Part shown: positions 1 through 63,960 of the stretch, piece after piece
Layout: the number at the start of each line of letters is the position of its first letter
How positions within the stretch are numbered: the stretch's first letter is position 1
Source: an uncultured virus (IMG/VR IMGVR_UViG_3300029985_000693)
Lineage: Duplodnaviria; Heunggongvirae; Uroviricota; Caudoviricetes
Length of the DNA stretch: 63,960 nucleotides
Direction: 5' to 3' (one strand)
Virus record (IMG/VR): IMGVR_UViG_3300029985_000693
Location: 62,001-125,960 of that record
Position numbers and translations under genes: made by a program
Notes under the pieces: model-generated
Seen by the model: the letters and a program-made list of their open reading frames with translations, nothing else
What the model was told of the DNA's origin: nothing
The model's database searches: none

Positions 1-275
1 AAGTTAGGAATAGACTTACCCATATCGACGTAAAACTGATTTGCATCAAACACCAGCGTATCTACCGAAGGCTCTACATCATCGGCAAATACAGGCGTAA
101 CCGCCTTAGCAATGAGACCACCGTATGAAGAACGTAAGTTCTTTAGCTCTTCCACAGATTGGTTCTTACGCATGGTCCAAGCCGCACGAACGTTCAAGGG
201 AACCTCATCCACATTCATAGTGCTGGCCTTGACAGCCAATTTGGCCTTGTCTACGATAATATCTATTTTATCCAT
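1..275 (-). CDS. hypothetical protein (runs off window edge)
   Basis: ATG at 275 (MDKIDIIVDKAKLAVK...), open to position 1, AGGA upstream. Confidence 0.6.
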   Translation of the reverse strand, partial: MDKIDIIVDKAKLAVKASTMNVDEVPLNVRAAWTMRKNQSVEELKNLRSSYGGLIAKAVTPVFADDVEPSVDTLVFDANQFYVDMGKSIPN

Positions 276-298
276 TATTAGATTTTCCTTTAAACTAT

Positions 299-508
299 TT
301 ACGTAACCACTTGAAATAACTTAGCGAATGCAGTTTGGTCCAATACTTGAACAATACCAGTTTCATGGTCCCTGACAACCCAGTCGCCAGGATTGGCGTT
401 AAGTGCAAAACCAAAGGGGGTTTCGACTTGAATATAATCATCAACTTGATACGCTATTGCCGGTGTAGGTTGATGTACCACCTGTAAATATACGATTTCT
501 TTAGCCAT
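299..508 (-). CDS. hypothetical phage protein
   Basis: 69 aa ORF in minus-strand operon, ANPGDWVVRD motif. Confidence 0.6.
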   Translation of the reverse strand: MAKEIVYLQVVHQPTPAIAYQVDDYIQVETPFGFALNANPGDWVVRDHETGIVQVLDQTAFAKLFQVVT

Positions 509-914
509 TTTTATTCTTCCTTTTTACCTTCAGCACGTCCGCTAGATTAAGAAGAGGAAACACAAGACGATCTGCTTGATTTTCGTCGTAATAAGCATGA
601 TCATTCGCCTCCATTACAAGGTCGGCAGCGGTTTCAAATGAAGTCGGATTGCGACTCCAAGGCATTTGTTCGTCATGAAGGTAGTTAGCTTCCCACTTGA
701 CGTGACCAAGAGCGCAGCTTGGGCCAATGATCTTATCTTTTGAATCAACATTCAATAAATCATTAAATGAATAAAATGTATTATTTGAAACAATAGGTTC
801 CTTTTTGAATTCCTGTCCAATGTCAAAATGCTTTACTTCCCCACTTGCACATTTTAACGCTAGATTGCGCGCTGCTCGTGCCATTCGTGTACGGATCTTA
901 TCTTGTGTAGCCAT
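501..914 (-). CDS. hypothetical protein
   Basis: 137 aa ORF overlapping downstream start. Confidence 0.6.
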   Translation of the reverse strand: MATQDKIRTRMARAARNLALKCASGEVKHFDIGQEFKKEPIVSNNTFYSFNDLLNVDSKDKIIGPSCALGHVKWEANYLHDEQMPWSRNPTSFETAADLVMEANDHAYYDENQADRLVFPLLNLADVLKVKRKNKNG

Positions 915-1113
915 TTTTTATTCTTCCTTTTGGGTTATAGGTTCTCTTATTACATTGATTAAAAACTTAACAACAAGATACACTAAAAAAACTTACTTGT
1001 CAAGCAAGACGGGTGGATTTTAAATAATTTGCAGCATTAACACAAAATTATCAATATCTTCCATTTTTTATTCTTCCTTTTGGGTTATAGGTTCTCTTAT
1101 TACATTGATTAAA
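911..1113. repeat. 53-bp exact direct repeat (911-963 and 1061-1113) of the dnaE 3' end plus following ATG
   Basis: CCATTTTTTATTCTTCCTTTTGGGTTATAGGTTCTCTTATTACATTGATTAAA twice, 150 bp apart. Confidence 0.95.
975..1003 (-). promoter_or_regulatory. sigma70-type promoter
   Basis: TTGACA-N17-TATCTT between the two repeat copies. Confidence 0.7.
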
Positions 1114-4100
1114 TCAAGTGAAGGATCTTTCCCCTTCTTTGATTTAGTTAAAACAGCAATAACTATACAGCCTGTCAAGTCTTTTTTGAAGGAAGATATT
1201 AACTCTCCTGTATTGTAATCTGGCCACTTTACCACTTTAATTTGTTGTCCAGCTACATCCAATACATACTCCGCAGCTTCCTTGGTTCCATGGTAAGTAA
1301 ACAACCTATACTCCAAAACAACCGCCGCTACAGCCACTGTTGTCTTATTTGGCAATACGGGTAAATCTTCAAGCATAGACAAATAGGAGGGGTTAACAAA
1401 CGGATATCGATCTAGGTAAACATACATCCGTTTTTCTTCATTCCTGGTAACATCCTGGATTTTAGAATCTACCATAATAGGAAGAACAGATCCAGCAAAA
1501 TAAGGCATAAGTTGTTTACGGTACTGGTATCGAGTCAAAGCGTCAAATTTAAGAAACTTTTGTTCTATTGATTTTTGTTTAGATCCAGTAATTAATGCTT
1601 TTTCTTGTTCATACAGTTGTAATTTAGACAATATGTCCATATTTTCAGGAAATAGAGAATCAGCAATACCAGATATAATCAAATTATAAGCAACCTTGCG
1701 ATTTATAGCAGAGTGAGCTTTTTTAATCTTTGGTGGTTCGTTAGGAGTGGAGAATAGGTCTATTTGTTTGGATTCCTTAACCTCTGGCTCTATTGTAGTT
1801 CCATTGGCAATACTTTCGTTTTCTATCTTTTGCAAGAAATCCTTAATATCAGTAAATGGACCAAGCTTGGTCAATTCCAAATACGCCTTTTCTCCAACCC
1901 CCTCTAATAACCATAGCGGGGCTCTTAGTTTGTTTCCTTCTACGATAAAGCCAGAACCGGAGTATTTAATGTCCGGCAACAAAACAAAGCTAGAGCAATA
2001 CTTCCAAAACTTTTCTTGTATTTCATTTCTATTAGAGTTGGAGAGAACAGCGCACCACCACTGCAAGGGGTAGAAATGTTTTAAATAGGCAGTAGCGTAA
2101 GCCGTAACTGCATAGCAGCAGGCATGGGACTTGTTGAAAGAATAACGACTAGAAGTCACCAATTGCTCCCAGACCTTTTCTCCCACTTCTTCCCCAACCG
2201 TATCCTTGGCTCCACGCATGAAAATTTCTTTATCTTTAAGGACCTTTTCGGTGTTTTTCTTGGATGCATGACTACGGAACCCTTCGGCTTCTACCGATGT
2301 AGCCCTACCTACCTCTCGAAAAACCTTAGAGGCAGTTTCTTGGAATACCAAAACCCCGTATGTATCGGGGGAAATATCTTGAAGTTCCTGAATCAAACCA
2401 ATAGGTTTATCACCTTTGGCCCTTGCTACATATTCCTCCAACATGTTCCGAGATGTGGTTCCATCTGAAACAACAGCATCTAGTGTTCCTGGACGATCCA
2501 AAGCTGTAAATACAGCTATATCGGAAATACTGTTTATACCCATCTTTCCGTTTGATTTTTGAAAGTTGAATAACTGTAAGTATTTTTTCGCACCAGACGT
2601 GTTTAATTGAAAGACAGTTTCAGTTTTACCGTCTAATATATCTTTGAATACTTCATCTTTTTCTGGTAAATCCCATATATCATGTAAATTACCCTCTAAA
2701 TCAGGAACAAGCCTAAAACCAGGAACCCTACGACCATTTAAGGTGTGATCGTTTAGGTATTTAGGATCATTAGCTTGAATAATTTCTATACACTTAGAGA
2801 TATCTTCCAATATCTTAATTACCAGGAAGTCTATCTTAATACCACCAGCCTCTTCTACCTCGTCTTTGGTCCATTGGGTTGCGGTAACTCCATCAATATT
2901 CATTGTAGGTAGGAAACTAGAGATAGGCATATCTCTGTCAGTGATTACATACCCTCCGGCGTGTACCCCTTTGCCCTTTACCAAAGATAGGGCAAGTTTT
3001 GCTGTTTCCCATGCTTCGGGATAATTCAATACAAACTCTTTAAGGGCTGGATCGGTGTCTATAGCCCCTGGAACGAAGTCTTCATCCTTGGGTTGGTACC
3101 CAAACACATGGGCTTGGTCTGTAACGCCCTGAGGGGCATCCGCCATGCGTTTAGTCAAGGCATGGACCTCTTTAGAGACCTCACCGTAAAGAGCCCTACA
3201 TACATCCTTAATAGCTGATTTCAAGCGGAGGGTACCATTTGTAGAAATCTTAGCTACATGGTTCTTACCAAACCTACGCTCTAGGAAGCCAGGACGACCT
3301 TCGGTGCCATCAAGAATATCTCTATTGAATAAATCATGGTCAATGTCAGGATAAGAACCGCCCTGGATACGATCTGGAGTAATAAATCGAGATAAAGACA
3401 AATCATCTTTAAATGGATCTACATGGGTAATACCCAATAGATAAGCAATAAATACGCCAGCTGCGCTGCCCCTTCCTGGACCAGTAAGAAGACGGGCCTT
3501 TTCATATTCAGACAAAACCTCTTCCTGCGTAAAGAAATATGGCAAGAAGTCAGTAACACCATTCTTTTGTAGTAAAACAACCTCTTCCTTGAGACGTTCT
3601 ACATATTTAGGGTTACTCCAGTCCATCCTTCCATGCTTACGGATCAACTCAAATAGATACTTTACTGTATCGTGAGGATAGAATTGGGCTGGAAGTGACT
3701 TCTTATCTTGAAACTTAAAGTCCTTAAAACCAGAAGCCCAATTACGGCTATTCTCCACCCAAGAACGGAACTCATCCTCTTGTATCCCCATGTTTTGATT
3801 GAAAAATTCAAAACACTCGCTGGAGCTTTTACGCCAATAACCTTCTGAAAAGTGCCAATTGCCAGACTGTAATAGTCTAACCTTTTGAACAACCACATGT
3901 TCAGGAATAGCTACGTGGGAATCGTCTGATACTACAATTGGATCCCCATATTTTTTAGCTAAATCTATAACAAATTGATTGGCACCTATTTGCACGGCTC
4001 CATTGGGAGCGTATGGGGAGCATTCATTTTGTATGAATCCCTCCACCAGACGTATATTATTAAAATGAAACGGCTCTTCTTCAGTCAAAACCTTATAACG

Positions 4101-4895
4101 AAAGGTTCCGACCAGCCTATAATCGGCTTGTTTGTCCTTGAAACGCTTAGCGAGCGTCTTTCCGTCAATTTCATGACGCTTTCCTTTTGCATCTAGGACC
4201 AAAAGACGTTTATTTGGATGCAACCGTTTTTCGGTACCATCTGGATTGATTAAATATAGAGATTCCTCCCAGTTAGTATCACATTTATGTGGAAATACTT
4301 CCACAATAAAGTTTCCAGGTTTAACAATAGACCGTAGCTTTTCGTAGTATTTAACAGCGATATCTGGACGGTTCAGAGCAAGGTGGCCTTGAACAGCCCC
4401 AATTAAGCAGCTAGAGCCCATAGTCACGTTCTTGGACCCAAGCTCTTCAAGTTCTTCCCAGCCGAAGATCGGCTTCTTCTCAGATCCCCACGTTTCTGCC
4501 GTTTCGTCTGCAATTGAGATAAGACGTGCCGCTGTCTGGAAGGCTTCATAGTCCTTAAAATGCATTGTTACGTGAAAGTATTTACGATAATCAATATACG
4601 ATAATTGGTCTTTGGTTGGACCCTTTTCGGCTATTGTCTTGGATACACCCATAGACTTGAGAATTTCACACTCACGAGGGCGTAAATACGACTCCAAACC
4701 AAGTATTGGGGTAATCTTAGCCTTTTTAGCTAAATCGTAAATCTTGCGAACGCCAGCAAGAGTTCCATGGTCCGTAGTAGTAATATAGCCAGTGTTCAGG
4801 TCCAATTCTCTACGCAAAAAAGATTCTGGTGTTGAGCCAGAATCAAGAGAAAGGGTGTGACAATGTGGTGTAACTAGTGGATCGAAATCTTTCAT
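1068..4895 (-). CDS. dnaE: DNA polymerase III alpha subunit (family C) with PHP domain
   Basis: PHP motifs HCH, TDHG, DDSH; GRGSAAG; PDIDHD; KIDFL; FNKSHA; clamp-binding-like QIDLF. Confidence 0.95.
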   Translation of the reverse strand: MKDFDPLVTPHCHTLSLDSGSTPESFLRRELDLNTGYITTTDHGTLAGVRKIYDLAKKAKITPILGLESYLRPRECEILKSMGVSKTIAEKGPTKDQLSYIDYRKYFHVTMHFKDYEAFQTAARLISIADETAETWGSEKKPIFGWEELEELGSKNVTMGSSCLIGAVQGHLALNRPDIAVKYYEKLRSIVKPGNFIVEVFPHKCDTNWEESLYLINPDGTEKRLHPNKRLLVLDAKGKRHEIDGKTLAKRFKDKQADYRLVGTFRYKVLTEEEPFHFNNIRLVEGFIQNECSPYAPNGAVQIGANQFVIDLAKKYGDPIVVSDDSHVAIPEHVVVQKVRLLQSGNWHFSEGYWRKSSSECFEFFNQNMGIQEDEFRSWVENSRNWASGFKDFKFQDKKSLPAQFYPHDTVKYLFELIRKHGRMDWSNPKYVERLKEEVVLLQKNGVTDFLPYFFTQEEVLSEYEKARLLTGPGRGSAAGVFIAYLLGITHVDPFKDDLSLSRFITPDRIQGGSYPDIDHDLFNRDILDGTEGRPGFLERRFGKNHVAKISTNGTLRLKSAIKDVCRALYGEVSKEVHALTKRMADAPQGVTDQAHVFGYQPKDEDFVPGAIDTDPALKEFVLNYPEAWETAKLALSLVKGKGVHAGGYVITDRDMPISSFLPTMNIDGVTATQWTKDEVEEAGGIKIDFLVIKILEDISKCIEIIQANDPKYLNDHTLNGRRVPGFRLVPDLEGNLHDIWDLPEKDEVFKDILDGKTETVFQLNTSGAKKYLQLFNFQKSNGKMGINSISDIAVFTALDRPGTLDAVVSDGTTSRNMLEEYVARAKGDKPIGLIQELQDISPDTYGVLVFQETASKVFREVGRATSVEAEGFRSHASKKNTEKVLKDKEIFMRGAKDTVGEEVGEKVWEQLVTSSRYSFNKSHACCYAVTAYATAYLKHFYPLQWWCAVLSNSNRNEIQEKFWKYCSSFVLLPDIKYSGSGFIVEGNKLRAPLWLLEGVGEKAYLELTKLGPFTDIKDFLQKIENESIANGTTIEPEVKESKQIDLFSTPNEPPKIKKAHSAINRKVAYNLIISGIADSLFPENMDILSKLQLYEQEKALITGSKQKSIEQKFLKFDALTRYQYRKQLMPYFAGSVLPIMVDSKIQDVTRNEEKRMYVYLDRYPFVNPSYLSMLEDLPVLPNKTTVAVAAVVLEYRLFTYHGTKEAAEYVLDVAGQQIKVVKWPDYNTGELISSFKKDLTGCIVIAVLTKSKKGKDPSLDLINVIREPITQKEE

Positions 4896-4904
4896 TGGTT
4901 AATC

Positions 4905-4933
4905 AATGTAGCACAACGACCAACACTAGTCAA
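4905..4933 (-). promoter_or_regulatory. sigma70-type promoter of dnaE
   Basis: TTGACT-N17-TACATT with TG extension, 9 nt from ATG. Confidence 0.7.
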
Positions 4934-5368
4934 CTAACCATTGAGGAATCTTAAGAATCCATGCAAAAAATCACTAATTCTATTGAATTCCAAAGAAACC
5001 AAAAACCACAAAGGAAAATAATGCCAATTAATCATACCTAGTATGCTTCCAGAACCTTTGTATTCCCAGGGGTTTCTATCTGTGAATCTTTTATAAATAA
5101 AAGCCCATATGAATTCAGAACTGTATATAACTAAAACATACAATATGGAGGTCAAAAACCAACCACAATGCATATTCACCTTAAGACACTCTAAGGCCAT
5201 ACCAGCTGTACTATATACAGGTATTACGCTAAGATGACTGTACGTTACAAAGTGTACATCTCTATGTTTTATATAGGATTTTAGACCGGTAAATAGGTTT
5301 TCAAGTAATAAACCTACAACCCCTATGGCCAGAGCGTGTTGTAGCCATAGAAGTTGCATAGGAATCAC
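4934..5368 (-). CDS. membrane protein, CmpB/TMEM229-like
   Basis: Several hydrophobic helices, PWEY..S..G.I..HYFPLW motif. Confidence 0.6.
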   Translation of the reverse strand: MIPMQLLWLQHALAIGVVGLLLENLFTGLKSYIKHRDVHFVTYSHLSVIPVYSTAGMALECLKVNMHCGWFLTSILYVLVIYSSEFIWAFIYKRFTDRNPWEYKGSGSILGMINWHYFPLWFLVSLEFNRISDFLHGFLRFLNG

Positions 5369-5385
5369 CCTATGTTTAAATATTA

Positions 5386-5733
5386 CTAGAGATTTTTATG
5401 CAAATGAGGTAATGAAAGTAAAATAGTATTAAATAGTTTATCTATAGTGGGATCCCAAGACTTTTCTACACTATTTTCCATGATTATTTGCTGTAGATAG
5501 GCTAGAAGGTCCAAAGCCTCCATTAAGGCATCAGCTCTGGCGTTACGACCATTAAAGGGCATCAAAGGAACACCATACCTTTTAATTCCAACCTCATTAC
5601 GCTCTACCATTAAATCTATAATAGATTCTGGAAGATCTACATTTCGGGCCTTTTCAAGAACCTCATGCCAACAACTATTAAAATCAGCAGACTTATTGAC
5701 TGGTTCTGGTTGGTCCAGACTATAAGCTTCCAC
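5386..5733 (-). CDS. hypothetical phage protein
   Basis: ERNEVGIKRYG..L...NGR..DA..EALD pattern seen in phage proteins. Confidence 0.6.
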   Translation of the reverse strand: MEAYSLDQPEPVNKSADFNSCWHEVLEKARNVDLPESIIDLMVERNEVGIKRYGVPLMPFNGRNARADALMEALDLLAYLQQIIMENSVEKSWDPTIDKLFNTILLSLPHLHKNL

Positions 5734-6035
5734 TAAATAACTCCTAGGATTACCCTGAGTTTACTTACTATGTCTGAATATAATTCATCCAGGTCTTCAG
5801 TGGAAATAAGAAGACTTTGAGCTATAGTGTGATCTGGTATTGGACCATCAAAACGTTCAATCATCTTATCCAAAGAATAACCATAACGTTTGCAGTACAC
5901 GTAATCAGGATCGGTATGTATTTTTTCTCTTATCTCTTTAGGGTTTAAGGACACTAGGGACTCGAAACTGTAAAATCTTTGCGGTTGCGGGAGGAGGTTT
6001 GGACTTATTGATGCGTTCAAGTGTTTTAAGTTCAT
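5733..6035 (-). CDS. hypothetical protein
   Basis: 100 aa ORF coupled to neighbours. Confidence 0.5.
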   Translation of the reverse strand: MNLKHLNASISPNLLPQPQRFYSFESLVSLNPKEIREKIHTDPDYVYCKRYGYSLDKMIERFDGPIPDHTIAQSLLISTEDLDELYSDIVSKLRVILGVI

Positions 6036-6324
6036 CCTCTATTTTCTTCTTTTGATTATTAGCCTGTTGACAATCTTGTTTGGTTTTAGCTAGGCATTCC
6101 TTGATTTTAATAATATCTTCCTTGGTCTTTAAGTACTCAAACATCTTGACTATCTTGGCGTCTTTCATGTTCCGATGGTGTTTTGTTAGCTTTTTCAGCT
6201 CAGAAACCAATTCAACTGAAAAAACAGACATTTTGGTTATAATGTCATTTACACCGCTAAGTTTGATATTTACGTCAAGTATATCTGAATCAATCTGTCC
6301 CATACCATTAATATTGGCAGTCAT
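5938..6324 (-). CDS. hypothetical coiled-coil protein
   Basis: 128 aa Lys/Glu-rich ORF. Confidence 0.55.
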   Translation of the reverse strand: MTANINGMGQIDSDILDVNIKLSGVNDIITKMSVFSVELVSELKKLTKHHRNMKDAKIVKMFEYLKTKEDIIKIKECLAKTKQDCQQANNQKKKIEDELKTLERINKSKPPPATAKILQFRVPSVLKP

Positions 6325-7578
6325 CTAAGCTGGGAAACCGGGCCAAGCAGGTATAATGGAGTCCAAAGTAGTATCACGGTCTGTTTCTTCAGATACTTCA
6401 ATAAACCTATAGTCGCCAAAGGGATGATCTGGGACTGATTCCCATAGAGTTTGACCATTGGCCATATCCATAGAACCTATAGATTGGGAGTAAGGATCCG
6501 GAGGAATAAGGGCTCCGTTTGTAATAATTACCTTGTGGGGTAGTCTTACTACCGAAGCTGTATGTACGTGCCCTACGGCAAACATATCATAAGACACACC
6601 CAACGGCTTAGCGGCATTTATCTTATTTGTTTGATTTTCCAATGATTTAATGTTGATATTACTGGAAGGGAACCCTACATTGAGGACAGTATCACCGTGA
6701 GTTAAAAACAAATGAGAATTATGAATAGGTACATCTACGTATGGAGTTAGGGGTATATGGAACCTAACATTTGACAATCCAATCGTAGCCCTATAAACTC
6801 CATAGTATATATCCATTTCATTGGAATCCCACTTTTGGTCTACGCCCCGGTCTTTGTGACGGGACTTATCTCTTCCGTGGTTACCAGTGGTACAATAGAC
6901 ATCAACCAATGGAAATTCCTTGCTAAATATCTTAACGGCTTTTTCTATTAGCCACATAGCCCTAGCAACCTGTTCTCTAACAGGAGCGCCCTGGCGAGGA
7001 TCGTGTAGGCATCCTTGAATTATATCCCCTCCAAGCAATAAGTTTAACTTGGTTTCTTTTCGATATTGGGGCTTATAATTAACCGTCTCTAATATAACCT
7101 TTGAAAACCTACGAGCCTCTTCAGTCTTGCCATAAGGCAGGGGACATTCTGCTCCATTTAGGTCTGAACCGAAGTGGGTGTCAGATATAAACAGAGTAAC
7201 CTCCCTGGTGGTCTTTACGTTGACCTTTTTGATATTAGGAGGGGTCCATTTATAATTTGAAAACCCCTTATCGATATAATTACAAAGATCTTCCCCTACT
7301 ACTTGTCGGAAAATAGCCTCCTCTTTGGTCTTTTTGACTGTTTTTGCGGTTGTCTTGTCCCGTTTGGACTCTATGTCTGATTCGGTAATAGGAGTAAAAA
7401 GGGTATTTCTAAATTCATTGAACTTTTTGGAACCCAACTTGGACCAATATTCAATCAATGAATGATTATAACCGGTTTCGTTTTCCAGAATGTCTTTAAA
7501 TTCCTTTAAAGTAATCCTGGATGGCTCTGTCGAATGAGCCAATATCAGTTTTTCTGTTATTTTACGGGGTTGAGACAT
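6325..7578 (-). CDS. calcineurin-like metallophosphoesterase
   Basis: SDTH, GGD, GNHG, HGD, GHVH motifs. Confidence 0.85.
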   Translation of the reverse strand: MSQPRKITEKLILAHSTEPSRITLKEFKDILENETGYNHSLIEYWSKLGSKKFNEFRNTLFTPITESDIESKRDKTTAKTVKKTKEEAIFRQVVGEDLCNYIDKGFSNYKWTPPNIKKVNVKTTREVTLFISDTHFGSDLNGAECPLPYGKTEEARRFSKVILETVNYKPQYRKETKLNLLLGGDIIQGCLHDPRQGAPVREQVARAMWLIEKAVKIFSKEFPLVDVYCTTGNHGRDKSRHKDRGVDQKWDSNEMDIYYGVYRATIGLSNVRFHIPLTPYVDVPIHNSHLFLTHGDTVLNVGFPSSNINIKSLENQTNKINAAKPLGVSYDMFAVGHVHTASVVRLPHKVIITNGALIPPDPYSQSIGSMDMANGQTLWESVPDHPFGDYRFIEVSEETDRDTTLDSIIPAWPGFPA

Positions 7579-8186
7579 TAAGCTACCGCCTGGGTTGATT
7601 CCTTACTGGCAGCAGCCTTCTGTAGAGCCTCTTGATCTACATCCCAAAGCTCTAGAACCTCGGTACGGACGCCCGGTTGAACACTGAAGGTGTCTCCAAC
7701 CTTCTTTCCAGCAACGAGAGCCTTGTATTCGTCCTTAAAGTCTACAAACTTAGTTAGGGCAAAGCCAGGACCGATTACTTTCTCGGGTGTCGTCTCGGTA
7801 GCCTCAGCAACGTCTCGAGTGACAAGAAATGTTAATTCTGACACGCTCTCGGCAGTACGAACCAGCCCCTGAGTCTTCCAACCCTCTAGCATGGCTTTTT
7901 GATTGTCAGCTTCAGTTTTAGCCTTGACTTCCCGATTTTCCTTAATACGATTGGAAATCAGATCGGCAATGTCACTTTTTAGAGTTGTACCGATAACTTC
8001 TACCATTGCTGTAATAATTTCAGATTGAAGACCAATGGCTTCTTTGTGATTCTTACTCATCTTATTGAAGCCAGCTTGTGTTTGCTCTAATAGATTGACA
8101 ACATCTTTTTGGACGCCCTCTAATTGTTGCTCTAGAGCTAGTTGCTTTGTTTTCATACCGCTGAAGGGGATTTTAGGTGAAGACAT
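7578..8186 (-). CDS. hypothetical protein
   Basis: 202 aa; N-terminal coiled coil, C-terminal beta-rich domain. Confidence 0.65.
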   Translation of the reverse strand: MSSPKIPFSGMKTKQLALEQQLEGVQKDVVNLLEQTQAGFNKMSKNHKEAIGLQSEIITAMVEVIGTTLKSDIADLISNRIKENREVKAKTEADNQKAMLEGWKTQGLVRTAESVSELTFLVTRDVAEATETTPEKVIGPGFALTKFVDFKDEYKALVAGKKVGDTFSVQPGVRTEVLELWDVDQEALQKAAASKESTQAVA

Positions 8187-8210
8187 TTTATTGGATTCCT
8201 TTGTTTTGGT

Positions 8211-9167
8211 TTATTCTTCTACTACATTACGAGTCATTCCACGTTGGACTAATCCAGCAACGCTACTTTCAGCCACTCCAGAACGAAGACCTGGAACCGC
8301 TGACACATTTAAAGCAGCTATTCTTTGATTGTATTGAGTTTGAGCATGAGCACTTGCGTTTAAATTAGTTTCCCATTCCTGTTTCGAAGGGGCTGGTTTC
8401 ATTTGAGAGGTGTCGGTGGGGTATACTTGACCACTCTTGGTTACTTCTACTTCTTTTTCATACACTTCATTAGTTTCTATATTATGGACTAAAGCCTTCC
8501 TGGTTTCAACTGTTTTTTTAAACTTGGCTTTAGGTGTTTTAACCTTAACGGGCTCAACAGGAGGATTTTTTGATTTCTTTTCCTTGACCATTTGAAGACC
8601 AGACTTAGTTTTTACCAAAATACGAGGAGGTTTAGTCTCCACCGATGGTGTTGGGGGAGGCAGGGTCTCTGGTTCTTTGACTGTGGGCTTCTTGGCTTTT
8701 GGTTTCTTAGGAGCGTCAGGAGGCTTGGGGGACATTTCGGGCTTCGGGGGTAGGCTTTGAGCCATGCTACTGGCGAACTGCACTATATTGGGCTCTGGAG
8801 GCTTAATTTCAGACATTGGAGAGGGGCTGGAACCCATGATCTTGGCGGCTAGGATCTTTAAAGCTAAAATCTCTTCCCTGGTAAGGCCACTATTGGTATC
8901 TTGCTGTTTTAGACCAAACAGACTTTCTATTTCTGATTTGGCAAAATTCTTAAGTTTGTCAGATATGTAAACGGTAATACGATTTTGCTCTTCAAATAAT
9001 ACAGTGTTGATAAACTCTTGTAAATACTTGATAATTTCTACTCTAGATTCTATTTCGGCAGCAAAATTTGTAGTTGTAGCATGAACAGGGACAACACCCC
9101 TAACCTGTGGCTTAATAGGTTGGGGTGTCTCCTCTTCTATTTCTGTGTCAAAAGCTGATTCGTTCAT
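8211..9167 (-). CDS. hypothetical protein with Pro/Lys-rich linker
   Basis: 318 aa ORF. Confidence 0.65.
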   Translation of the reverse strand: MNESAFDTEIEEETPQPIKPQVRGVVPVHATTTNFAAEIESRVEIIKYLQEFINTVLFEEQNRITVYISDKLKNFAKSEIESLFGLKQQDTNSGLTREEILALKILAAKIMGSSPSPMSEIKPPEPNIVQFASSMAQSLPPKPEMSPKPPDAPKKPKAKKPTVKEPETLPPPTPSVETKPPRILVKTKSGLQMVKEKKSKNPPVEPVKVKTPKAKFKKTVETRKALVHNIETNEVYEKEVEVTKSGQVYPTDTSQMKPAPSKQEWETNLNASAHAQTQYNQRIAALNVSAVPGLRSGVAESSVAGLVQRGMTRNVVEE

Positions 9168-9187
9168 CTAAATATACCCTATCAGAC

Positions 9188-9835
9188 TTACTTCTTAAAG
9201 TCAACATCTATTACCACGGGAGCATGGATAGGTCGGTAATACTCGTCTACGGAAGACACATTGTAATAGGAGATCCCGTTTTGGTCTGTACTTCCACGAC
9301 CCTCATGGATGTGACCAAAAACTACAACTTTTGGCTTAACCTCTTGTATTTTATAAAGCAAAGCCAAAGATCCTACACTTAAGCCACCATCACGTCCAAC
9401 ATAATCTAAAATACCATACGGCGGACCGTGACTAATTACAAGGTCGGTATCTGCACTCATCGCTTCAAAATGTTTTGTAAGTTGAGTATCTGTACCCATA
9501 AAAGTCCAATTATAGAAATTGGGAGTATACGGAGTACCAAATATTTTAACACCATTTATTTCTATATTTTCATTAATTAGCAATTTAATACCAGCATCAT
9601 TAAATTGTACTTTAGTCAAATCAGGAGCAGACTCAACAAATCTATCGTGATTACCAGGAACACAAACTACACCATAGGTATAGTTTTGTTTTACAGAAGA
9701 CATCCACTTTATAAAATAAAAAGTCTCTACATATGCTCCCCCTCCAGACCAATCCCCACAATGAACCAAAAGATCTCCATGGGGTAGATCTTTGAGTTCA
9801 TAGCCATGGGTATCACTTATTAATACTATTTTCAT
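9188..9835 (-). CDS. metallophosphoesterase (MPPED/239FB-like)
   Basis: Start MKIVLISDTHG at 9835; HCGD, GNHD, SHGPP, GHIHE. Confidence 0.9.
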   Translation of the reverse strand: MKIVLISDTHGYELKDLPHGDLLVHCGDWSGGGAYVETFYFIKWMSSVKQNYTYGVVCVPGNHDRFVESAPDLTKVQFNDAGIKLLINENIEINGVKIFGTPYTPNFYNWTFMGTDTQLTKHFEAMSADTDLVISHGPPYGILDYVGRDGGLSVGSLALLYKIQEVKPKVVVFGHIHEGRGSTDQNGISYYNVSSVDEYYRPIHAPVVIDVDFKK

Positions 9836-9837
9836 TT

Positions 9838-12780
9838 TTAGGTCCTTACGACTTCGCAAGCACCACCACCACATGCGACAGAGCCAGAGAAATCGGTATT
9901 GTTGTCCTCTTCTTTTACTTCTCTTAAATCTATTGACTTGACTAAAGAACTTAAAGTATTAAATGTATCTTCCGTGCAATCCTCAAAAGGCATTTGAACA
10001 TAAGAAGAATTGTCGTAAGGAAGTAGGGAGATGCCAGCGTAATGATTACGATTATCCCACATATACTTACATACACCATCCCACTCTTCTTCCTTAACAG
10101 ATACCGTACACGATACGTTGTGTTTATCAACTCCAGACACATGTCCTGCTGCCACCCAATACTTATTGTAAGCAATTGCTCGTTCCAGCAAATCCAGAGC
10201 AGACTCTTTCTCCCTTACAATAGCGTTACTTGGAGACATTTGAGGTATAGTAACTACGGTAGTATTTACCTCATTTTTTGCATCTTCACAAAGATCAGGA
10301 ATAACCATTTGTAAATATTTTGTTAGAGCGTCGTCCTTTACCATCCTGATCCTGCGTAGGTAATAGGGTGAGTGGCGTGCATGGATTCCACTAGAACTAC
10401 CCACAACGCAAGAACTAGAACCCTCCGGCTTGATTGTGGTGGTCCTGGCGGCTGGACGTATACCAATAGCCTTGGCAATAGATTGATTGGTCTCCAACAC
10501 CAGCTTGGCTCCTTCTTCTAGCCATTCATTTGTTACTATTCCATTGGCATCAGCAACTCCTGTTAATGAAACACCAATTAAGGCTTCATAATCTGTAATC
10601 TGCTTCCAAGCTTGACGTAGGTATGGGAAATCAGTATATGAAGCTTGCAATGTTCCAATAATAGAAGCTGCCTTAACCCTATTAAGAAAATCTTGTTTGG
10701 TTTTAATACCAGTTTGATTTACTGAGGTGAGATTGCAAAATTGACCCCCAAAGACTTGACCTACATCGGGTATATTCATTGAAGCATTTAATGATATTTC
10801 ATGGCACTGTCCAATATGAATACCTATGCCAATCGATAGTGAATGACTGCCATCTACAGTACAACAGTAAACTTTTTCATCCACACCATCATCAACTATA
10901 GAGACTATTTGATTATATTTATTTTTCAATGAATAGGTCGTGGTTTTATTAGAAAAAGAAATAAGTCTCTCGAATTTAACCTGTTTGGCCAAACAAATAG
11001 AAGAACTTTGACTGATAGTTAAACGATAAGCGTCTTTAGAATCATACGCTCCATATCCATCGTTAAAGTCTACTTTACATGCTTTTTTGGTTAACTTCAA
11101 CTTACTTCTAACACCAATAGTCTTAAGAAGTGTTTGAAAATCAGAAAGCCACTGCTTGTTTATTGAAGTGATTTGATACATAAATCCATTACGAGTGTCA
11201 CTTGAGGTTCCATCTGAATCCATGACTCCTGCGATAAAATCTAATTTAGACTGAAGATCCCAGACGAATACTTCTTTAGGTAGGGAGTGTTTGTATATAG
11301 TTGCCCAGTTTATAAGATCTTCTCGTCTTGGAGAAAGTCCCCTCATCCTCTTTCTGTTTTCACCAGAAGCAACAAAGTCTAAAGTGGAGACCTCATTATT
11401 TGTTTTGTCAGTATTGATGCAATCCAGCTCATTTGCTGATTTTAACAAGCGATCCTCACATGCATACTTGGTATCATAAAGGTACAAAAGTGGTATAATA
11501 CCATTACTCGCAGATCCGTCTCCAACTAGGAAACCTTTTAAATAGGCGGCTCTGGTTTTAACATTTCCGTTATTTAAAATAACCGATGGCCATAACTTAT
11601 TGCCAACAACTAAATCTTTAGCCTCTAAACGATCGCCGTTTTCCAATATAAAAGAGTGATATGGAGTTGTACGAACAATTGAACCATCTTGTAGTTCAAT
11701 CTTCAACATCTTTTGGTTTTCTCCAGTTACGCGGAAGTTATCAACTGACTGCCATTCGAAACCATTCCAGATATCTACTGTTTTACCTACCAAATCCTCA
11801 ACCGGAAATGTTCCCTGTTTGGTAACAATAAGAGTACCAGCACCAAAACATGGATTAAATCCAGTAACCAACGGATTACCAGACCACGAGAATCCAGGTT
11901 CACCAGAACCTGATTTACGACAAATATCAAATATATGGTAAAACTCATCCTTGGTAACTTCACCTCTAGGAAGGACGGCGCTGTTATTTGCACGGGCGCG
12001 ATATGGGTGTTTCTCCCACCAGTTACCTGATTTAGACTTAAGCATCTCTTCATCGTCACGACTGAATAAACAAATTAACGCGGCGCGTCTAATTCCCCCA
12101 GCAAGAACACAATCAGATCCAATACAAATAATATCGTGTACCTCTATTGGTTTAAGTTTACGACCAACAGCCGCTTTGAGTCTTATTTCAATTTCCTTCA
12201 AGGCATGCTTGAGTGGCTCTGGACCAGGAGCCTTTGCACCCGTAGTGACAAGAGGACTACCTTTTGCGCGAATCATACTAAAATCAAACTGAGGTTTTAC
12301 TTTACGATAAAAGTAAGCATCCATCAAAGCATCAAGGGCCTGAGCCCATCCCTCTATTGAGTCGTGAACTGTAAAATATCCCTCATCCCGAGGAAGTTGG
12401 ATTGTTGGTAGTTTAACTACATGTTCCTTTTGAACACTATATCCCACCCCAGTCCCAGAAAGCAGACAAAATAGAATTTCACCAAAAACTCTAGTATCAT
12501 CTATGGCGGTAAAAGCACAATTAAACAGACGGAGGTTGTTCTTAAGTACACCTTGTCCCCCAAACTGCATCCCTCTCATAGACGTTAAGCACTCTTTGTC
12601 CAAAACAAATTCGAAGGCATTCATTATCTTCTTTGATAGTTTTGGGAACCTGTCCAAATGCATAACCATTGAACGATTAACAGTTTCCTCCCAAGTCTCT
12701 CTACGGGAAAGATGAGATAAATGCTTGGCGTATGTACGAAATGATACTATCTGGGATAGAAGTGCAGATGAATTGTCCAT
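9838..12780 (-). CDS. nrdJ: class II (B12-dependent) ribonucleotide reductase containing an intein
   Basis: FNCA, GTGVG, GGIRRAA, NP|C.EI active site split by intein, TTIKPEG, C-terminal ACGGGACE. Confidence 0.92.
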   Translation of the reverse strand: MDNSSALLSQIVSFRTYAKHLSHLSRRETWEETVNRSMVMHLDRFPKLSKKIMNAFEFVLDKECLTSMRGMQFGGQGVLKNNLRLFNCAFTAIDDTRVFGEILFCLLSGTGVGYSVQKEHVVKLPTIQLPRDEGYFTVHDSIEGWAQALDALMDAYFYRKVKPQFDFSMIRAKGSPLVTTGAKAPGPEPLKHALKEIEIRLKAAVGRKLKPIEVHDIICIGSDCVLAGGIRRAALICLFSRDDEEMLKSKSGNWWEKHPYRARANNSAVLPRGEVTKDEFYHIFDICRKSGSGEPGFSWSGNPLVTGFNPCFGAGTLIVTKQGTFPVEDLVGKTVDIWNGFEWQSVDNFRVTGENQKMLKIELQDGSIVRTTPYHSFILENGDRLEAKDLVVGNKLWPSVILNNGNVKTRAAYLKGFLVGDGSASNGIIPLLYLYDTKYACEDRLLKSANELDCINTDKTNNEVSTLDFVASGENRKRMRGLSPRREDLINWATIYKHSLPKEVFVWDLQSKLDFIAGVMDSDGTSSDTRNGFMYQITSINKQWLSDFQTLLKTIGVRSKLKLTKKACKVDFNDGYGAYDSKDAYRLTISQSSSICLAKQVKFERLISFSNKTTTYSLKNKYNQIVSIVDDGVDEKVYCCTVDGSHSLSIGIGIHIGQCHEISLNASMNIPDVGQVFGGQFCNLTSVNQTGIKTKQDFLNRVKAASIIGTLQASYTDFPYLRQAWKQITDYEALIGVSLTGVADANGIVTNEWLEEGAKLVLETNQSIAKAIGIRPAARTTTIKPEGSSSCVVGSSSGIHARHSPYYLRRIRMVKDDALTKYLQMVIPDLCEDAKNEVNTTVVTIPQMSPSNAIVREKESALDLLERAIAYNKYWVAAGHVSGVDKHNVSCTVSVKEEEWDGVCKYMWDNRNHYAGISLLPYDNSSYVQMPFEDCTEDTFNTLSSLVKSIDLREVKEEDNNTDFSGSVACGGGACEVVRT
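10807..11850 (-). mobile_element. intein (348 aa) with LAGLIDADG homing endonuclease
   Basis: Starts CFGAGTLI; TPYH block B; LKGFLVGDG and FIAGVMDSDG; VYCCTV; ends HIGQ before Cys+1. Confidence 0.92.
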
Positions 12781-12794
12781 TTTTTCCTTGTAAT

Positions 12795-12870
12795 TGGCAG
12801 AGGGGGTTGGGATCGAACCAACTATTTACGCTTTTGGAGAGCGTCGTCTTACCGTTAAGACTTCCCCTCT
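12795..12870 (-). tRNA. tRNA-Trp (CCA)
   Basis: AGAGGGG/CCCCTCT acceptor stem, CT-CCA-AA loop, GTTCGATC T-loop, encoded CCA, 76 nt. Confidence 0.93.
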
Positions 12871-12891
12871 ATTTGTGAGTGAGTTTAGATA

Positions 12892-12920
12892 ACATTATCA
12901 CTTCGAAGAGAGTCAGTCAA
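12892..12920 (-). promoter_or_regulatory. sigma70-type promoter for tRNA-Trp/nrdJ
   Basis: TTGACT-N17-TAATGT. Confidence 0.6.
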
Positions 12921-12924
12921 GCCA

Positions 12925-13545
12925 TTATTTTCCTTGATTTATTTTAGCACCTTTTAGATAAGAAAGGGCTTGAAGGATCGCATCTGCTTCGTCATCCTGA
13001 GTACGACCCAAAGTTACACCAAATATCTTAAAAACTAAATCGACAGCAAGATGTTTCTTTGTAATCTTACCAGTAATACCTAGTTTCTTTTTATCTAAAG
13101 GCTTCCCATCTCTTTTTGCTTGGGATTTAGCCCTGGAAAGAGTTTGGTTTTGCTTACGTTGCTCTTTCGTTAGGGAAAGTCCGACCACTTTACGCCATTC
13201 GCTTGTGTCAATATATTGGACTTTATCTATAATATCCACATCCCAAAGAGCGTACAACACAGAGTAATGGATGAAAGCGAGCAAAGTCTGAGAGTGTCTG
13301 TTCATCCCTCGGTTTAATTGCTCGATTACTATAATATCTGGATTACAGTCCGTAACTTTATCAAATATATCTGTAGCTAAATCAAATACCCTCACGATGT
13401 TGTTTTTAGGATATTTTAATGTTTTATCTAGTTCCGGGGCTTCTATACGACCATAATCAAGCAACTTAGGCCCTACTGGAGTATCTTCCAGTAAGGCCCA
13501 ACCTGCGCTAAGTGACAAATCTAAAGAAAGTACCTTAGTCCCCAT
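12925..13545 (-). CDS. RuvC-like Holliday junction resolvase
   Basis: VLSLDLSLSAGWA, IVIEQ, DDEADAI acidic RNase H motifs. Confidence 0.85.
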   Translation of the reverse strand: MGTKVLSLDLSLSAGWALLEDTPVGPKLLDYGRIEAPELDKTLKYPKNNIVRVFDLATDIFDKVTDCNPDIIVIEQLNRGMNRHSQTLLAFIHYSVLYALWDVDIIDKVQYIDTSEWRKVVGLSLTKEQRKQNQTLSRAKSQAKRDGKPLDKKKLGITGKITKKHLAVDLVFKIFGVTLGRTQDDEADAILQALSYLKGAKINQGK

Positions 13546-13547
13546 TT

Positions 13548-13961
13548 TTATCCGAATTTAGATTCTACTATATAATTAATTTTTTCCTTTATTTCTTTAA
13601 TGGAATCGGTATAGGGACCTTTTAGATTTGAAAGGTCGGCTTCTGCATCGGCAAGAGCAACGTCGTTTGACATGGCATCTTGGTTGCTCCATTCCTCGCC
13701 TAGAATCTCCATCAGTTTGTCGGCCTTATTGTCATTACGAGCCTTCTGAGCAGCTAGTTTGTTTTGTTTGGTGACAAGCTTGTAAGGTCCAAATAGACGT
13801 TCTACCTCTAGACTGGCAGCTTGTAGTTCACAATCATTACGCATAGCGTCATGAACGCTGTTTAGTTCGATATAGAGACTAATGAGTTTCTTTTGCTTTT
13901 CAGCATCAGGCATTGAGTCTATGATTGTTTGAAACTCTTGGGATAGTTCAACTTTGGCCAT
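13548..13961 (-). CDS. hypothetical protein
   Basis: 137 aa with internal repeat (AM.ND..L..A......L.GPY). Confidence 0.65.
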   Translation of the reverse strand: MAKVELSQEFQTIIDSMPDAEKQKKLISLYIELNSVHDAMRNDCELQAASLEVERLFGPYKLVTKQNKLAAQKARNDNKADKLMEILGEEWSNQDAMSNDVALADAEADLSNLKGPYTDSIKEIKEKINYIVESKFG

Positions 13962-13973
13962 TTTTAATACCTT

Positions 13974-14522
13974 TTAATTAAGGGTTACTTTTGAATCGTG
14001 GACGTTTTGGAAAAGTACTTCTAATTCTTTGATTTTACCATTAGTAAAAGCACACTTGGTGATACACAGCTTATGAGGGATGGTGTCATCTAAAGATGGG
14101 TCTTTTTCGGACTCTAGTTCAGATATTGATTTTAGCAATTTGTCCTTCAAAACAGACAGATTTGTAATCTTGTCTTGACAAATGGTGTAATCAATAGCCT
14201 CTAGCTTTATCTCGTTACTAATGATCTTGTCCGAAACATAGTCACGAGCTGACTTGGCGTCTTGTTCTGTTTCAAACACCCTCATTATACAAATATTCAA
14301 ATAAGAACCATCTGGTTTTTCTAAAGGAAGAAGCTCCACCATAGGTAGTTCGGAATAGCCCTTTTCGGGCTCATCTCCCTCCTTGTAAACTAAACCGACA
14401 TACCAAAAATCATCTGGATGGCCAATTACTAGATTTTCATTATCCAATTTTACTTTTCCCACTTTCGTTATATACGGTAATTGTTTGGTTGAAACGATCT
14501 TGATATTCTGAATCGTGCTCAA
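13974..14522 (-). CDS. hypothetical protein (true start probably near 14447)
   Basis: ORF overlapping the Rad50 3' end. Confidence 0.55.
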   Translation of the reverse strand: MSTIQNIKIVSTKQLPYITKVGKVKLDNENLVIGHPDDFWYVGLVYKEGDEPEKGYSELPMVELLPLEKPDGSYLNICIMRVFETEQDAKSARDYVSDKIISNEIKLEAIDYTICQDKITNLSVLKDKLLKSISELESEKDPSLDDTIPHKLCITKCAFTNGKIKELEVLFQNVHDSKVTLN

Positions 14523-16554
14523 TCAGTAAAAGCAACGTATCATGCGCAACAGTGACTGTCAAGAGTTCAATCAGAGCATCTTTTTCGGCCCTTCCTAGGC
14601 CAGTAAACACCTCATCCAGAACGATCCAGTTGAATTTGATGCCAACCCTTCGAGCGATTACCTCCCTAACGGCTAGGTCTGAAACCAACTCTATTACAGA
14701 TGATTGACCTCCAGAAAGTTCATTAAATGGTATTTTAACGCCTTGTAGGTCTACGATAGGGGTGATGGTCTTGCGTACTTTTCCTGTTTTGGCCACCTTA
14801 TCCCCAAAACTGAAGTTTATATTAGATGTGTTTGGAACTTTTCCCAATAGGTTGTTGATTTCCATGGAGATTTCTTCTAATATTTGCTCAAAATAATAAG
14901 CAGGGAAACCATCCTTATGAACTATGGATAAAACGTCCTTTTCTATCTTGAGTATATTCTCTAATTGGTATTTTTCGTGGATTACGGATTGTATTTTGGC
15001 TTCCAATTCATTTACTGTAGCTAGTACACCTTGGATACGAGCCTTTTCTTTATCCAAAGAAAGGTTTTCGTATTGAAGGGTCCGCAAAAGCGACTCTTGT
15101 ACCTTATATTGTTCTAATATACCATTTAATTGAACACCAAGAACCTTAGTTTCCTTGTCTTTTTGGACGGTAATCTCTTTTTGTTCAGCTAGGTATTTTT
15201 CTTGAGCCAAGATAATATCATCATCAAACTTTTTAATTATGTTCTGTTTAATGATTTCAAATAAACTTCTATTCTCATTACGAGAAATCGTCCATTCATC
15301 TGTTTTCTTGGTAAGATCTAGTAATTCTTGTTCTAATTGGTATTTAGAGGGAGATAAATGTTCTAGTTGGTGTTTTTTTAACCTATTTAAATCATCTAAT
15401 TGGGTATTTAATTTGTTTTTAAGATTATTTTGATTTAACTTTAGGTTTTCTATTTTTATATTAATTGATTGTTTTTGTAAATCTGTAATGGGTTGTCCGC
15501 AGGCACCACAATTAACATCTGACTCCAGGTCTATAATTGTTAATTCTATATTTTTAATGTCTTTTTTGGTAGAATCAATCTCGTAGGAAATCTTATTTAT
15601 CATCAAATTAGAATTTTCAATAGACTTGGATGTCTTTTGAATCTCATCATTAATAGTCTTACTGTTAAAATCTATATTTTTGTATTGTACATCTAATTCA
15701 TCTAGTTTTTGTTGTAAATTAATTAATTCAATAGATTCTTCTAATTGTTTCTTCTTGTTTTCAGATGAATTTTTGATAATCTCTCTGGATATATTGGCCA
15801 CCTGAGACGCACGGTGGGTGTACATCTCGTCCACATCCCTCATTTTAGCTAAAAACAAATCTTTCTCTATATTTAACATGTCTATTTGAGATACCAGCGT
15901 TGACATGTTATGTTCATTTTCTTCTATCTTTGAGTCTATATCCAGTATAGTCTTAGGATCTAGATTGTTAACCTTACGCAACATGTCAATTTGACCATTA
16001 AGATTATTAATCTGATTTTCTTTAACAAGTATTTGATTCTCTAACGATTTAATCGTATTAGAAGAAGTATCTGAGGCAGTATCAAAACTATTAATACCTA
16101 AAATCTCTGAAAGGAAGGTCTTTTTCTCTTCATCAGACAAACTCAAAAACATACCATTGGTACGTTGTGTACGGTAGGTAAGGTATTTAATGAGATTAGT
16201 GTTTATACCAAAGATTTGGGATAGCTTATCCTTCTTTTGAGCTACAGTACCATGAACGGTACCCTCAAAAAACAATTCGGGGGTAGAGCCCCTGGTAGAA
16301 ACAAGGGGAGAACCGTTCAATTCTAATTCTACGGAGCTATACCAAACGTCTGGGTCTATGTTGGATTTAAGGACTGTAGCCGATTTAGAACAATAATCCA
16401 ACGAAAAAGCAAGTCCGTGGGTTAGATTGGACTTACCTACACCCGAAGAACCCTTAATATGAAGAATGCCATTTTCTGGAAACTTTATGGTGGTCTTGTC
16501 GTAAAATGACCTAAAACCATACATTTCCAGTGATTTTAGTTTGGCTAGTTTCAT
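14440..16554 (-). CDS. Rad50/SbcC-like ATPase (gp46-like)
   Basis: Walker A GSSGVGKS, coiled coils, zinc hook CGAC, LSGGQ, IVLDE. Confidence 0.92.
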   Translation of the reverse strand: MKLAKLKSLEMYGFRSFYDKTTIKFPENGILHIKGSSGVGKSNLTHGLAFSLDYCSKSATVLKSNIDPDVWYSSVELELNGSPLVSTRGSTPELFFEGTVHGTVAQKKDKLSQIFGINTNLIKYLTYRTQRTNGMFLSLSDEEKKTFLSEILGINSFDTASDTSSNTIKSLENQILVKENQINNLNGQIDMLRKVNNLDPKTILDIDSKIEENEHNMSTLVSQIDMLNIEKDLFLAKMRDVDEMYTHRASQVANISREIIKNSSENKKKQLEESIELINLQQKLDELDVQYKNIDFNSKTINDEIQKTSKSIENSNLMINKISYEIDSTKKDIKNIELTIIDLESDVNCGACGQPITDLQKQSINIKIENLKLNQNNLKNKLNTQLDDLNRLKKHQLEHLSPSKYQLEQELLDLTKKTDEWTISRNENRSLFEIIKQNIIKKFDDDIILAQEKYLAEQKEITVQKDKETKVLGVQLNGILEQYKVQESLLRTLQYENLSLDKEKARIQGVLATVNELEAKIQSVIHEKYQLENILKIEKDVLSIVHKDGFPAYYFEQILEEISMEINNLLGKVPNTSNINFSFGDKVAKTGKVRKTITPIVDLQGVKIPFNELSGGQSSVIELVSDLAVREVIARRVGIKFNWIVLDEVFTGLGRAEKDALIELLTVTVAHDTLLLLIEHDSEYQDRFNQTITVYNESGKSKIG

Positions 16555-16824
16555 TTACTCTTTAACCCCAGATCTATAGAAATCAGCATTTTCTATAGCG
16601 TCCTGCCTTGAACGCTCTTTTACTATTTCCTCAGCATCAACTAGACGCTCTATAGACCTTACCATTAAACCGTTATCTAATACCTCTTTAGTAGAAGTAG
16701 TCAAGGGCTTGGGATCCCTTAATAGCAACTCACCGCAAAGTTTGCACAATACGGGGATTTCTTGAGGCAGTAAACGCCTGGAACTCTTTTGGCATTTAAC
16801 GCACTGAAAATGATAAATAGGCAT
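16555..16824 (-). CDS. FmdB-family zinc-ribbon protein
   Basis: MPIYHFQCVKC...CKLCG. Confidence 0.75.
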   Translation of the reverse strand: MPIYHFQCVKCQKSSRRLLPQEIPVLCKLCGELLLRDPKPLTTSTKEVLDNGLMVRSIERLVDAEEIVKERSRQDAIENADFYRSGVKE

Positions 16825-18624
16825 TTAATCTTCTAAGGAAGTATTAGAAGACCGCTCGAACGACAAAGCTTCCCTAGCCTCTTGGCGCTCTAGTTCTGCA
16901 TCCCGATGATAAACTACACATCCCCCTAGGGTGCCTAACTGGCTGGCAATTGATAAACTATTACGAACAGCCTCAAGCACAGCGGGAGTTGAATCAAGAA
17001 GACCAGCATCCTTAGCGTTTACCCATTCGTTAGCCATGCAATCATAAATACTGGCTGTTTTGCTTGTCTGATTGGAAGCATTACCAGTAAGAGTACGAAT
17101 GTTAGCATCTACCTCTTCGTTATTTAGACCAATATTTGAATAAAGCCTACGAATAGGTTCTAGAAGGCTGGGAACCAGGATTTTATTAACTATATCCTTG
17201 TCTTGGTCATTTAGGTCTTTGATTTTAGGTAACTCAGTAGTGATTTTAGCTAAGGTCCAACCACCCGCAGGAAGGCAACCATGAGAAAGAGCGCCCTGTA
17301 CGGCCCTTACCGCATCTTCAGCCCTATCCTTCTTTTCACGGATCTCTCCACTAGAAGAACCGGACACAATTAGACGAGCTATACCCCCTGTTATCTTGCC
17401 AATACGCTCCTCTATGATTGATTTGTCTAATTGAGACGAGGCTGACTTTGCTTGGGTTTTTAGTACATCCACCCTAGCTAAAACTAGCTCCTCATCACAC
17501 TTACCAATAATAGTAGACTTGTTGCGATACATTTCAAACATAGAAACGTCGCCTCCACCAAAGATACATTCATCGAATTCTTCTATTTCTTGTTCTGGAA
17601 GCAATCCAGGTAGTGGTTCAGAAATAGGATTAAATACAACCGCTCCGGTAATTGCAGATAGGTCTTCCAGGAAATCTAATTGACCATTAGGCATTTGGCT
17701 TAGGGGAGCCACAACCGGTACGATCTTAAGACCGTTAGGAGCCTTGAAATTGGTAGCTAGGTTAGCTATTACGTTTTCAGAAAAACCAGTGGCAACCATC
17801 ACTACGTTTGGTGATTTATTGTGTATTTGCCATTTATGTTCAAGTATTTGAGCCAGACCAACAATTGACTGGATATCGTTAATTACACCAAAATACAGTA
17901 CGAAAAAGGGACGTTCTAGCAAAACACGTTGATTTGTAGAGTCGTTTATGTATTCATGATAGAATTTACCCATTGTATCCTCATAGCCACGAGGAATGGG
18001 AAATCCTTCTATTTTTTCTACTTTATACTCTGATTCACCGGAGATCTCAGAAATGGTCACATTACCATCGTCTCCTACAAGCTCGAAACACTTAATAACA
18101 GCATCGGCTAATTCTGAATCACCGTTAGCAGAAACCTTAGCAATGGAGTATTGGGTATCCTTGGCTACCTTGAAGGCTTGTTTCCTGACCAATGGTTCGA
18201 TAGAGGTCTTAAATAGCCTCTCTAGGGTCCTAACAGCCTTCTGGGGACTGACCTTTGGGTTTTTGATACAGAACTCTTGTACGTTACGAACGATGCTCTC
18301 AGAGAGGATGGCGCAGGTAGTTGTACCATCACCAGCGTCATGCGCGGTTTTGGCAGCACCATCTCTAGCCGCTTCCATAATAGCATGCTGGGTGGGATTT
18401 GAGAATCCAAGGCTTTTAAAGACAGTAACACCGTCTTTTGTTATAATGTTGGGCATGCCAATTTCTTGACGCTCAATAATTACGACCTTACCGCCAGGAC
18501 CAAGGGTTGAACCTACTATTTCAGAAATAGTAGCCATGGTATTTAATACCATTTGGTTCAAACCGTTGCGTACAGTTGTAACAGACTTAGGGGGAGACTT
18601 TACTTTAGAATATTGGGTAGCCAT
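16825..18624 (-). CDS. groEL: GroEL-like chaperonin
   Basis: TLGPGG, ITKDGVTV, AGDGTTT, EKKDRAEDA. Confidence 0.93.
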   Translation of the reverse strand: MATQYSKVKSPPKSVTTVRNGLNQMVLNTMATISEIVGSTLGPGGKVVIIERQEIGMPNIITKDGVTVFKSLGFSNPTQHAIMEAARDGAAKTAHDAGDGTTTCAILSESIVRNVQEFCIKNPKVSPQKAVRTLERLFKTSIEPLVRKQAFKVAKDTQYSIAKVSANGDSELADAVIKCFELVGDDGNVTISEISGESEYKVEKIEGFPIPRGYEDTMGKFYHEYINDSTNQRVLLERPFFVLYFGVINDIQSIVGLAQILEHKWQIHNKSPNVVMVATGFSENVIANLATNFKAPNGLKIVPVVAPLSQMPNGQLDFLEDLSAITGAVVFNPISEPLPGLLPEQEIEEFDECIFGGGDVSMFEMYRNKSTIIGKCDEELVLARVDVLKTQAKSASSQLDKSIIEERIGKITGGIARLIVSGSSSGEIREKKDRAEDAVRAVQGALSHGCLPAGGWTLAKITTELPKIKDLNDQDKDIVNKILVPSLLEPIRRLYSNIGLNNEEVDANIRTLTGNASNQTSKTASIYDCMANEWVNAKDAGLLDSTPAVLEAVRNSLSIASQLGTLGGCVVYHRDAELERQEAREALSFERSSNTSLED

Positions 18625-18635
18625 TATTAAAAGGA

Positions 18636-18664
18636 ATTATAATACTAAAATACTACAATGTCAA
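18636..18664 (-). promoter_or_regulatory. perfect sigma70 promoter of groEL operon
   Basis: TTGACA-N17-TATAAT, 11 nt from ATG. Confidence 0.85.
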
Positions 18665-18680
18665 CATTAAAATACTACCG

Positions 18681-18866
18681 CTACCGCTTACCACTGAAGC
18701 GTTTTATTCTATTAATTAATGTTAGCAAATCTCCAGGGTATCTGTAATCACCATAATCAAAAGCTAAAAAGTTATACTCATAGTTAACTTCATATAAATA
18801 ATCGTGAATATCTTTGGCTTCTTTTGGAGTTCTGGTTAAATAAGGTTCTTTTGGTTTAATTGGCAT
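18681..18866 (-). CDS. hypothetical protein
   Basis: 61 aa, abuts AAA gene stop. Confidence 0.45.
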   Translation of the reverse strand: MPIKPKEPYLTRTPKEAKDIHDYLYEVNYEYNFLAFDYGDYRYPGDLLTLINRIKRFSGKR

Positions 18867-19802
18867 TTAAAAAATATCCTTACTGAATCCTACCTTGGAA
18901 TCGGTTGATTCTGACTTTGGTTTGTTCTTCAATGCTTTTATACGGGCTGCTACTTCGTGGAGTTCCCCACCCATACATTTAACAGAAACTACCAATTCCT
19001 TAATATGACCAAGACTAAAACCTTTAGTTAAACCAAGCCACTCTTGGTATTGTTCTTCTGTTAATTCATCTGTTAGCTTATACTTTAGGTATTGTAACTT
19101 TACATCATCATCTGGCAAGCCAAACTCAAGTCTCCTATCGAAACGGGAGGGACGGTCGGTGAGTCTACCATCTAACTTTTCTGGGTAATTTGTGGTAGCT
19201 ATATTGACGGTATTGGCAACAGAAAATTGACCATCCAAAATAGCCAAAAGGTCTGCTTCGTTACCCTTTTCAATCATTGCGTCTATATCTTCCAAAAGCA
19301 CCAATAAGGGGGTATCTTTGTTAACCTTACGTATATCCTGTAGGGCGTTTTTAAGATACCAAGCGTTATCAGCCATGAGAACGATTCCTCCGTTGCGGAA
19401 GAACTCTCTGGCTATTAAAGCAGTTATACTACTTTTACCACAACCAGGGGGACCATGTAAAAGATACCCACGTTTATGACTAAATCCATATTTAAGGTAA
19501 ACTTCTTTTTTGGTGAAAAACTCCTGTATTTCTTGTAATATAATATTTACAGGTCCCTTTTCGGATACTATTAAATCATCCGTAGAAATCTTTATACTAC
19601 GTAAGGAAACATTTGATAACCCATCTCCATCTACCGCTACGTAGTAACCAGGAGGAAGGGTTTCTTGTATACCCAAGGTACTACCCATCTCCATCCATTT
19701 TTCCAATGGACGCATTTTGGATTTATCCGGAACGGTTGACACCGATATGGTATCGTTGCCAAGGTAAATATACTTCGGTTCTTTTTTAGGGTTATCAGTC
19801 AT
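18867..19802 (-). CDS. AAA+ ATPase (BCS1-like)
   Basis: GPPGCGKS, LLEDID, TTN, RPSRFDR. Confidence 0.9.
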   Translation of the reverse strand: MTDNPKKEPKYIYLGNDTISVSTVPDKSKMRPLEKWMEMGSTLGIQETLPPGYYVAVDGDGLSNVSLRSIKISTDDLIVSEKGPVNIILQEIQEFFTKKEVYLKYGFSHKRGYLLHGPPGCGKSSITALIAREFFRNGGIVLMADNAWYLKNALQDIRKVNKDTPLLVLLEDIDAMIEKGNEADLLAILDGQFSVANTVNIATTNYPEKLDGRLTDRPSRFDRRLEFGLPDDDVKLQYLKYKLTDELTEEQYQEWLGLTKGFSLGHIKELVVSVKCMGGELHEVAARIKALKNKPKSESTDSKVGFSKDIF

Positions 19803-19821
19803 TTTTTACCTATTTTAAATT

Positions 19822-19897
19822 TGGCTGTGGAGGATGGGGTTGAACCATCGACATTCGGATTAACAGTCCGACGCTCTGCCAACTGAGCTACTCCACA
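19822..19897 (-). tRNA. tRNA-Asn (GTT)
   Basis: TGTGGAG/CTCCACA acceptor, CT-GTT-AA loop, GGTTCAACCC T arm, encoded CCA. Confidence 0.93.
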
Positions 19898-19910
19898 TTT
19901 TCTATAAAGA

Positions 19911-19940
19911 ACCTTAACATAGGTATCCTTGCGTTGTCAA
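19911..19940 (-). promoter_or_regulatory. sigma70-type promoter for tRNA-Asn
   Basis: TTGACA-N18-TAAGGT. Confidence 0.55.
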
Positions 19941-20343
19941 TCATTAAAAGTTACTTTACATTACAACCGTTACGTATTTAGCTTTATCTCCCTTTCTTTA
20001 CGTTAAGCAAATTCTATTGGGTTCCTTAGCAAGATAGGGTTTCTACGTTTACCGGTGTTTGGGTATTTACAGAGTTTAGGGCAGCTTATTCAGCTTTAAT
20101 TGGCATTTACGGGGATTTACTGTTGTCTAATAGTATAGACATAGCTATTCATTGATTTATCTTATTTGCTTTGGGTTGATAATTTTATTAGGTAAGGTTT
20201 CTTTAGAATCTATTTAGTTTAATTATCTTCTAAAGGGATCTATTTAGAACCAGGGGTTGCTTTTCTTATCTAATTAAGGTAAGGTTGTTTTTAACTTTTT
20301 CGAAGGTAACCGTTACGTTTGTTACCAAAGATGGAGAAGCCCT

Positions 20344-20371
20344 ATTATACTGGTTTCAAAAAACGTGTCAA
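20344..20371 (-). promoter_or_regulatory. sigma70-type promoter facing a 400-nt ORF-free region
   Basis: TTGACA-N16-TATAAT. Confidence 0.7.
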
Positions 20372-20441
20372 GACAATTCTTTAGTAACGGTACTTTTTGT
20401 TGTAAGTGCCCAAGGTTCCTACCGAAAAGTTACTTTTCTTC

Positions 20442-20470
20442 TTGACTTCTATTGAAAATACCGGTAATAT
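20442..20470 (+). promoter_or_regulatory. sigma70-type promoter, leaderless spacing
   Basis: TTGACT-N17-TAATAT-N7-ATG. Confidence 0.75.
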
Positions 20471-20477
20471 ACCTTAT

Positions 20478-21062
20478 ATGAACAACAAAAAGCCTTTACT
20501 GGTTAACTTTATAGGGGCTCCAGCCAGTGGTAAGACCACCGTAGCTGCCCTCACCTTCGGTGCTCTTAAGGAAGCTTCGGTACCCTGCGAACTGCTTACA
20601 GAGGTAGCGAGGAAACACATAGTTGGTCTTAAATATGTTAATAGGTGGAGCAATCCCCCCTGGAATGGTATTTTAACCGATAGAGACCAGAACGATATCT
20701 ACATTGGCGAACTCTACCAAACAGAACGCTACGTTACGGTTTGTTCCCCAGAAACTGTTATAATTAGTGATTCCAGTCCAATAAATGCTATTATTTATAA
20801 CCGTAGGTTGTCTAGTGACAAAATCATAATTAACGACTGGTTAGCTTACTGTAATCCCTTGTTCTTCTACTCCACCCCGGTACCTAATAATTTGGACACC
20901 TTGGACTCCAACCGAGTCCACTCTATCGAACAAATACACAATGCAGACCGGGAGATCCCCGGAATTATAGAAGAGTTAGGGTTGGAAGTTATTACCCTTA
21001 ATGGTAATTCCAACCAACGCCAACTTCAATGTCTTCATGCAATATATGACAGGTTGGCCTAA
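20478..21062 (+). CDS. P-loop ATPase/nucleotide kinase (NadR/AAA_28-like)
   Basis: GAPASGKTT, TEVAR, ISDS; start reassigned to ATG 20478. Confidence 0.8.
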   Translation: MNNKKPLLVNFIGAPASGKTTVAALTFGALKEASVPCELLTEVARKHIVGLKYVNRWSNPPWNGILTDRDQNDIYIGELYQTERYVTVCSPETVIISDSSPINAIIYNRRLSSDKIIINDWLAYCNPLFFYSTPVPNNLDTLDSNRVHSIEQIHNADREIPGIIEELGLEVITLNGNSNQRQLQCLHAIYDRLA

Positions 21063-21067
21063 ACCAG

Positions 21068-22546
21068 TTGTTATCAATAGTAGAACCCACCAGGGTTAAT
21101 ATAGATGAAAACGCTCCCATAGATGCCATTCGTAAGTATTTGGCATTTAAAGACATGGGTGTTTTATATCAAATAAAACAATTTAAAGCCAACAAGTGGT
21201 TATTGAAGAAAATAACCAACGAAGAGTGGAGTGAACGCCTACACTCCCTAGAGGCTCAAGTTGACCGTTCTGCTTTGTTTGAAGACTCGAATGGGTACTA
21301 CACCTATAGTGGTTTAGCTGAAGATTTATCCCAGCAGTTTGGGCTGCATTTAACCAATACAATTAAATACACCAAACCAACTCCGTTGTCTTGGACCCAT
21401 ACTCCTCCAGATTTAAGGTACTTTCAAGAGGATGTAGTTAAGTTGTTTCTACAGCACAAACACGCTGCGGTTAATCTTGCCGTAGGTATGGGGAAATCCT
21501 ACATAGCCCTACATATAGCCCAAAGGCTAGGATTGAAAACCGTTGTAATGGTACCCTTTTCAGCTATAGCAAACCAATTGTACGCTACGTTCACTAAACA
21601 TCTCGGTAAATATAGGGTGGGCATGTTTGGGGACGGTCGCAAGGACACCAGTAAACTCATAACCATAGCCGTGGCTCAATCGTTGGTTAGGGTCGAGGAG
21701 GGAACACCCGAATGGGACGACCTGCAAGGGGTCAAGGTGCTCGTTTCAGATGAGTCCCATATGAACCCAGCCTCAACCCTGGAGGGTGTCTGTATGGGGC
21801 TCCTACGCAACGCAGAGTACCGTTTTGCTTTGTCTGGTACTCAGCTGCGTAGCGATGGTAGCGAAATTGTCCTTAAGGGTCTAGTAGGGCCTATTGTTTA
21901 CAGTAAAAACATACAAGACGGAGTTAGAGAGGGTTTTCTAGCCAAACCCAAGTTTATTGTATATCGCTATAACAGCCAAGATCCCTATCGCTCTGCCGAT
22001 ACCAACAAGATGACCCAAAAACATTTATACTTAAATCCGGATATAAACACCCTGGTTGCCAATATAGTAAACATCAGTTCTGGCAAGATGGGTCAGTCCG
22101 TTTTGGTGTTAATTGATGAGTTTGGTCAATTTAATATGATTTACCCTCAATTTACATCAAATTTCAAATTTGCCCATGGGGGAGCCACCAAGGCCAACAA
22201 AAAACACATTCCTCCTGAATTCTGGAAATCAGAACCATTGGATTTAATTGAAGAATTTAACCAGTTAAAGTTTCCGGTAATGGTTGGAACCTCTTGTTGC
22301 TCAACCGGAGCTGACTTTAAGGTGCCCAAAACCGTTATTTACCTAAGAGGGGGAAAGTCTGAAATAGATTTCACCCAAAGTCTAGGTAGAGGAGTAAGGA
22401 AATTTGATAATGGTACTTATAAGAAGGACTCCTTCACCTTTATTGATTTTTGGTGTCGGAACGTACCAGCCTTGGATCGTCACGCTAAGGCCAGAATAGC
22501 TTATATGAAAGCTATTGGTGGGGATATAAAGATTATTGATATTTAA
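21068..22546 (+). CDS. superfamily 2 DNA helicase (UvsW-like)
   Basis: AVGMGKS, DESH, SGT, QSLGRGVR. Confidence 0.9.
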   Translation: MLSIVEPTRVNIDENAPIDAIRKYLAFKDMGVLYQIKQFKANKWLLKKITNEEWSERLHSLEAQVDRSALFEDSNGYYTYSGLAEDLSQQFGLHLTNTIKYTKPTPLSWTHTPPDLRYFQEDVVKLFLQHKHAAVNLAVGMGKSYIALHIAQRLGLKTVVMVPFSAIANQLYATFTKHLGKYRVGMFGDGRKDTSKLITIAVAQSLVRVEEGTPEWDDLQGVKVLVSDESHMNPASTLEGVCMGLLRNAEYRFALSGTQLRSDGSEIVLKGLVGPIVYSKNIQDGVREGFLAKPKFIVYRYNSQDPYRSADTNKMTQKHLYLNPDINTLVANIVNISSGKMGQSVLVLIDEFGQFNMIYPQFTSNFKFAHGGATKANKKHIPPEFWKSEPLDLIEEFNQLKFPVMVGTSCCSTGADFKVPKTVIYLRGGKSEIDFTQSLGRGVRKFDNGTYKKDSFTFIDFWCRNVPALDRHAKARIAYMKAIGGDIKIIDI

Positions 22547-22555
22547 ATAAGATAC

Positions 22556-22583
22556 TTGACAATTGCTTTCTTTAGTATATACT
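22556..22583 (+). promoter_or_regulatory. sigma70-type promoter
   Basis: TTGACA-N16-TATACT, 10 nt from ATG. Confidence 0.7.
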
Positions 22584-22593
22584 GGTAAAAAAA

Positions 22594-22941
22594 ATGAATA
22601 TCGAACTAAAATTAATAGGTTATCACTTAACGGATGGTTCCAAGAAGGAATTTGAATGTCCTGGGTGTGGACTTTGGTATCCAACTAAAGAAAAAACCCT
22701 TAACTGTATCAAAAAGTTCCATTCAATGTCTAATGATTGGGAATACAAGAAGATAGAGGCTAATAATGGAGATATACTCCATATGGCTCAAGGCGTTGCT
22801 TCCAAGCCCAAATCAGAAGAAATTACCGATGAGTTCGACATAGTTAACAGTATGGCTAGTTCAGGAGAAGTTCCCCCAGAAGTAGTCAAAATACTCAAAA
22901 ACCGTATACCTAAAAAGGCAACAAAAGGAAAGAACGAATAG
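22594..22941 (+). CDS. hypothetical zinc-finger protein
   Basis: CPGC...C....H. Confidence 0.6.
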   Translation: MNIELKLIGYHLTDGSKKEFECPGCGLWYPTKEKTLNCIKKFHSMSNDWEYKKIEANNGDILHMAQGVASKPKSEEITDEFDIVNSMASSGEVPPEVVKILKNRIPKKATKGKNE

Positions 22942-22947
22942 ATATTA

Positions 22948-25215
22948 ATGGCTTCATCTCAAGACCAGCATTTTGCTAACTTTCAAAAGATACTATCCTC
23001 CAAGATAGTTGCCTATGGAGAGCACCAAGGCTCTGAAAAGGACTTTATTAAGTCTCAAAAGAAGCAAGTTCTTAAGCTTTCAAAGCTGGAAGAGATGTTT
23101 CGTAAGGAACTATTACGAACTCCTCATGGTTTGCAGGTCTACATGGAATTTATCAACTTCATTAGGGATGACCGAAAGAATATATTAGATGCCAGACCTT
23201 ACTTTCGTATAAGACAAGACGTGTTCACCAAGAAGGTATCCCCAGCCTTACGAACCAGGGATCCAAAGAACATACAAAAGTGTCATTTTAACTTTACCTT
23301 TATTTCATTTGCCATGAAATATGTAGTGTTATCACCCAATGACCCATTAACAGATATTTACGAAGAACTTAAAGAAGTAAGGAATAAGCTAATAGAAGTG
23401 AACACACCTTTGGCAATAGCCAGAAGCAGCCAATTCTATCGTAAAACTAAAAGAAATCACTTAACCCGCATGGACCTAATCCAGGTGGCGTTGGAAGGTT
23501 TGACTGCTGGAATAGACAAGTTTTGCGGTATTTACGACAATACCAAATACCGTCATATGCTTATAGGCAGAATTACGGGCAATCTAATTGAGGCTTATTG
23601 TATTGACGAAAACACAATATTAAACCCAATAGGCCAGCCTCCAAAGAAGATTTCAGAGTTTATTCCTGGTGATAAGATTTTAGGAATTGATGATTCTGGG
23701 GCTATTATAGAAACAGAAGTTGTAGCATTACACGATCATGGCGTCGTGGACGGCTATGAGGTTGAATTTGCCGATGGGTATAAGATAATATGCTCAAAAA
23801 ATCACAAATTCCTTACAGAAGAAGGTCAAATCCCAATTCACGAAATAGTATCCAGAGGCTTGGGTGTGCTTTGTGAGCCCACCAATGAAAACTGGTGGTT
23901 GGACAACTCATTGCCAAATGGTTCTACCGTCCAAGAGAAAGATGTATGCTCACAAAAAAGTATGTCCAATCTGCAAAACACTGGTATACGAGACCCGGCG
24001 CTCGAATGGGCTGAAACTAACCTTACATCAAACTCTAACCGAAGGATGGAAAAGTCTGTGCGGTCAGACTTTTCGAACACGTCGATTGTTTTACAGTCAC
24101 AGAAAAAACTGTCAGGTTTGTCAAAAAGCCATATTGGAGGGACTTGTCGCAAGGGCCAAGAATTGGCGGAACAAGAACATGGAACGTGTTCTAGAGCACA
24201 TGCGGAATATTTCGATAGCATTTCAGGAGTCTTTACAAAAAAGACCAGACCTAAAATCGAAACACACAGAAAAGGTGAAACAAGCTTCCATGGAATGGAG
24301 GTCGAAGAATCCAGAGGAATTCATCCTCAACATGAAAAAAGCCTGGGCCGCTCAGAAACCATCCAAGATGGAAGCGTGGTTACGGTCAAGCGGAACTATA
24401 ACCTGGGACGATGTTCAAATCAGATGCGGAAAGGAAAGAAAGCAGGTGGACTTCGTTTCTCCGGATCACAAAATATGGGTAGAAGTGGATGGGAGCTTTC
24501 ACTTCAAAGAAGTATCGACGAAGCCGTTGAAGCAGAGATTGCCAAAGATTCAGCAACGGGATGCCATGTTGAAGACGGAGGCCCTATTGAGGAAAGATGT
24601 GACTTTGATCCGATTAGCGGCGGATTGTTTCTATGCGACTGGCATACTAAAAGAGCCTTGGAGGGTGTGGCTATCAAACATGCTCCTCTCACCTCGACCA
24701 GGGGTTTGGTGTTGCGGAAAGTTGTACGATTTAGCCCCATGGGCACAAGAAGGATGTACGATCTTGAGGTCGCCCACCCCAAACATAACTTCCTTTTGCC
24801 TAACGGAATAGTTACTAGCAATTCCGAAACAATGGTTCATTTTTACCCAACAGACAAGAGAAAACTGTATAATGCAAACAAAGTAATGAATAAATGTCGT
24901 ACAGAGGATTTTCAAGAAATATCTGCCAGGGTAAATGATTTAGCTAAAGAGCATTTATACACCACTACCCCAGAAGAAGTAACACATTTAGTGGCAGCTA
25001 GTAATCTAATTAATGCCGACTTCTCACCTCCCGCCCATTCCGGTGATAACCAAACCAAGACTATACAAGATACGATGCAGTATGCCGATGTACCGGAAAA
25101 ACAACCAGATATAGGTTATGAAGCACATGAATTGAGCGGCAAGTTAGCACAAGCAATACGCAAATTAACAGTATTTGAGCAAAAACTACTAAGACTCAAG
25201 GGAATGGAATTTTAA
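22948..25215 (+). CDS. phage sigma70-family sigma factor interrupted by an intein
   Basis: Region 2 LIEVNTPLA...DLIQVALEGLTAGIDKF; spliced product about 347 aa, ending early in region 4. Confidence 0.8.
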   Translation: MASSQDQHFANFQKILSSKIVAYGEHQGSEKDFIKSQKKQVLKLSKLEEMFRKELLRTPHGLQVYMEFINFIRDDRKNILDARPYFRIRQDVFTKKVSPALRTRDPKNIQKCHFNFTFISFAMKYVVLSPNDPLTDIYEELKEVRNKLIEVNTPLAIARSSQFYRKTKRNHLTRMDLIQVALEGLTAGIDKFCGIYDNTKYRHMLIGRITGNLIEAYCIDENTILNPIGQPPKKISEFIPGDKILGIDDSGAIIETEVVALHDHGVVDGYEVEFADGYKIICSKNHKFLTEEGQIPIHEIVSRGLGVLCEPTNENWWLDNSLPNGSTVQEKDVCSQKSMSNLQNTGIRDPALEWAETNLTSNSNRRMEKSVRSDFSNTSIVLQSQKKLSGLSKSHIGGTCRKGQELAEQEHGTCSRAHAEYFDSISGVFTKKTRPKIETHRKGETSFHGMEVEESRGIHPQHEKSLGRSETIQDGSVVTVKRNYNLGRCSNQMRKGKKAGGLRFSGSQNMGRSGWELSLQRSIDEAVEAEIAKDSATGCHVEDGGPIEERCDFDPISGGLFLCDWHTKRALEGVAIKHAPLTSTRGLVLRKVVRFSPMGTRRMYDLEVAHPKHNFLLPNGIVTSNSETMVHFYPTDKRKLYNANKVMNKCRTEDFQEISARVNDLAKEHLYTTTPEEVTHLVAASNLINADFSPPAHSGDNQTKTIQDTMQYADVPEKQPDIGYEAHELSGKLAQAIRKLTVFEQKLLRLKGMEF
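23599..24822 (+). mobile_element. intein (408 aa) in sigma factor
   Basis: CIDENTIL...PGDKILG; CSKNHKFLT block B; MYDLEV..HNF block F; ends GIVTSN before Ser+1. Confidence 0.9.
23864..24811 (+). CDS. Vsr/DUF559-like homing endonuclease nested in +1 frame inside the intein
   Basis: CPIC, CQVC zinc motifs; KHTEKVK NUMOD-like segment; QVDF..PDHKIWVEVDGSFH...RD...LIR nuclease core; exact start uncertain (23864/23885/23942). Confidence 0.8.
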   Translation: MCFVSPPMKTGGWTTHCQMVLPSKRKMYAHKKVCPICKTLVYETRRSNGLKLTLHQTLTEGWKSLCGQTFRTRRLFYSHRKNCQVCQKAILEGLVARAKNWRNKNMERVLEHMRNISIAFQESLQKRPDLKSKHTEKVKQASMEWRSKNPEEFILNMKKAWAAQKPSKMEAWLRSSGTITWDDVQIRCGKERKQVDFVSPDHKIWVEVDGSFHFKEVSTKPLKQRLPKIQQRDAMLKTEALLRKDVTLIRLAADCFYATGILKEPWRVWLSNMLLSPRPGVWCCGKLYDLAPWAQEGCTILRSPTPNITSFCLTE

Positions 25216-25216
25216 T

Positions 25217-25612
25217 ATGGACAAACCTACTTTCGTTATAGATAATTTTACAGACGCAACGCCTGCTCCGGAATGGTTTAAATCACCTGAAGGTCCAGTT
25301 AATGGACAAACCAAAACTGTAGCTTTTACAGTGAATGGACAAATAGCGGTAGAACCTTTTCAGGCCACCACGACCCTTAAGACTGTTAAGAGGGGTGGTT
25401 TGAGGGTGTTAGACCAAACAATTAGCCTTATTAAGACCAAAGCCGTATTTGACTACAAGGATTCAGATCTAGAGGTTTGCAGAGGAGGAAGTATTTATCT
25501 CAAGGGGAATGTAGGATTCCAAGCTTGGGCCAAACAGGTTTATGAATACGAGGGGATTAAATTCGTATTAGTTCCAAAGACTGAAATCGTAATGGTTAAC
25601 AATAATGGCTAA
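25217..25612 (+). CDS. divergent GroES-like co-chaperonin
   Basis: NGQIAVEP, KT..RGGLRVLD mobile-loop-like, LEV.RG.SIYL, YEYEGIKFVLVPKTEIVMV align by eye with GroES. Confidence 0.65.
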   Translation: MDKPTFVIDNFTDATPAPEWFKSPEGPVNGQTKTVAFTVNGQIAVEPFQATTTLKTVKRGGLRVLDQTISLIKTKAVFDYKDSDLEVCRGGSIYLKGNVGFQAWAKQVYEYEGIKFVLVPKTEIVMVNNNG

Positions 25613-26624
25613 TTATTTAGTAGTTGGAGATTATCATGCGGTAGCTACGGAGTTGGACGAGTGCGCTCGTCTGATGGAGCGAATTTACAAACTCCAAGAA
25701 ACCGATAAGTGGGATGGTATTGTATTCTTGGGAGACCAATATCACTCATTTGCTAATATAAACGCATATGTAATGGATTTTTGGACTAAATCATTTTCTG
25801 AACTAAAGACAAGATTTAAGGATGTGATAGCTCTGGTTGGTAATCACGACCAACCTGGAGACAATACGGATGAAGTCAAGATCCACTCCATGATTCCTCA
25901 TAAATCACAAATTACAGTAATAGATAAGCCAACTATTATAGATAATATGCTGTTTATGCCTTATTATCACAAGGAGGAAACTTGGTTGAATCACTATAAT
26001 GAGCAAAATCACTCTTCATTTCATACAGTTGTAGCACATCAAACATTCCAAGGGTGCATGTACGAAAACGGATTTTACGCCAAAGATGGTTTTGGTGTAG
26101 AAAACGTCCAGCACAATATAATCAGCGGTCACATTCATAAATTCCAAGATCTACGTAACAATCAACATCCATACAAAATGATTTATCCTGGAAGTCCCCG
26201 TTGGAGAAATGTCAGTGATACAAATGAAGGTAAATCTCTTTTTGATTTACATGTAAATCAGGATACTTTCCAACTAGCAGAAGCGTTAGATACAAATGAG
26301 GTTTGCTCTAAAATGCATCATATTGAGTTTGTCGAACCAGAAAGCACCAACAAGTTTCTTCCTAAAATTAAGGATAACGATAGGATTGTAGTGGATATTA
26401 AAGGTTCAGAAGCTTATATTAAGTCTGTTTTACCAGAAATATCTACCTGGGCTACTAGAATCAGGGTGTTTCCACAAAATCAAAAGAAGGTAACCGTTTC
26501 CGAGCAAAAATCCATAGAGGAGAGCTTGAAGGATTTTCTTTCCAACATCAAGGCCCCCAACGGAACACATCCAGACTGTTTATTAAGTAACGTAAAACGG
26601 AGGTTACATGCAGAGGAAGAATAG
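25605..26624 (+). CDS. Mre11/SbcD-like nuclease (gp47-like)
   Basis: GDYH, LGD, GNHD, AHQT, SGHIH, YPGSP. Confidence 0.88.
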   Translation: MANYLVVGDYHAVATELDECARLMERIYKLQETDKWDGIVFLGDQYHSFANINAYVMDFWTKSFSELKTRFKDVIALVGNHDQPGDNTDEVKIHSMIPHKSQITVIDKPTIIDNMLFMPYYHKEETWLNHYNEQNHSSFHTVVAHQTFQGCMYENGFYAKDGFGVENVQHNIISGHIHKFQDLRNNQHPYKMIYPGSPRWRNVSDTNEGKSLFDLHVNQDTFQLAEALDTNEVCSKMHHIEFVEPESTNKFLPKIKDNDRIVVDIKGSEAYIKSVLPEISTWATRIRVFPQNQKKVTVSEQKSIEESLKDFLSNIKAPNGTHPDCLLSNVKRRLHAEEE

Positions 26625-26955
26625 AGAAGAACCAGAAGTAACACCTCAAGCTAAAGAGATTATTACCAAGATAAAATTGGCAATGGATCTCTTTAGACGT
26701 ACAGGTGTCTTACACGATGTGCTAGCAGAACAATTAAAGCATTTATGTAGGTTTTATCTATTGGACCAAATATCCAGACTAGACCGTCTTGAGTTGGATT
26801 ACGATTTGGAGGATCCCGATTACCCAAGGAAGGTAATCTTTATAGTAAACTCACCTTCAAAAACCATTAAATGTCCGCCGTTATTAAAGAAATTCACTAA
26901 ATACTTACTTGGTGAAGAGTTCAAAGTAATGGTAAAAGTAGAAAAGAAACCTTAA
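26608..26955 (+). CDS. hypothetical protein
   Basis: 115 aa ORF in operon. Confidence 0.6.
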   Translation: MQRKNREEPEVTPQAKEIITKIKLAMDLFRRTGVLHDVLAEQLKHLCRFYLLDQISRLDRLELDYDLEDPDYPRKVIFIVNSPSKTIKCPPLLKKFTKYLLGEEFKVMVKVEKKP

Positions 26956-26956
26956 A

Positions 26957-27655
26957 ATGACCACCCTGACCCTCCCAGATTCAAAACTAGCTCTATTGAG
27001 CGAAGGTGAACTAAAGGAATACGAAGATTTCCAACAATCGTTCCAAATGCCGCTGGCATACGATGTTGCGGAGGGATTCTACAAGACATTCGAAAAAGGT
27101 CGTACCTGCGAAGAGATATGCTCTGCAAACCTAGGTGTGGGGCTTGGATCTGTACTTGACGCTAGGATTAGGTTTAATTGGGATGCCCGGCGTGGACGCT
27201 ATGAGTCTATGTTGGAATCTACCATGAAGTCAAAGTCACTTCATTCTCAGGCTACTGCTCTGAGTTTCGTTTCAGATCTTATAAGTGTAACCCAAATGAA
27301 ACACCAAGAAGCCATTAATAACTATATGGCCACCAAGGATCCTAAGTTCTTAGAAAATACAATACAAATAACCAATGTTAGGGATTACAAATGCCTCGTG
27401 GAAATTCAAATGTTACTTTCTGGCCCTCCCGGTGGCCCCATACCGGTTCCCGGCAATACAGTTGTATATAATCAACAATTAGTAAATATGCCGGGAAATG
27501 GTCAGCCTCCCATTACGGTAACAATTGAACCCGAGGACCACCGTAAGTTCTTAGCCGAAAAGGCAGAAGAAATCAGCAAAGCAGACGAGGAGAGGGCTCG
27601 TGTAGCGGCAGCTGTAAGGAAACACAAAAAGAATGCAGAATCAGAGAATGGCTAG
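26957..27655 (+). CDS. possible terminase small subunit
   Basis: Directly upstream of terL; HTH-like segment ending FNWDARR followed by helices. Confidence 0.45.
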   Translation: MTTLTLPDSKLALLSEGELKEYEDFQQSFQMPLAYDVAEGFYKTFEKGRTCEEICSANLGVGLGSVLDARIRFNWDARRGRYESMLESTMKSKSLHSQATALSFVSDLISVTQMKHQEAINNYMATKDPKFLENTIQITNVRDYKCLVEIQMLLSGPPGGPIPVPGNTVVYNQQLVNMPGNGQPPITVTIEPEDHRKFLAEKAEEISKADEERARVAAAVRKHKKNAESENG

Positions 27656-29591
27656 TAAGAAACCAGTTGCAATAGCCCCCGCAGACCCTCTTAATCAATC
27701 CAAAGAGCGTCGGTATCTGTTTGTTCCTTGCCAATCCAAGAAGGAACTCAAAAACTGGATCCGAGTCTATTTGGGTTTAGATTATCCAGACGGAAGAGTA
27801 GATCCTTCTTCTAATTCAGATCCAATGAGTTTGCTTTGGGAATTATACAGTGCGGCTGTAGATCCAGACAGAGAATGGGAGCGTTTATTGGGGTATGCTT
27901 CACGATTCTCGTTTAAGACGCTATCCGCCTCTATTTTGGAGTTATTGTTTTTGATCCATCATGGTCGCAACATAGCCCATATGGCTGCCCTAGAAGCTCA
28001 AGCCCAAAACTCTCAAGAATATATCAAGAAGTTCCTTAAATTACCTATATTTAATGGATTCTTATTAAAAGATAACACTCGCGAGCTATTCTTTAGTCGT
28101 TACTTAGATCCAGTAACAAACATGTCCTTTACCGAAAAGGAAGTACCTCTCCTACCAACAGAAATAAGGGATAGGCTACAAAATTTAGTAAATTACATTA
28201 AAATCATTGTTGCCACTACGGCTTCAGCTAATGGTCTGCACACCAATCTGGTTGTATTGGACGAAGTAGATCTTATAACAAATAAAGAAGCCTACAATGA
28301 AGCAAAACTCATACCAACCGAAGAAAAGGGTTTTAGACCTATAACTTTTTTGACTTCTACCCGTAAATACTCTATTGGTTTAGTCCAAAAAGAAATAGAC
28401 GCAGCGGCTGAAACTGGTCTTGAGGTAAGACACTGGAATATTTTAGACGTTACCGAGCGTTGTACAGAGGCTAGACACCAACCAACCAAAACCAAACTAC
28501 CTATATATCGTTCTCAGAAACTACTCAAGGCTATTTCAGAAGAAGACTTTGAGCGATTGGATATAGCTTCCAAAGAAAAATACGTAAAAGATGAAGGGTA
28601 TTGGGGGTGCTTGAATGAATGTAAGTTATTTGCTGCCTGCAAGGGGAACCTAGTCAAACAAACCAATGGTTCTTCTATATTGAAGTCTATTGGCCATATT
28701 ATACAACAGTTCTCTATTAATGACCCAGAGAGAGCTAACGCTCAATTGCTTTGCAATAAACCCTCCAAAGAGGGTATGATTTACCCAAATCTTGATGCAG
28801 AGATCCATTTTAAATCAGCCCAGCAAATTGCCAATATGATTACGGGGGAGGAGTTCCCAGAAAAATACACCCAAAAAGAACTAATAGGATTGGCTCAATC
28901 TCTAGATTGTAGATTCGTGTCTGGTATGGATCATGGCTATACCCATAACTTTGCGGTATGTACTGGATTCATATATGGTAATAAGTTATTTATGATTGAT
29001 TCTTTTGCTGTTCCAGAACTAGAAATAAGCCAAAAGATCAATTTGTGCAACGATCGTATTAAACACCTAGACCCAACTATATATCCAGACCCAGCCGATC
29101 CGGGTTCCAGGAAGACTTTTATTAATCACGGATACAAATGTAAGGAATTCAAAAAAGGTCCCGGTTCTGTATTGGAGGGTATCAATGCAGTTAGAACCAA
29201 ACTCATGCCCTCTTTAGGTAGGGAACCAGAGGTTTATTTCATTAAGGACAACGATGGTGTATTGAATTTATTTGGAGATCTATCTAAATACCATTGGATC
29301 GTAGGTGTAGACGAAAAACCAACAGATGTTCCAGATGACGATAACGATGACAGTGCTGATGCCTTTAGATATCTTATTATGAATGAGTTTCCACTCAAAA
29401 AGAAGAACAGAAACGCTTCGGAAGGCTCCGAATTACCCTATCTTTACCAAGAAAAGCCAATTTCCGAGCCTACTGTTGAGAATTTCATCACAAATCGCCT
29501 AGAAGCACTGGGAGTTTCACGTTCAAATGAAGATTTAGACCAAAATACCAACAAAAACGACTCCAAGTCTAGCATAAAGTGGAGATTTTAA
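27648..29591 (+). CDS. terL: terminase large subunit
   Basis: SRFSFKT Walker A variant, LVVLDEVD, GMDHGY and DDSADAFRY nuclease motifs. Confidence 0.88.
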   Translation: MASKKPVAIAPADPLNQSKERRYLFVPCQSKKELKNWIRVYLGLDYPDGRVDPSSNSDPMSLLWELYSAAVDPDREWERLLGYASRFSFKTLSASILELLFLIHHGRNIAHMAALEAQAQNSQEYIKKFLKLPIFNGFLLKDNTRELFFSRYLDPVTNMSFTEKEVPLLPTEIRDRLQNLVNYIKIIVATTASANGLHTNLVVLDEVDLITNKEAYNEAKLIPTEEKGFRPITFLTSTRKYSIGLVQKEIDAAAETGLEVRHWNILDVTERCTEARHQPTKTKLPIYRSQKLLKAISEEDFERLDIASKEKYVKDEGYWGCLNECKLFAACKGNLVKQTNGSSILKSIGHIIQQFSINDPERANAQLLCNKPSKEGMIYPNLDAEIHFKSAQQIANMITGEEFPEKYTQKELIGLAQSLDCRFVSGMDHGYTHNFAVCTGFIYGNKLFMIDSFAVPELEISQKINLCNDRIKHLDPTIYPDPADPGSRKTFINHGYKCKEFKKGPGSVLEGINAVRTKLMPSLGREPEVYFIKDNDGVLNLFGDLSKYHWIVGVDEKPTDVPDDDNDDSADAFRYLIMNEFPLKKKNRNASEGSELPYLYQEKPISEPTVENFITNRLEALGVSRSNEDLDQNTNKNDSKSSIKWRF

Positions 29592-29629
29592 TCGTAAAAT
29601 AGCCAAAAGGCCCGCAATTTTAAGGAAAT

Positions 29630-30601
29630 ATGGCTACTTTCAACGAACAATCCAATATTCAGTCGTTTTTCGACAACCCCAGAGCTATCCCCCAGCAATT
29701 TGCCTTTAATACTATTCAAAATATAGTAAATTTACCGGTAAATAATCCCACTGAGGTTAATTTAACCGTTCAGGCTGGATCTACTCTTTCCGCTTTCAAC
29801 ACATCTGTAGCTACCTCTATAGATAGTACTACTGTTTTTAGTCTTTCTGCCAATCCAATCATCTCTGGTACTTATAGATTTACCAACACGGGAGGTACGG
29901 CTCCTGCCTTTAGGACCGATAGGGGTCTTGCTCTTAACGGCCAAACCGCTTCTATTTCAACCAATACAAATGGAAGTGTTACTTTTTCTATTGTAGCTGG
30001 CTCTTTGGCGGCTCTTCAGGTCGGTGATTCTCTATTCATCCCCGGATTGTCCACTGGAGACGCTACGGGACCGTTTAATCCATCAAATGAGGGGCTTTGG
30101 ACGGTTACCTCAACCGGAACCCTATCTGTTACCCTGGTGCGTCCTGGGACGTTCAGTGCGTACTCCCAAGCTGGAGTAGTTATAACCTCCAACAGTCAAG
30201 TCCTCGGGTACTCATCTACCGGTGTTCAAATTGGTAATTTAGTCGATATACTAAGTGGGTTCAACGCTTATACCACAGGTACCTACACTGTAAGTCAAGT
30301 AACTCCTGGTTGGGTAGAGGTACAATCAGCTCAAGCCCTTCCTCCTCAAACAGGGATTATGCCCGGTGCTTCTGGAATGAATTTTTACAGTGGAGCTAAA
30401 CGCTGGATTAGGGTTCAAGTTAATCAATCAGCCGCCTTACAGTTAAATGGAGATACCACCATAGACACCCGTTTGGATCCAATTGTAATACAAGATGGTT
30501 CTCAATATGCCTTTATGGAAAAAATAGGTTCTGTATTCAGCCTATCAATTGTAAATCGCTCTCTTTATTCAATGGCAGTACGAATTATGAGTTTTGAATA
30601 A
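29630..30601 (+). CDS. putative virion structural protein
   Basis: Thr/Ser/Gly-rich beta composition, between terL and portal. Confidence 0.6.
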   Translation: MATFNEQSNIQSFFDNPRAIPQQFAFNTIQNIVNLPVNNPTEVNLTVQAGSTLSAFNTSVATSIDSTTVFSLSANPIISGTYRFTNTGGTAPAFRTDRGLALNGQTASISTNTNGSVTFSIVAGSLAALQVGDSLFIPGLSTGDATGPFNPSNEGLWTVTSTGTLSVTLVRPGTFSAYSQAGVVITSNSQVLGYSSTGVQIGNLVDILSGFNAYTTGTYTVSQVTPGWVEVQSAQALPPQTGIMPGASGMNFYSGAKRWIRVQVNQSAALQLNGDTTIDTRLDPIVIQDGSQYAFMEKIGSVFSLSIVNRSLYSMAVRIMSFE

Positions 30602-30613
30602 AGGATACCTACA

Positions 30614-32554
30614 ATGGCCAAGAAAAAACAACCAGAATTAAATGCCCTGGAAGAGGTTCTGAGTCTAAATAAGACAGAAGTTGGTCCTCATCTGGGGAAA
30701 CGCTTAATTACTGCTTTGGAAAATACAGTAGAATCAGATGTTAAATCTGTTAATCGTATAGGTTTTACTGTAGATCCGGTATCTGAGTCCCAAAATTCTT
30801 ACTCTACTATTTTCGTATACAAACCCCAATTCCTCTTAAGCGACATAATGCTTAAAAGGGTCGCCAGGGGAGATGAACTTGTAGCTGCCATAGCTACTGC
30901 CCGCTCAAACATGCTTGGTAGCTTTGGAGCACCAAGGGCGGATCGGTTTTCGTTTGGTCATAAAATTGTAATTAAACCAGAACTGGCCCATGAGTTAGAT
31001 CAAGACACAAAGGATGGTTTAAAGAAAAAGGTAGACGTTGTTGTTGATAAATTGGTAAAATGCGGTTCAGATCTTAAGGATGGAGACCATCTAAGCCTAC
31101 GAGAGTTCCTGCACATCCAAGCTCGCTCAGCCATTATTTTGGGTAGATTTGCTACGGAGCGCATTTACAGGGATAATCCTTTTACTAATAAGAAGGAATT
31201 CTTCGCCTTCCGCCCTATAGATGCGGGCACTATATATGTAGCTACCAATCAACAACGGGCAGCAGCTAAGATCCGGGAAGAAGCCCGCAAGACCCTTAAA
31301 AGACTACGTAGGGACAAGCATATAGATGAAACTTTCGAAATAGACCGTTTCGAAAACGATGAATATAAATGGATTCAAGTAATTAACAATCAACCCAAAC
31401 AAGCATTTACTGATGATGAGTGCTGTGTAATTAATTGCTATCCCGTTCAAGACTTTGAGTTGTGCGGGTATCCCTTAACTCCTATAGATACGGTTATTTC
31501 GGCTATTACCACTCACATTAATATCTCTGTATGGAATAAAGGCTATTTCCAGAACGGAAGAGCCAGCAGGGGTATGTTGGTTATTAAATCGGACGATGTT
31601 ACAGAGCGGGAAGTTGGCTTGATTAGACAGCAATTCCAAGCCTCTATTAATGGGGCCAGCGCAGCCTTCCGTATGCCTGTCTTTGGCGTTCCTGAAAAGT
31701 CGGATATCAACTGGATGCCAATTGATGCTGGCTCTAGGGATATGGAATTTCAATACCTTTCAGACTCCAATGCCCGTACTATCTTGTCTGCCTTTCAAAT
31801 CTCTCCGGAAGAAATTCCAGGTCTGGCCCATCTTTCCAGGGGTAGCAGTGCTCAAGACACCTCTGAATCTAATGGCGAATACATGCTTACCGCTCATAGA
31901 GATGTAGGCTTGCGCCCCCTGGTAAACATCTTTGAGACTTTCTTGAATGAACAAATCCTACCCCTTCTAGACGAAGAGGTAGCTCGCTATTGTACAGTTA
32001 AATTACTAGGATTAGAAGCCGATACCGCCGAAAAGGAATCAGTACGATTCCAAACTGACGGCCCCATCCACATGGAGTATGATGAGATCCTACAACGGGT
32101 AGAGAAACCTACTGTTGGTAAGGAATGGGGAGGTAAATTCCCTCTAAATCCTCAATGGCAGTCAATTATAGATAAATATCTATATGTGGATGAAATTCGT
32201 ACACATTTCTTTGGATTGCCCCCAGATCCAAATTTCCACTACGTAAGGGACCCTTATAATTTTCAATTTCTCCAGTTTAATTTCCAAAAACAACAAATGG
32301 AAATGCAAATGAAAATGCAGGAACAAGCAATGGCCGAACAGGGAGCCCAAGCCCCTTCTTCTCCAGCAGGCGGGAGTATGAGCCCCACACCCCCTGGAGA
32401 AGAAGGAGTGAATGCACAAAACCTACCTAAAACCAAGGATCCCAACTATGTCAATGCCCAAAATGAAAAACCCAATATGGCAGTAAATGCCACAGAGGGT
32501 CAACTTTCAGAAGCTGCGGGGAAAGCAGGAGAAGCTTTTGGAGCTAAACCCTAA
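30614..32554 (+). CDS. portal protein
   Basis: PIDAGTI, GYP, YFQNG..RGML, DMEFQ, FQISPEEI, GLRPL; Gln/Pro tail. Confidence 0.88.
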   Translation: MAKKKQPELNALEEVLSLNKTEVGPHLGKRLITALENTVESDVKSVNRIGFTVDPVSESQNSYSTIFVYKPQFLLSDIMLKRVARGDELVAAIATARSNMLGSFGAPRADRFSFGHKIVIKPELAHELDQDTKDGLKKKVDVVVDKLVKCGSDLKDGDHLSLREFLHIQARSAIILGRFATERIYRDNPFTNKKEFFAFRPIDAGTIYVATNQQRAAAKIREEARKTLKRLRRDKHIDETFEIDRFENDEYKWIQVINNQPKQAFTDDECCVINCYPVQDFELCGYPLTPIDTVISAITTHINISVWNKGYFQNGRASRGMLVIKSDDVTEREVGLIRQQFQASINGASAAFRMPVFGVPEKSDINWMPIDAGSRDMEFQYLSDSNARTILSAFQISPEEIPGLAHLSRGSSAQDTSESNGEYMLTAHRDVGLRPLVNIFETFLNEQILPLLDEEVARYCTVKLLGLEADTAEKESVRFQTDGPIHMEYDEILQRVEKPTVGKEWGGKFPLNPQWQSIIDKYLYVDEIRTHFFGLPPDPNFHYVRDPYNFQFLQFNFQKQQMEMQMKMQEQAMAEQGAQAPSSPAGGSMSPTPPGEEGVNAQNLPKTKDPNYVNAQNEKPNMAVNATEGQLSEAAGKAGEAFGAKP

Positions 32555-32781
32555 TAACCTTGAATGGTGCCATCCCCGATATATAATTCCCTACCTGCGG
32601 TGGTTGTTACCCTGTGGGGGTCGTAGGGATTATTGAATGGATTATAGGTGGTTTCTCCAGCCAAAATCCAAACACTAGGTATATTTTGTGTGTATTGGGA
32701 TTGAATTAGTCTCTGACATTCCTCTGCGGTTCCTTCGGCATCAACAATCGTACCGTCTGTTTTGGTTATTTTGATTTTCAT
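32551..32781 (-). CDS. hypothetical protein
   Basis: 76 aa. Confidence 0.55.
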   Translation of the reverse strand: MKIKITKTDGTIVDAEGTAEECQRLIQSQYTQNIPSVWILAGETTYNPFNNPYDPHRVTTTAGRELYIGDGTIQGY

Positions 32782-32788
32782 AAGTTCC

Positions 32789-32959
32789 CTAAGCCTCTTC
32801 CATATAATAGTTATCTAAAGCGTCGAATTCTTCTTGATTGAATGTATTGTAAAGAGCATCCATCTGATTGGATAATTCTTCCATTTCATCCATATCCTCG
32901 CTTTGATTGGATTTATTTAATAAATTAATATACTTTACAACCTTGTCAGGGTAAGACAT
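32789..32959 (-). CDS. small acidic protein (56 aa)
   Basis: MSYPDKVVKY...SEDMDEMEELS...EEFDALDNYYMEEA; below ORF-track cutoff. Confidence 0.55.
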   Translation of the reverse strand: MSYPDKVVKYINLLNKSNQSEDMDEMEELSNQMDALYNTFNQEEFDALDNYYMEEA

Positions 32960-33404
32960 TGTGCGCTCCTATATACATTTGGGATAATACTGATTTAACC
33001 TTATTTCTGCCAGATAGAACCCTTATGTAGGGTATAAATAGGGATTCTATGACTAATTCTTTTGATGGTAGGTGCTTATCACCCTGGTCTCGCTCACCAC
33101 AAGCCATACTTATATTTAACTTGATTTCTGGAGTAAAATCTAGGTGAAACTCATCGTTGTCTATATCTAGACGTTCGGATGTTTCATATATAATATTCAT
33201 GCTCAAACACAAGGTATGGTCTCCAGACTTTTCCAGCACTCCATACCCAATAATCCTATCATCATATCCAAGGATTTTAATTAAATCAGAGTTAAACTTT
33301 GTAACGTAAGTTACATTTATACCAAATTCATTAAAAGGAATGACTATATTCCTCATTTCTTTGATTTTGGCTCTAGATAGGTCGAAGGCTTCGTTGGAGT
33401 TCAT
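32946..33404 (-). CDS. hypothetical protein
   Basis: 152 aa. Confidence 0.6.
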   Translation of the reverse strand: MNSNEAFDLSRAKIKEMRNIVIPFNEFGINVTYVTKFNSDLIKILGYDDRIIGYGVLEKSGDHTLCLSMNIIYETSERLDIDNDEFHLDFTPEIKLNISMACGERDQGDKHLPSKELVIESLFIPYIRVLSGRNKVKSVLSQMYIGAHNVLP

Positions 33405-33407
33405 TGG

Positions 33408-33809
33408 TTACACGTAGTTTTTAGTGGTTTCATTTAACACATTGATATCTACATCTGGATTGGGAAGTAATTTAGCTATAATTTGAACTATTAGATCTAC
33501 TTCTTGCTGAAAGATAGCATCCTTTTCCAAATCTTTCAACAGGTCGGTACGTATGTAGTCTGGATCTACTTCTCCCAGGAAGGTGACAGCATCCAACGGA
33601 AACCCTTCCTTGATAGCCCTGGCAGCTAAAACAACCAAGGTCAAATTGTAATCTCCATACAAAATGGAACCCTCCAGATACCCTTCTTGTAGTTGTTTGA
33701 AGATAATTTGGTTTAATTCTTGCTTTGTTTCTAGTTCTTTACGGCTCTTGGTGAAGGGGACTATATCTTTTAGTATTTTTAGTATATCAAAATGAGGATT
33801 TACGGCCAT
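33408..33809 (-). CDS. hypothetical protein
   Basis: 133 aa. Confidence 0.6.
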   Translation of the reverse strand: MAVNPHFDILKILKDIVPFTKSRKELETKQELNQIIFKQLQEGYLEGSILYGDYNLTLVVLAARAIKEGFPLDAVTFLGEVDPDYIRTDLLKDLEKDAIFQQEVDLIVQIIAKLLPNPDVDINVLNETTKNYV

Positions 33810-34003
33810 TCTTGTTCCCGTTCCAATTCTTCGTTATCCCACTCTTGTAATTCTTTGTTGTAGGTCTTTATATTCAATATACGATTAATTTCTAATTCGT
33901 AATGCTCCATAGTAATAGACCCCCTCTTTAGGGCTTCGGATATACTAAGCAACTCTTCATTTAGAGTTGATTGTTTCTGGTTTTTCATTATGCCTCTTGA
34001 CAA
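33800..34003 (-). CDS. hypothetical protein
   Basis: 67 aa. Confidence 0.45.
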   Translation of the reverse strand: MSRGIMKNQKQSTLNEELLSISEALKRGSITMEHYELEINRILNIKTYNKELQEWDNEELEREQEWP

Positions 34004-34111
34004 ACAAAATTACCAATAAGTAAAAAGCTATAAATGGGGTGGTAACAGCCAGGGAAATTACTCCTGTAGCTAACATTAACCACATCATAATTACTACTAG
34101 ATCCCAATCCA

Positions 34112-34555
34112 TTATTCACCCTTTAAAATTGCAATTTGTTTCTTTAGTTCCTGGTTTTCCAATTTCAATTGGTCTCTTTCTACTAATAAGGGTAAGTCTG
34201 GGGTATATTTAAGTAAATGTCCATTAGACCATACCTCATCTGGAGTGTTTGAAGTTAACGGTTCACCTGTTCTTCGTTCTATTACCCACTTAATTAATCC
34301 AGTATAACCGTCTTTTTCTATGATTTTAACCAAAGCAGGCGCGTCCATATAGTCTATTGATTCACAATCAGCGCATCCCCAGGCAAAAACATCATTTACC
34401 AATAGACCTAAACTTGGAACCCCATTATTCCATCCAGGAAGTCCAATCAGTACATGGTTTATGTCTTTTGTTCCACTTAAGAACGCATATTCATTTGCGC
34501 ATAGCAAGTGGGCTGCCTCCAGCCATTTAACTCTTTCTTCTAGACTATTTTGCAT
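34112..34555 (-). CDS. hypothetical phage protein
   Basis: NDVFAWGCADCE motif. Confidence 0.65.
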   Translation of the reverse strand: MQNSLEERVKWLEAAHLLCANEYAFLSGTKDINHVLIGLPGWNNGVPSLGLLVNDVFAWGCADCESIDYMDAPALVKIIEKDGYTGLIKWVIERRTGEPLTSNTPDEVWSNGHLLKYTPDLPLLVERDQLKLENQELKKQIAILKGE

Positions 34556-34823
34556 ATGTCTTTTGATGATTCGAGCAGTTCAATAGGTCGGCAGCGTATT
34601 TTACTCTGCTCTGCCTACACTCATCTATGTACTTACTGGCCATAGACATGGTTTTGGAGTCCTCTTCTAATTGTTGACCGCATGTCTTTATCGTTAGAGT
34701 GTATTGATCCATTCCCTGTACGTAGAGTTTGATAGATTTGTCGTAATTATGGATAGTTAATTGTTGAGCTATTATGATAAGTAGAAAGCTGATTATAATA
34801 ATACTTTTAAGATATTTTAACAT
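34545..34823 (-). CDS. membrane-anchored coiled-coil protein (possible spanin-like)
   Basis: N-terminal hydrophobic helix, Cys-containing helical C-terminus. Confidence 0.45.
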   Translation of the reverse strand: MLKYLKSIIIISFLLIIIAQQLTIHNYDKSIKLYVQGMDQYTLTIKTCGQQLEEDSKTMSMASKYIDECRQSRVKYAADLLNCSNHQKTYAK

Positions 34824-34824
34824 A

Positions 34825-35658
34825 TTATAAACCTATAATTCCAGGGTAATTGGTGCGATTTTCGTTGGGAATGGTTTGACGGTAAGACTTCCAGCCCGTA
34901 AATGGGCCATGGCGCTCTGTGGGTTCTACGGGGGTTAGACTATGCTCTAAGGGTGAAAAGTGACCATTTGTGACTAGACTGCTAAATGTGGAACGGTCTT
35001 TTTCAATTACGGGTGAATTTGAGTCGTGGTTTTCATAGCTGACCCTAGCACACCTAGCAACACAGCATTCTATTGCTATTTCAAGGGGCAGGGACGCCCT
35101 TTCTAGCTCTGTTACATAGGGAAGGTGCCAATCCCCTGGTTTAACCAAGCGCGGCTGGCTGGCCTTGGCTGCGTCCGCCATCATGTATGCCAATTCCATG
35201 AATTCTGGCTGAGCGTCTGGATGGCACCGTTGCCATAGAAGATTGGACAGTTCCGTAGTGGTATATATTTGCTTTGTATACGAAAACGTATCCAACGGTC
35301 TGGAAGCAGTTTGCTTGTGTATTCCCAGCTTTTGTAGGTTTTCTACAGTTTTAGCAGTATATTCAATCAAATCTTCCCAAATTCCCTTGGCTTGGTTTTG
35401 TGTTTGAGGATCCACTTCTTCCCTAGCGGACATTCCGGGTTGATTTTTACCCCAATGATTCGGAATGAAGGGATTTGAACGTACAGAAGATAATCGTTTG
35501 TGCAAGGGTACAGCCCTAGATGAGGCTGTATTCCTTGCAGCCATACGATATGTGTTGATTTCTGGTAGAATTAGTCTTGGGAACGACAACTCCAAGGTAA
35601 TAACCCTAATCCCTTGTTCAGATACACTATCCTGTATTACCTTGGAGTATGTAGACAT
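34825..35658 (-). CDS. thyX: flavin-dependent thymidylate synthase
   Basis: Start MSTYSKVIQDS; EINTYR...RNTASSRA, HKQ..SR.L, AQPE, ARCARVSY, HFSPLEH. Confidence 0.88.
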   Translation of the reverse strand: MSTYSKVIQDSVSEQGIRVITLELSFPRLILPEINTYRMAARNTASSRAVPLHKRLSSVRSNPFIPNHWGKNQPGMSAREEVDPQTQNQAKGIWEDLIEYTAKTVENLQKLGIHKQTASRPLDTFSYTKQIYTTTELSNLLWQRCHPDAQPEFMELAYMMADAAKASQPRLVKPGDWHLPYVTELERASLPLEIAIECCVARCARVSYENHDSNSPVIEKDRSTFSSLVTNGHFSPLEHSLTPVEPTERHGPFTGWKSYRQTIPNENRTNYPGIIGL

Positions 35659-36035
35659 TATTTGCCTGCGTCTGTACCTGCGCCTGAAACACCGGCATCT
35701 ACAGTTACGGGTGTAGGGGGAGGAGGAACAGGAGTCGGGGGCGTGTTCGAGCAGCAAAGGCAGTTTAGTACCGCTGTTTCCTTTCCAGCCGTTCCAGCCT
35801 TGGTTGTTAGATAGTTACCCGAAAATCCATCCAAACAAACCGGAGCCTCATTTAGACCCTTTTCAGACCAACTCCAACCGCATTGATTGGGTACGTAACA
35901 TACGTTGGCCGGAGGGCGTGTTTCTACCTTAGAAACTGTGGCGTTCGGAACGTTCCGAGTGCCGTATTTGTAACTAACGACTCCAACTAAGCTGATTGAA
36001 ACTACCACAAGTGCCGTTAATACCTTATTATTCAT
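35658..36035 (-). CDS. secreted/membrane-anchored Cys- and Pro-rich protein
   Basis: N-terminal hydrophobic helix, Cys cluster, PPTPVPPPPTP, DAG repeats. Confidence 0.65.
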   Translation of the reverse strand: MNNKVLTALVVVSISLVGVVSYKYGTRNVPNATVSKVETRPPANVCYVPNQCGWSWSEKGLNEAPVCLDGFSGNYLTTKAGTAGKETAVLNCLCCSNTPPTPVPPPPTPVTVDAGVSGAGTDAGK

Positions 36036-36915
36036 GTTTGTTATCCTTTTGGTTGTTTGTGTTGGAAACCTTGAACTTCTTCATGACGAAAATAGCTACC
36101 TTCAGACACCCTATCACAAATCGACGGGCCATTCTACTGAAAAAGTTAGGGGTGTAGGGAACTACTGCTTGGGTTTGAGTTTTATCCAAACCGTCATTTA
36201 GTATTCCGGTTTGAATTAGGAATTTAACCCTATCTTCAGTTTGCCGAGTTGTAGACTGAAGTAGGGCCTTACTCACCTCATCTGTAGGCTGGGGCCACGG
36301 AATCATAGCATTGATATCAGCAGGAAGCACTTGTTTGTTGCGTTCCCTTATTTGGGAATATGATTTAAATAGAGTCTCGCTGCTAAATATGTTTCGAGTT
36401 GGCTTGTTTCCCTTATCGAACAGTTCCCGGCCAATATCTCCATCTAAAACAGCCAAACCCGTGTCTTCCGCCTTTTGTAGATCTTGTACCGGTACAAACA
36501 CAAAGGTAAACATGGCCGACCTAGCAGGTTTGGGAAAATCAACATAAGCTAGTCTTATGTAACTGGGAGGAGCCATGCACCCAATAAAAGGAACCTGACG
36601 ATAGAACTCATTTACAATGCTGGCGAATTCTTCCTTTTCCGATTCGGTAGGAGGGTAATTGGCCAAAAAGCTTAAATATACCAACCGATACTCTTTTGTG
36701 TCTATAAAAAGAGAATCATTGGTGTTTTTGACATTATATACTTTCTTTAGTTCATTTTTTACAACTGGACTAAATAGGTCTAAATTCAAAGGAAATAAGG
36801 TTAGGGGTCCCGGAGGTGACACCGCAATATCAGAAACGATATCTGCGGCCCCCTTCTCCAAGGATTCTATTGTTGATTTAAATTGTTCTTCATTTAATTG
36901 ATTGGTATTTTTCAT
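36028..36915 (-). CDS. hypothetical protein, possible internal head protein
   Basis: Start at ATG 36915 after promoter; LEKG, LQKAE, LFKS, VSKA motifs. Confidence 0.6.
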   Translation of the reverse strand: MKNTNQLNEEQFKSTIESLEKGAADIVSDIAVSPPGPLTLFPLNLDLFSPVVKNELKKVYNVKNTNDSLFIDTKEYRLVYLSFLANYPPTESEKEEFASIVNEFYRQVPFIGCMAPPSYIRLAYVDFPKPARSAMFTFVFVPVQDLQKAEDTGLAVLDGDIGRELFDKGNKPTRNIFSSETLFKSYSQIRERNKQVLPADINAMIPWPQPTDEVSKALLQSTTRQTEDRVKFLIQTGILNDGLDKTQTQAVVPYTPNFFSRMARRFVIGCLKVAIFVMKKFKVSNTNNQKDNKHE

Positions 36916-36923
36916 AGAACAGA

Positions 36924-36952
36924 ACAATACCATACGGTTTTGGGGTTGTCAA
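36924..36952 (-). promoter_or_regulatory. sigma70-type promoter, leaderless spacing
   Basis: TTGACA-N17-TATTGT-N8-ATG. Confidence 0.7.
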
Positions 36953-36992
36953 GTGGGCTCTGTTGGAATATTATTGTATGCATAATTCTATA

Positions 36993-38957
36993 TCATATCG
37001 TTTTCTTCCACAACCATCGGTCTTTACCGCAATCCCAAATACGGTTTAGGCCCATGATCTGTGTTGCCTCCGTCTCAGTCATTCCGTCTGGACATCCGAT
37101 CTTTTCCTTGCGGTATTTACTTTTGTGCTTACGAAACGTGTCACTACCAGACTTGACATAAGAATAATCTGGTAGAGATGTATCTGTTAACACAAAATTT
37201 GCATTTTTATACATATTCCCTTGCGACCACCGTTTATCTGAAAAACTAACAATATCAGTTACATTGTTATTTTTAACAAAGTTAGACATCAATCGATCGA
37301 ATCCGCCTGTTACTGCATATCCTATTTTGACACAATATCTATTTAATTCCCAAAAACCCGGTACCGAATAACCCTTTCTTTCCGGAGAGGAGGGTGAAAA
37401 TGTCATGGCTGCTATAATCTCCCCATCCACCTCTAATACATATGGATTCCTGACGATATCTATTGATTGTATGTGATTTTCTTTGATAAATTCGGACACC
37501 TTGGCCGGATCTCCCGGTTTGACTATTCCATCTCTGGCACCAATACGCTTTATGTCTTTATGTTTTAATATGGCTTTAATATATCCTATAACTTGTTCTC
37601 TTTTTGTTAGCCACTCATCCGCAAATATGGTAATTAATCGTATACCTTTTGCTTCTGCTGACTTTAATTTATCTAAATGCCTATTCTTTGCATTCGGCTT
37701 GGCGTCGCTGTGCCAATATAGTCCGCAGTATTCAATTGCTACATTTTGTTCTGGTATGTAAATATCTAATTCTTTCCCATTGTCAAGAACACTTCTTGTC
37801 TTTTGAACATTATAACCTAAATCTTGTAGTAATTTTGCTATGTTACGCTCTTCTCTACTTTGTTCACAACCACAAGACTGTGCCCGTTCATAGGCTATTT
37901 CCCATAGCACAGCGGTAAACAAAGATCCACAAAAACACCTGAGTTCCACTCTTTCTGACATAGACGGAACGCGATCCGTATCTATGCGCTCCCCAACCAA
38001 AAGGAATTCTTTGTTTTTTGCTGACTGTCTGATGTCGCCCCAAGTGTATTTAGAGTCGCGCTGCATGTTGTTTTTGCGCGCTTCCTCGTCCAGTAGAATT
38101 TCACGTTTTACGCACTCCCTGGTTACGACTCCCTTGTCAATTCCAAAAAAGTCAGCAATTTCCTGACAGCTCTTTTTATCAACTAGTCGCATATTCGCTA
38201 TAGCATCTAGGGTTGTCCTAGAACACGGAAGAAATACATGATCTTTTTGACTTTGACTTAGAGTTATCCCCTGTGTAGATAGGGACCATTTTATTTGTCC
38301 TAAACTATAACCGGTTTCTTTGGATATTTCTGGTATAGTTAATGGTTTATTTGTATCTCGTAGCAATCTAATAGCAGTATTAATTTCTTCTCGATTATCG
38401 TCAACCAAAATAGCACTTAATTGAGTTTTGTCTAACAATACACCCTCGTTACGACAAATATATTCAACGGTATCTTCTGATTGACCAGTCAGCATCGCAA
38501 TTTCATAATATGAAGGAGTGTTTTTTTGTTTTCTGTAATCTGTTATAATTTTTCTAAGCTCATCAGAGTAAATTCTGCGAACTTCGCTCTGTCCTTGTTT
38601 GCTTAGATAAAATCCATTGTCGCTACAAATGGTACGCACCTTGTTTTCGTGTAATCCCAAAATGGTAGCGATTGATTTTTCAGAGCAATTGGAGTCTTTT
38701 AACTGCTTGATTTTGTTTATTGTTTCTTGTGAAACTGGTGTGTAATCGTGGGTAAGTCTTCCTTTGTGTATGTTTTCTCTGCGTGCTTCCTTGCTTAATT
38801 TAGCTCCATTTCTAGTAGATAGTTTATTTACCTGAGAAACAGTCAATCCAAGCGTAACGGCTATTTCTTTGGCTGTTTTTCCTTCTTTTTTTTGTCGTAT
38901 AATTTCTGATTTAATTTCTGGTGAAGCTCGATACCGTTGTCCTGTGCTCTGTGTCAT
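36993..38957 (-). CDS. Hef-like free-standing homing endonuclease with tandem HTH repeats
   Basis: About five HTH repeats, SCGC, ELDIYIPEQNVAIEYCGLYWHS, RLITIF.DEW, C-terminal GNAT-like region ending RIWDCG. Confidence 0.8.
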   Translation of the reverse strand: MTQSTGQRYRASPEIKSEIIRQKKEGKTAKEIAVTLGLTVSQVNKLSTRNGAKLSKEARRENIHKGRLTHDYTPVSQETINKIKQLKDSNCSEKSIATILGLHENKVRTICSDNGFYLSKQGQSEVRRIYSDELRKIITDYRKQKNTPSYYEIAMLTGQSEDTVEYICRNEGVLLDKTQLSAILVDDNREEINTAIRLLRDTNKPLTIPEISKETGYSLGQIKWSLSTQGITLSQSQKDHVFLPCSRTTLDAIANMRLVDKKSCQEIADFFGIDKGVVTRECVKREILLDEEARKNNMQRDSKYTWGDIRQSAKNKEFLLVGERIDTDRVPSMSERVELRCFCGSLFTAVLWEIAYERAQSCGCEQSREERNIAKLLQDLGYNVQKTRSVLDNGKELDIYIPEQNVAIEYCGLYWHSDAKPNAKNRHLDKLKSAEAKGIRLITIFADEWLTKREQVIGYIKAILKHKDIKRIGARDGIVKPGDPAKVSEFIKENHIQSIDIVRNPYVLEVDGEIIAAMTFSPSSPERKGYSVPGFWELNRYCVKIGYAVTGGFDRLMSNFVKNNNVTDIVSFSDKRWSQGNMYKNANFVLTDTSLPDYSYVKSGSDTFRKHKSKYRKEKIGCPDGMTETEATQIMGLNRIWDCGKDRWLWKKTI

Positions 38958-39011
38958 GTTGTTCCCATGTCTGATAGTTGTTTGTACAAATATTTTATTT
39001 TTATGATTTCA

Positions 39012-39040
39012 ATAGTAACAAAACTGAAATGTCCTGTCAA
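39012..39040 (-). promoter_or_regulatory. sigma70-type promoter of endonuclease gene
   Basis: TTGACA-N17-TACTAT. Confidence 0.7.
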
Positions 39041-39043
39041 GAC

Positions 39044-39078
39044 AAAAGAAAACCCCGGTACTTTTTAGGGTGCCGGGG
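39044..39078 (-). terminator. intrinsic terminator after major capsid gene
   Basis: CCCCGGCAC-loop-GTACCGGGG followed by TTTTCTTTT. Confidence 0.85.
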
Positions 39079-39103
39079 CAATCTAATTACTTGATTTTAA
39101 TGG

Positions 39104-40495
39104 TTAAAATGTTGAAGCGATATTATCAAGCAACACATTCTTGCGGGGCTGATAGCCTCGAACGCAGAGGAAGCGGAAATGACCCTCAGGTTGGGATAAG
39201 TCAGTTACCGCTAGCTTTACTCGGCTGTATGGGCTTAGTTCGGCAAAGTCCCACGTATCTGATTGGAACGCAGTACCAGTAACGAAACCAGGGATACGAT
39301 TGCCTAGGTCCGTAAAGGTTACAGTGGTCGCACCAGGGGTTACCGCTACGTTACCAATGAACTTGAACGTTGAACCACCGGCCGCAGTACGGAATACGCG
39401 GCAGAACTTAACCGGTTGCGTAACAGTGATTACAGAGGCTACTTGCTGACCGGCCGCAGTGATGGTCGCAGTAATGGCAGGTGATAGAACTGATTCACCA
39501 ATTTCATTAACTGAGGTCGCCTTGTATTGGTAAACATCGCCCGCATTGAACGCCGTGCTGCCTGACGTAATGCTCGCAGCGCCCATGGAAGGAGCCGCAG
39601 GGCTGTTCGCACGAGTCGGATCAGGACCAGTACGGCCTGAGAGGAAGCGTGACGCGGTTAGACGCATCGTGCCACCTGAAACCCATTGCCTACGTAGATC
39701 CGCCCCGGTCGCGTCTTGAGGTGAGTTCGCTAAGATAATGCGTTCTTTGCCTAGAGCGATCTTGTTGTACGCTGATAGCGTCTTTGGATCTAGGAGGAAT
39801 TCATCGGCTGAACCCATGTTCATCGCTGAACGAACTGAGCAGTCCTCTAGGTTGGTTTGCTGTAGAACCGTGCCGCATTGTAGAACTACCGTGTCATCGG
39901 AACCATACGCACCGAACATGAGGTCGTGGGCGTTACGTTGTGAGTCTGATTGACGAACTTGAACGGTAACACCGCTCATATTCGCTAGGGACGGGATAGC
40001 GTTCGGGTTACCATCAAATACGCCCGCATTGCTAAAGTCGTCCTTGCCGCGCCAACCGTCGAACTCGATATCGCCAGCGATTTTCTTGGTCGCATCTGAC
40101 GCAGCGCGTTCCTCGTTGCCCTTGCCATCGACCGTATCAACTAGCGTCGCTTGGAGGGTAACCCTACGAATTGAGGAGTAGTAGCTCATAGGATAAACGA
40201 TACGAACGAACGAGCTTACTTCCTCTTGACCGATCGCACCTTCGATTACAGCTGAACCACCAAAGATACCGTAGCTTAGTTGACGATCAAACTGAGCGGT
40301 AGTAGCCTTAATCGGCTTAACTTTGAGTAGCTTCTGGAGACGAATCGCATCGTCACCGAAAGTAACTACATGCATTACGTCCGAAAGGTCTTCGCGTTGT
40401 AGCGCGGCACCTTGGGTTAGAGTGGAAGGAGCGGCATTGTAATTGCCCGCTTCTAGGGCTTTCGTTAGATCCATTAAAGTTTGAAGTGCGTCCAT
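39104..40495 (-). CDS. major capsid protein (SPO1/Twort-type)
   Basis: LTKALEAG...GAALQREDL N-terminus, KIAGDIE..GW.G, Fn3-like YQYKATSVNEIGES insertion; strongly biased codons; terminator. Confidence 0.88.
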   Translation of the reverse strand: MDALQTLMDLTKALEAGNYNAAPSTLTQGAALQREDLSDVMHVVTFGDDAIRLQKLLKVKPIKATTAQFDRQLSYGIFGGSAVIEGAIGQEEVSSFVRIVYPMSYYSSIRRVTLQATLVDTVDGKGNEERAASDATKKIAGDIEFDGWRGKDDFSNAGVFDGNPNAIPSLANMSGVTVQVRQSDSQRNAHDLMFGAYGSDDTVVLQCGTVLQQTNLEDCSVRSAMNMGSADEFLLDPKTLSAYNKIALGKERIILANSPQDATGADLRRQWVSGGTMRLTASRFLSGRTGPDPTRANSPAAPSMGAASITSGSTAFNAGDVYQYKATSVNEIGESVLSPAITATITAAGQQVASVITVTQPVKFCRVFRTAAGGSTFKFIGNVAVTPGATTVTFTDLGNRIPGFVTGTAFQSDTWDFAELSPYSRVKLAVTDLSQPEGHFRFLCVRGYQPRKNVLLDNIASTF

Positions 40496-40535
40496 GATAT
40501 TTCCTTTGTTCCTTTATTAGAGGTGTATTGCTAAA

Positions 40536-41438
40536 TTATGACAACAGATGCTTAATTGCTGAAACGTCGATTTCGCCTAAGAAGTAATGCATGACCGTAT
40601 CTAATTCGTGTTTAGATAGGTTTCCTGATTCTACTTTCTTGTTAAGAGCAGTACGTATTTCGCTCTTGCTAAGCGTAGGGACTTCTTCGGGCGTCTTAAC
40701 GTCTATACCAGTAAATGACTTACGCATCGGCTGGGTGATCTTGTTAATGGCATTAATCGCCATATCTAAGGTCTTGGAGAGGTCAACAACCTTGGTCTCT
40801 AATTCTTTATTAGATTTCTTTAGGTCGTTAATTTCCGTTTCTGATTTCATTGCTGGAGCCGGAGCCGGAGCAGCCGCAGGAGCAGCAGGAGCCGCCGCAG
40901 GGGCTGGAGCGGGAGTGCCGCCCATACCTTGAGGAGCCGGAGCCGCTGATTGCGCCATTTTGGCTTCAATAACTTGCTTGATAGCCATAAAGTGGGCTTC
41001 TAGGCTTTGTGGGTCTAGTTTTCCATATTCGGCTGATAGTTGTTCCGGGGTAACACCCTGATCTTGCGCAGGATCTTGCCCAGGGGCCGGAGGTAGACCC
41101 GCATCAGGCGTCATTCCGGTGTCGGCAATGGCGTTATTCGGATCTTCTGAAGGCCCCGCGTCCGGAGGACCACCGGCACCACAAGTGGGGCAAGCAGATC
41201 CCCCAGCCGGAGCTTCTGATTCACTAGCCGGAGGAGCACTAGGAGAAGGACTCGGAGCTTCCGCAGTCTCGCTAGCTTCGTCAGGAGAACCTTCAGACGG
41301 AGCGCCAGCCCCATCCTCGTCCTTGGCTAAGGCCGCAGTTCCTTCGCTTTGGCTCTTTTTGAGAGCATCAGCGAAGAGATTGTGGGCCTCCTTAACGAGC
41401 GTATCAAGCTCTGATTTAGTAATATTTTCGAAATCCAT
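40536..41438 (-). CDS. capsid scaffold protein
   Basis: Acidic Ala/Pro-rich, coiled coil, many xxKS motifs, upstream of capsid gene. Confidence 0.7.
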   Translation of the reverse strand: MDFENITKSELDTLVKEAHNLFADALKKSQSEGTAALAKDEDGAGAPSEGSPDEASETAEAPSPSPSAPPASESEAPAGGSACPTCGAGGPPDAGPSEDPNNAIADTGMTPDAGLPPAPGQDPAQDQGVTPEQLSAEYGKLDPQSLEAHFMAIKQVIEAKMAQSAAPAPQGMGGTPAPAPAAAPAAPAAAPAPAPAMKSETEINDLKKSNKELETKVVDLSKTLDMAINAINKITQPMRKSFTGIDVKTPEEVPTLSKSEIRTALNKKVESGNLSKHELDTVMHYFLGEIDVSAIKHLLS

Positions 41439-41465
41439 ATATACCTTTCTTTTCCGTAGCTTTTA

Positions 41466-41990
41466 TTAGCTTTGGTTGGTGAGAGGATTGTATTGATCGA
41501 TAACGAAGGAGGGTGAGAGTTGCGTGGCGGCTAGTACGTTGGCTGGGGTTGGAGCAGTTCCGGCCGTGGTTAGAACGAGCGTAACGCGCATGCCAGTTCC
41601 AATGCAGTCACCGATAACTTGTAGACGAGCAGCTTCGTTGGTCCAAATGGTGTTATTGCTGGTGTGGTAGTTTTCGAAACCCATTAGGAGTTGGTGAGGC
41701 GTATATACTTCCTGCGCGTTGCCAATTGAGTTGTTCCAAACGTTTGACGCAACGCCCGTGGTGAGATTTAATTGCTCTGGTAGGAGGATGAGTGACGCTG
41801 AGTTGCTATTGCTGCCTGAAGCTTGGGTACCAATTAGGACCGCAGGCTGAACTGAGCCAGGGCCGCTACCAACAGTAATGGTAGTATTGGTTACAGTGAT
41901 ATTCGCCCCGGATGAGCCTTGGCCTTGTAGGCGAAGGCTTAGGTCGTTGGCTAGCTGAGCAGCTACGTTCATTGCTTTAAAAGTGGCCAT
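41466..41990 (-). CDS. putative virion structural protein
   Basis: Co-oriented with scaffold/capsid, same codon bias, Thr/Gly/Asn-rich. Confidence 0.6.
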   Translation of the reverse strand: MATFKAMNVAAQLANDLSLRLQGQGSSGANITVTNTTITVGSGPGSVQPAVLIGTQASGSNSNSASLILLPEQLNLTTGVASNVWNNSIGNAQEVYTPHQLLMGFENYHTSNNTIWTNEAARLQVIGDCIGTGMRVTLVLTTAGTAPTPANVLAATQLSPSFVIDQYNPLTNQS

Positions 41991-42087
41991 AATAGTGTTT
42001 TCCTTTAGAAAGTGTGGTTAGGGCTTCTTGCTTACCCTGACCTACAACATAAGTTTGAGATATAATTAGGGAAACAATTTTAGTAAC

Positions 42088-42483
42088 ATGGAAAAAACAT
42101 ACCCCCAAACCAAGATTTGTGTTATTTGCAAAAGAGAATTAGACACCAAGAAGGATTTTTACGTAAGAGATATTGATTCTAGTTGCCCTAGAAGTGAGTG
42201 TAAGGCTTGCTTTATTATCAATAAGAGAATGCGCAAATATAATAAGTTTTGTTCAGAGTGTCATCTACCGTGCCGTCCAAAACGTAACGGTAAATGCTAT
42301 AAATGCAACAAAAGACAAGGGCTACGAGAATGCTCCCGGTGCTTTCAGTTGCTTTCTTATTATTTGAGCTTTTACAAGGATAGGGGTTCTGTATGCAAAA
42401 AATGCTATCTAAAGGGTCTAAGGAAGACTCGTAAGAAGGATGCTTTTGAACAGTTCTATGAAATACTATCCAAGTTTATGTAG
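42088..42483 (+). CDS. Cys-rich zinc-finger protein
   Basis: Six CxxC pairs, basic. Confidence 0.65.
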   Translation: MEKTYPQTKICVICKRELDTKKDFYVRDIDSSCPRSECKACFIINKRMRKYNKFCSECHLPCRPKRNGKCYKCNKRQGLRECSRCFQLLSYYLSFYKDRGSVCKKCYLKGLRKTRKKDAFEQFYEILSKFM

Positions 42484-42487
42484 GTGT

Positions 42488-43348
42488 TTATCCCACATCT
42501 GAGGCAAAATTGGTTAATGTGTACAGAGATTTAATTCTACGCATTATATCGTCGTATTGTTTAGACATGTTATCTATGGCGTTCTGATAAACCTGGGGTC
42601 CAGATGAGGATGTACTTTGATTCATCCCATCCAACCCTAACGATTGACTATTAACCAAAGCCCTAGTGGCTTGTAATTGTTGTAGAATTAGACAAGAAGC
42701 CTTTAGTCCTATAGCTTCATTAAGGATGTTTGGAACCAAACTGTCAGGAAAACCGACAGTATACTCAACGTAGAAATAGTTGGTCAGCCAGCTGTTACCA
42801 GCCAAGCCATTACCCAGCCAAAAGATACCCCCTCCAGCCCCATTGTTATTGGTAGCGAATTGACCCTGAGAATAAACTCCAACCCCTATGGCTGTAAGCG
42901 ATACCACTCCAGCGTATAACATCGAAGTATCTATCCACTCGTTAGGGAATATGTATTGGTCTATTTCTTGTCCACCGATACGAATAGACAATTGCTTAAT
43001 GCTATTTACTGGCAAAGACTTTAACTTCATGTAGTTTTGTGTTTTAAATAACTGATAATCATATGGTAACTTATCGGTCATTTGCTTTTCCATTATATTT
43101 AGACCAGTGGCTTCTATAATGGAAATTGCCCTTTCGATCTGTTTAAATATAATAGTGTCCGACATCGCTTGTTTTTGTCCGGTAGTTGGATTTGGGAACG
43201 GTGAAACTAATGGGATCCCCCAAAGATACTCATCCCTTATTTGTTGGGCGGTGATTAATGGACCGCAATTGCTAAAACCACTGGAATTAACCTCTCCAGG
43301 TTGAAACAAACTACCTAATGATGGCTTAGCACCTTGTTGATTGGACAT
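42488..43348 (-). CDS. putative head-tail adaptor/neck protein
   Basis: YLWGIPL, VEYTVGF, SQSLGLDGMNQSTS, as in SPO1-like connector proteins. Confidence 0.65.
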   Translation of the reverse strand: MSNQQGAKPSLGSLFQPGEVNSSGFSNCGPLITAQQIRDEYLWGIPLVSPFPNPTTGQKQAMSDTIIFKQIERAISIIEATGLNIMEKQMTDKLPYDYQLFKTQNYMKLKSLPVNSIKQLSIRIGGQEIDQYIFPNEWIDTSMLYAGVVSLTAIGVGVYSQGQFATNNNGAGGGIFWLGNGLAGNSWLTNYFYVEYTVGFPDSLVPNILNEAIGLKASCLILQQLQATRALVNSQSLGLDGMNQSTSSSGPQVYQNAIDNMSKQYDDIMRRIKSLYTLTNFASDVG

Positions 43349-43401
43349 ATTTAATTAAAATTGCTATTTGCTACAAAAGGTGAGGTAATTTTATATGTAA
43401 A

Positions 43402-45330
43402 ATGGACAAACACAACAACCAGACCATGGATAATTCCCAATCTCAACCCACAAACAAAAATTTATCCATGATTATAGATGGACTAGTATCTGTAGAGTCG
43501 CCCGATAAGAGTGCAGAAACACTTTCTATCGAAGGGGCCGACATCTCTTCTCTTGTTGGTGGATCTCTCAACAGAGAGCATGCCGATACTAAAGAGTTTG
43601 GTTTTTCCTCTGTTGTCGGAAAGTGTATATATGCAGTAAAATTAATAAAAAGAACCGATTGTTCCAACGATAGAGAATTAAGTTTTTGGGATAAATGGGA
43701 ATTACCGTGCATTTACGCAAAGTTTAGATTGTTCAATGATCACGAAGAATCTCTCGCTGCACAGTCTATCATTAGGGATAGTTTTATTAACAATGAATCT
43801 CTTCCCGGCCTTTCAATAGAAGGAAAAACAATTAAACAAGAAGGCTCCATATTAAAATCCACAATTGCTAGGGATGTTGCTTTAACCTTTAAACCAGCCA
43901 ACGCAGCTTGTATAACTGGTGTTTTAGAGGATCCAGTTATTGGCTATAAATACCAAGAAGTAGAAGAAGAGGAACTAGGTAAATCCCTAGAGGCTGGTAA
44001 TTGTAATTCGGCTCCCGGAACCCTTACTCAGGGAGCGGCCCTACAAAGAGAATCCATAGGGAATAAGGTAGCCAAGGTTAAGGTACCCAAGGGTTGGAAA
44101 GACATTTACAAAAAACTTTCTGTTAAATATGGAGTTCAAAAAGCCCTGGAAGCTGTAATGGAAGCTTCTAGTACCCAAAAATCAGAATTAAAGGTAGAAT
44201 CGGTGGTCTCCAATCTTCCTACCGTAGAGGCATCCCCCTTGCTTTTGAAGTTCGAAAGTGATATCGTAGAATTTAAACAAGTGGTTTTGGACCTTGGTCG
44301 GCTAATTAAGGCTGAAAAGGATTCATCTCCAGTAATAACTATGCGTGACAATCCGGAAATCAAATATAAGGTCCTAGGGGAAGACCCCAACTTTTATTAC
44401 CTAAAACACTATAAGGATGAAGGTATTCCTGGTAACATAACTAAGGTCCGTAGGTTTGCTATCGACCAATTCTTTGATACCTCCAATCTACCCAAGAATC
44501 ACACTGAGACTTCTACCGATGATGCGGTAACCAAGTTTACTCATTCTGCCAACCAATTATCTTTGTTAAATGGTATTAATCTAACATCCAAGACCAAGCC
44601 TCCAGAGCACTACAGGGAGGGTGTAAATAGTAATTACCCAGATAAACCATTTTGGACTAAGAACAAAAACAAACAAGCGGTATATATCAAAAACAACATA
44701 TCCGACATTCCCAATCAGGCTGAACATGAAGGTATTTATAACCTATTTGGTCATAAGTATTTTGGCTTGGGAGAACACTTACCGGTAGTTTCTGTATTCA
44801 AACACCCAATTACAGGAGTTAACACTTTGGCTGTCGAAGGTATCCCTAACGTTAGCCATCTACGCAAATACCATGACGATGAAAAGAACACAGACGCTCC
44901 GGTATTGGATCATTGTGACTGTCTAGCCCACAACGGTTCTAATGGCAATTTAGATCGCCTATTTCTAGCGGATTGGTTGCTTGGAAAACAAGACCGCTCT
45001 CGTATGAATATGCTATTTAATAATAAAGATACCTCTAAATTGCATATAATCGATAATTCCAATCTCTTTACTCCAACAAAAGAGTTAACCCAAACCGGAA
45101 TATATCCCAAGTACTCTATGTACTACGATAGGGTGAATCCAGCTTTCAACAAAGAAACCCTTCCTTGGTTTCAAGGACTCAACCTCCCATCCATGATAGC
45201 TGATTTAGGTAAGATGGGTGTTAGCCATGATCAAATAGCTGGGGTTATGTCTAGATACGCTCAAGCAGCCAAAGCACTATCCGATCCACAAGGTAGCCGT
45301 AGTAAGCTTTGGCATGGAGGCTACACCTAA
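43402..45330 (+). CDS. prohead protease fused to C-terminal HipA/PI3-PI4-kinase-like domain
   Basis: IDG..S.E..DKSAE, LNREH, GLSIEG, VALT.KPAN; C-terminal YIK, DWLLGKQDRSRMN, IIDNS. Confidence 0.75.
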   Translation: MDKHNNQTMDNSQSQPTNKNLSMIIDGLVSVESPDKSAETLSIEGADISSLVGGSLNREHADTKEFGFSSVVGKCIYAVKLIKRTDCSNDRELSFWDKWELPCIYAKFRLFNDHEESLAAQSIIRDSFINNESLPGLSIEGKTIKQEGSILKSTIARDVALTFKPANAACITGVLEDPVIGYKYQEVEEEELGKSLEAGNCNSAPGTLTQGAALQRESIGNKVAKVKVPKGWKDIYKKLSVKYGVQKALEAVMEASSTQKSELKVESVVSNLPTVEASPLLLKFESDIVEFKQVVLDLGRLIKAEKDSSPVITMRDNPEIKYKVLGEDPNFYYLKHYKDEGIPGNITKVRRFAIDQFFDTSNLPKNHTETSTDDAVTKFTHSANQLSLLNGINLTSKTKPPEHYREGVNSNYPDKPFWTKNKNKQAVYIKNNISDIPNQAEHEGIYNLFGHKYFGLGEHLPVVSVFKHPITGVNTLAVEGIPNVSHLRKYHDDEKNTDAPVLDHCDCLAHNGSNGNLDRLFLADWLLGKQDRSRMNMLFNNKDTSKLHIIDNSNLFTPTKELTQTGIYPKYSMYYDRVNPAFNKETLPWFQGLNLPSMIADLGKMGVSHDQIAGVMSRYAQAAKALSDPQGSRSKLWHGGYT

Positions 45331-45331
45331 T

Positions 45332-45802
45332 ATGCAAATCTTTAATATTCACAGAATCCATATAAATCCAGAAGGTGAAACCCAGCGACAATTAGTAGGT
45401 AAATACTCATTGGATAATGGGTTGTTTAACGTATTGGAAGACCATGAGGGTGTTTTCGATGGAGCCCAAAGTGGCGGTCAAGTAACTCCAGACCTACAAG
45501 CCACTTTAGATGGTTTTAACTCCAGCTCCTATTATCAAACTGAAGATATAGACAGTATGGAGTATAAGCTAGGGGAAATACCAGAAAGCACCGTTACCGA
45601 TTTAGCCCACCTACATAACGATATGTTGGCTAAAAATCCCACCCAGGAATTTACACTGGCCAGAGACGGTAAAGCCTACAAATTATGCTATAATCATGCC
45701 TTGGGTACCTTTACCATAAATAATAGTAGCGCCACTCCAGAAGAAATAGACTCCATCCTAGAAGAGGTACGTTCCGGTAGAGCAGCTTTAGAGGGTCTAT
45801 AA
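45332..45802 (+). CDS. hypothetical protein
   Basis: Coupled to protease gene; acidic. Confidence 0.6.
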   Translation: MQIFNIHRIHINPEGETQRQLVGKYSLDNGLFNVLEDHEGVFDGAQSGGQVTPDLQATLDGFNSSSYYQTEDIDSMEYKLGEIPESTVTDLAHLHNDMLAKNPTQEFTLARDGKAYKLCYNHALGTFTINNSSATPEEIDSILEEVRSGRAALEGL

Positions 45803-45804
45803 TT

Positions 45805-46932
45805 ATGAATTGGTTAGATGATTTAATAAAAAACAATCCTACCTTCAAGGAATCACTAGAAAATCTAGGGGGTTCGGGAGGGGGAGTGTCTTCAGATGAT
45901 GTTCAAAGACTTAATAATCATCTAAATACAGACACGCTTACTGGTCTTGGCAACCGTAAGGCTTATAACGAACATATATCCAAAAATCCAGAAGGATTCC
46001 ACATACACATAGAAGGCAACGATCACGGGCATTTAACTAAAACCCATGGGATTGGCCCATCTGAAGACGCCTTAAAAGCCTACGCTACGTCTGCCCAATC
46101 GGCGATGGACACTATGGTTGGCAGAGGTAAGGGAAAACTATTTAGATTGGAAGGTGATAAGTTCGTAGCCCACATCCCTACCGAAGCTGAAGCTCATTCA
46201 TTTGTAAGAGCTTTCAGGAATCATCTAGAGTCCCATCCTCCTGTCATGGGAACCCACAATATGGCTGCTACGATTGGGATTGGTTCTAACCAACTAGAAG
46301 CATCTGGAGCCTTGAAAGAAGCCAAGGCGGACCGTAAGGCTATGGGTTACGAAAAGGGTAGTTCTAAAACCCACATCAAAATTCATGGTTCTGATATTTA
46401 TAAATCAGAATCAGAATTTCCGGATTTACAGAAAATGGCCATCAAGGGCTTGGCTCCTGGACCTCAGGTCCAACAAGATATCTACGATTATTCCCACCTA
46501 CTAACTCCAGCCCATAGGGCTTCTGGCTATAAAGTACAGCTTAAGTCTAGACGAGTAGGTCATGGTAGGCATACGTTGGAGTCCAACATCTTCCATAACG
46601 AGATCCCAGTTGGATTCGCTTCTTCTTTCATGGAACCAGACCATTTAGGGCGTCCAGCCGTCAATATAGAGCACTCCAACATAGAGCCTGAACACCAACG
46701 TAAGGGTCTTGGAGTAGCGGCATACGAAGCCCTATTGACTCATGGCCATCATAAGCTTGGAGCTACCAGGGTTGCAGGAGACATACATTCCACCTCTGCC
46801 TCTGGAGTCCACCAAAAGCTTTCCGACAAGCACGGTATGGACTATAAACCTCAAGATAACCCGAATAAGTTTCACGATCAAACGGGTCCTTACGACAACA
46901 GATTCTCAGAATATAATTATCCCATAAAGTAG
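45805..46932 (+). CDS. degenerate GGDEF domain fused to GNAT acetyltransferase
   Basis: DTLTGLGNR, FRLEGDKF; IEPEHQRKGLG acetyl-CoA motif. Confidence 0.75.
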   Translation: MNWLDDLIKNNPTFKESLENLGGSGGGVSSDDVQRLNNHLNTDTLTGLGNRKAYNEHISKNPEGFHIHIEGNDHGHLTKTHGIGPSEDALKAYATSAQSAMDTMVGRGKGKLFRLEGDKFVAHIPTEAEAHSFVRAFRNHLESHPPVMGTHNMAATIGIGSNQLEASGALKEAKADRKAMGYEKGSSKTHIKIHGSDIYKSESEFPDLQKMAIKGLAPGPQVQQDIYDYSHLLTPAHRASGYKVQLKSRRVGHGRHTLESNIFHNEIPVGFASSFMEPDHLGRPAVNIEHSNIEPEHQRKGLGVAAYEALLTHGHHKLGATRVAGDIHSTSASGVHQKLSDKHGMDYKPQDNPNKFHDQTGPYDNRFSEYNYPIK

Positions 46933-46937
46933 GTTAA

Positions 46938-47108
46938 ATGGAATTTAACAAAAGATTGTTCAAGTCCTTTAGATTTTGTAAACACGATTGGATTGAAGAA
47001 CATACCGAGTTGGAGTATTTAAAATATAGGGAAGAATTGTTATTTGATTGCGATCTTTGTAAAAAAACTGTAGTGTACAATCTTAAGGCCAGGGAATCCC
47101 GAGAGTAA
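46938..47108 (+). CDS. small CxH/CxxC protein (same family as 49.4-52.4 kb array)
   Basis: FRFCKH...CDLC, 56 aa. Confidence 0.55.
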   Translation: MEFNKRLFKSFRFCKHDWIEEHTELEYLKYREELLFDCDLCKKTVVYNLKARESRE

Positions 47109-47133
47109 TTTTAGGGGTAACCTAAGAGGACTC

Positions 47134-48039
47134 TTGGATACCATAAAAGCCCCAAATACATTAAAGTACTATTCCGATGATATTTCCGATAAAGAAATAG
47201 CTGAAGGTCTAGAAGATGAGCATCCTTTGGTGGTGTTGGCTGCTCGTAAGGCTCAAGCCAAGCGTAAGGGGATTGGGTTCGTCCACGGTTTGAATATAAC
47301 GCACAGCGTTGTATCTGTTGGGGGAAAACACCTAGACCAAATATTCCTACACGCTCCGGTTGGATTCTCTGAGGATCCTGTAGTTCAAAAGGTAATGGCT
47401 AACTACAACCAAAAGTTCCATCACTTTAACCCTCATTTCGATGGGACGGTTTTGGGTTATGTTACGTATGGGGATGGAATGGTTCATTTTGCTAGCTTCC
47501 CATTCTTGGATACCAATACCGTGGATCCTGTTTATGAGTTTATGGGTATTACCCAACCCTACCTAAACAACGAATTTACGGGGATCTTACGTACCGGAGT
47601 TTCTGATTACCTAGGTATAAAGCCAGAAGACCTAACCGGTTATATTGAAAATATCCTTAGTGGATACCTAGGGACTTTCATTTCTATTCCATCCAGTAAT
47701 GACCATTTAACTAATTATTTGATTGCCACCGTACCTTTAAAGGGAGAGCAGTGGGATACAATGAACAAACTTTCCCTGTATTCGGATGTTGGTTCAAACA
47801 TGGAGTTGTTCCAAACCATGTTCAAGTATCTATTTGACGAGTCTTACCAGAAAGAGATAACCGATAAGGCTGTTAATGGGACCAATGGGTGGGATACTTA
47901 CCTACGTACCGCCTGGATCATGCTTCAATCCCGTCTAGCCTCCATCTCCAAAGAAGAGATTGAATATTATGAACAAAACAATGGGGCTTGTAATTTCTAC
48001 AATCCCGAAGTAACTGTAAGTCCAATGAAAGAAGAATAA
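47134..48039 (+). CDS. hypothetical protein
   Basis: 301 aa, TTG start with GAGG upstream. Confidence 0.65.
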   Translation: MDTIKAPNTLKYYSDDISDKEIAEGLEDEHPLVVLAARKAQAKRKGIGFVHGLNITHSVVSVGGKHLDQIFLHAPVGFSEDPVVQKVMANYNQKFHHFNPHFDGTVLGYVTYGDGMVHFASFPFLDTNTVDPVYEFMGITQPYLNNEFTGILRTGVSDYLGIKPEDLTGYIENILSGYLGTFISIPSSNDHLTNYLIATVPLKGEQWDTMNKLSLYSDVGSNMELFQTMFKYLFDESYQKEITDKAVNGTNGWDTYLRTAWIMLQSRLASISKEEIEYYEQNNGACNFYNPEVTVSPMKEE

Positions 48040-48043
48040 ATAT

Positions 48044-48337
48044 ATGTTTAAAATAGGCCGCGCTACATTTTGTGATTCTTGTGGTAATATACGTTTAACT
48101 AAGGTTTTAAACCAAGGCAAGACCAATCACCACGAAATGCTATTGGGGCGATTTGATCGTCACTCAATTATCCATCAAGAACCAAGCGAATTCCCATATA
48201 CTTGCTTGGACTGCAAGAAGGTTGTCACCGACCCAAACGCTCCGGCTCCAGTGGTGGCTCCAGTGGTAACCAAGGTCTCCGTAAAGACCCCAGAACCGGT
48301 TATCCACCTAGCTCCTGAAGATGAAATCAAGGAATAA
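48044..48337 (+). CDS. zinc-ribbon protein
   Basis: CDSC...CLDC. Confidence 0.6.
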   Translation: MFKIGRATFCDSCGNIRLTKVLNQGKTNHHEMLLGRFDRHSIIHQEPSEFPYTCLDCKKVVTDPNAPAPVVAPVVTKVSVKTPEPVIHLAPEDEIKE

Positions 48338-48673
48338 CTAGGTTGTTGGTTTTACAGTAAAATCAATTAAATCTGAATAAATACTATTTAAGGCTTCGGC
48401 GTCCAGCCGGGGCCTTTCTAGTTCCAGGAAGGTCTCTTCATCCAGTAGTACTACCTCCCTAGTAAGTTTCTTGGGAATGTCGTCTAGATTTAGGTGTATA
48501 ATATACATTTCTGACTTAGCTGCATCCAAATCTACCACGTTTACTATAACCAAGCTCTGGTCTACCATAGGATCTACCCATACCGTATATCGAGAAGGAT
48601 CCGCTCTGGTTAAAACAGAGTCCATAATTGCATCTACCTTGCCGTGCCAACTACCCTTCTTTACGTCTAGCAT
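48338..48673 (-). CDS. hypothetical protein
   Basis: 111 aa. Confidence 0.6.
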   Translation of the reverse strand: MLDVKKGSWHGKVDAIMDSVLTRADPSRYTVWVDPMVDQSLVIVNVVDLDAAKSEMYIIHLNLDDIPKKLTREVVLLDEETFLELERPRLDAEALNSIYSDLIDFTVKPTT

Positions 48674-48675
48674 AT

Positions 48676-49314
48676 TTAAATTACTCCAAATAGATCTAAC
48701 TGGGAGGGGTGTTTATCACTAATAAAAGACTCCAGTCGTCCCGGATACCGTTCGAACAGCTTCCGGGATGTAGCCGTTAGGGCAGTTTCGTAAGCAAAGC
48801 CAGACATATTGCAAAGGTCCGACAAACCAAACAGTACATTGCGTAGAGCGATTTCGACGGGTTCCCGGATATCCTGTTCTGTTTTGTTGCCGTGAAAGAG
48901 GAACTTCTTGACGGACTCTCCGGCGTCCTTGGCGTTGTTGAGGACGTAGTTCAGCCTGTCCCTGAAGCCATCTTGGTTGCTGGATGGGTCTAGTGCGTTG
49001 TTGTGTTTCTCTAGGTAGGTGCGGGTGTACTCACCCATCGGCTGTAGCCCTAGCTCCCGTTGTAGGTTGGCCACGTACCAAGTGACATCCCCTATTTCCA
49101 GTTGGGCCGGTAAGAACTCTTGGGGTTTGGCGTTCATTGGGGTCATGTACTTGTACCCATCGAAATAGGCCCCGTGTAGTTCGATAGCTTCATCCACCAG
49201 CCCTAGCGCAAAGTTGGCTAGTTTTTCGCGGTGCGTCAAAGTCAAATTAACGGTGATTCCGGATTTAATGTAAAAATCTTCATAGAAGTGTTCTGCTAGA
49301 GTTGGAATTTTCAT
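48676..49314 (-). CDS. MazG-like nucleotide pyrophosphohydrolase
   Basis: LGLVDEAIE, LEIGDVTWY, KLFERYP; start at ATG 49314; C-terminal QLDLF. Confidence 0.75.
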   Translation of the reverse strand: MKIPTLAEHFYEDFYIKSGITVNLTLTHREKLANFALGLVDEAIELHGAYFDGYKYMTPMNAKPQEFLPAQLEIGDVTWYVANLQRELGLQPMGEYTRTYLEKHNNALDPSSNQDGFRDRLNYVLNNAKDAGESVKKFLFHGNKTEQDIREPVEIALRNVLFGLSDLCNMSGFAYETALTATSRKLFERYPGRLESFISDKHPSQLDLFGVI

Positions 49315-49321
49315 GGTCCCC

Positions 49322-49384
49322 ACTCTACCAAAGAGAGTAAGAGGTGTCAAGGGGGTTGCAAAAAATCGTTAGGTGTGTTAGATT
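49322..49384. promoter_or_regulatory. back-to-back sigma70-type promoters
   Basis: Minus: TTGACA-N17-TAGAGT-N7-ATG (49322-49350); plus: TTGCAA-N17-TAGATT (49356-49384). Confidence 0.7.
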
Positions 49385-49400
49385 CAAACATTGGAGTGAA

Positions 49401-52400
49401 ATGAAAAGACTATACTTTTATTTACGCTTGTGTAGGCATAAACCTACATATCTTTCTTTGTTAGAGACAGATGCCAGTACCGCCTGGATCACATGTAAGG
49501 ATTGCTGTGACAATATAATTGGCTATTATAGGTTTGATTTTACAAATAGGTGCATCAAAAGGGTTAAAAGCTACTTACAAGGAAAGGGTGAAAAGTCAGG
49601 AGAATGAATAAAGTATTAATAATACAGCCCTGTAAGCACAATAAGTTGATAAACTATACAGACTCAGAAGTATATTGGGCTGCTATGGAATGTATAGCTT
49701 GTGATAGATACTACTTTTTCAACTTTTTAACCAGACAGCTTATTTTTGAAGAACCCAAAGGTGTTGGTTGGTATAGAGTAAGAAAATGATTAAAAATCCC
49801 ATTTATGTACGTCCATGTAAGCACAACACCTACTCTGGTGTAGGTTACTACATAATAGACAACCAATTAAGCTACGAGTGCGAACAATGCACTATGTTTT
49901 TTCAAAAGAAGGATCATAGAGTTGACCTTATATATTACGCTTTTACAGGAGAAAGAAAAATAAAACCAATAGTAAAATGGTGGAATGAAGGATATTTCAC
50001 TTACACTACATGGGAACAATTTTTGTCTTGCCATAATAGACTTCGGAATAAGTTGGAATATTATCTGTTTAAAATTTTGTACTTTTTGGCTAGATTCTTC
50101 TGGGTCATTATTGATAACGATTTTTTTTAGGATACCATCCTACCTAGACCTACATCATGATAAATACAATCAAAGAATTTAACATCTACTTCCGGTTCTG
50201 CAAACACATCTTTGGATATACTTGTTATTTGTCCAAAGAAAACTTCCTGTTTCAAGGTAAGAGTGAACCTATAATAAGAAGATGGGTGTTTTGTAATGAT
50301 TGCAAAAAATACTTTACCATTAATGAACGGCTTGTGATTCCCAACAGAATTACCAAAAAGTCTAACCTTCTAGATTCGGTACTGGGTTAAATGAGATCTT
50401 TCTACTATATACGTGTATGTAGGTCGTGCGTATATTCCAATAATGTATTTGACTATTTTTGCTGTATACATTGCAAACTGGATCATGTAATTAGGGATAG
50501 AATTGTTGAAAATATTGAATGTGGAGTCTGGATATGAAAAACACCCTTGTGTATTCTATTGGTACCACATGAAAACCCATCCCTATTACCGTCCTTGCCC
50601 ACATGTACATACATACGACTCTGGTAAATACGGAAAGTTCTTTTCCAACCCATTAAGTGAATGTATGTATTGCAATCTGAGTCTAATAGCTAACGATAGG
50701 GCTGTTTATACTATAGATTTGTACTCCGATGATTACGATGATTTCGAAGAAGATGGTTCCATATTGTGAAATATAAATTACCCTATTACAGACCTTGCAA
50801 ACACTCCCAAGGAATAATGAAGTCTTGCTCAACCTGCTCAGTCTACTTGTTGGATAGAGTTTGTCATAAAATAGTCAACTTTTCTAATTGGACCGGAATG
50901 GGACCGCTTAATTCGGGCAAATAATATGAAAAACGTACTATTTGTAAGACCATGTAGGCATTTGTACGATACAGATAATTACGCTTCTTGGGAAGGTATG
51001 GGGTGTTCTGATTGTAGAATAAGGTATTATTTCGATTATACAAACCGATACCTTTCCTTCCGTAAATACAGAATAATACTCCGGAATACCAAATGAAATA
51101 CAACTTTTACACTAGATACTGCCCTCACTATTTCAATGCATACGAAGATGAAGATGAATACGATTTATTGGCACTAATATGCTGTGGTTATTGCGGAGTA
51201 CTCCACTACCAATTTAAACTCTCCAGCCGAACCCTGATCGTATCCAAATGCGATTATTTGGGCGATGAATGATATTTTGGGATTTTGATAGAGACAAATG
51301 AATAATATAATATCTAAATACTATAAGTCCTTCCCTTACGTAAGATTTTTGGGTCACTATGCCCGACTCTTAACCTCAATACTGGCCTAAACCCCTGGAT
51401 TAAGCCTTGCTATGTATAACAAAACCAACCTACCCTATTACCGTCCTTGCCCCCATACATATACCTATGATACGATTAGATATAATAAGTTCTGTTTAAA
51501 TCCCTTAAGAGATTGTACGTATTGCTCCACCTCCCTAACTGTTAACGAAAGGAATGTTGAAGCCATGGAACTATACAACAAATACTACTACGAAGAGGAT
51601 GAAATTGAAATACAATTTACCTTATGTAAGACAATGTAGGCATCTATACGATCCAATTCTGTTCTACCTATACGAAGTAGGTGCGTCGTGCCGTGATTGT
51701 CGAATCGTATACTTTTTCAACGATACAACCCGACAACAGGATAGCCGTAAATACCTACCTATACCCAAAAACCAATGAAATATACTTTTTATACCAGATA
51801 TTGCCCTCATTCCTATAATGCCCCTAAAGATGTCCATATATGCGATTTATTGGAAATGTATTGTTGCACCCCTTGCGGGGAATCCCATTTCCTATTTAGA
51901 CTCACCGACCGAACCTTAATTACTACCAAATGTGATTTTTACAACCAAGAGGAAACAAACCGTATCCCTATCCCCGACCTCTTACAGTTTTTAAACACAC
52001 CTTAATACCCTCTGAAAACCCAATGTATAAACTATCCCCATACTATAAATACAAACCCTACGTAAGGTTTTGCGGCCACCCCTCGATCTGCTTTTGGGAT
52101 TCTTACTCCCACTTGTGCCTTATATGCCAAACACAAACAAGGTTTGATACAATTACCAGGGAAATAAGTTTTATAGAAAAATTATAATAAGGATCCTCCT
52201 TGAAACCAACCAAATCCCCCTTGTCCCAAAATTCCCCATACCGTCGCCCCTGCAAACACCTTTTCGTTGCCCTTAAATTACAAATCGAATTATGGCTACA
52301 AACAAACAATACTACCGTAGACGCTCTTTGTATGGTGAAAATGGAAGAACACCCGACCTTTCTTTTTTAGATATAAAATTTTTATAAAAAAAATTGGATT

Positions 52401-52430
52401 TAACTTAAAGGGACTACAGAGTAAATACCC
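49401..52430 (+). other. tandem array of about 15 small paralogous CxH/CxxC ORFs
   Basis: ORFs at 49401, 49604, 49786, 50157, 50391, 50569, 50766, 50926, 51093, 51298, 51412, 51599, 51775, 52023, 52200; most share [YF]x[R]xCxH...CxxC. Confidence 0.8.
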
Positions 52431-52432
52431 CT

Positions 52433-52527
52433 GGTAACGGTTCCTTGGTAATGGTTCCTTGGTAATGGTTCTTAACGTAACGGTTCCTTGGTAACGGTTC
52501 CTTGGTAACGGTTCCTTGGTAACGGTT
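52433..52527. repeat. 14-bp tandem repeat GGTAACGGTTCCTT, about 7 copies
   Basis: Direct reading; two copies have GGTAATGG, one is irregular. Confidence 0.95.
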
Positions 52528-52885
52528 TTATTAGGGGAAAATTATCTTAAAAATTCCAGGTGTAATACGTAAAGTCCCCCCAAACCCCAAAACCCCCTAT
52601 CCTACCCAGGGGAACCTCCCCGGATAGTATCACCTATACCCCCCCCCGTGATTACCCTGTAAGGAATAACCCCTAAGACTAAGGTCCAGGATCCTTGGCA
52701 AGGATCTTGCTTGGTAAACCCGGTATGTTTATTGCATAGGGGAACCGGCATGGTTATTGCTAGTGGTAGCGTGGCAACGATATTGCAAGGATCCTAATGG
52801 TATGGTTATTGCATAGGGATTTCGTTGCTTGCAAGCCTTATGCCATATCATTAGCAATGGTTTCCCGGCTATGGTCCCTTTGGAT

Positions 52886-52901
52886 TGTTCCACGTGGAAC
52901 A
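52886..52901. promoter_or_regulatory. parS: parS site
   Basis: TGTTCCACGTGGAACA inside a perfect 24-bp palindrome (52882-52905). Confidence 0.85.
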
Positions 52902-52996
52902 ATCCTGCGCGTGCGCATGTGTGTGTATGTGGATGTGAGTGTATGCCCACATCTATATATGGTGTGTCGTACCCAAGACCTAGGTCTCAAGCTTTC

Positions 52997-53039
52997 TGGG
53001 GATAACCTGTTAGTAAGCTGTTAGTAAGCCTGTGGATAA
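52997..53039. promoter_or_regulatory. DnaA-box array
   Basis: TGGGGATAA, TGTTAGTAA, TGTTAGTAA, perfect TGTGGATAA at 11-12 bp period. Confidence 0.7.
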
Positions 53040-53785
53040 CTTTTGGCACGGATCTTGTCTAGGCGTTTTCAGCGTCTGGACGGGATAGAGCCTAGGGATC
53101 CTCGGGCCGCGCTAGGAAGGGCGGATCCGCTCGTTTAATTGGCATTTAGCGCAAAGCGTCATTTAATCCGACTTTAGTCTTATTTTTGAGACCCTAAGCA
53201 AGATCCTTGCCAAAGAGTCTAAGCTATGTCGGCACGTTTGTTGCTACGCGCGCGGGCGCTTGATCCTTTGGTAAGGGATTAGAATTTCCCCTACGGGGAG
53301 AAACCGTTCGTTTGAGACGACGACGCATTGCGTCAAGAGTTTTACGTTAGGGGAATTCGAGGATTCCTCTAGCGGTCTAACCCCTTGAATTCCTTACTGT
53401 ACAGTTTCACTACAGACTATGACAACCTTGTCCTAGTGACTTTTCTCAATGGTTTCATACAGTTAACCCTTTTTAGACCTTAGTCCTATGATCCAAGCGT
53501 CTCGATCCTGTCTGTTTTGCTGTACCATTTGGATCGTTTCCCCTACGGGGAGAGATCGTTCGATCCCATTGTAATCATTACACTTTTTTCCCCGCCCTGT
53601 TTTGGCGTAACGCTTGGCATGGCCGCTGCATAATAGGCCATTATCTCAGTTTGGTTCGCTCCTCTCTCTCTCCGAGGCGTTTCCCCTCTCCCCGCTGTTT
53701 CCCTCTACAGAAAAAGGATTGACGGCCCCCTTCTTCTCTGGTACAACCTTCCCCGCTGTTTCCCTCTACGAAAAGGATCCTCCCC

Positions 53786-54997
53786 ATGATCTCCACCGAT
53801 ACCGATATTGATTTCGCTGGCCTCACTCCCACCGAGACGCCGATCGCCTCGGATCCGGCCCCCATGGCCGATCTGGATCTCATTGAGTACGTTTCCCCTT
53901 CCGATCCGCACGTGATCATTCCCGAGATCGTCTCCACGCCTAACACCGTCTTGGATCACTCGGTCGGTTTCGGTCGCGTCGATGGCGATGAGCGCGCCGC
54001 GCTGGACACTGGAACCGTCCAGTTCGTGAGTTCGACCACCACGTCAACGGATCTGGCGGGAAACAGCACGGCCAGCGTTCAAACGATGGGTATGGTCGCA
54101 GGGGGCGCGCGCGAGATCCTGGCCAAGGCGGATCTGGCCTTTACCGTCGAAAGCGCGCCGATCTACACGTTGCGCGGAGGTCTTCCCGTCCAGATCGAAG
54201 GCAAAAAGGCGCTTGTCCGCACCGATACCGAGGAACCGGTCGGACTGGCAGGCGATGGGCGCGGGATCATTCAGTACGGGGAATGGGGCGAGGTGGTGGA
54301 TATGCTGATCGAACGCGCGAATGGCGAATTGTCGTTTGCTAACGCGATCAAACTGGACAACGGCGGGGCCATGGTTATGCAGATGGCCCGCAAGGGGAGC
54401 GTGGGGCGCTATGACGTTAAGGACATGATCACGTTGATCACGTCCCACAACGGTCGTTTCGCTGCCACGTTGGGATTTTCCCGCACCATGGTCGTTTGCG
54501 ATAACACGCTCGCGCATGCTCTCCACGAGGCAAAAAACGGGATCAAACTGAAGCACACCCGCCACGTTGCAGAGCGGTTCTCGCTCATTGCGGATGCACT
54601 CGAGATGTCGAAGGCGTATGCGGGCGCGCTGGATAATCACACGCTCCGGATGATGGGCCAAAAGATGACCGATGATCAGATGGTGCGGCTTGCGTCGAAA
54701 CTGATCCCTTCCGATAGCGCCCGCGCGGAGGGTATGCGTGAAAAGCTGATCAGTGCGTGGACTACCGCGCCCGGAGCGGCTCCGGGGACGCGCTGGGGCG
54801 GATTGCAAGCGGTTACGTACTACACCTCCCACCTCATGGGATCGCGTGACACTGGACGCGCAGCGCAAGCCGCGAAATTTGAATCGCAATACATGGGAGC
54901 CGCGCAAAAGTTTTCGCAGAGCGGTTTTGACGTTCTGACGGACGATCGGGAATTCGAGGGACTGGCCAACGTGCAGATCGTCCGTCGCGCTCTATAG
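53786..54997 (+). CDS. DUF932-family phage/plasmid protein
   Basis: ALVRTDT, IIQY, TSHNG, VVCDNTL, LKHT, GTRWG..QAVT.Y. Confidence 0.8.
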   Translation: MISTDTDIDFAGLTPTETPIASDPAPMADLDLIEYVSPSDPHVIIPEIVSTPNTVLDHSVGFGRVDGDERAALDTGTVQFVSSTTTSTDLAGNSTASVQTMGMVAGGAREILAKADLAFTVESAPIYTLRGGLPVQIEGKKALVRTDTEEPVGLAGDGRGIIQYGEWGEVVDMLIERANGELSFANAIKLDNGGAMVMQMARKGSVGRYDVKDMITLITSHNGRFAATLGFSRTMVVCDNTLAHALHEAKNGIKLKHTRHVAERFSLIADALEMSKAYAGALDNHTLRMMGQKMTDDQMVRLASKLIPSDSARAEGMREKLISAWTTAPGAAPGTRWGGLQAVTYYTSHLMGSRDTGRAAQAAKFESQYMGAAQKFSQSGFDVLTDDREFEGLANVQIVRRAL

Positions 54998-55194
54998 TCG
55001 GCCGTTGTTAGGGTACCGAGGGGAGGGATCTTCCTCGCGGTACCTTGTAGAGCGGCCCCATCCTCATTATGAGCGCAGTGTTTTCAACCTATACCAATTG
55101 GACCTTCCCTCTGTTTGCGTTGCGCCTTGGCCTGTTTCCCGCTCTTCTCTGATACCGTTTTCAGTTTCCGTTAACCGCCATAAAGGAAAAACCC

Positions 55195-55407
55195 ATGAAA
55201 ACACCGAAAGTCTCGAACGTGGATCTCTTTCAGCTGCTCAATATGGCTTTTTGCGAAGGACAGGACGGAACGAAGTGGGAGGATCTGGCCTACACGTTCA
55301 GGTGCGCTCGCGATGATAAAGCTTTGGCCGACATGGGCGCTCGTTTCTTTGATGATGATTCCCTTGTCAACTTCTATGTACAGGTTAAGCTGGCTTTCGA
55401 GGAATAA
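55195..55407 (+). CDS. hypothetical protein
   Basis: AAAGGA SD, 70 aa. Confidence 0.65.
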   Translation: MKTPKVSNVDLFQLLNMAFCEGQDGTKWEDLAYTFRCARDDKALADMGARFFDDDSLVNFYVQVKLAFEE

Positions 55408-55590
55408 CCCATAAACAGGCGCTTAAACACGCTCGCGGCGGGATCCTCCCGATACTGCGCGTGTGTGTACAGGATATCGGCCGCATCCCATAACGGTTAA
55501 AGGCTGTTGGGGTAGGTTAGGAGGATCCTCTTTTAACCTACCTTGTAGAGCTTTCAACCTTCCCCTTTTAACCCATAAAGGAAAAACCCC

Positions 55591-55719
55591 ATGCCTACCA
55601 CCAACGGCCACATTAACAATCTGCGAGAGGCGACCGATCTGGATCGTGAAACCGCTACGTCCCACACTGCCTATTGGGATTGTTACGGATTGATTCCTCG
55701 TGCAAAACCTACCTTGTAG
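55591..55719 (+). CDS. small hypothetical protein (42 aa)
   Basis: Same leader and MPTT start as 56283. Confidence 0.45.
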   Translation: MPTTNGHINNLREATDLDRETATSHTAYWDCYGLIPRAKPTL

Positions 55720-55763
55720 AGCTTTCAACCTTCCTTCTTTTAACCCATAAAGGAGAATCCACA

Positions 55764-56198
55764 ATGGCAAACATTGGCGAGACAGACAGAAACGGATTCA
55801 CGACAGTGCACGTAGAGGAGAGCGACGGCGTGTGGTATGATCTGGCGATCTCTCTGGACGAAGAGAGCGAGATTGATGGATCGTTCAGTGATAGCAGCGT
55901 TGCGGACTATGTGCGCGAACAGATTGCAGCAGGAAACCCATGGGCATGGTGCGTTGCCCGCGTCACCGCGCGAGCAGGCGAGGGGCGTGGAGTCGATTAC
56001 CTCGGATCCTGCAGCTATAGGGATACTTCCGAGTTCGTTCAGCCCGGTGGTTATTTCGACGATATGAAGCGGACGGCCCGGGCGGATCTCGTCTCGGAAC
56101 TCAAACTCTCGGTAGATGTTGGCAACGCAGCGCGCGCCACGCTTGCGAAACTGTCAGGCAACCCGGATCCCATCTACACGCTGCACGATAACGGTTAA
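55764..56198 (+). CDS. hypothetical protein, paralog of 58482-58871
   Basis: AAGGAG SD; WAWC..VTA...D.LG.CS...Y..DMK shared. Confidence 0.7.
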   Translation: MANIGETDRNGFTTVHVEESDGVWYDLAISLDEESEIDGSFSDSSVADYVREQIAAGNPWAWCVARVTARAGEGRGVDYLGSCSYRDTSEFVQPGGYFDDMKRTARADLVSELKLSVDVGNAARATLAKLSGNPDPIYTLHDNG

Positions 56199-56282
56199 AG
56201 GCTGTTGGGGTAGGTTAGGAGGATCCTCTTTTAACCTACCTTGTAGAGCTTTCAACCTTTTACCCCATAAAGGAAAAACCCC

Positions 56283-56678
56283 ATGCCTACCACTACCAAA
56301 AGGATCACACCAATGAAACCCAATTTTGAGATCATCGATCACGGCTGTGAACACGGCCAGTATTTCCAGGGGTGCGGCGTCTCTTTTACTCCCTTTTTGC
56401 ATGTTGTCACCGGGGTAGCAGATACCCCGGCCGATGCACTCGAGGATGCTATCTCTAGTCTGTACGATCAGGCGGAACGGCCGGACGATGAAGCATTGAC
56501 CGCGATCGAGGCGGAAGCGGCCGTCTTGATTGCTAACGCGCCTGCTACCGCACACAAGAATTGCCACGAAGATTGCCGTCAATATTTTGACGGTACTGAT
56601 GAACAGTTTGAACGCTCGCACGAAATGTGCGAAATTGCCTATCGGGTATCAATCCGCTTTGGACGAAAGGAAGGCTAA
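56283..56678 (+). CDS. hypothetical acidic protein
   Basis: AAAGGA SD. Confidence 0.65.
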   Translation: MPTTTKRITPMKPNFEIIDHGCEHGQYFQGCGVSFTPFLHVVTGVADTPADALEDAISSLYDQAERPDDEALTAIEAEAAVLIANAPATAHKNCHEDCRQYFDGTDEQFERSHEMCEIAYRVSIRFGRKEG

Positions 56679-56683
56679 CCCGT

Positions 56684-56857
56684 ATGCGTATGCGGAACGG
56701 TAAAGCGCACCGGCTTTGCTCAAAAGGAAGCAATCCGACTCGAGGATGGTACAACCGCCATGTAGTCAAGCGGATCACAGCTAAGGCTATGCGGCGTGCC
56801 GCTAAGCTGCTCAATGAGGATTGTCCGCGCATGGTCGGGATCGGATGGTGCTTTTAA
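56684..56857 (+). CDS. small basic protein
   Basis: MRMRNGKAHR..., GGAAGG upstream. Confidence 0.5.
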   Translation: MRMRNGKAHRLCSKGSNPTRGWYNRHVVKRITAKAMRRAAKLLNEDCPRMVGIGWCF

Positions 56858-56949
56858 GTGTTTTAACCGCTGTTCGAGTAAGCCAGTGCTTTCTTGGCTT
56901 ACTCTTTAGAGCGGTTAACCTGTTTTAACTCTTTCCCCCGAGGTATCCC

Positions 56950-57513
56950 ATGGCTCTCAACATCTTCGATTCATACAACAACAAGATCGTTTTGCCTAAC
57001 GATATCAACGGATTAGACGTTACCGTTAAACAGTGGAAAGGATCTAAACATCGGCAATACATCGAACTTAAGGATCTGGACGGTCGCGCCATCATCCTGC
57101 TAAGTCCTGAGAATGCGGGAGATACGGGATACATACACGCGGGGGGCGCTTCTTACCGCATCGCTGAAAACGGTTACAACGGCGATGCTGTTTGGCTTGG
57201 GCGCTGCGCTCCCCGCTATTTCGTATGCTTTGGGGAAGATCTAGAAGAAACGATCGAAAGCGCGGCGGAGTGGGCCGCTGACAACGCGCCCGGGTACCTA
57301 GTAGAGGATTCCCTTATCCATACGCTCTACAAAGAAGCCTTCGCGGAAGGATTGAGCGAAAGAGCCGCGCAAGAGCAAGCGACACAAGATATGATCTACA
57401 CAGAATCGGGGTATATTGAATCCGAGGATCTAGGTGTTTTCAAGCCTAGCGCGGAAGTTTTGTCCGCTGCTACCGTTATCGGTAAAATGCTGCGCGCAGA
57501 AAGCGAGGGTTAA
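56950..57513 (+). CDS. hypothetical protein
   Basis: GAGG SD, 187 aa. Confidence 0.7.
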   Translation: MALNIFDSYNNKIVLPNDINGLDVTVKQWKGSKHRQYIELKDLDGRAIILLSPENAGDTGYIHAGGASYRIAENGYNGDAVWLGRCAPRYFVCFGEDLEETIESAAEWAADNAPGYLVEDSLIHTLYKEAFAEGLSERAAQEQATQDMIYTESGYIESEDLGVFKPSAEVLSAATVIGKMLRAESEG

Positions 57514-57516
57514 ACA

Positions 57517-57972
57517 ATGGCAAACACTAGGGATTTTGTGGCGAAGTATGGGATCAAGGTGCAGGCCATCCGCACCGTTAGCAATCCGAATGCAACAAAA
57601 GGCGACTGGAACGACAAGGCGCGGCACTGGCTTTGTGTGTTGCATAGGGACTCGGGCCAAAGCGCCCCCGTGCAACGTCCTAACGGATCATGGGTTAAAC
57701 AGCCGATCGCCCATACGATGCCAGTCTATTTCTCGCAAGGATCAGGCCACAAGCGGGAGCCCACTGCTTGGGACGTGCTCGATTGCCTTGCATCGGACGT
57801 ATCCGGAGCGGATCAAGACTTCGGGGGATGGGCCGGTGATCTCGGTTACGACAAGGATTCAAGAGAAGCGGAACGCACGTTCAATACTATCAAGCAACAG
57901 TCGGTTGCGTTGGGGGAGTTTTTGGGCCGACCGCTTTTGTCAGAGCTTTTGACCGATTATGAGGGTCTTTAA
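57517..57972 (+). CDS. hypothetical phage protein
   Basis: FSQGSGH.REPT..DVL.CL.SD...F..W..DLGYD.DSR.A pattern. Confidence 0.7.
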   Translation: MANTRDFVAKYGIKVQAIRTVSNPNATKGDWNDKARHWLCVLHRDSGQSAPVQRPNGSWVKQPIAHTMPVYFSQGSGHKREPTAWDVLDCLASDVSGADQDFGGWAGDLGYDKDSREAERTFNTIKQQSVALGEFLGRPLLSELLTDYEGL

Positions 57973-58038
57973 AAGCTAAAAAGCTTAGTTTTTACCATTA
58001 GTTAAACCCTCTTTACCCCTAAACCCGAGGCTTTCCCA

Positions 58039-58266
58039 ATGGAACCGCACGGAACGATCATAGAAGGCCGCTTAAAAGGCACTCGCTGCGCTTTGGTGCG
58101 GGTTGTCGATCCTCCCGCGCCTTGCTCTGGTAGTGAGACGGTGCGCCTAGAAATGGTGGTGGTGCGAGTGTTTGACTGTGCGGATCCTAGCTTTTCGCCT
58201 GAATGGCCGATCCGCATTCCTCGTGCGCATGTTTTGCTTGACTCCGATGCACCGAAAGAAGGCTAA
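58039..58266 (+). CDS. hypothetical protein
   Basis: GAGG SD. Confidence 0.55.
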   Translation: MEPHGTIIEGRLKGTRCALVRVVDPPAPCSGSETVRLEMVVVRVFDCADPSFSPEWPIRIPRAHVLLDSDAPKEG

Positions 58267-58481
58267 ACTATATGAAAGCATATGATATTGTCCGCCGATT
58301 CTACGGTTTAGACCCTATTGTTTCCGAGGATAAGCTGGTGGAAATGGTGGCAAACGACGGAAGAGGAGTGCAAGGAATGCGGGAGCGAAGAGCCTAACCA
58401 TCAATGCGATAACTGCGCTTAAAATAGGTATGATTTAACACACATTAACCTACACTCTCTAACAAAAAGGTTATAGATTAT

Positions 58482-58871
58482 ATGGAACAATATCGCGAAA
58501 CGGTTCATACCGAGGTTGTTAACGGTATCACTTATACTGTTGATTTAACGTCGGAATGGGAAAGGATGAAAAATCATTTTCCAGAACAAGAAGACGCAGA
58601 AATGATCGCGCGGCTCGAAGAGCGTTGTGACGATGGGGACATGTGGGCGTGGTGCGACATAACCGTGACCGCATCATGCGAGGGATTCAAGGCTAGCGAC
58701 AACCTCGGATGCTGCTCTTTTGATAACAAGGCTCAATTCTTAGCGGATGATTATTATAAAGATATGAAAGCGGGAGCTTTGTACGCTTTGCGTACCAACA
58801 TTGAAAAGGTAGGAAAGGAACTGGCAGCGGCTCAAGTAGTGTTGGCAGCTAACGCACACTTGCCGGGTTAA
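58482..58871 (+). CDS. hypothetical protein, paralog of 55764-56198
   Basis: WAWCDITVTA...DNLGCCS...YYKDMK. Confidence 0.7.
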   Translation: MEQYRETVHTEVVNGITYTVDLTSEWERMKNHFPEQEDAEMIARLEERCDDGDMWAWCDITVTASCEGFKASDNLGCCSFDNKAQFLADDYYKDMKAGALYALRTNIEKVGKELAAAQVVLAANAHLPG

Positions 58872-58918
58872 TTGGTAGTATATAAACCCCAATTACAATC
58901 GTTGAAAGGAACTATAAA

Positions 58919-59278
58919 ATGTCTTGTTTTGTTTGCACTCCCGAGCATATCTCCGCTATCGTAACAGCTAACTACGATCCAGGCTTCCGGGGAATGCCCG
59001 TCGAAGATGCTTTTCGCCTGCTCGAGGATGCTAATATCGCGGCCTATAACGCTCGCTATCGTGGAAATGACTCCTCGTCTCGGAACGTCTATCGGTACAA
59101 GCGAGAAGATCGTTTGCGTTCGCCTGTAGAAGTTATACGGTTGATCCACACGCTCGAGTATCAGTGCAATAGAACATCGGAATGGAGCGTTAGCAAAGCA
59201 TATGAGTTTTTGCAAGAGGCTAAAGATGCACAGATCCGGCGTCTAGAGGGATATGAATCCGCCCCCTATAGCATTTAG
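58919..59278 (+). CDS. hypothetical phage protein
   Basis: MSCFV....HI, N...YNARY, LEYQC. Confidence 0.7.
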   Translation: MSCFVCTPEHISAIVTANYDPGFRGMPVEDAFRLLEDANIAAYNARYRGNDSSSRNVYRYKREDRLRSPVEVIRLIHTLEYQCNRTSEWSVSKAYEFLQEAKDAQIRRLEGYESAPYSI

Positions 59279-59372
59279 ATATATCCTCGATTTGATCCGC
59301 TCCCAAAAAGCTTAGCGAAACCAAGTAGTTATCTTTTCAACCGCTGTTAACCCTAAACCCGAGGCTACCCGT

Positions 59373-59864
59373 ATGAGCGACTCCGAAGCATTGGCAACCT
59401 TGAAGCGATATCTGCGCGGCGCGAACCTGAACGGTGCGGACCTGTGCGACGCGAACCTGCGCAACGCGAACCTGCGCGACGCGAACCTGAGCGGTGCGGA
59501 CCTGTGCGGTGCGAACCTGAGCGGTGCGAACCTGCGCGACGCGAACCTGAGCGACGCGGACCTGAGCGGTGCGAACCTGTGCGACGCGGACCTGAGCGGT
59601 GCGGACCTGAGCGGTGCGAACCTGAGCGGTGCGAACCTGAGCGACGCGAACCTGTGCGGTGCGGACCTGAGCGGTGCGGCCCTGTGCGGCGCGGACCTGA
59701 GCAACGCGGCGGACCTGAGCATCGCGGACCTGAGCGGTGCGAACCTGAGCGGTGCGGACCTGAGCGACGCGCACCTGAGCGGTGCGGCCCTGCGCAACGC
59801 GGACCTGAGCGGCGCGTATTTTTACAACCACGGAACTCTCTACAAGGTCGCCTCGGCGATCTAA
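59373..59864 (+). CDS. pentapeptide-repeat protein
   Basis: A(N/D)LxG/D repeats, 15-nt DNA periodicity. Confidence 0.9.
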
Positions 59865-60140
59865 AAATCCGCCCGTCTAAGAGAAAGGTCTAAACCCATG
59901 AAAACTGATAAAAGCTCGAAATGCACCTACTGCGCGATGGGTTTTAAGGCGAATGAATACGGAAGGCACCCGGAAAGCCACGATCCAGAGCAGCGGCTTT
60001 GCCCTAAGTTCAGGGCAGAACAGGAACAACGCGACGCGGACGCTTTCGCTTCTCGCAACTAGAGCTTGACTTGCAAAAGGATCCGGGTCAAATAGGCTTT
60101 AACGCTCTTAAAGGCGCTTTCTCTAACAAGGGGTAAACAA

Positions 60141-60662
60141 ATGGGATACATGTCCTTCCGAAACGCTACCAAGCAAGACATTATCTCTAAGATTTTGGGG
60201 GATAGTGGTTACACCATTTATGATCATTGCCTTAAGGGTAATGTGCTTTGGACTGTCCAGTCGCAAGCGTTGGTTTACGCACCGCGTTACATCGGTTGTT
60301 ACATACTGGAAAGCCGCGAAGATGGATATGCTTATAAGGCTTTGAGCGAAGGTGATTACCCTTACTATTTCGATTGTCCCACATCCTTCTTCAAACAGGC
60401 CCCTACCCCCTATAACGAAAATGCGGTCAAGTGGCGCGCACGTTGCGAGTCCCTCCGGCAAGAGCTGAAGCGTGTTAAGGGGTCGCTGGCTATTGGCAAT
60501 GTCGTTCCGTTGATCTTCGGATGCACGGTGGAGGGTTCCCCCGTTGCGTCTGTGCGAGTCGTTTCCGTTCGCCCTTTGATGGTTGAACGGCTGGACGTTC
60601 CAGGCGTGTTCAAGCTGCCCCGTAAGTTTATCGATACCAATGTCAATCGGACCGCTCTTTAA
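60141..60662 (+). CDS. DUF6927-like hypothetical protein
   Basis: YK.LSE..YPYYFDCP......A.KWR..C. Confidence 0.65.
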   Translation: MGYMSFRNATKQDIISKILGDSGYTIYDHCLKGNVLWTVQSQALVYAPRYIGCYILESREDGYAYKALSEGDYPYYFDCPTSFFKQAPTPYNENAVKWRARCESLRQELKRVKGSLAIGNVVPLIFGCTVEGSPVASVRVVSVRPLMVERLDVPGVFKLPRKFIDTNVNRTAL

Positions 60663-60684
60663 CCCTTACAAAAGGAAACACACC

Positions 60685-60948
60685 ATGCATCCCTTGCAAC
60701 TCCTACTGGAAAACCAAGCTTTTTTTGAAGTCCGTTCCTACTCTGGACGTAGTATGTACGGGCGAAAGTGTCTAGGTGTAGAGTTTGATGGAAATAATGG
60801 CCTAGGACGTATCTTGGCGGCTATTATTTACGGTACTAATGATGATAATCGGGAGGATCTGGCGGATGCAGTAAAGAATACGTGTACTGATTCTATGGGG
60901 CTTGGGATTATCGTGTATTTCCCTAACGTGCCTTATACCGAGGAATAA
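60685..60948 (+). CDS. hypothetical phage protein
   Basis: RSYSGRSMYGRKCLG...DSMGLG.IVYFP. Confidence 0.7.
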   Translation: MHPLQLLLENQAFFEVRSYSGRSMYGRKCLGVEFDGNNGLGRILAAIIYGTNDDNREDLADAVKNTCTDSMGLGIIVYFPNVPYTEE

Positions 60949-61082
60949 CCAGATATGACCCAAAACTGGATTAAAGATATACAAAACAATTCATGGATTG
61001 TAATACGTGCTGGTTTAAACGGTTATTTCCAATTTAGTTAATAAATGGACTAAAGACAATTTAGAGGAATGTTCGAAGAAAC

Positions 61083-61111
61083 TTGACAACGATCCGAAGA
61101 TGCCCTAAAGT
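61083..61111 (+). promoter_or_regulatory. sigma70-type promoter
   Basis: TTGACA-N17-TAAAGT. Confidence 0.6.
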
Positions 61112-61158
61112 GGCTTTTCGATGTAAACACCTTTGACTTTGAGAAAGGATCCCCCCTA

Positions 61159-61401
61159 ATGGCTCGTCTGAAGGCTCACCAGAAGGTTTCCCGCGACTTC
61201 CAGCTTCGTCTTACCAAGGTGCGGCGCGACGCTCGTTATTGCGCTGAACGGTTCGATGCTGCGCGGGACTCGCGGGAGGCCAATACGTGGTGGCATGCAA
61301 TGAAGGAAGCGCAAGCAGAGAGGGCATATTACGTTGAAATGCTCCATGCAATGAGGATTTACCGGAAAATCGAGCGCAAGAAGCGGGTTGGTATCGGATA
61401 G
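61159..61401 (+). CDS. small basic protein
   Basis: AAAGGA SD, 80 aa. Confidence 0.6.
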   Translation: MARLKAHQKVSRDFQLRLTKVRRDARYCAERFDAARDSREANTWWHAMKEAQAERAYYVEMLHAMRIYRKIERKKRVGIG

Positions 61402-61476
61402 TCCGACTTTATATAAATGGCTTTTGTTGCGCGACCCAAGAAGAAGCCGAAGCTTATTAAATAAAGGATAATTCCC

Positions 61477-62183
61477 ATGAAAACCTACACGCAAAAAGAA
61501 CTTTCCGAAACCCTCCGTTTGCATAAACTCTGGTTAGAAGGTAAGACCGAAGGTGTACAGGCCGATCTGTACGATGCCGATCTGTCCGGGGCCGATCTGT
61601 CCGGGGCCAATTTGACCGGGGCTAATTTGACCGGGGCCAATCTGTCCGGGGCTAATTTGACCGGGGCCAATCTGTCCGGGGCTATTCTGACCGGGGCCGA
61701 CCTGACCGGGGCCAATCTGACCGGGGCCGACCTGACCGGGGCCAATCTGGAAGGGGCCAAATTGACCGGGGCCAATCTGTCCAGGGCCAATCTGTCCAAG
61801 GCCAATCTGTCCAAGGCCGATCTTACCGGGGCCAATCTGAGCGGGGCCAACGGTTTCCCAGAAGAGGAAATTGCCAAGCGTCAAATTGTACCGAAGGAAG
61901 GGGAGTTTATTGGTTACAAAAAGCTTGGAAACGGTACGGTGGCGAAGCTTTTGATTCCGGCCGGGGCCAAGCGCATCGGGGGATGACCGATCGCAAGTGT
62001 CGGGCTGAGTTCGCAACGGTACTGGAAGGATCCGGCTTTTCCCGGTATGATTCTTCTTTTGAGTACCGTTGCGGGGAAACCGTTTATCCAACTACTGAAA
62101 ATCCCTTCAACCCAGATCCTTTGGTGAAATGTTCTGGGGGGATCCATTTTTTTCTTACCCCAGAAGAAGCCGAAGCTTATTAA
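61477..62183 (+). pseudogene. pentapeptide-repeat + DUF5758-like protein split by frameshift in a G5 run (ORFs 61477-61986 and 61983-62183)
   Basis: [17 protein letters not shown] / RKCRAE...SRYD..F.Y...C..GIHFF.T.EEA. Confidence 0.7.
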
Positions 62184-62336
62184 ATAAAGGATAAGCTTTG
62201 GCTGGCTGGTAAGGCTGGAGGTGTACACGCCAATCTGAGCGGGGCCAACCTGATCAGGGCCAATCTGTACGGAGCCAAGGGTTTTCCACAAGAAGAAGTT
62301 TCCAAGCGTCAAATCGTATCAAAGGAAGGGGAATAG
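62184..62336 (+). pseudogene. start-less remnant of a pentapeptide gene paralog
   Basis: Reads [20 protein letters not shown]...GFPQEEVSKRQIVSKEGE*; leader duplicated from 61440-61471. Confidence 0.7.
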
Positions 62337-62345
62337 GAATAACAA

Positions 62346-63071
62346 TTGGACTCTACTCTGTTTAAGCCTATCCATAAGCTTCGCAACACTTACCGACCCA
62401 TTGCTAAGGAACTAGAAAAGGATATCATCCTTAAGGCTCAAGCAGGGGACAAGAAGTCTCGTGATTTACTGGTAAACAGTAATATGGGACTGGTCATTAA
62501 GGAAGCCCGCAAACAGGCTGGTAGGAAACTGGATATTAATGATTTGGTACAGGTTGGAGCAATGGCCCTATTGGAAACCATTGATAAGTTTGATACCAGT
62601 AAGGATTTGAAGTTTATTACCTACGCCAAGTGGCTGGTGGTAAGCCGTATGCAACGATACCGGGCGGCTCAAAGCGGTATTGTTCATTACGATACCGATA
62701 AAACCCGGCAAGAAGGATATGGGGCTAAAAGGTCGGATCAAAGCCTAAATGAGATTTATTCCAATAGCAAAAAGAATGACATTGAAGGTGATGTGGAGTA
62801 CCAAGACCTTTTAGTGTGTGATGAACCCACCCCAGAAGATAACGCTATTCGCTCTCAAACAAATGGAGAGGTAGCCCTATTTATGGATAATCTTCAAAAG
62901 ACCCTTACCCCTATGGAGAAAGAGTTTATTCCCCGTATTGGTGAAAAAGAGAAGAACAGGGTTCCGCTTCATGAAATCGGTAAAAAGTATGGGTATTGCC
63001 GGGAATCGGTACGACAAAAAGAGGCTAAACTGGTAGCTTGTTTGGCAAATGACCTTAAGGAATACGCATAA
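62346..63071 (+). CDS. sigma70-family RNA polymerase sigma factor
   Basis: LVNSNMGLV, DLVQVG..AL...IDKFD, KFITYA.W, region 4.2 LHEIGKKYG.CRESVRQ.E. Confidence 0.9.
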   Translation: MDSTLFKPIHKLRNTYRPIAKELEKDIILKAQAGDKKSRDLLVNSNMGLVIKEARKQAGRKLDINDLVQVGAMALLETIDKFDTSKDLKFITYAKWLVVSRMQRYRAAQSGIVHYDTDKTRQEGYGAKRSDQSLNEIYSNSKKNDIEGDVEYQDLLVCDEPTPEDNAIRSQTNGEVALFMDNLQKTLTPMEKEFIPRIGEKEKNRVPLHEIGKKYGYCRESVRQKEAKLVACLANDLKEYA

Positions 63072-63157
63072 CAATCGGAACAAAAGGCTTGACACCATTT
63101 ACGAGAAAACTCCCCGAAACGTAACAATTAAATAGGATTTATCTTCAAATCCCAAGC

Positions 63158-63186
63158 TTGACACCTCGAAATGTTCGTGCTACATT
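63158..63186 (+). promoter_or_regulatory. sigma70-type promoter
   Basis: TTGACA-N17-TACATT with TG extension. Confidence 0.7.
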
Positions 63187-63209
63187 GGCAAGACAATGGA
63201 GGGGACGCA

Positions 63210-63575
63210 ATGGACATTTTGATTTTGGATGATGAAGATGTTAGACACTCTGAGTTCGCCAAGCGTTTTCGGGAGCATAACGTATTCCATACCAAGGATC
63301 CTTGGGAAGCTGTTTGCTGGATGAAGGAACGTAAGTTCGATTTGGTTTCTTTAGACCATGACCTTAACTGGTTCGAGTTTACACCCTACAAGCAGGAGAT
63401 CACTGGTACTGAGGTTGCACGTGCGATGCTTGCCCTTCCTGGCGAAAATAGGCCCGGTGAAATTCATATCCACAGTTGGAATCCAGATGGAGCGCGGCGG
63501 ATGTTTCTGATTTTGAAAGAGGCCGGGTTTGTTCATATCATCCGCAACCCTTTTACTGCAATTAAATCCATTTAG
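63210..63575 (+). CDS. cyclic-phosphate-processing receiver-domain protein
   Basis: [25 protein letters not shown]. Confidence 0.8.
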
Positions 63576-63597
63576 CCCCATAAAAAGGACAATTCCC

Positions 63598-63960
63598 ATG
63601 AAAACCTACACGCAAAAAGAACTTTCCGAAACCCTCCGTTTGCATAAGCTTTGGTTAGAAGGTAAGGCTGGAGGTGTACTGGCCAATCTGTACGGGGCTA
63701 TTCTGTCCGGGGCCAATCTGTCCGAGGCTATTCTGTCCGGGGCCGAACTGATCAGGGCCAAATTGACCGGGGCCAATCTGTCCGGGGCCGAACTGATCAG
63801 GGCCAATCTGTCCGGGGCCGAACTGATCAGGGCCAATCTGACCGGGGCCAAATTGACCGGGGCCAATCTGTCCGGGGCCAATCTGTCCGGGGCCAATCTG
63901 TCCGGGGCCGATCTGTACGGGGCCACACTGACCTGGGCCACACTGACCTGGGCCAAATTG
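63598..63960 (+). CDS. pentapeptide-repeat protein (runs off window edge)
   Basis: [23 protein letters not shown] identical to 61477 N-terminus, then AxLxG repeats. Confidence 0.9.

Follow-up and report, generated by a model that had tools for sequence, protein, structure and literature searches.

A fifteen-copy tandem family of diverged, unclassified microprotein genes is present in an uncultured peat phage, a large virus related to Myxococcus phage Mx1. We analyzed a window of 63,960 nucleotides (positions 62,001 to 125,960 of IMG/VR record IMGVR_UViG_3300029985_000693), in which the array runs from 49401 to 52370 as 15 tandem ORFs of 30-114 aa on the plus strand (95.5% coding), with an outlying copy at 46938. 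Table 1 lists the members and the flanking elements; the starts are those given there, with GTG at 50766 and TTG at 52200. The motif Y-x-R-x-C-x-H was common to the 15 array ORFs and the outlier, and both the 15 motifs listed by the first-pass annotation and its outlier were found at their places, all on the plus strand.

The motif was said to be usually followed by CxxC, and the full C-x-H...CxxC set was indeed kept in 12/15 array members (13/16 with the outlier). The three incomplete members were 50391 (His to Ser), 51298 (30 aa, without Cys) and 52200 (without CxxC). The pattern [RQ]-x-C-x-H-x(4-40)-C-x-x-C matched 12 times in 49401-52430, whereas 1000 random sequences of matched composition gave a mean of 0.003 (maximum 1). 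The entire 125,960-base record holds 13 matches, and the remaining roughly 36 kb of the 162-kb genome, outside this analysis, may contain further outliers. Eight array members were shorter than 60 aa with the chosen starts, or seven under the first-start rule, which corrects an earlier count of six. Since half of the genes fall below common ORF cut-offs, such arrays are easily missed.

Table 1. Members of the microprotein family and neighboring elements (positions in the window)
Feature	Position	Strand	Evidence or remark
Paralog 1, 68 aa, YLRLCRH...CKDC	49401..49607	+	Motif; leave-one-out HMM rank 1 of 3749
Paralog 2, 61 aa, IQPCKH...CIAC	49604..49789	+	Motif; leave-one-out rank 1
Paralog 3, 114 aa, YVRPCKH...CEQC, C-terminal extension with moderately hydrophobic stretch	49786..50130	+	Leave-one-out rank 1
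Paralog 4, 77 aa, YFRFCKH...CNDC, 28-residue spacer	50157..50390	+	Leave-one-out rank 1
Paralog 5, 48 aa, YIRVCRS...CIHC, weakest member, lacking the His ligand	50391..50537	+	Leave-one-out rank 1057
Paralog 6, 66 aa, YYRPCPH...CMYC, acidic tail, opens block copy 1	50569..50769	+	Leave-one-out rank 1
Paralog 7, 52 aa, YYRPCKH...CSTC, 7-residue spacer	50766..50924	+	5' end common to chimeric gene 51599 (17/21 nt)
Paralog 8, 56 aa, FVRPCRH...CSDC	50926..51096	+	Body common to gene 51599 (26/30 nt); folded
Paralog 9, 59 aa, YTRYCPH...CGYC	51093..51272	+	Leave-one-out rank 1
Paralog 10, 30 aa, YVRFLGH, without Cys, truncated, probably pseudogene	51298..51390	+	Sister of 52023
Paralog 11, 75 aa, YYRPCPH...CTYC, opens block copy 2	51412..51639	+	Sister of 50569
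Paralog 12, 59 aa, YVRQCRH...CRDC, in-frame chimera	51599..51778	+	50766-type start, 50926-type body
Paralog 13, 76 aa, YTRYCPH...CTPC	51775..52005	+	Sister of 51093
Paralog 14, 54 aa, YVRFCGH...CLIC	52023..52187	+	Leave-one-out rank 4
Paralog 15, 56 aa, YRRPCKH, without CxxC, degenerate	52200..52370	+	Leave-one-out rank 1
Outlying paralog, 56 aa, SFRFCKH...CDLC, closes prohead-protease gene run	46938..47108	+	Leave-one-out rank 1
Putative sigma-70-like array promoter TTGCAA-17-TAGATT, extended TG	49356..49384	+	8/12; weak, putative
Divergent sigma-70-like promoter TTGACA-17-TAGAGT of MazG-like gene	49322..49350	-	10/12
14-nt tandem repeat, 6.8 copies, closing array	52432..52527	.	Repeat scan

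We used leave-one-out HMMs to judge membership, and 12/16 members ranked first among 3749 small ORFs; paralog 5, with its rank of 1057, is placed in the family on motif and position. The members had a median pairwise identity of 23%, and a tree of the 15 array members was unresolved, with 0/12 inner branches well supported. The loop between the two knuckles had 7-28 residues, and loop and tail varied in length, sequence and charge (pI 4.6-10). Of the constant scaffold with variable surfaces described earlier, the analysis supports a conserved N-terminal motif followed by variable loops and tails.

The selection analysis bears on whether these are genes at all. If the array were a decayed DNA repeat or a recombination-site array, its ORFs would be incidental; the residual DNA identity between copies (64% over 680 aligned nt, and a 23-nt stretch that is 96% identical) fits this view. 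However, in a frame-blind DNA alignment of the duplicated copies, dN/dS was 0.38 with 0 stops in the annotated frame, whereas four other frames gave 0.83-1.22 with 4-16 stops per copy; the antisense frame, which has its third positions in common with the annotated frame, gave 0.49. All 12 of 12 ligand codons were kept between duplicates; in 3000 permutations the observed pN/pS was never reached, and the complete set of 12 ligands never survived. The motif codons also varied synonymously (Arg by AGR and CGN, Cys and His by both codons), and Rfam gave no match. The frame-specific dN/dS, the absence of stops and the ligand retention effectively refute the DNA-repeat explanation, whose probability we put close to nil. 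Together with the synonymous variation, they support small proteins that are true paralogs, as the first-pass annotation had held, and on which purifying selection acts.

The constraint was not confined to the ligands. Non-ligand codons had a pN/pS of 0.59 compared with a null of 0.83, and by region pN/pS rose from 0.21 in the N-terminus and motif (80% identity) to 0.53 in the loop, 0.62 in the hairpin and 0.85 in the tail. It stayed below 1 in every region of the duplicated copies, with no positive selection seen. As judged from these codon comparisons, most copies were shown to be held by purifying selection while a few decay. The protein collection also has TGA read-through forms (P0011 and P0013), which were dismissed as gene-caller artifacts, because long core genes stay intact with table 11 and the stops of the homolog-bearing genes are TAA 48, TAG 11 and TGA 3.

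A rather improbable alternative is that the copies are redundant duplicates, an accessory gene amplified for dosage in which weak selection keeps only the zinc fold and the products have no distinct targets. The 3/15 degenerate copies, the near-neutral tails and the AT-rich codons at all positions fit such a history; the array has a first-position GC of 0.35 compared with 0.51 in core genes, and lacking the high value of core genes is expected under relaxed selection. A phage limited by headful packaging, on the other hand, normally sheds redundant DNA fast. The copies are old, the youngest pairs having a dS of about 1.0, yet 12/15 retain all ligands and open frames, and the constraint on non-ligand codons also argues against redundancy. 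According to the accessible text of two reports, microhomology makes phage amplifications easily (PMC9391042, PMC13096335), which suits the redundant-duplicate explanation.

The array also holds a trace of how its units were gained and lost. A four-gene block had been described as duplicated; the duplication is real, although the block held five genes (50569/50766/50926/51093/51298) and its second copy is short of exactly one unit. The missing 157 nt equal the distance between the motif codons of two genes and are in register, and gene 51599 is a chimera with its junction at 51624/51625. The in-register loss between two motif codons, together with the chimeric gene, shows by sequence comparison one case of unit gain or loss and 5' end swap through recombination at the motif. 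The label "accordion-like" thus applies to past unit gain and loss at the motif. The youngest block pair has only 64% DNA identity, unlike near-identical tandem copies. Joints, indels and SNPs were absent from the array in the 4 runs covered out of 24, whose contigs were shallow with rare variants dropped; a loose end lies at 51249. The sequences on record represent one near-clonal population. With neither positive selection nor copy-number variation seen, we use "accordion" in a historical sense only.

The array products probably bind zinc, as suggested by the motif and a low-confidence beta-hairpin model. In 13/16 members, four conserved Cys/His ligands are arranged in two knuckles as in a zinc ribbon. 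An invariant Arg and an aromatic residue lie beside the first ligand. Structure prediction, which had been proposed as a check, yielded a three-stranded AlphaFold model for the product of gene 50926 (strands 25-27, 32-37 and 42-47, from CxxC on), although with a pLDDT of 70, a pTM of 0.50 and no clear fold match; a second model was poor (pLDDT 57). Among solved folds the best VIA Z was 3.9 with none at 5, Foldseek gave none at E<=0.001, and ESM Atlas matches were all below 0.9. Beta-propeller rows at Z 3-3.9 were generic meanders, which leaves the idea of one gene per propeller blade without support.

Predicted metal binding raises the question of whether the products serve as a metal sponge, that is, as bulk proteins buffering zinc or another thiophilic metal and, for example, starving zinc-dependent host enzymes. 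The array is indeed rich in ligands per kilobase (Cys 6% compared with 1% in core genes), and additional Cys/His residues occur in several members. A density of roughly one site per 60 residues, however, is a poor capacity compared with metallothioneins, and a sponge would have no need of the conserved Tyr and Arg or of long variable loops. We consider this role very unlikely.

Expression was analyzed from the sequence signals around the array. The proposal of one promoter has a candidate (Table 1), but it is weak and absent from the standard promoter scan, whose 18 sites equal the chance expectation (17.5). The same sigma-70-like type also precedes replication and accessory genes. A GGAG was read at 49393-49396, and most internal array genes are without a clear Shine-Dalgarno site. 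The ATGA coupling noted previously holds for part of the array: 5/14 junctions are 4-nt ATGA/GTGA overlaps, and the rest are 0-31 nt gaps and one 41-nt overlap. Terminator-like hairpins within the array were at chance level in number. The late-gene motif preceded 0/16 members, although the outlier lies within a gene run that starts with this motif; a narrower late-motif pattern was not enriched across the whole window (6 compared with 7.3). The weak sigma-70-like promoter and the absent late motif suggest early or middle expression of the array. The MazG-like gene matched phrog_229 (E 4.5e-4), and no known anti-defense gene was named among the flanking genes scanned. GC content changes from about 36-38% before the 14-nt repeat at 52432..52527 to about 52% beyond it. 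Read depth differs across 52.5 kb.

These signals bear on another possibility, that the products are virion-packaged internal proteins like those of the T-even phages, in which the N-terminus would direct the protein to the capsid and the variable part would act as an inhibitor after injection. The N-terminus is the most conserved part, the prohead-protease gene run is directly followed by the outlier, and T4 internal proteins have a packaging motif in common and include inhibitors, as described in the part of PMC9391042 consulted. Against packaging, no array gene has the late motif before it, and the N-terminus is unlikely to be a cleaved leader since two predicted metal ligands lie there. 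We give this explanation little credence.

The HMM and metagenome search proposed by the first-pass annotation returned database matches from this window only. A profile (A2) built from 13/16 members gave 6 matches among 22 candidates in 5.8 billion proteins, and a profile search of 1.84 billion representatives gave 8, all from this window; profile searches thus found no homologs outside the phage's own population. Remote kin would be missed, because a 57-position profile needs about 35 bits at that database size. Among longer proteins, 0/2188 candidates matched. The outlier-only search gave 1/1 match, itself, and tblastn in 50,697 phage records gave none. Pattern scans of viral contigs with a 5-member alignment produced 14 stretches, none confirmed, and scans with the flanking genes 47134 and 43402 likewise had none confirmed. 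Whole-record searches matched 0/5 records, none in Mx1, and 1/35 at E 1.8, inside a longer frame. No library match of the members was significant in Pfam, PHROGs (best E 0.0026), NCBIfam, PADLOC or PDB sequences (best E 0.13). The literature searched, mostly non-subscription papers without supplements, described neither Mx1 nor DUF1660 nor any array of this type. MCP-bearing contigs in two MAGs, considered as a host clue, look like binning strays.

A comparison of copy number among relatives had also been proposed, and 12 Mx1-like relatives had no array, only 0-5 scattered CxH...CxxC singletons per genome. The pattern occurred in 32 of their 3748 small ORFs compared with 5.5 by shuffling, and outside the array its HMM matched these microproteins best (10-13.5 bits). 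In 3/11 relatives with a dnaE match, an orthologous set is found immediately upstream of that gene.

We tentatively favor, with somewhat less than an even chance of being right, a repertoire of zinc-ribbon microproteins, shaped by birth and death of copies, that bind and act on targets in the host. The family would have expanded in this lineage from one small zinc-ribbon gene, each product being a single domain of 50-75 residues in which the Y-x-R-x-C-x-H and CxxC knuckles would close a Cys3His metal site, followed by a beta-hairpin. In-register microhomology from the shared motif codons would let neighbors recombine, adding or removing units and swapping 5' ends. Transcription would probably come from a host sigma-70-type promoter in an early or middle program, with translational coupling. 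The copies most likely bind several host or host-defense macromolecules without catalyzing a reaction; the conserved Tyr/Arg face may dock on a common type of partner, while specificity may come from the variable loop and tail. A host-handling toolkit is possible because selection keeps most copies intact, and an anti-defense role would be drawn by analogy. A bolder version, in which the motif codons of a Cys3His scaffold act as recombination points, units trade starts, loops and tails by crossover, and each resulting chimera neutralizes a different host or defense target, seems distinctly improbable; if true, it would be a natural, shufflable repertoire of mini-scaffolds in a bacterial virus.

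The invariant Arg and the aromatic residue beside the first ligand also fit small regulators that bind nucleic acid or RNA polymerase and control the program of the phage itself, with Tyr/Arg touching DNA or RNA. Eleven of the 16 members are positively charged, and the portion of PMC7230728 available discusses regulation and nucleic-acid binding as roles of viral CxxC microproteins. Four members are acidic, however, 12 relatives have the same core program without the family, a single phage would hardly be expected to have 15 diverged regulators, and no match to a known-regulator fold was found in fold searches that were weak. We regard this reading as unlikely.

Bacterial viruses seldom have large tandem families of diverged microproteins, and in this unclassified family the sequence itself gives direct evidence that purifying selection acts and that chimeras form at the motif. 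Fifteen genes of 50-110 aa on one scaffold form a cheap panel for pooled anti-defense, toxicity and pull-down screens, and the array can serve to test whether the paralogs of such phage arrays differ in specificity or only add dosage.

Among known systems, the CxH...CxxC microproteins of the relatives have the same ligand pattern and size as the array products, but they are dispersed and without Y-x-R, and common ancestry is unproven since the profile-profile probability was only 5%. The DUF1660 (Pfam PF07874) prophage microproteins are likewise phage proteins of 50-65 aa that carry Cys...His at the N-terminus and CxxC further on, and DUF1660 was the top named ESM Atlas look-alike of the outlier (0.85, a lead only). 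However, the signature M-K-L-x-C-K-L-x-G-H-K-W (C-x3-G-H-K-W), present in 4/4 members from Lactococcus phages, differs from R-x-C-x-H, and each of the 4 phages examined has one copy rather than fifteen. The Pfam HMM gave no match at E<=1 for the 16 members or at E<=10 in the genome, with 4/4 Lactococcus phages above the 21.4-bit cut-off as positive control, and the hhalign profile-profile probability was 0.3%; DUF1660 identity was rejected.

T4 tifA-dmd, amplified via microhomology (PMC9391042), and T6 SegB-tRNA resemble the array in having tandem copies made or removed at short homologies, according to the parts of the reports consulted (PMC9391042, PMC13096335). Those accordions arise in laboratory passages and act by dosage, whereas the array copies are ancient and diverged, with no adjacent homing endonuclease and no copy-number variation seen. 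HF1-like haloviruses and haloarchaea have one-domain zinc-finger microproteins that are similar in that many small CxxC proteins, to which no function is assigned, lie outside the assembly region of a viral genome, as given in the accessible sections of PMC7230728. They belong to archaeal hosts, however, and their description is that of CxxC-motif proteins rather than of a single tandem family of paralogs. For the AcrID1 clusters of rudiviruses SIRV1-3 no sequence link to the array was shown in the general profile libraries searched. The likeness lies in many diverged small paralogs per viral genome, with 12 AcrID1 homologs in SIRV2; one paralog has a known inhibitor role and the rest are unexplained in the part of the source consulted (PMC11065993), whereas the array has no member with a known function. 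The AcrID1 clusters lie near the genome ends of an archaeal virus, many genes with their own early promoter, whereas the array is one packed run.

Each of the tandem-gene motifs quoted in the first-pass annotation was present at the array, where 15 open reading frames (ORFs) made the stretch 95.5% coding, and a 16th member lay apart as an outlier. The pattern [RQ]-x-C-x-H...C-x-x-C occurred 12 times in the array, while 0.003 occurrences were expected from 1000 composition-like random sequences, and 13 times in the entire 125,960-base record. In a leave-one-out profile test, with the sister copy removed too, 12 of the 16 members ranked first among 3749 small ORFs; the others, named by their starts, ranked 2 (51775), 4 (52023), 45 (51298) and 1057 (50391). 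The genes had been called often ATGA-coupled: the 4-nt stop/start overlap was found at 5 of the 14 junctions, and the other nine lacked it.

A family of proteins, as first proposed, was weighed against a non-coding repeat. Motif codons varied synonymously, with arginine drawn from both the AGR and CGN boxes. When the two block copies were aligned as DNA, blind to frame (64% identity over 680 aligned bases), the annotated frame had a dN/dS of 0.38 and was free of stops over its 183 codons. Four non-annotated frames gave 0.83 to 1.22 with 4 to 16 stops in each copy, and a value of 0.49, with 16 and 11 stops, was obtained for the antisense frame with common third positions. Ligand codons were retained between the copies (12/12). 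The observed pN/pS was reached in 0 of 3000 permutations; none of them retained all ligands, and two were stop-free. The synonymous motif codons, frame-specific dN/dS, absence of stops and retained ligands thus identified a protein family and not a DNA-level repeat, and we consider a non-coding repeat extremely improbable.

The array is therefore a paralog family under purifying selection. Constraint was only moderate, since first-position GC was low (0.35, versus 0.51 in core genes), the proteins were enriched in Tyr, Cys, Arg and Phe, and decay is under way in three copies. Between the block copies, the N-terminus and motif were 80% identical (pN/pS 0.21), the loop 41% (0.53), the CxxC and hairpin 48% (0.62) and the tail 43% (0.85); these samples were small, at 28 to 60 codons each, and pN/pS exceeded 1 in none of the four regions.

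The duplication of a four-gene block was borne out, but the ancestral block had five genes, and copy 2 carries a 157-nt gap. Both ends of the gap fall on the first motif codon, in the 50766-type gene on one side and in the 50926-type gene on the other, and its length is the exact spacing of these two codons. Before the junction, 51599 matched 50766 at 17 of 21 nt and 50926 at 9 of 21; after it, 51599 matched 50926 at 26 of 30 nt and 50766 at 12 of 30. The simplest reading is that copy 2 lost one unit, although copy 1 may have gained one. Whether by loss or gain, a crossover between motif codons shifted the copy number by one and produced an in-frame chimera, and the turnover of the family has come about through recombination at its motif. 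"Accordion-like" thus describes its history, through the in-register gap and chimera, but not current variation: no substitutions, indels or joints were found within the array in the 4 peat runs aligned to it out of 24 (depths 1 to 11; one run covering 19 of 30 bins), and three substitutions in these runs were all downstream. Median pairwise identity was 23% among 13 aligned members. Redundant dosage copies are quite unlikely.

A beta-hairpin after CxxC is a trait of Cys3His zinc ribbons. In an AlphaFold2 model from a 13-row alignment (pLDDT 70, pTM 0.50; strands 25-27, 32-37 and 42-47), the CxxC turn runs into a beta-hairpin, so the predicted structure is compatible with such a ribbon; a second member was modelled poorly (57), and fold searches with the models gave no clear match. 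The array proteins probably bind zinc; that they act as a metal sponge seems improbable. ESM Atlas leads for the outlier were DUF1660 (prophage microproteins) and PF28035 (0.85). The identity of the array with DUF1660 was ruled out by HMM, signature and profile comparison, and the positive controls worked.

The 50-nt gap 5' of the array holds sigma-70-like sites back to back, and comparable sites lie 5' of replication and accessory genes. The motif N-AAT-Y-Y-T-W, picked out visually in the very upstream regions that were then scored, lay at most 40 nt from the start in 22 of 62 structural-region, 1 of 46 replication and 0 of 18 early ORFs (classes assigned by the analyst, shadow ORFs included), a skew that is suggestive only. 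It was near the start of none of the 16 family members, the outlier comes after a gene run that opens with it, and a narrower version showed no enrichment across the window. We infer that the array is expressed early or middle, as coupled genes. Array products that serve as phage regulators are unlikely, and packaged internal proteins have little probability. The YAATYTTA-like motif is a candidate phage late promoter, so close to ATG that late mRNAs would be nearly leaderless. On the 3' side of the array lie a 14-nt tandem repeat, some 1.3 kb in which no gene is clear, and a GC jump to 52%, with DUF932 and other small genes.

Features of the window (coordinates of the window) and of related phage records
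Feature	Position	Observation	Basis
Array	49401-52370, + strand	15 ORFs
Outlier	46938	16th member
Incomplete copies	50391, 51298, 52200
Sigma-70-like site	50-nt gap	TTGACA-17-TAGAGT, towards MazG-like gene	sequence match
Sigma-70-like site	50-nt gap	TTGCAA-17-TAGATT, extended TG, then GGAG, towards array	sequence match
Divergent sigma-70-like promoters	49322-49384, 36946-36952, 19934-19940	recurrent; -35 boxes back to back
YAATYTTA-like motif	e.g. 29630, 42088, 43348, 43402	5-9 nt (sometimes 18-29 nt) 5' of ATG, many virion genes
Gene-poor stretch	52415-53785	14-nt tandem repeat, more short repeats, inverted pair 52692-52712/53196-53216; GC ~38% to 52%; cumulative GC skew minimum; candidate origin or genome end
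Contig end, sequencing run X5	51249	loose end, meets array after 209 unrelated letters; either alternative allele or other organism
Pentapeptide-repeat genes	59373-59864, 61477-61986, 63600-63960	GC-rich small-gene region
Ribonucleotide reductase	9838-12780	apparent intein
Sigma-factor-like gene	22948-25215	apparent intein
Nested ORF in sigma-factor-like gene	23864-24811	other frame, antisense-independent, endonuclease-like
tRNA-Trp; tRNA-Asn	12795-12870; 19822-19897
375-aa head-region protein	45805-46932	C-terminal GNAT domain; N-terminal part matches Mx1 protein annotated nucleotide cyclase
CxH...CxxC gene 5' of dnaE	L084:8959-9216, L123:11236-11523, L100:16789-16983	orthologous
Four near-tandem paralogs	G014:C1:9933-11254	different small family, 82-87 aa
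Repeats, Mx1-like record	G027:C1:1-298, 47774-48190	translated words repeat regularly, suggesting CRISPR-like arrays

The window makes up the second half of its record, which is 78% complete (CheckV), and shares 21,389 identical bases with a 162-kb contig. The phage encodes terminase, portal, major capsid protein, DnaE, ribonucleotide reductase, GroEL and a sigma factor. Its closest cultured relative is Myxococcus phage Mx1 (capsid identity 54.8%; 46 common genes, mean identity 36.6%). Since GC is about 55% in Mx1 and 42% in the window phage, no host was assigned from this kinship. All 24 sequencing runs listed for the phage are peat metagenomes of 2019-2020, possibly a single campaign.

A profile search of 5.8 billion proteins and 1.84 billion representatives found no homologues outside the window's own proteins, and the array profile had no credible match in 41 related records. 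We scanned 12 relatives directly (Mx1, seven records rated complete and four partial, minus 1.4 kb of the record G026) and found small CxH...CxxC ORFs dispersed in the genomes, 0 to 5 in each and 32 in all among 3748 small ORFs versus 5.5 by shuffling, a count that takes in some endonuclease-like and shadow ORFs. Three relatives carry such a gene directly 5' of dnaE; it is absent from that place in the window phage, and this set matched the array weakly in profile-profile comparison (5%). A comparable array was found in 0 of the 12 by a BLAST-based test, an insensitive one that links only three members of the window array. Since the ORFs are dispersed in relatives and no comparable array was found, the ligand pattern is common accessory stock of the Mx1-like phage group, and the window phage lineage is, as far as sampled, the only one with the 15-fold Y-x-R expansion.

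We tentatively favor array products that bind, without catalysis, a set of host or defence targets, with a common docking face and variable specificity. The conserved Tyr/Arg face would provide the common docking mode, and the loop and tail would provide target specificity.

A literature search, in which subscription journals were thinly covered and supplements lay outside, found nothing on Mx1, on DUF1660 or on a phage array of tandem zinc microproteins. The array is a new, unclassified family in a known type of arrangement, and its closest analogies are organisational. It may be likened in organisation to the 12 homologues in SIRV2 of the rudivirus inhibitor AcrID1, five without an early promoter and with function unexplored (PMC11065993); to the microhomology-driven tifA-dmd amplification and the internal proteins of T4 (PMC9391042); to the SegB-driven amplification in T6 (PMC13096335); and to the numerous CxxC microproteins of HF1-like haloviruses (PMC7230728).

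What the first reader, a model, noticed from the sequence alone, without database searches (positions are those of the whole stretch)
52680..53640. About 1 kb non-coding array of host DNA-binding sites: ~9 sigma54 motifs, a parS and a phased DnaA-box cluster
Seen: GG-N10-GC sigma54 motifs at 52696, 52721, 52746, 52772 and 52798 (about 25-bp period), 52830(-), 53197(-, exact inverted copy of 52696), 53230 and 53615, plus a near match at 53044. Also TGTTCCACGTGGAACA in a 24-bp palindrome, four DnaA-box-like 9-mers at 11-12 bp period (one perfect), an IHF-like TAACCCCTTGAAT (53378) and a twice-repeated palindrome TCCCCTACGGGGA (near 53287 and 53539). Established: these match the RpoN -24/-12, ParB parS and DnaA consensus sites, and sigma54 holoenzyme binds tightly without opening until activated. 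Inference: only 53615 is placed to drive a gene, so the rest may be a chromosome-mimic or decoy module. It could titrate sigma54-RNAP, load host ParB/SMC to position the phage DNA and recruit or sequester DnaA, probably on the first-injected DNA. No ParB or enhancer-binding protein is seen in this window.
Basis: partly seen in the sequence, partly recalled or inferred. Interest (0 to 1): 0.88.

Follow-up and report, generated by a model that had tools for sequence, protein, structure and literature searches.

The report
Sigma-54 docking array with parS in phage
A 1.8-kb gene-free stretch of an uncultured Mx1-like phage is packed with near-perfect docking sites for the host's sigma-54 RNA polymerase plus one perfect chromosome-partition (parS) site, and similar sigma-54 site arrays turn up in many unrelated phage contigs although I found no paper describing them.

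Summary
The core observation holds. Nine sites match the sigma-54 -24/-12 consensus at 10 or more of 12 positions within 52696-53630. Shuffles give 0.13, and the other 125 kb of the record holds 16. The parS palindrome is perfect and unique in the record. The "phased DnaA cluster" is weak (one perfect box, one with a single mismatch), and the IHF site fails the strict consensus.

The join to the GC-rich right-hand DNA is not a chimera: a separate 162-kb metagenome contig is 99.99% identical across it.

The phage is a distant relative of Myxococcus phage Mx1. It encodes no sigma-54, no sigma-54 activator and no ParB in the 126 kb held.

Similar arrays occur elsewhere. They have variable spacers, a 27-28 bp period and often a C-rich tract upstream. 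I found them in at least 79 viral contigs but in only 5 loci from 185,579 bacterial species genomes. This scan noted the class before on other DNA (e1-3274260, e1-3273539).

Best reading: a bank of docked, poised host sigma-54 polymerase at the head of an accessory-gene island, with host ParB loading beside it. A pure decoy remains possible. Function is untested.

The parts
52364..52395 (.). AT-rich tract at the left edge of the gene-free region
   Evidence: GC is 0.29 in 52300-52399.
52432..52527 (+). 14-bp tandem repeat TGGTAACGGTTCCT, 6.8 copies. The reader protein is unknown. GC content begins to rise here, and the run contigs break here.
   Evidence: score 148; D1/D2; contig pieces end at 52506 and start at 52498.
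52560..52680 (+). C-rich, G-poor tract (47 C and 17 G in 121 nt), including CCCCCCAAACCCCAAAACCC. It lies upstream of the same-direction sigma-54 array.
   Evidence: Comparable C-tracts lie upstream of the sites in 17 of 21 arrays in other contigs that have such a tract.
52696..52813 (+). Five tandem sigma-54 -24/-12 elements on the + strand, starting at 52696, 52721, 52746, 52772 and 52798 (spacing 25-26 bp).
   Evidence: Non-motif positions are only 0.28 identical between the window's sites.
52830..52845 (-). Sigma-54 element on the minus strand, facing the tandem array.
   Evidence: 10 of 12.
52882..52905 (.). Perfect 24-bp palindrome holding a chromosomal-type parS, TGTTCCACGTGGAACA (52886-52901).
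   Evidence: I6; the only match in 125,960 bp.
52906..52931 (.). 26-nt run of strictly alternating purine and pyrimidine (capable of forming Z-DNA).
   Evidence: Enrichment near other arrays is weak: 9 of 50 against 6.8% of control windows.
52997..53039 (-). DnaA-box pair (52997 with one mismatch, 53031 perfect) flanking an 11-bp tandem repeat.
   Evidence: Weak on its own.
53044..53059 (+). Sigma-54-like element with GT in place of the -12 GC.
53197..53245 (.). Back-to-back sigma-54 elements: 53197-53212 (-), an inverted copy of the 52696 site, and 53230-53245 (+).
   Evidence: Inverted repeats 52674-52712 / 53170-53216 (I1, I4).
53285..53562 (.). Two copies of TTTCCCCTACGGGGAGA (53285-53310 and 53537-53562). 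These palindromes are candidate activator or regulator sites upstream of the last sigma-54 element.
   Evidence: D5, 92%.
53615..53630 (+). Sigma-54 element 156 bp upstream of the DUF932 start codon. It is the only site placed like an ordinary promoter.
53689..53774 (+). Two 25-nt direct repeats flanking a sigma-70-like promoter (TTGACG at 53719, 17-nt spacer, TACAAC at 53742).
   Evidence: (D6). The tool's own promoter scan did not list it.
53786..54997 (+). DUF932 gene, the first gene of the GC-rich, GATC-rich block.
   Evidence: PF06067, 1.1e-24; phrog_1221.

Best explanation
The 1.8-kb gene-free region (about 52005-53785) is a docking hub for host DNA-binding machinery. It sits at the head of a GC-rich accessory-gene block in an Mx1-like phage.

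Its main component is a bank of at least nine sigma-54 (-24/-12) elements. Host sigma-54 RNA polymerase would bind these as stable, closed, silent complexes. Eight of the ten elements face the DUF932 operon. Five of them are packed 25-26 bp apart, about 2.5 helical turns, so neighbouring polymerases would sit on roughly opposite faces of the DNA.

The phage encodes no sigma-54 and no activator ATPase in the DNA held. Firing would therefore depend on a host activator. Until fired, the bank simply holds sigma-54 polymerase, so titration is at least a by-product.

The single perfect parS would load host ParB beside the bank.

Shown: the motifs, their statistics, their polarity, the missing readers, and the recurrence of the array type in other phages. 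Inferred: binding, firing, and any effect on the host.
For: - Motif density. 9 sites at 10 or more of 12 positions in 961 bp, against 0.13 in shuffles and 16 in the other 125 kb.
- Not simple duplication. Between the window's sites, identity is 0.78 at motif positions and 0.28 elsewhere.
- Pooled sites match positions I did not select on. In 267 sites from 39 arrays in other contigs, T or C precedes TGG in 77% and a purine follows CACG in 74%. Both agree with the extended sigma-54 consensus as I recall it.
- Shared spacing. Same-strand neighbour spacing peaks at 27-28 bp.
- The array type is viral. The same pattern found 28 loci in 185,579 species genomes, 5 of them motif-only.
4 of those 5 bacterial genomes encode the sigma-54 DNA-binding domain.
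- Polarity. A C-tract lies on the upstream side in 17 of 21 arrays that have such a tract. The downstream ORF runs in the same direction in 9 of 11 cases that could be judged (my reading).
- No phage-encoded reader. The activator domain is absent from 38 of 38 array-bearing records and from this one. The sigma-54 DNA-binding domain is absent from 39 of 39.
- parS is perfect and unique, and no ParB is encoded.
- The region is real phage DNA.
- Sigma-54 holoenzyme binds promoters in an inactive state regardless of conditions, and E. coli has 135 mapped sites (PMC4591121, abstract and passages read).
Against: - There are no expression or binding data, and the host is unknown.
- 36 kb of this genome could not be read and might encode an activator or a ParB.
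- Tandem promoters 25-28 bp apart have no known precedent, and their footprints may overlap.
- Two sites face the other way, and many arrays in other phages interleave both orientations.
- The tandem array lies about 970 bp from the first gene.
- Relatives lack any cluster, so the feature is dispensable: Mx1 (20 sites against 21 in the control), G001/G002, and four cultured Vibrio phages related to the array-bearing record G034.
- A sigma-70-like promoter lies closer to the DUF932 gene.
- The downstream-ORF count is small, and I read it by eye.
Confidence: 0.4

Rival explanations
1. Dedicated decoy. The arrays are never meant to fire. They soak up sigma-54 polymerase, and here also ParB and perhaps DnaA, so that host sigma-54-dependent stress or defence programmes cannot be switched on.
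For: - No activator is encoded in any of 38 array-bearing records.
- Packing is dense, orientations are often interleaved, and the arrays lie in gene-poor stretches of several kb holding up to 27-28 sites per genome.
- Distribution among related phages is sporadic, as for accessory features.
- At 9-28 sites per genome copy, replicated phage DNA would outnumber the 135 mapped E. coli sites (PMC4591121, passages read). The phage copy number is my assumption.
- Perfect DnaA boxes are enriched near arrays: 20 in 292,108 bp, against about 2.2 expected by my calculation.
Against: - An orientation-free sponge does not predict the polarity seen: upstream C-tract in 17 of 21, and arrays facing same-direction genes in 9 of 11.
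- One parS and one or two DnaA boxes would titrate little.
- No sigma-54-dependent defence is known for this unknown host.
- No DnaA boxes or parS lie near the arrays in nine near-complete array-bearing genomes.
Confidence: 0.2
2. Replication and partition hub that mimics a chromosome origin region. DnaA boxes, an AT-rich tract and iteron-like repeats form an origin, parS gives host-driven segregation in a carrier or plasmid-like state, and the promoters activate the origin.
For: - A perfect parS, a DnaA box pair, an AT-rich tract and 14-bp repeats lie within 700 bp.
- Clusters of perfect DnaA boxes with 11-bp spacing adjoin sigma-54 arrays in some other contigs, for example six in L039.
- A near-minimum of cumulative GC skew falls here with 2-kb steps.
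Against: - The DnaA signal in this window is weak.
- With 500-bp steps the skew minimum lies elsewhere.
- The phage has its own replisome and shows no sign of lysogeny or plasmid genes.
- An origin should be conserved, yet relatives lack the region.
- C-tracts lie upstream of the promoters, so they are not transcribed into G-rich RNA as an R-loop origin would need.
Confidence: 0.15
3. The TGGCA-N6-TTGC elements are sites for an unidentified phage DNA-binding protein, such as an initiator, a terminase small subunit or a regulator. Their likeness to sigma-54 promoters is coincidental.
For: - Some arrays lie beside terminase-small-subunit or lysis genes, or at contig ends, where packaging sites are expected.
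- One motif-only array lies in a MAG without a detectable sigma-54 DNA-binding domain (L162).
Against: - The same extended consensus appears in phages of very different gene content and GC (0.31-0.59).
- The only protein family shared by 8 of 9 near-complete array-bearing genomes is family-A DNA polymerase, by blastp at 1e-4.
- Positions I did not select on follow the sigma-54 consensus.
Confidence: 0.1
4. Entry-control region like the T5 injection stop signal. Host proteins bind the incoming DNA at the inner edge of a first-entering segment.
For: - It is a large untranslated region full of repeats, inverted repeats and palindromes, next to a block of small accessory genes.
- T5-like phages have such a region with 8 DnaA boxes (Davison, bioRxiv 10.1101/866236, abstract read).
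- An earlier scan note reports parS plus sigma-54 elements at that position in marine T5-like phages (e1-6037305, not checked here).
Against: - The genome ends are unknown.
- Depth shows no doubling of the block.
- The phage is Mx1-like, not T5-like.
- Only one perfect DnaA box is present.
Confidence: 0.07
5. Assembly chimera or captured host chromosome piece.
For: - GC jumps from about 0.40 to about 0.51-0.60.
- GATC goes from an observed/expected ratio of 0.74 to 2.4-3.6.
- Run contigs break inside the 14-bp repeat at the boundary.
Against: - A separate 162,435-bp contig is 99.99% identical over 20,175 bp across the junction, and its GC falls back to about 0.41 beyond the window end.
- Depth is similar on both sides in four runs.
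- The genes on the right are phage-type.
- The breaks in the run contigs are what a 96-bp tandem repeat would produce.
Confidence: 0.03

Closest known systems
Bacterial sigma-54 (RpoN) -24/-12 promoters, such as glnAp2 and pspA
   Same: Same core (GG and GC ten bases apart within TGGCAC-N5-TTGC) and same extended preferences. Holoenzyme binding without firing is an established property (PMC4591121, passages read).
   Different: Known promoters are single and have an activator site about 100 bp upstream. Here 5-9 elements (up to 23 in other contigs) are stacked 25-28 bp apart in gene-free DNA, in both orientations, in phages that encode no activator.
Injection stop signal region of phage T5 and relatives (Davison, bioRxiv 10.1101/866236)
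   Same: A large untranslated region rich in repeats, inverted repeats and palindromes, carrying host-factor (DnaA) boxes, beside host-takeover genes (abstract read).
   Different: T5 has 8 ordered DnaA boxes inside a terminal repeat. Here there is one perfect box, the dominant motif is sigma-54, a parS is present, the phage is Mx1-like, and no terminal repeat is shown.
Chromosomal parS/ParB centromeres near oriC
   Same: The 16-bp palindrome is identical to the common chromosomal variant (recalled). One site is known to suffice for ParB loading (established knowledge).
   Different: It lies on a large phage that is probably virulent and has no parAB genes in the 126 kb held. No other array-bearing locus examined has a parS.
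Tandem early promoters A1-A3 at the leading end of phage T7 (recalled)
   Same: Several same-direction host-polymerase promoters sit ahead of the early genes.
   Different: The T7 promoters are sigma-70 type, about 125 bp apart, and fire without an activator.
E. coli datA locus, a DnaA-titrating site cluster (recalled)
   Same: A non-coding cluster of binding sites whose job is to hold a host protein.
   Different: It is chromosomal, binds DnaA only, and has been shown experimentally. Titration here is conjecture.

Membership tests
Sigma-54 (-24/-12) promoter | GG and GC dinucleotides ten bases apart within TGGCAC-N5-TTGCW | tested here: met
   9 sites at 10 or more of 12 positions. Eight of these have both GG and GC; 53044 has GT.
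Sigma-54 (-24/-12) promoter | Density above chance | tested here: met
   9 observed against 0.13 mean and 2 maximum in 1000 shuffles.
Sigma-54 (-24/-12) promoter | An activator ATPase (bEBP) is available, with binding sites upstream | tested here: inconclusive
   No PF00158 domain in the record in six frames. The host is unknown. Palindromes at 53285 and 53537 are candidate sites only.
Sigma-54 (-24/-12) promoter | The host encodes RpoN | not testable with these tools
   Host not identified (one search found nothing). Kinship to Mx1 points to Myxococcota, which have RpoN (recalled).
Sigma-54 (-24/-12) promoter | A transcript starts about 12 bp downstream of the GC | not testable with these tools
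   No RNA run was available.
Chromosomal parS | 16-bp palindrome TGTTNCACGTGNAACA | tested here: met
   Perfect match at 52886-52901, unique in the record.
Chromosomal parS | A cognate ParB is present | tested here: not met
   None in the phage record. It would have to be the host's, or lie in the unread 36 kb.
DnaA-box cluster / oriC-like origin | Several consensus boxes in phase beside an unwinding element | tested here: inconclusive
   One perfect box and one with a single mismatch, 2 against 0.4 expected. The AT-rich tract lies 600 bp away.
T5-type injection stop region | Eight ordered DnaA boxes in the untranslated part of a terminal repeat | tested here: not met
   Only one perfect box. 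No depth doubling.
Phage sigma-54 site arrays (the class seen here and in scan notes e1-3274260 and e1-3273539) | At least 4 motif-only sites, 25-30 bp same-strand spacing, gene-free setting, C-rich tract upstream | tested here: met
   The window has 8 strict sites, non-motif identity 0.28, spacing 25-26 bp, and a C-rich tract at 52560-52680 (13 C in 20 nt, just under the 14 used).

The most novel reading that the evidence does not exclude
Many phages carry protein-free DNA sponges: phased arrays of sigma-54 docking sites, joined here by a host parS and DnaA boxes. These would capture the host's scarce sigma-54 polymerase on replicating phage DNA. That would shut down the sigma-54-dependent stress, envelope and defence programmes without any phage protein.
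Probability: 0.2. Interest if true: 0.9.

Novelty: new variant of a known kind. Interest (0 to 1): 0.78.

Why it matters
Sigma-54 polymerase is the one bacterial holoenzyme that sits on DNA silently until an ATPase fires it.

Dense, phased arrays of its docking sites recur in at least 79 viral contigs, yet they are almost absent from 185,579 bacterial species genomes. That distribution suggests phages exploit this property in a way I found no paper describing (searches, listings only). They might use it as a private, signal-gated promoter bank, or as a DNA decoy.

This window adds two things:
- A host-type parS and a DnaA box sit in the same hub, linking it to the puzzling host-factor region of T5-like phages.
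- The hub lies in an Mx1-like phage, a relative of a phage whose host can be grown in the laboratory.

The idea can be tested directly with a cloned 200-bp fragment and purified holoenzyme.

Tried and rejected
- DNA and protein look-ups of the region and its flanks found nothing in the phages collection or viral contigs.
- Rfam gave no match.
- The tool's sigma-70 promoter and terminator scans were at or below shuffle level.
- No RNA holder was listed among the 24 runs, so expression could not be examined.
- Host identification through a host-like GMP-reductase gene found nothing.
- The rest of the 162-kb contig could not be reached. The record is not held, and a 35-mer from beyond the window end has no match in viral contigs. 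The missing 36 kb stays unread.
- Terminal-repeat idea: depth is not doubled over the block.
- R-loop origin idea: rejected, because the C-tracts lie upstream of the promoters.
- Z-DNA tract as a shared feature: only weakly enriched.
- A shared phage-encoded activator: all-against-all blastp of ten genomes found only DNA polymerase A in common. blastp is insensitive, so a small shared protein could be missed.
- Cultured relatives with arrays: none found.
- Most three-site hits in bacteria that lack sigma-54 (Actinomycetota, Cyanobacteria, Chloroflexi) are plain tandem repeats with identical units, not motif arrays.
- DUF932 literature gave no function (listing only).
- One paper search failed on a term that was too short and was re-sent.
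Full report
WHAT THE DNA IS

The window is the last 63,960 bases of a 125,960-bp linear IMG/VR virus record, rated 78% complete. Its genes include a Pol III alpha polymerase, ribonucleotide reductase, an SbcCD-like nuclease, GroEL, terminase, portal and major capsid protein.

The capsid protein is 54.8% identical to that of Myxococcus phage Mx1. 46 ORFs match Mx1 in broadly conserved gene order. Mx1 is 169,621 bp with 55.5% GC, against 68.8% for its host (PMC10720576, main text read).

The capsid loci of four IMG/VR relatives have GC of 0.57-0.65. This phage is the low-GC member at 0.46 for that locus and about 0.40 overall. The DNA comes from peat metagenomes: 24 runs hold part of it. The host is unknown.

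THE SETTING

Rightward genes end near 52005, and the next convincing gene, DUF932, starts at 53786.

At about 52.4-52.6 kb GC rises from roughly 0.40 to 0.5-0.65. The GATC observed/expected ratio goes from 0.74 in the low-GC part to 3.6 in the array core and 2.4 in the following 10 kb.

The GC-rich block encodes the following:
- DUF932;
- three pentapeptide-repeat proteins;
- a sigma-70-family factor;
- a cREC_REC domain protein;
- PHROG families of unknown function.
None of its ORFs matches Mx1 at E of 1e-5 or better.

IS THE JUNCTION REAL?

Yes.
- A separately assembled 162,435-bp metagenome contig is 99.99% identical over 20,175 bp spanning the junction, with 2 mismatches.
- In that contig GC falls back to about 0.41 some 400 bp beyond the window end. 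The GC-rich block is therefore an island inside phage DNA.
- In four runs, contig pieces cover both sides at similar depth. They break only inside the 96-bp tandem repeat at 52432-52527, as de Bruijn contigs do at repeats.
- Depth over the block is not doubled, so a collapsed terminal repeat is not indicated.

THE OBSERVATION

I scored the record against TGGCACG-N4-TTGCW, a consensus recalled from memory.
- The record has 25 sites at 10 or more of 12 positions, and 9 of them lie within 52696-53630.
- Shuffles of the region give a mean of 0.13 and a maximum of 2.
- A tenth site, at 52721, scores 9 by my own count.
- The sites are not copies of one another. Identity between them is 0.78 at motif positions and 0.28 elsewhere.
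- Eight sites face right and two face left.
- Five form a tandem run at 25-26 bp spacing. The site at 52830(-) faces that run. Sites 52696(+) and 53197(-) are inverted copies that bracket parS and the DnaA boxes.

The parS is perfect, unique in the record, and sits in a 24-bp palindrome.

The DnaA part is weak: one perfect box and one with a single mismatch, against 0.4 expected. The strict IHF consensus is not met. GG-N10-GC alone is near chance, 13 against 7.8.

Other elements in the region:
- a 14-bp repeat in 6.8 copies;
- a C-rich tract at 52560-52680;
- a 26-nt alternating purine-pyrimidine run;
- two TTTCCCCTACGGGGAGA palindromes;
- two 25-nt repeats flanking a sigma-70-like promoter just before DUF932.
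Rfam finds nothing.

WHO READS THE SITES?

The 126 kb encodes none of the following, either in ORFs of 70 aa or more or in six-frame searches:
- sigma-54;
- a sigma-54 activator ATPase;
- ParB or ParA;
- DnaA or a Rep protein.
About 36 kb of the genome could not be read.

IS IT CONSERVED IN RELATIVES?

No.
- Mx1 has 20 sites at up to 2 mismatches against 21 for the reversed-pattern control, with no cluster and no parS.
- Two larger IMG/VR relatives (130 kb and 75 kb) show no cluster and no parS. Both are incomplete.

THE WIDER CLASS

- 50 of the 125 hold 4 or more strict sites. The highest counts are 23 sites in 1 kb, then 12, then 10.
- With full flanks required, 49 loci have 4 or more sites. 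In 39 of these, non-motif identity is below 0.45, so they are motif arrays and not duplications.

I pooled 267 distinct sites from those 39 loci.
- T or C precedes TGG in 77%.
- A purine follows CACG in 74%. Both positions were not used in selection, and both agree with the extended sigma-54 consensus as I recall it.
- Same-strand neighbour spacing peaks at 27-28 bp.
- Opposite-strand offsets peak at 21 and 26 bp.

A stricter three-site pattern compares viruses with bacteria.
- It gave 28 loci in 185,579 bacterial and archaeal species genomes, 5 of them motif-only: Sphingobacteriales, a deltaproteobacterium, Gemmatimonadota, Polaromonas, and a 2.8-Mb MAG labelled Saccharibacteria.
- Four of those five genomes encode the sigma-54 DNA-binding domain.
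- Of the other 23 bacterial loci, 6 are plain tandem repeats, 5 are intermediate and 12 had fewer than 3 scored sites. The hits in groups that lack sigma-54, as I recall, are plain tandem repeats with identical units.

In nine near-complete array-bearing records, sites at up to 1 mismatch number 2-28 per genome. The control gives 0-3. The sites concentrate in one gene-poor region.

None of 38 array-bearing records has the activator domain. None of 39 (those 38 plus this record) has the sigma-54 DNA-binding domain.

The only protein family shared by 8 of the 9 near-complete genomes is family-A DNA polymerase.

Four cultured Vibrio phages whose polymerase is 46-49% identical to that of the array-bearing record G034 have 0-1 sites each. 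The arrays are therefore sporadic, accessory features.

GRAMMAR OF THE ARRAYS

- A tract with 14 or more C (or G) in 20 nt lies within 250 bp of 21 of 50 arrays, against 4.9% of control windows.
- In 17 of those 21 it lies on the upstream side relative to site orientation. The window follows the same layout, with a slightly weaker tract.
- Among same-direction arrays with a downstream ORF that could be judged, the ORF runs the same way in 8 of 10 other loci, and in 9 of 11 once this window is counted (my reading).
- Perfect DnaA boxes are enriched around arrays: 20 in 292,108 bp against about 2.2 expected by my calculation. They lie in 10 loci, and L039 has six at 11/19-bp spacing directly beside its array.
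- The nine near-complete genomes have no DnaA boxes near their arrays and no parS.
- parS was found in no other array locus.

INTERPRETATION

The match extends to positions I did not select on. It is the same in phages of unrelated gene content and GC. The few bacterial genomes with such arrays mostly carry rpoN.

Sigma-54 holoenzyme binds promoters in an inactive state whatever the conditions (PMC4591121, abstract and passages read). The arrays should therefore hold polymerase.

Whether they fire is open.
- For firing: the polarity (upstream C-tract, orientation toward same-direction genes) and the ordinarily placed site at 53615 favour a promoter bank fired by a host activator.
- Against firing: the missing activator, the tight packing, the interleaved orientations in many arrays, the gene-poor setting and the sporadic distribution favour a trap or decoy.

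I rank a poised bank of docked polymerase, with titration as a by-product, first at 0.4. The dedicated decoy comes second at 0.2. A spacing of about 2.5 helical turns would put neighbours on opposite faces of the DNA, which could allow dense occupancy. That point is inference.

The parS most simply loads host ParB. What that achieves is unknown.

An origin or partition hub (0.15) is weakened by three things: non-conservation in relatives, the weak DnaA signal in this window, and the phage's own replisome.

A T5-like entry-control region (0.07) is an analogy only (Davison preprint, abstract read).

PRIOR WORK

Four paper searches (listings read) and one on phage parS (listing) showed no description of sigma-54 site arrays in phages, nor of a natural host-type parS on a lytic phage. 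Papers outside the held library could not be checked.

Earlier notes of this scan describe the same class on other DNA (e1-3274260, e1-3273539) and a host-type parS beside sigma-54 elements in marine T5-like phages (e1-6037305). I read the first two only after my own scans. The third led me to the Davison preprint.

Noticed in passing
window 52600-64400 (GC-rich block): A 10-12 kb island inside a 40%-GC phage. Its GC is 0.5-0.65, GATC is 2.4 times over-represented, and CTAG is depleted to 0.36. The DUF932 gene repeatedly uses GAT followed by C. No Dam-type methylase appeared in the Pfam scans.
   Followed up: partly
window 59373-59864, 61477-61986, 63529-63960 and beyond: Three pentapeptide-repeat proteins built from 15-bp tandem repeats, one with a DUF5758 tail. 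Beside them are a sigma-70-family factor (62346-63071) and a cREC_REC receiver-like protein (63171-63575).
   Followed up: partly
window 55490-55601 and 56188-56293: A direct repeat of about 110 bp (93.8% identical, 698 bp apart) inside the island. Run contigs break at both copies.
   Followed up: no
window 51249-51280: Three of four runs have contigs that diverge from the window to the left of 51249 (loose ends). This points to strain variants in the small-gene region.
   Followed up: no
window 9838-12780, window 22948-25215, G000:56524-58599: Intein or Hint/LAGLIDADG insertions in the ribonucleotide reductase, in the 755-aa protein whose N-terminus matches Mx1's putative sigma factor, and in the primase-like gene.
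   Followed up: no
G000 37821-37841 compared with Mx1 80.2-121.4 kb: Mx1's 40-kb block of small leftward genes is absent at the matching place in this phage. The non-homologous small genes at window 47-64 kb, and the unread 36 kb, may be its counterpart.
   Followed up: partly
L039 1410-1489; L096 1299-1395: Other viral contigs have clusters of perfect DnaA boxes (TTATCCACAGG units at 11-bp spacing) directly between a C-rich tract and a sigma-54 array.
   Followed up: partly
L171 (G038 1-18000), L170 (G034 14500-21500): Two large phages (147.5 and 93.9 kb) have gene-poor regions of several kb strewn with sigma-54 consensus sites. At up to 1 mismatch they have 28 and 21 sites genome-wide. At 10 or more of 12 positions, 58 and 20 were listed in these two stretches.
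   Followed up: partly
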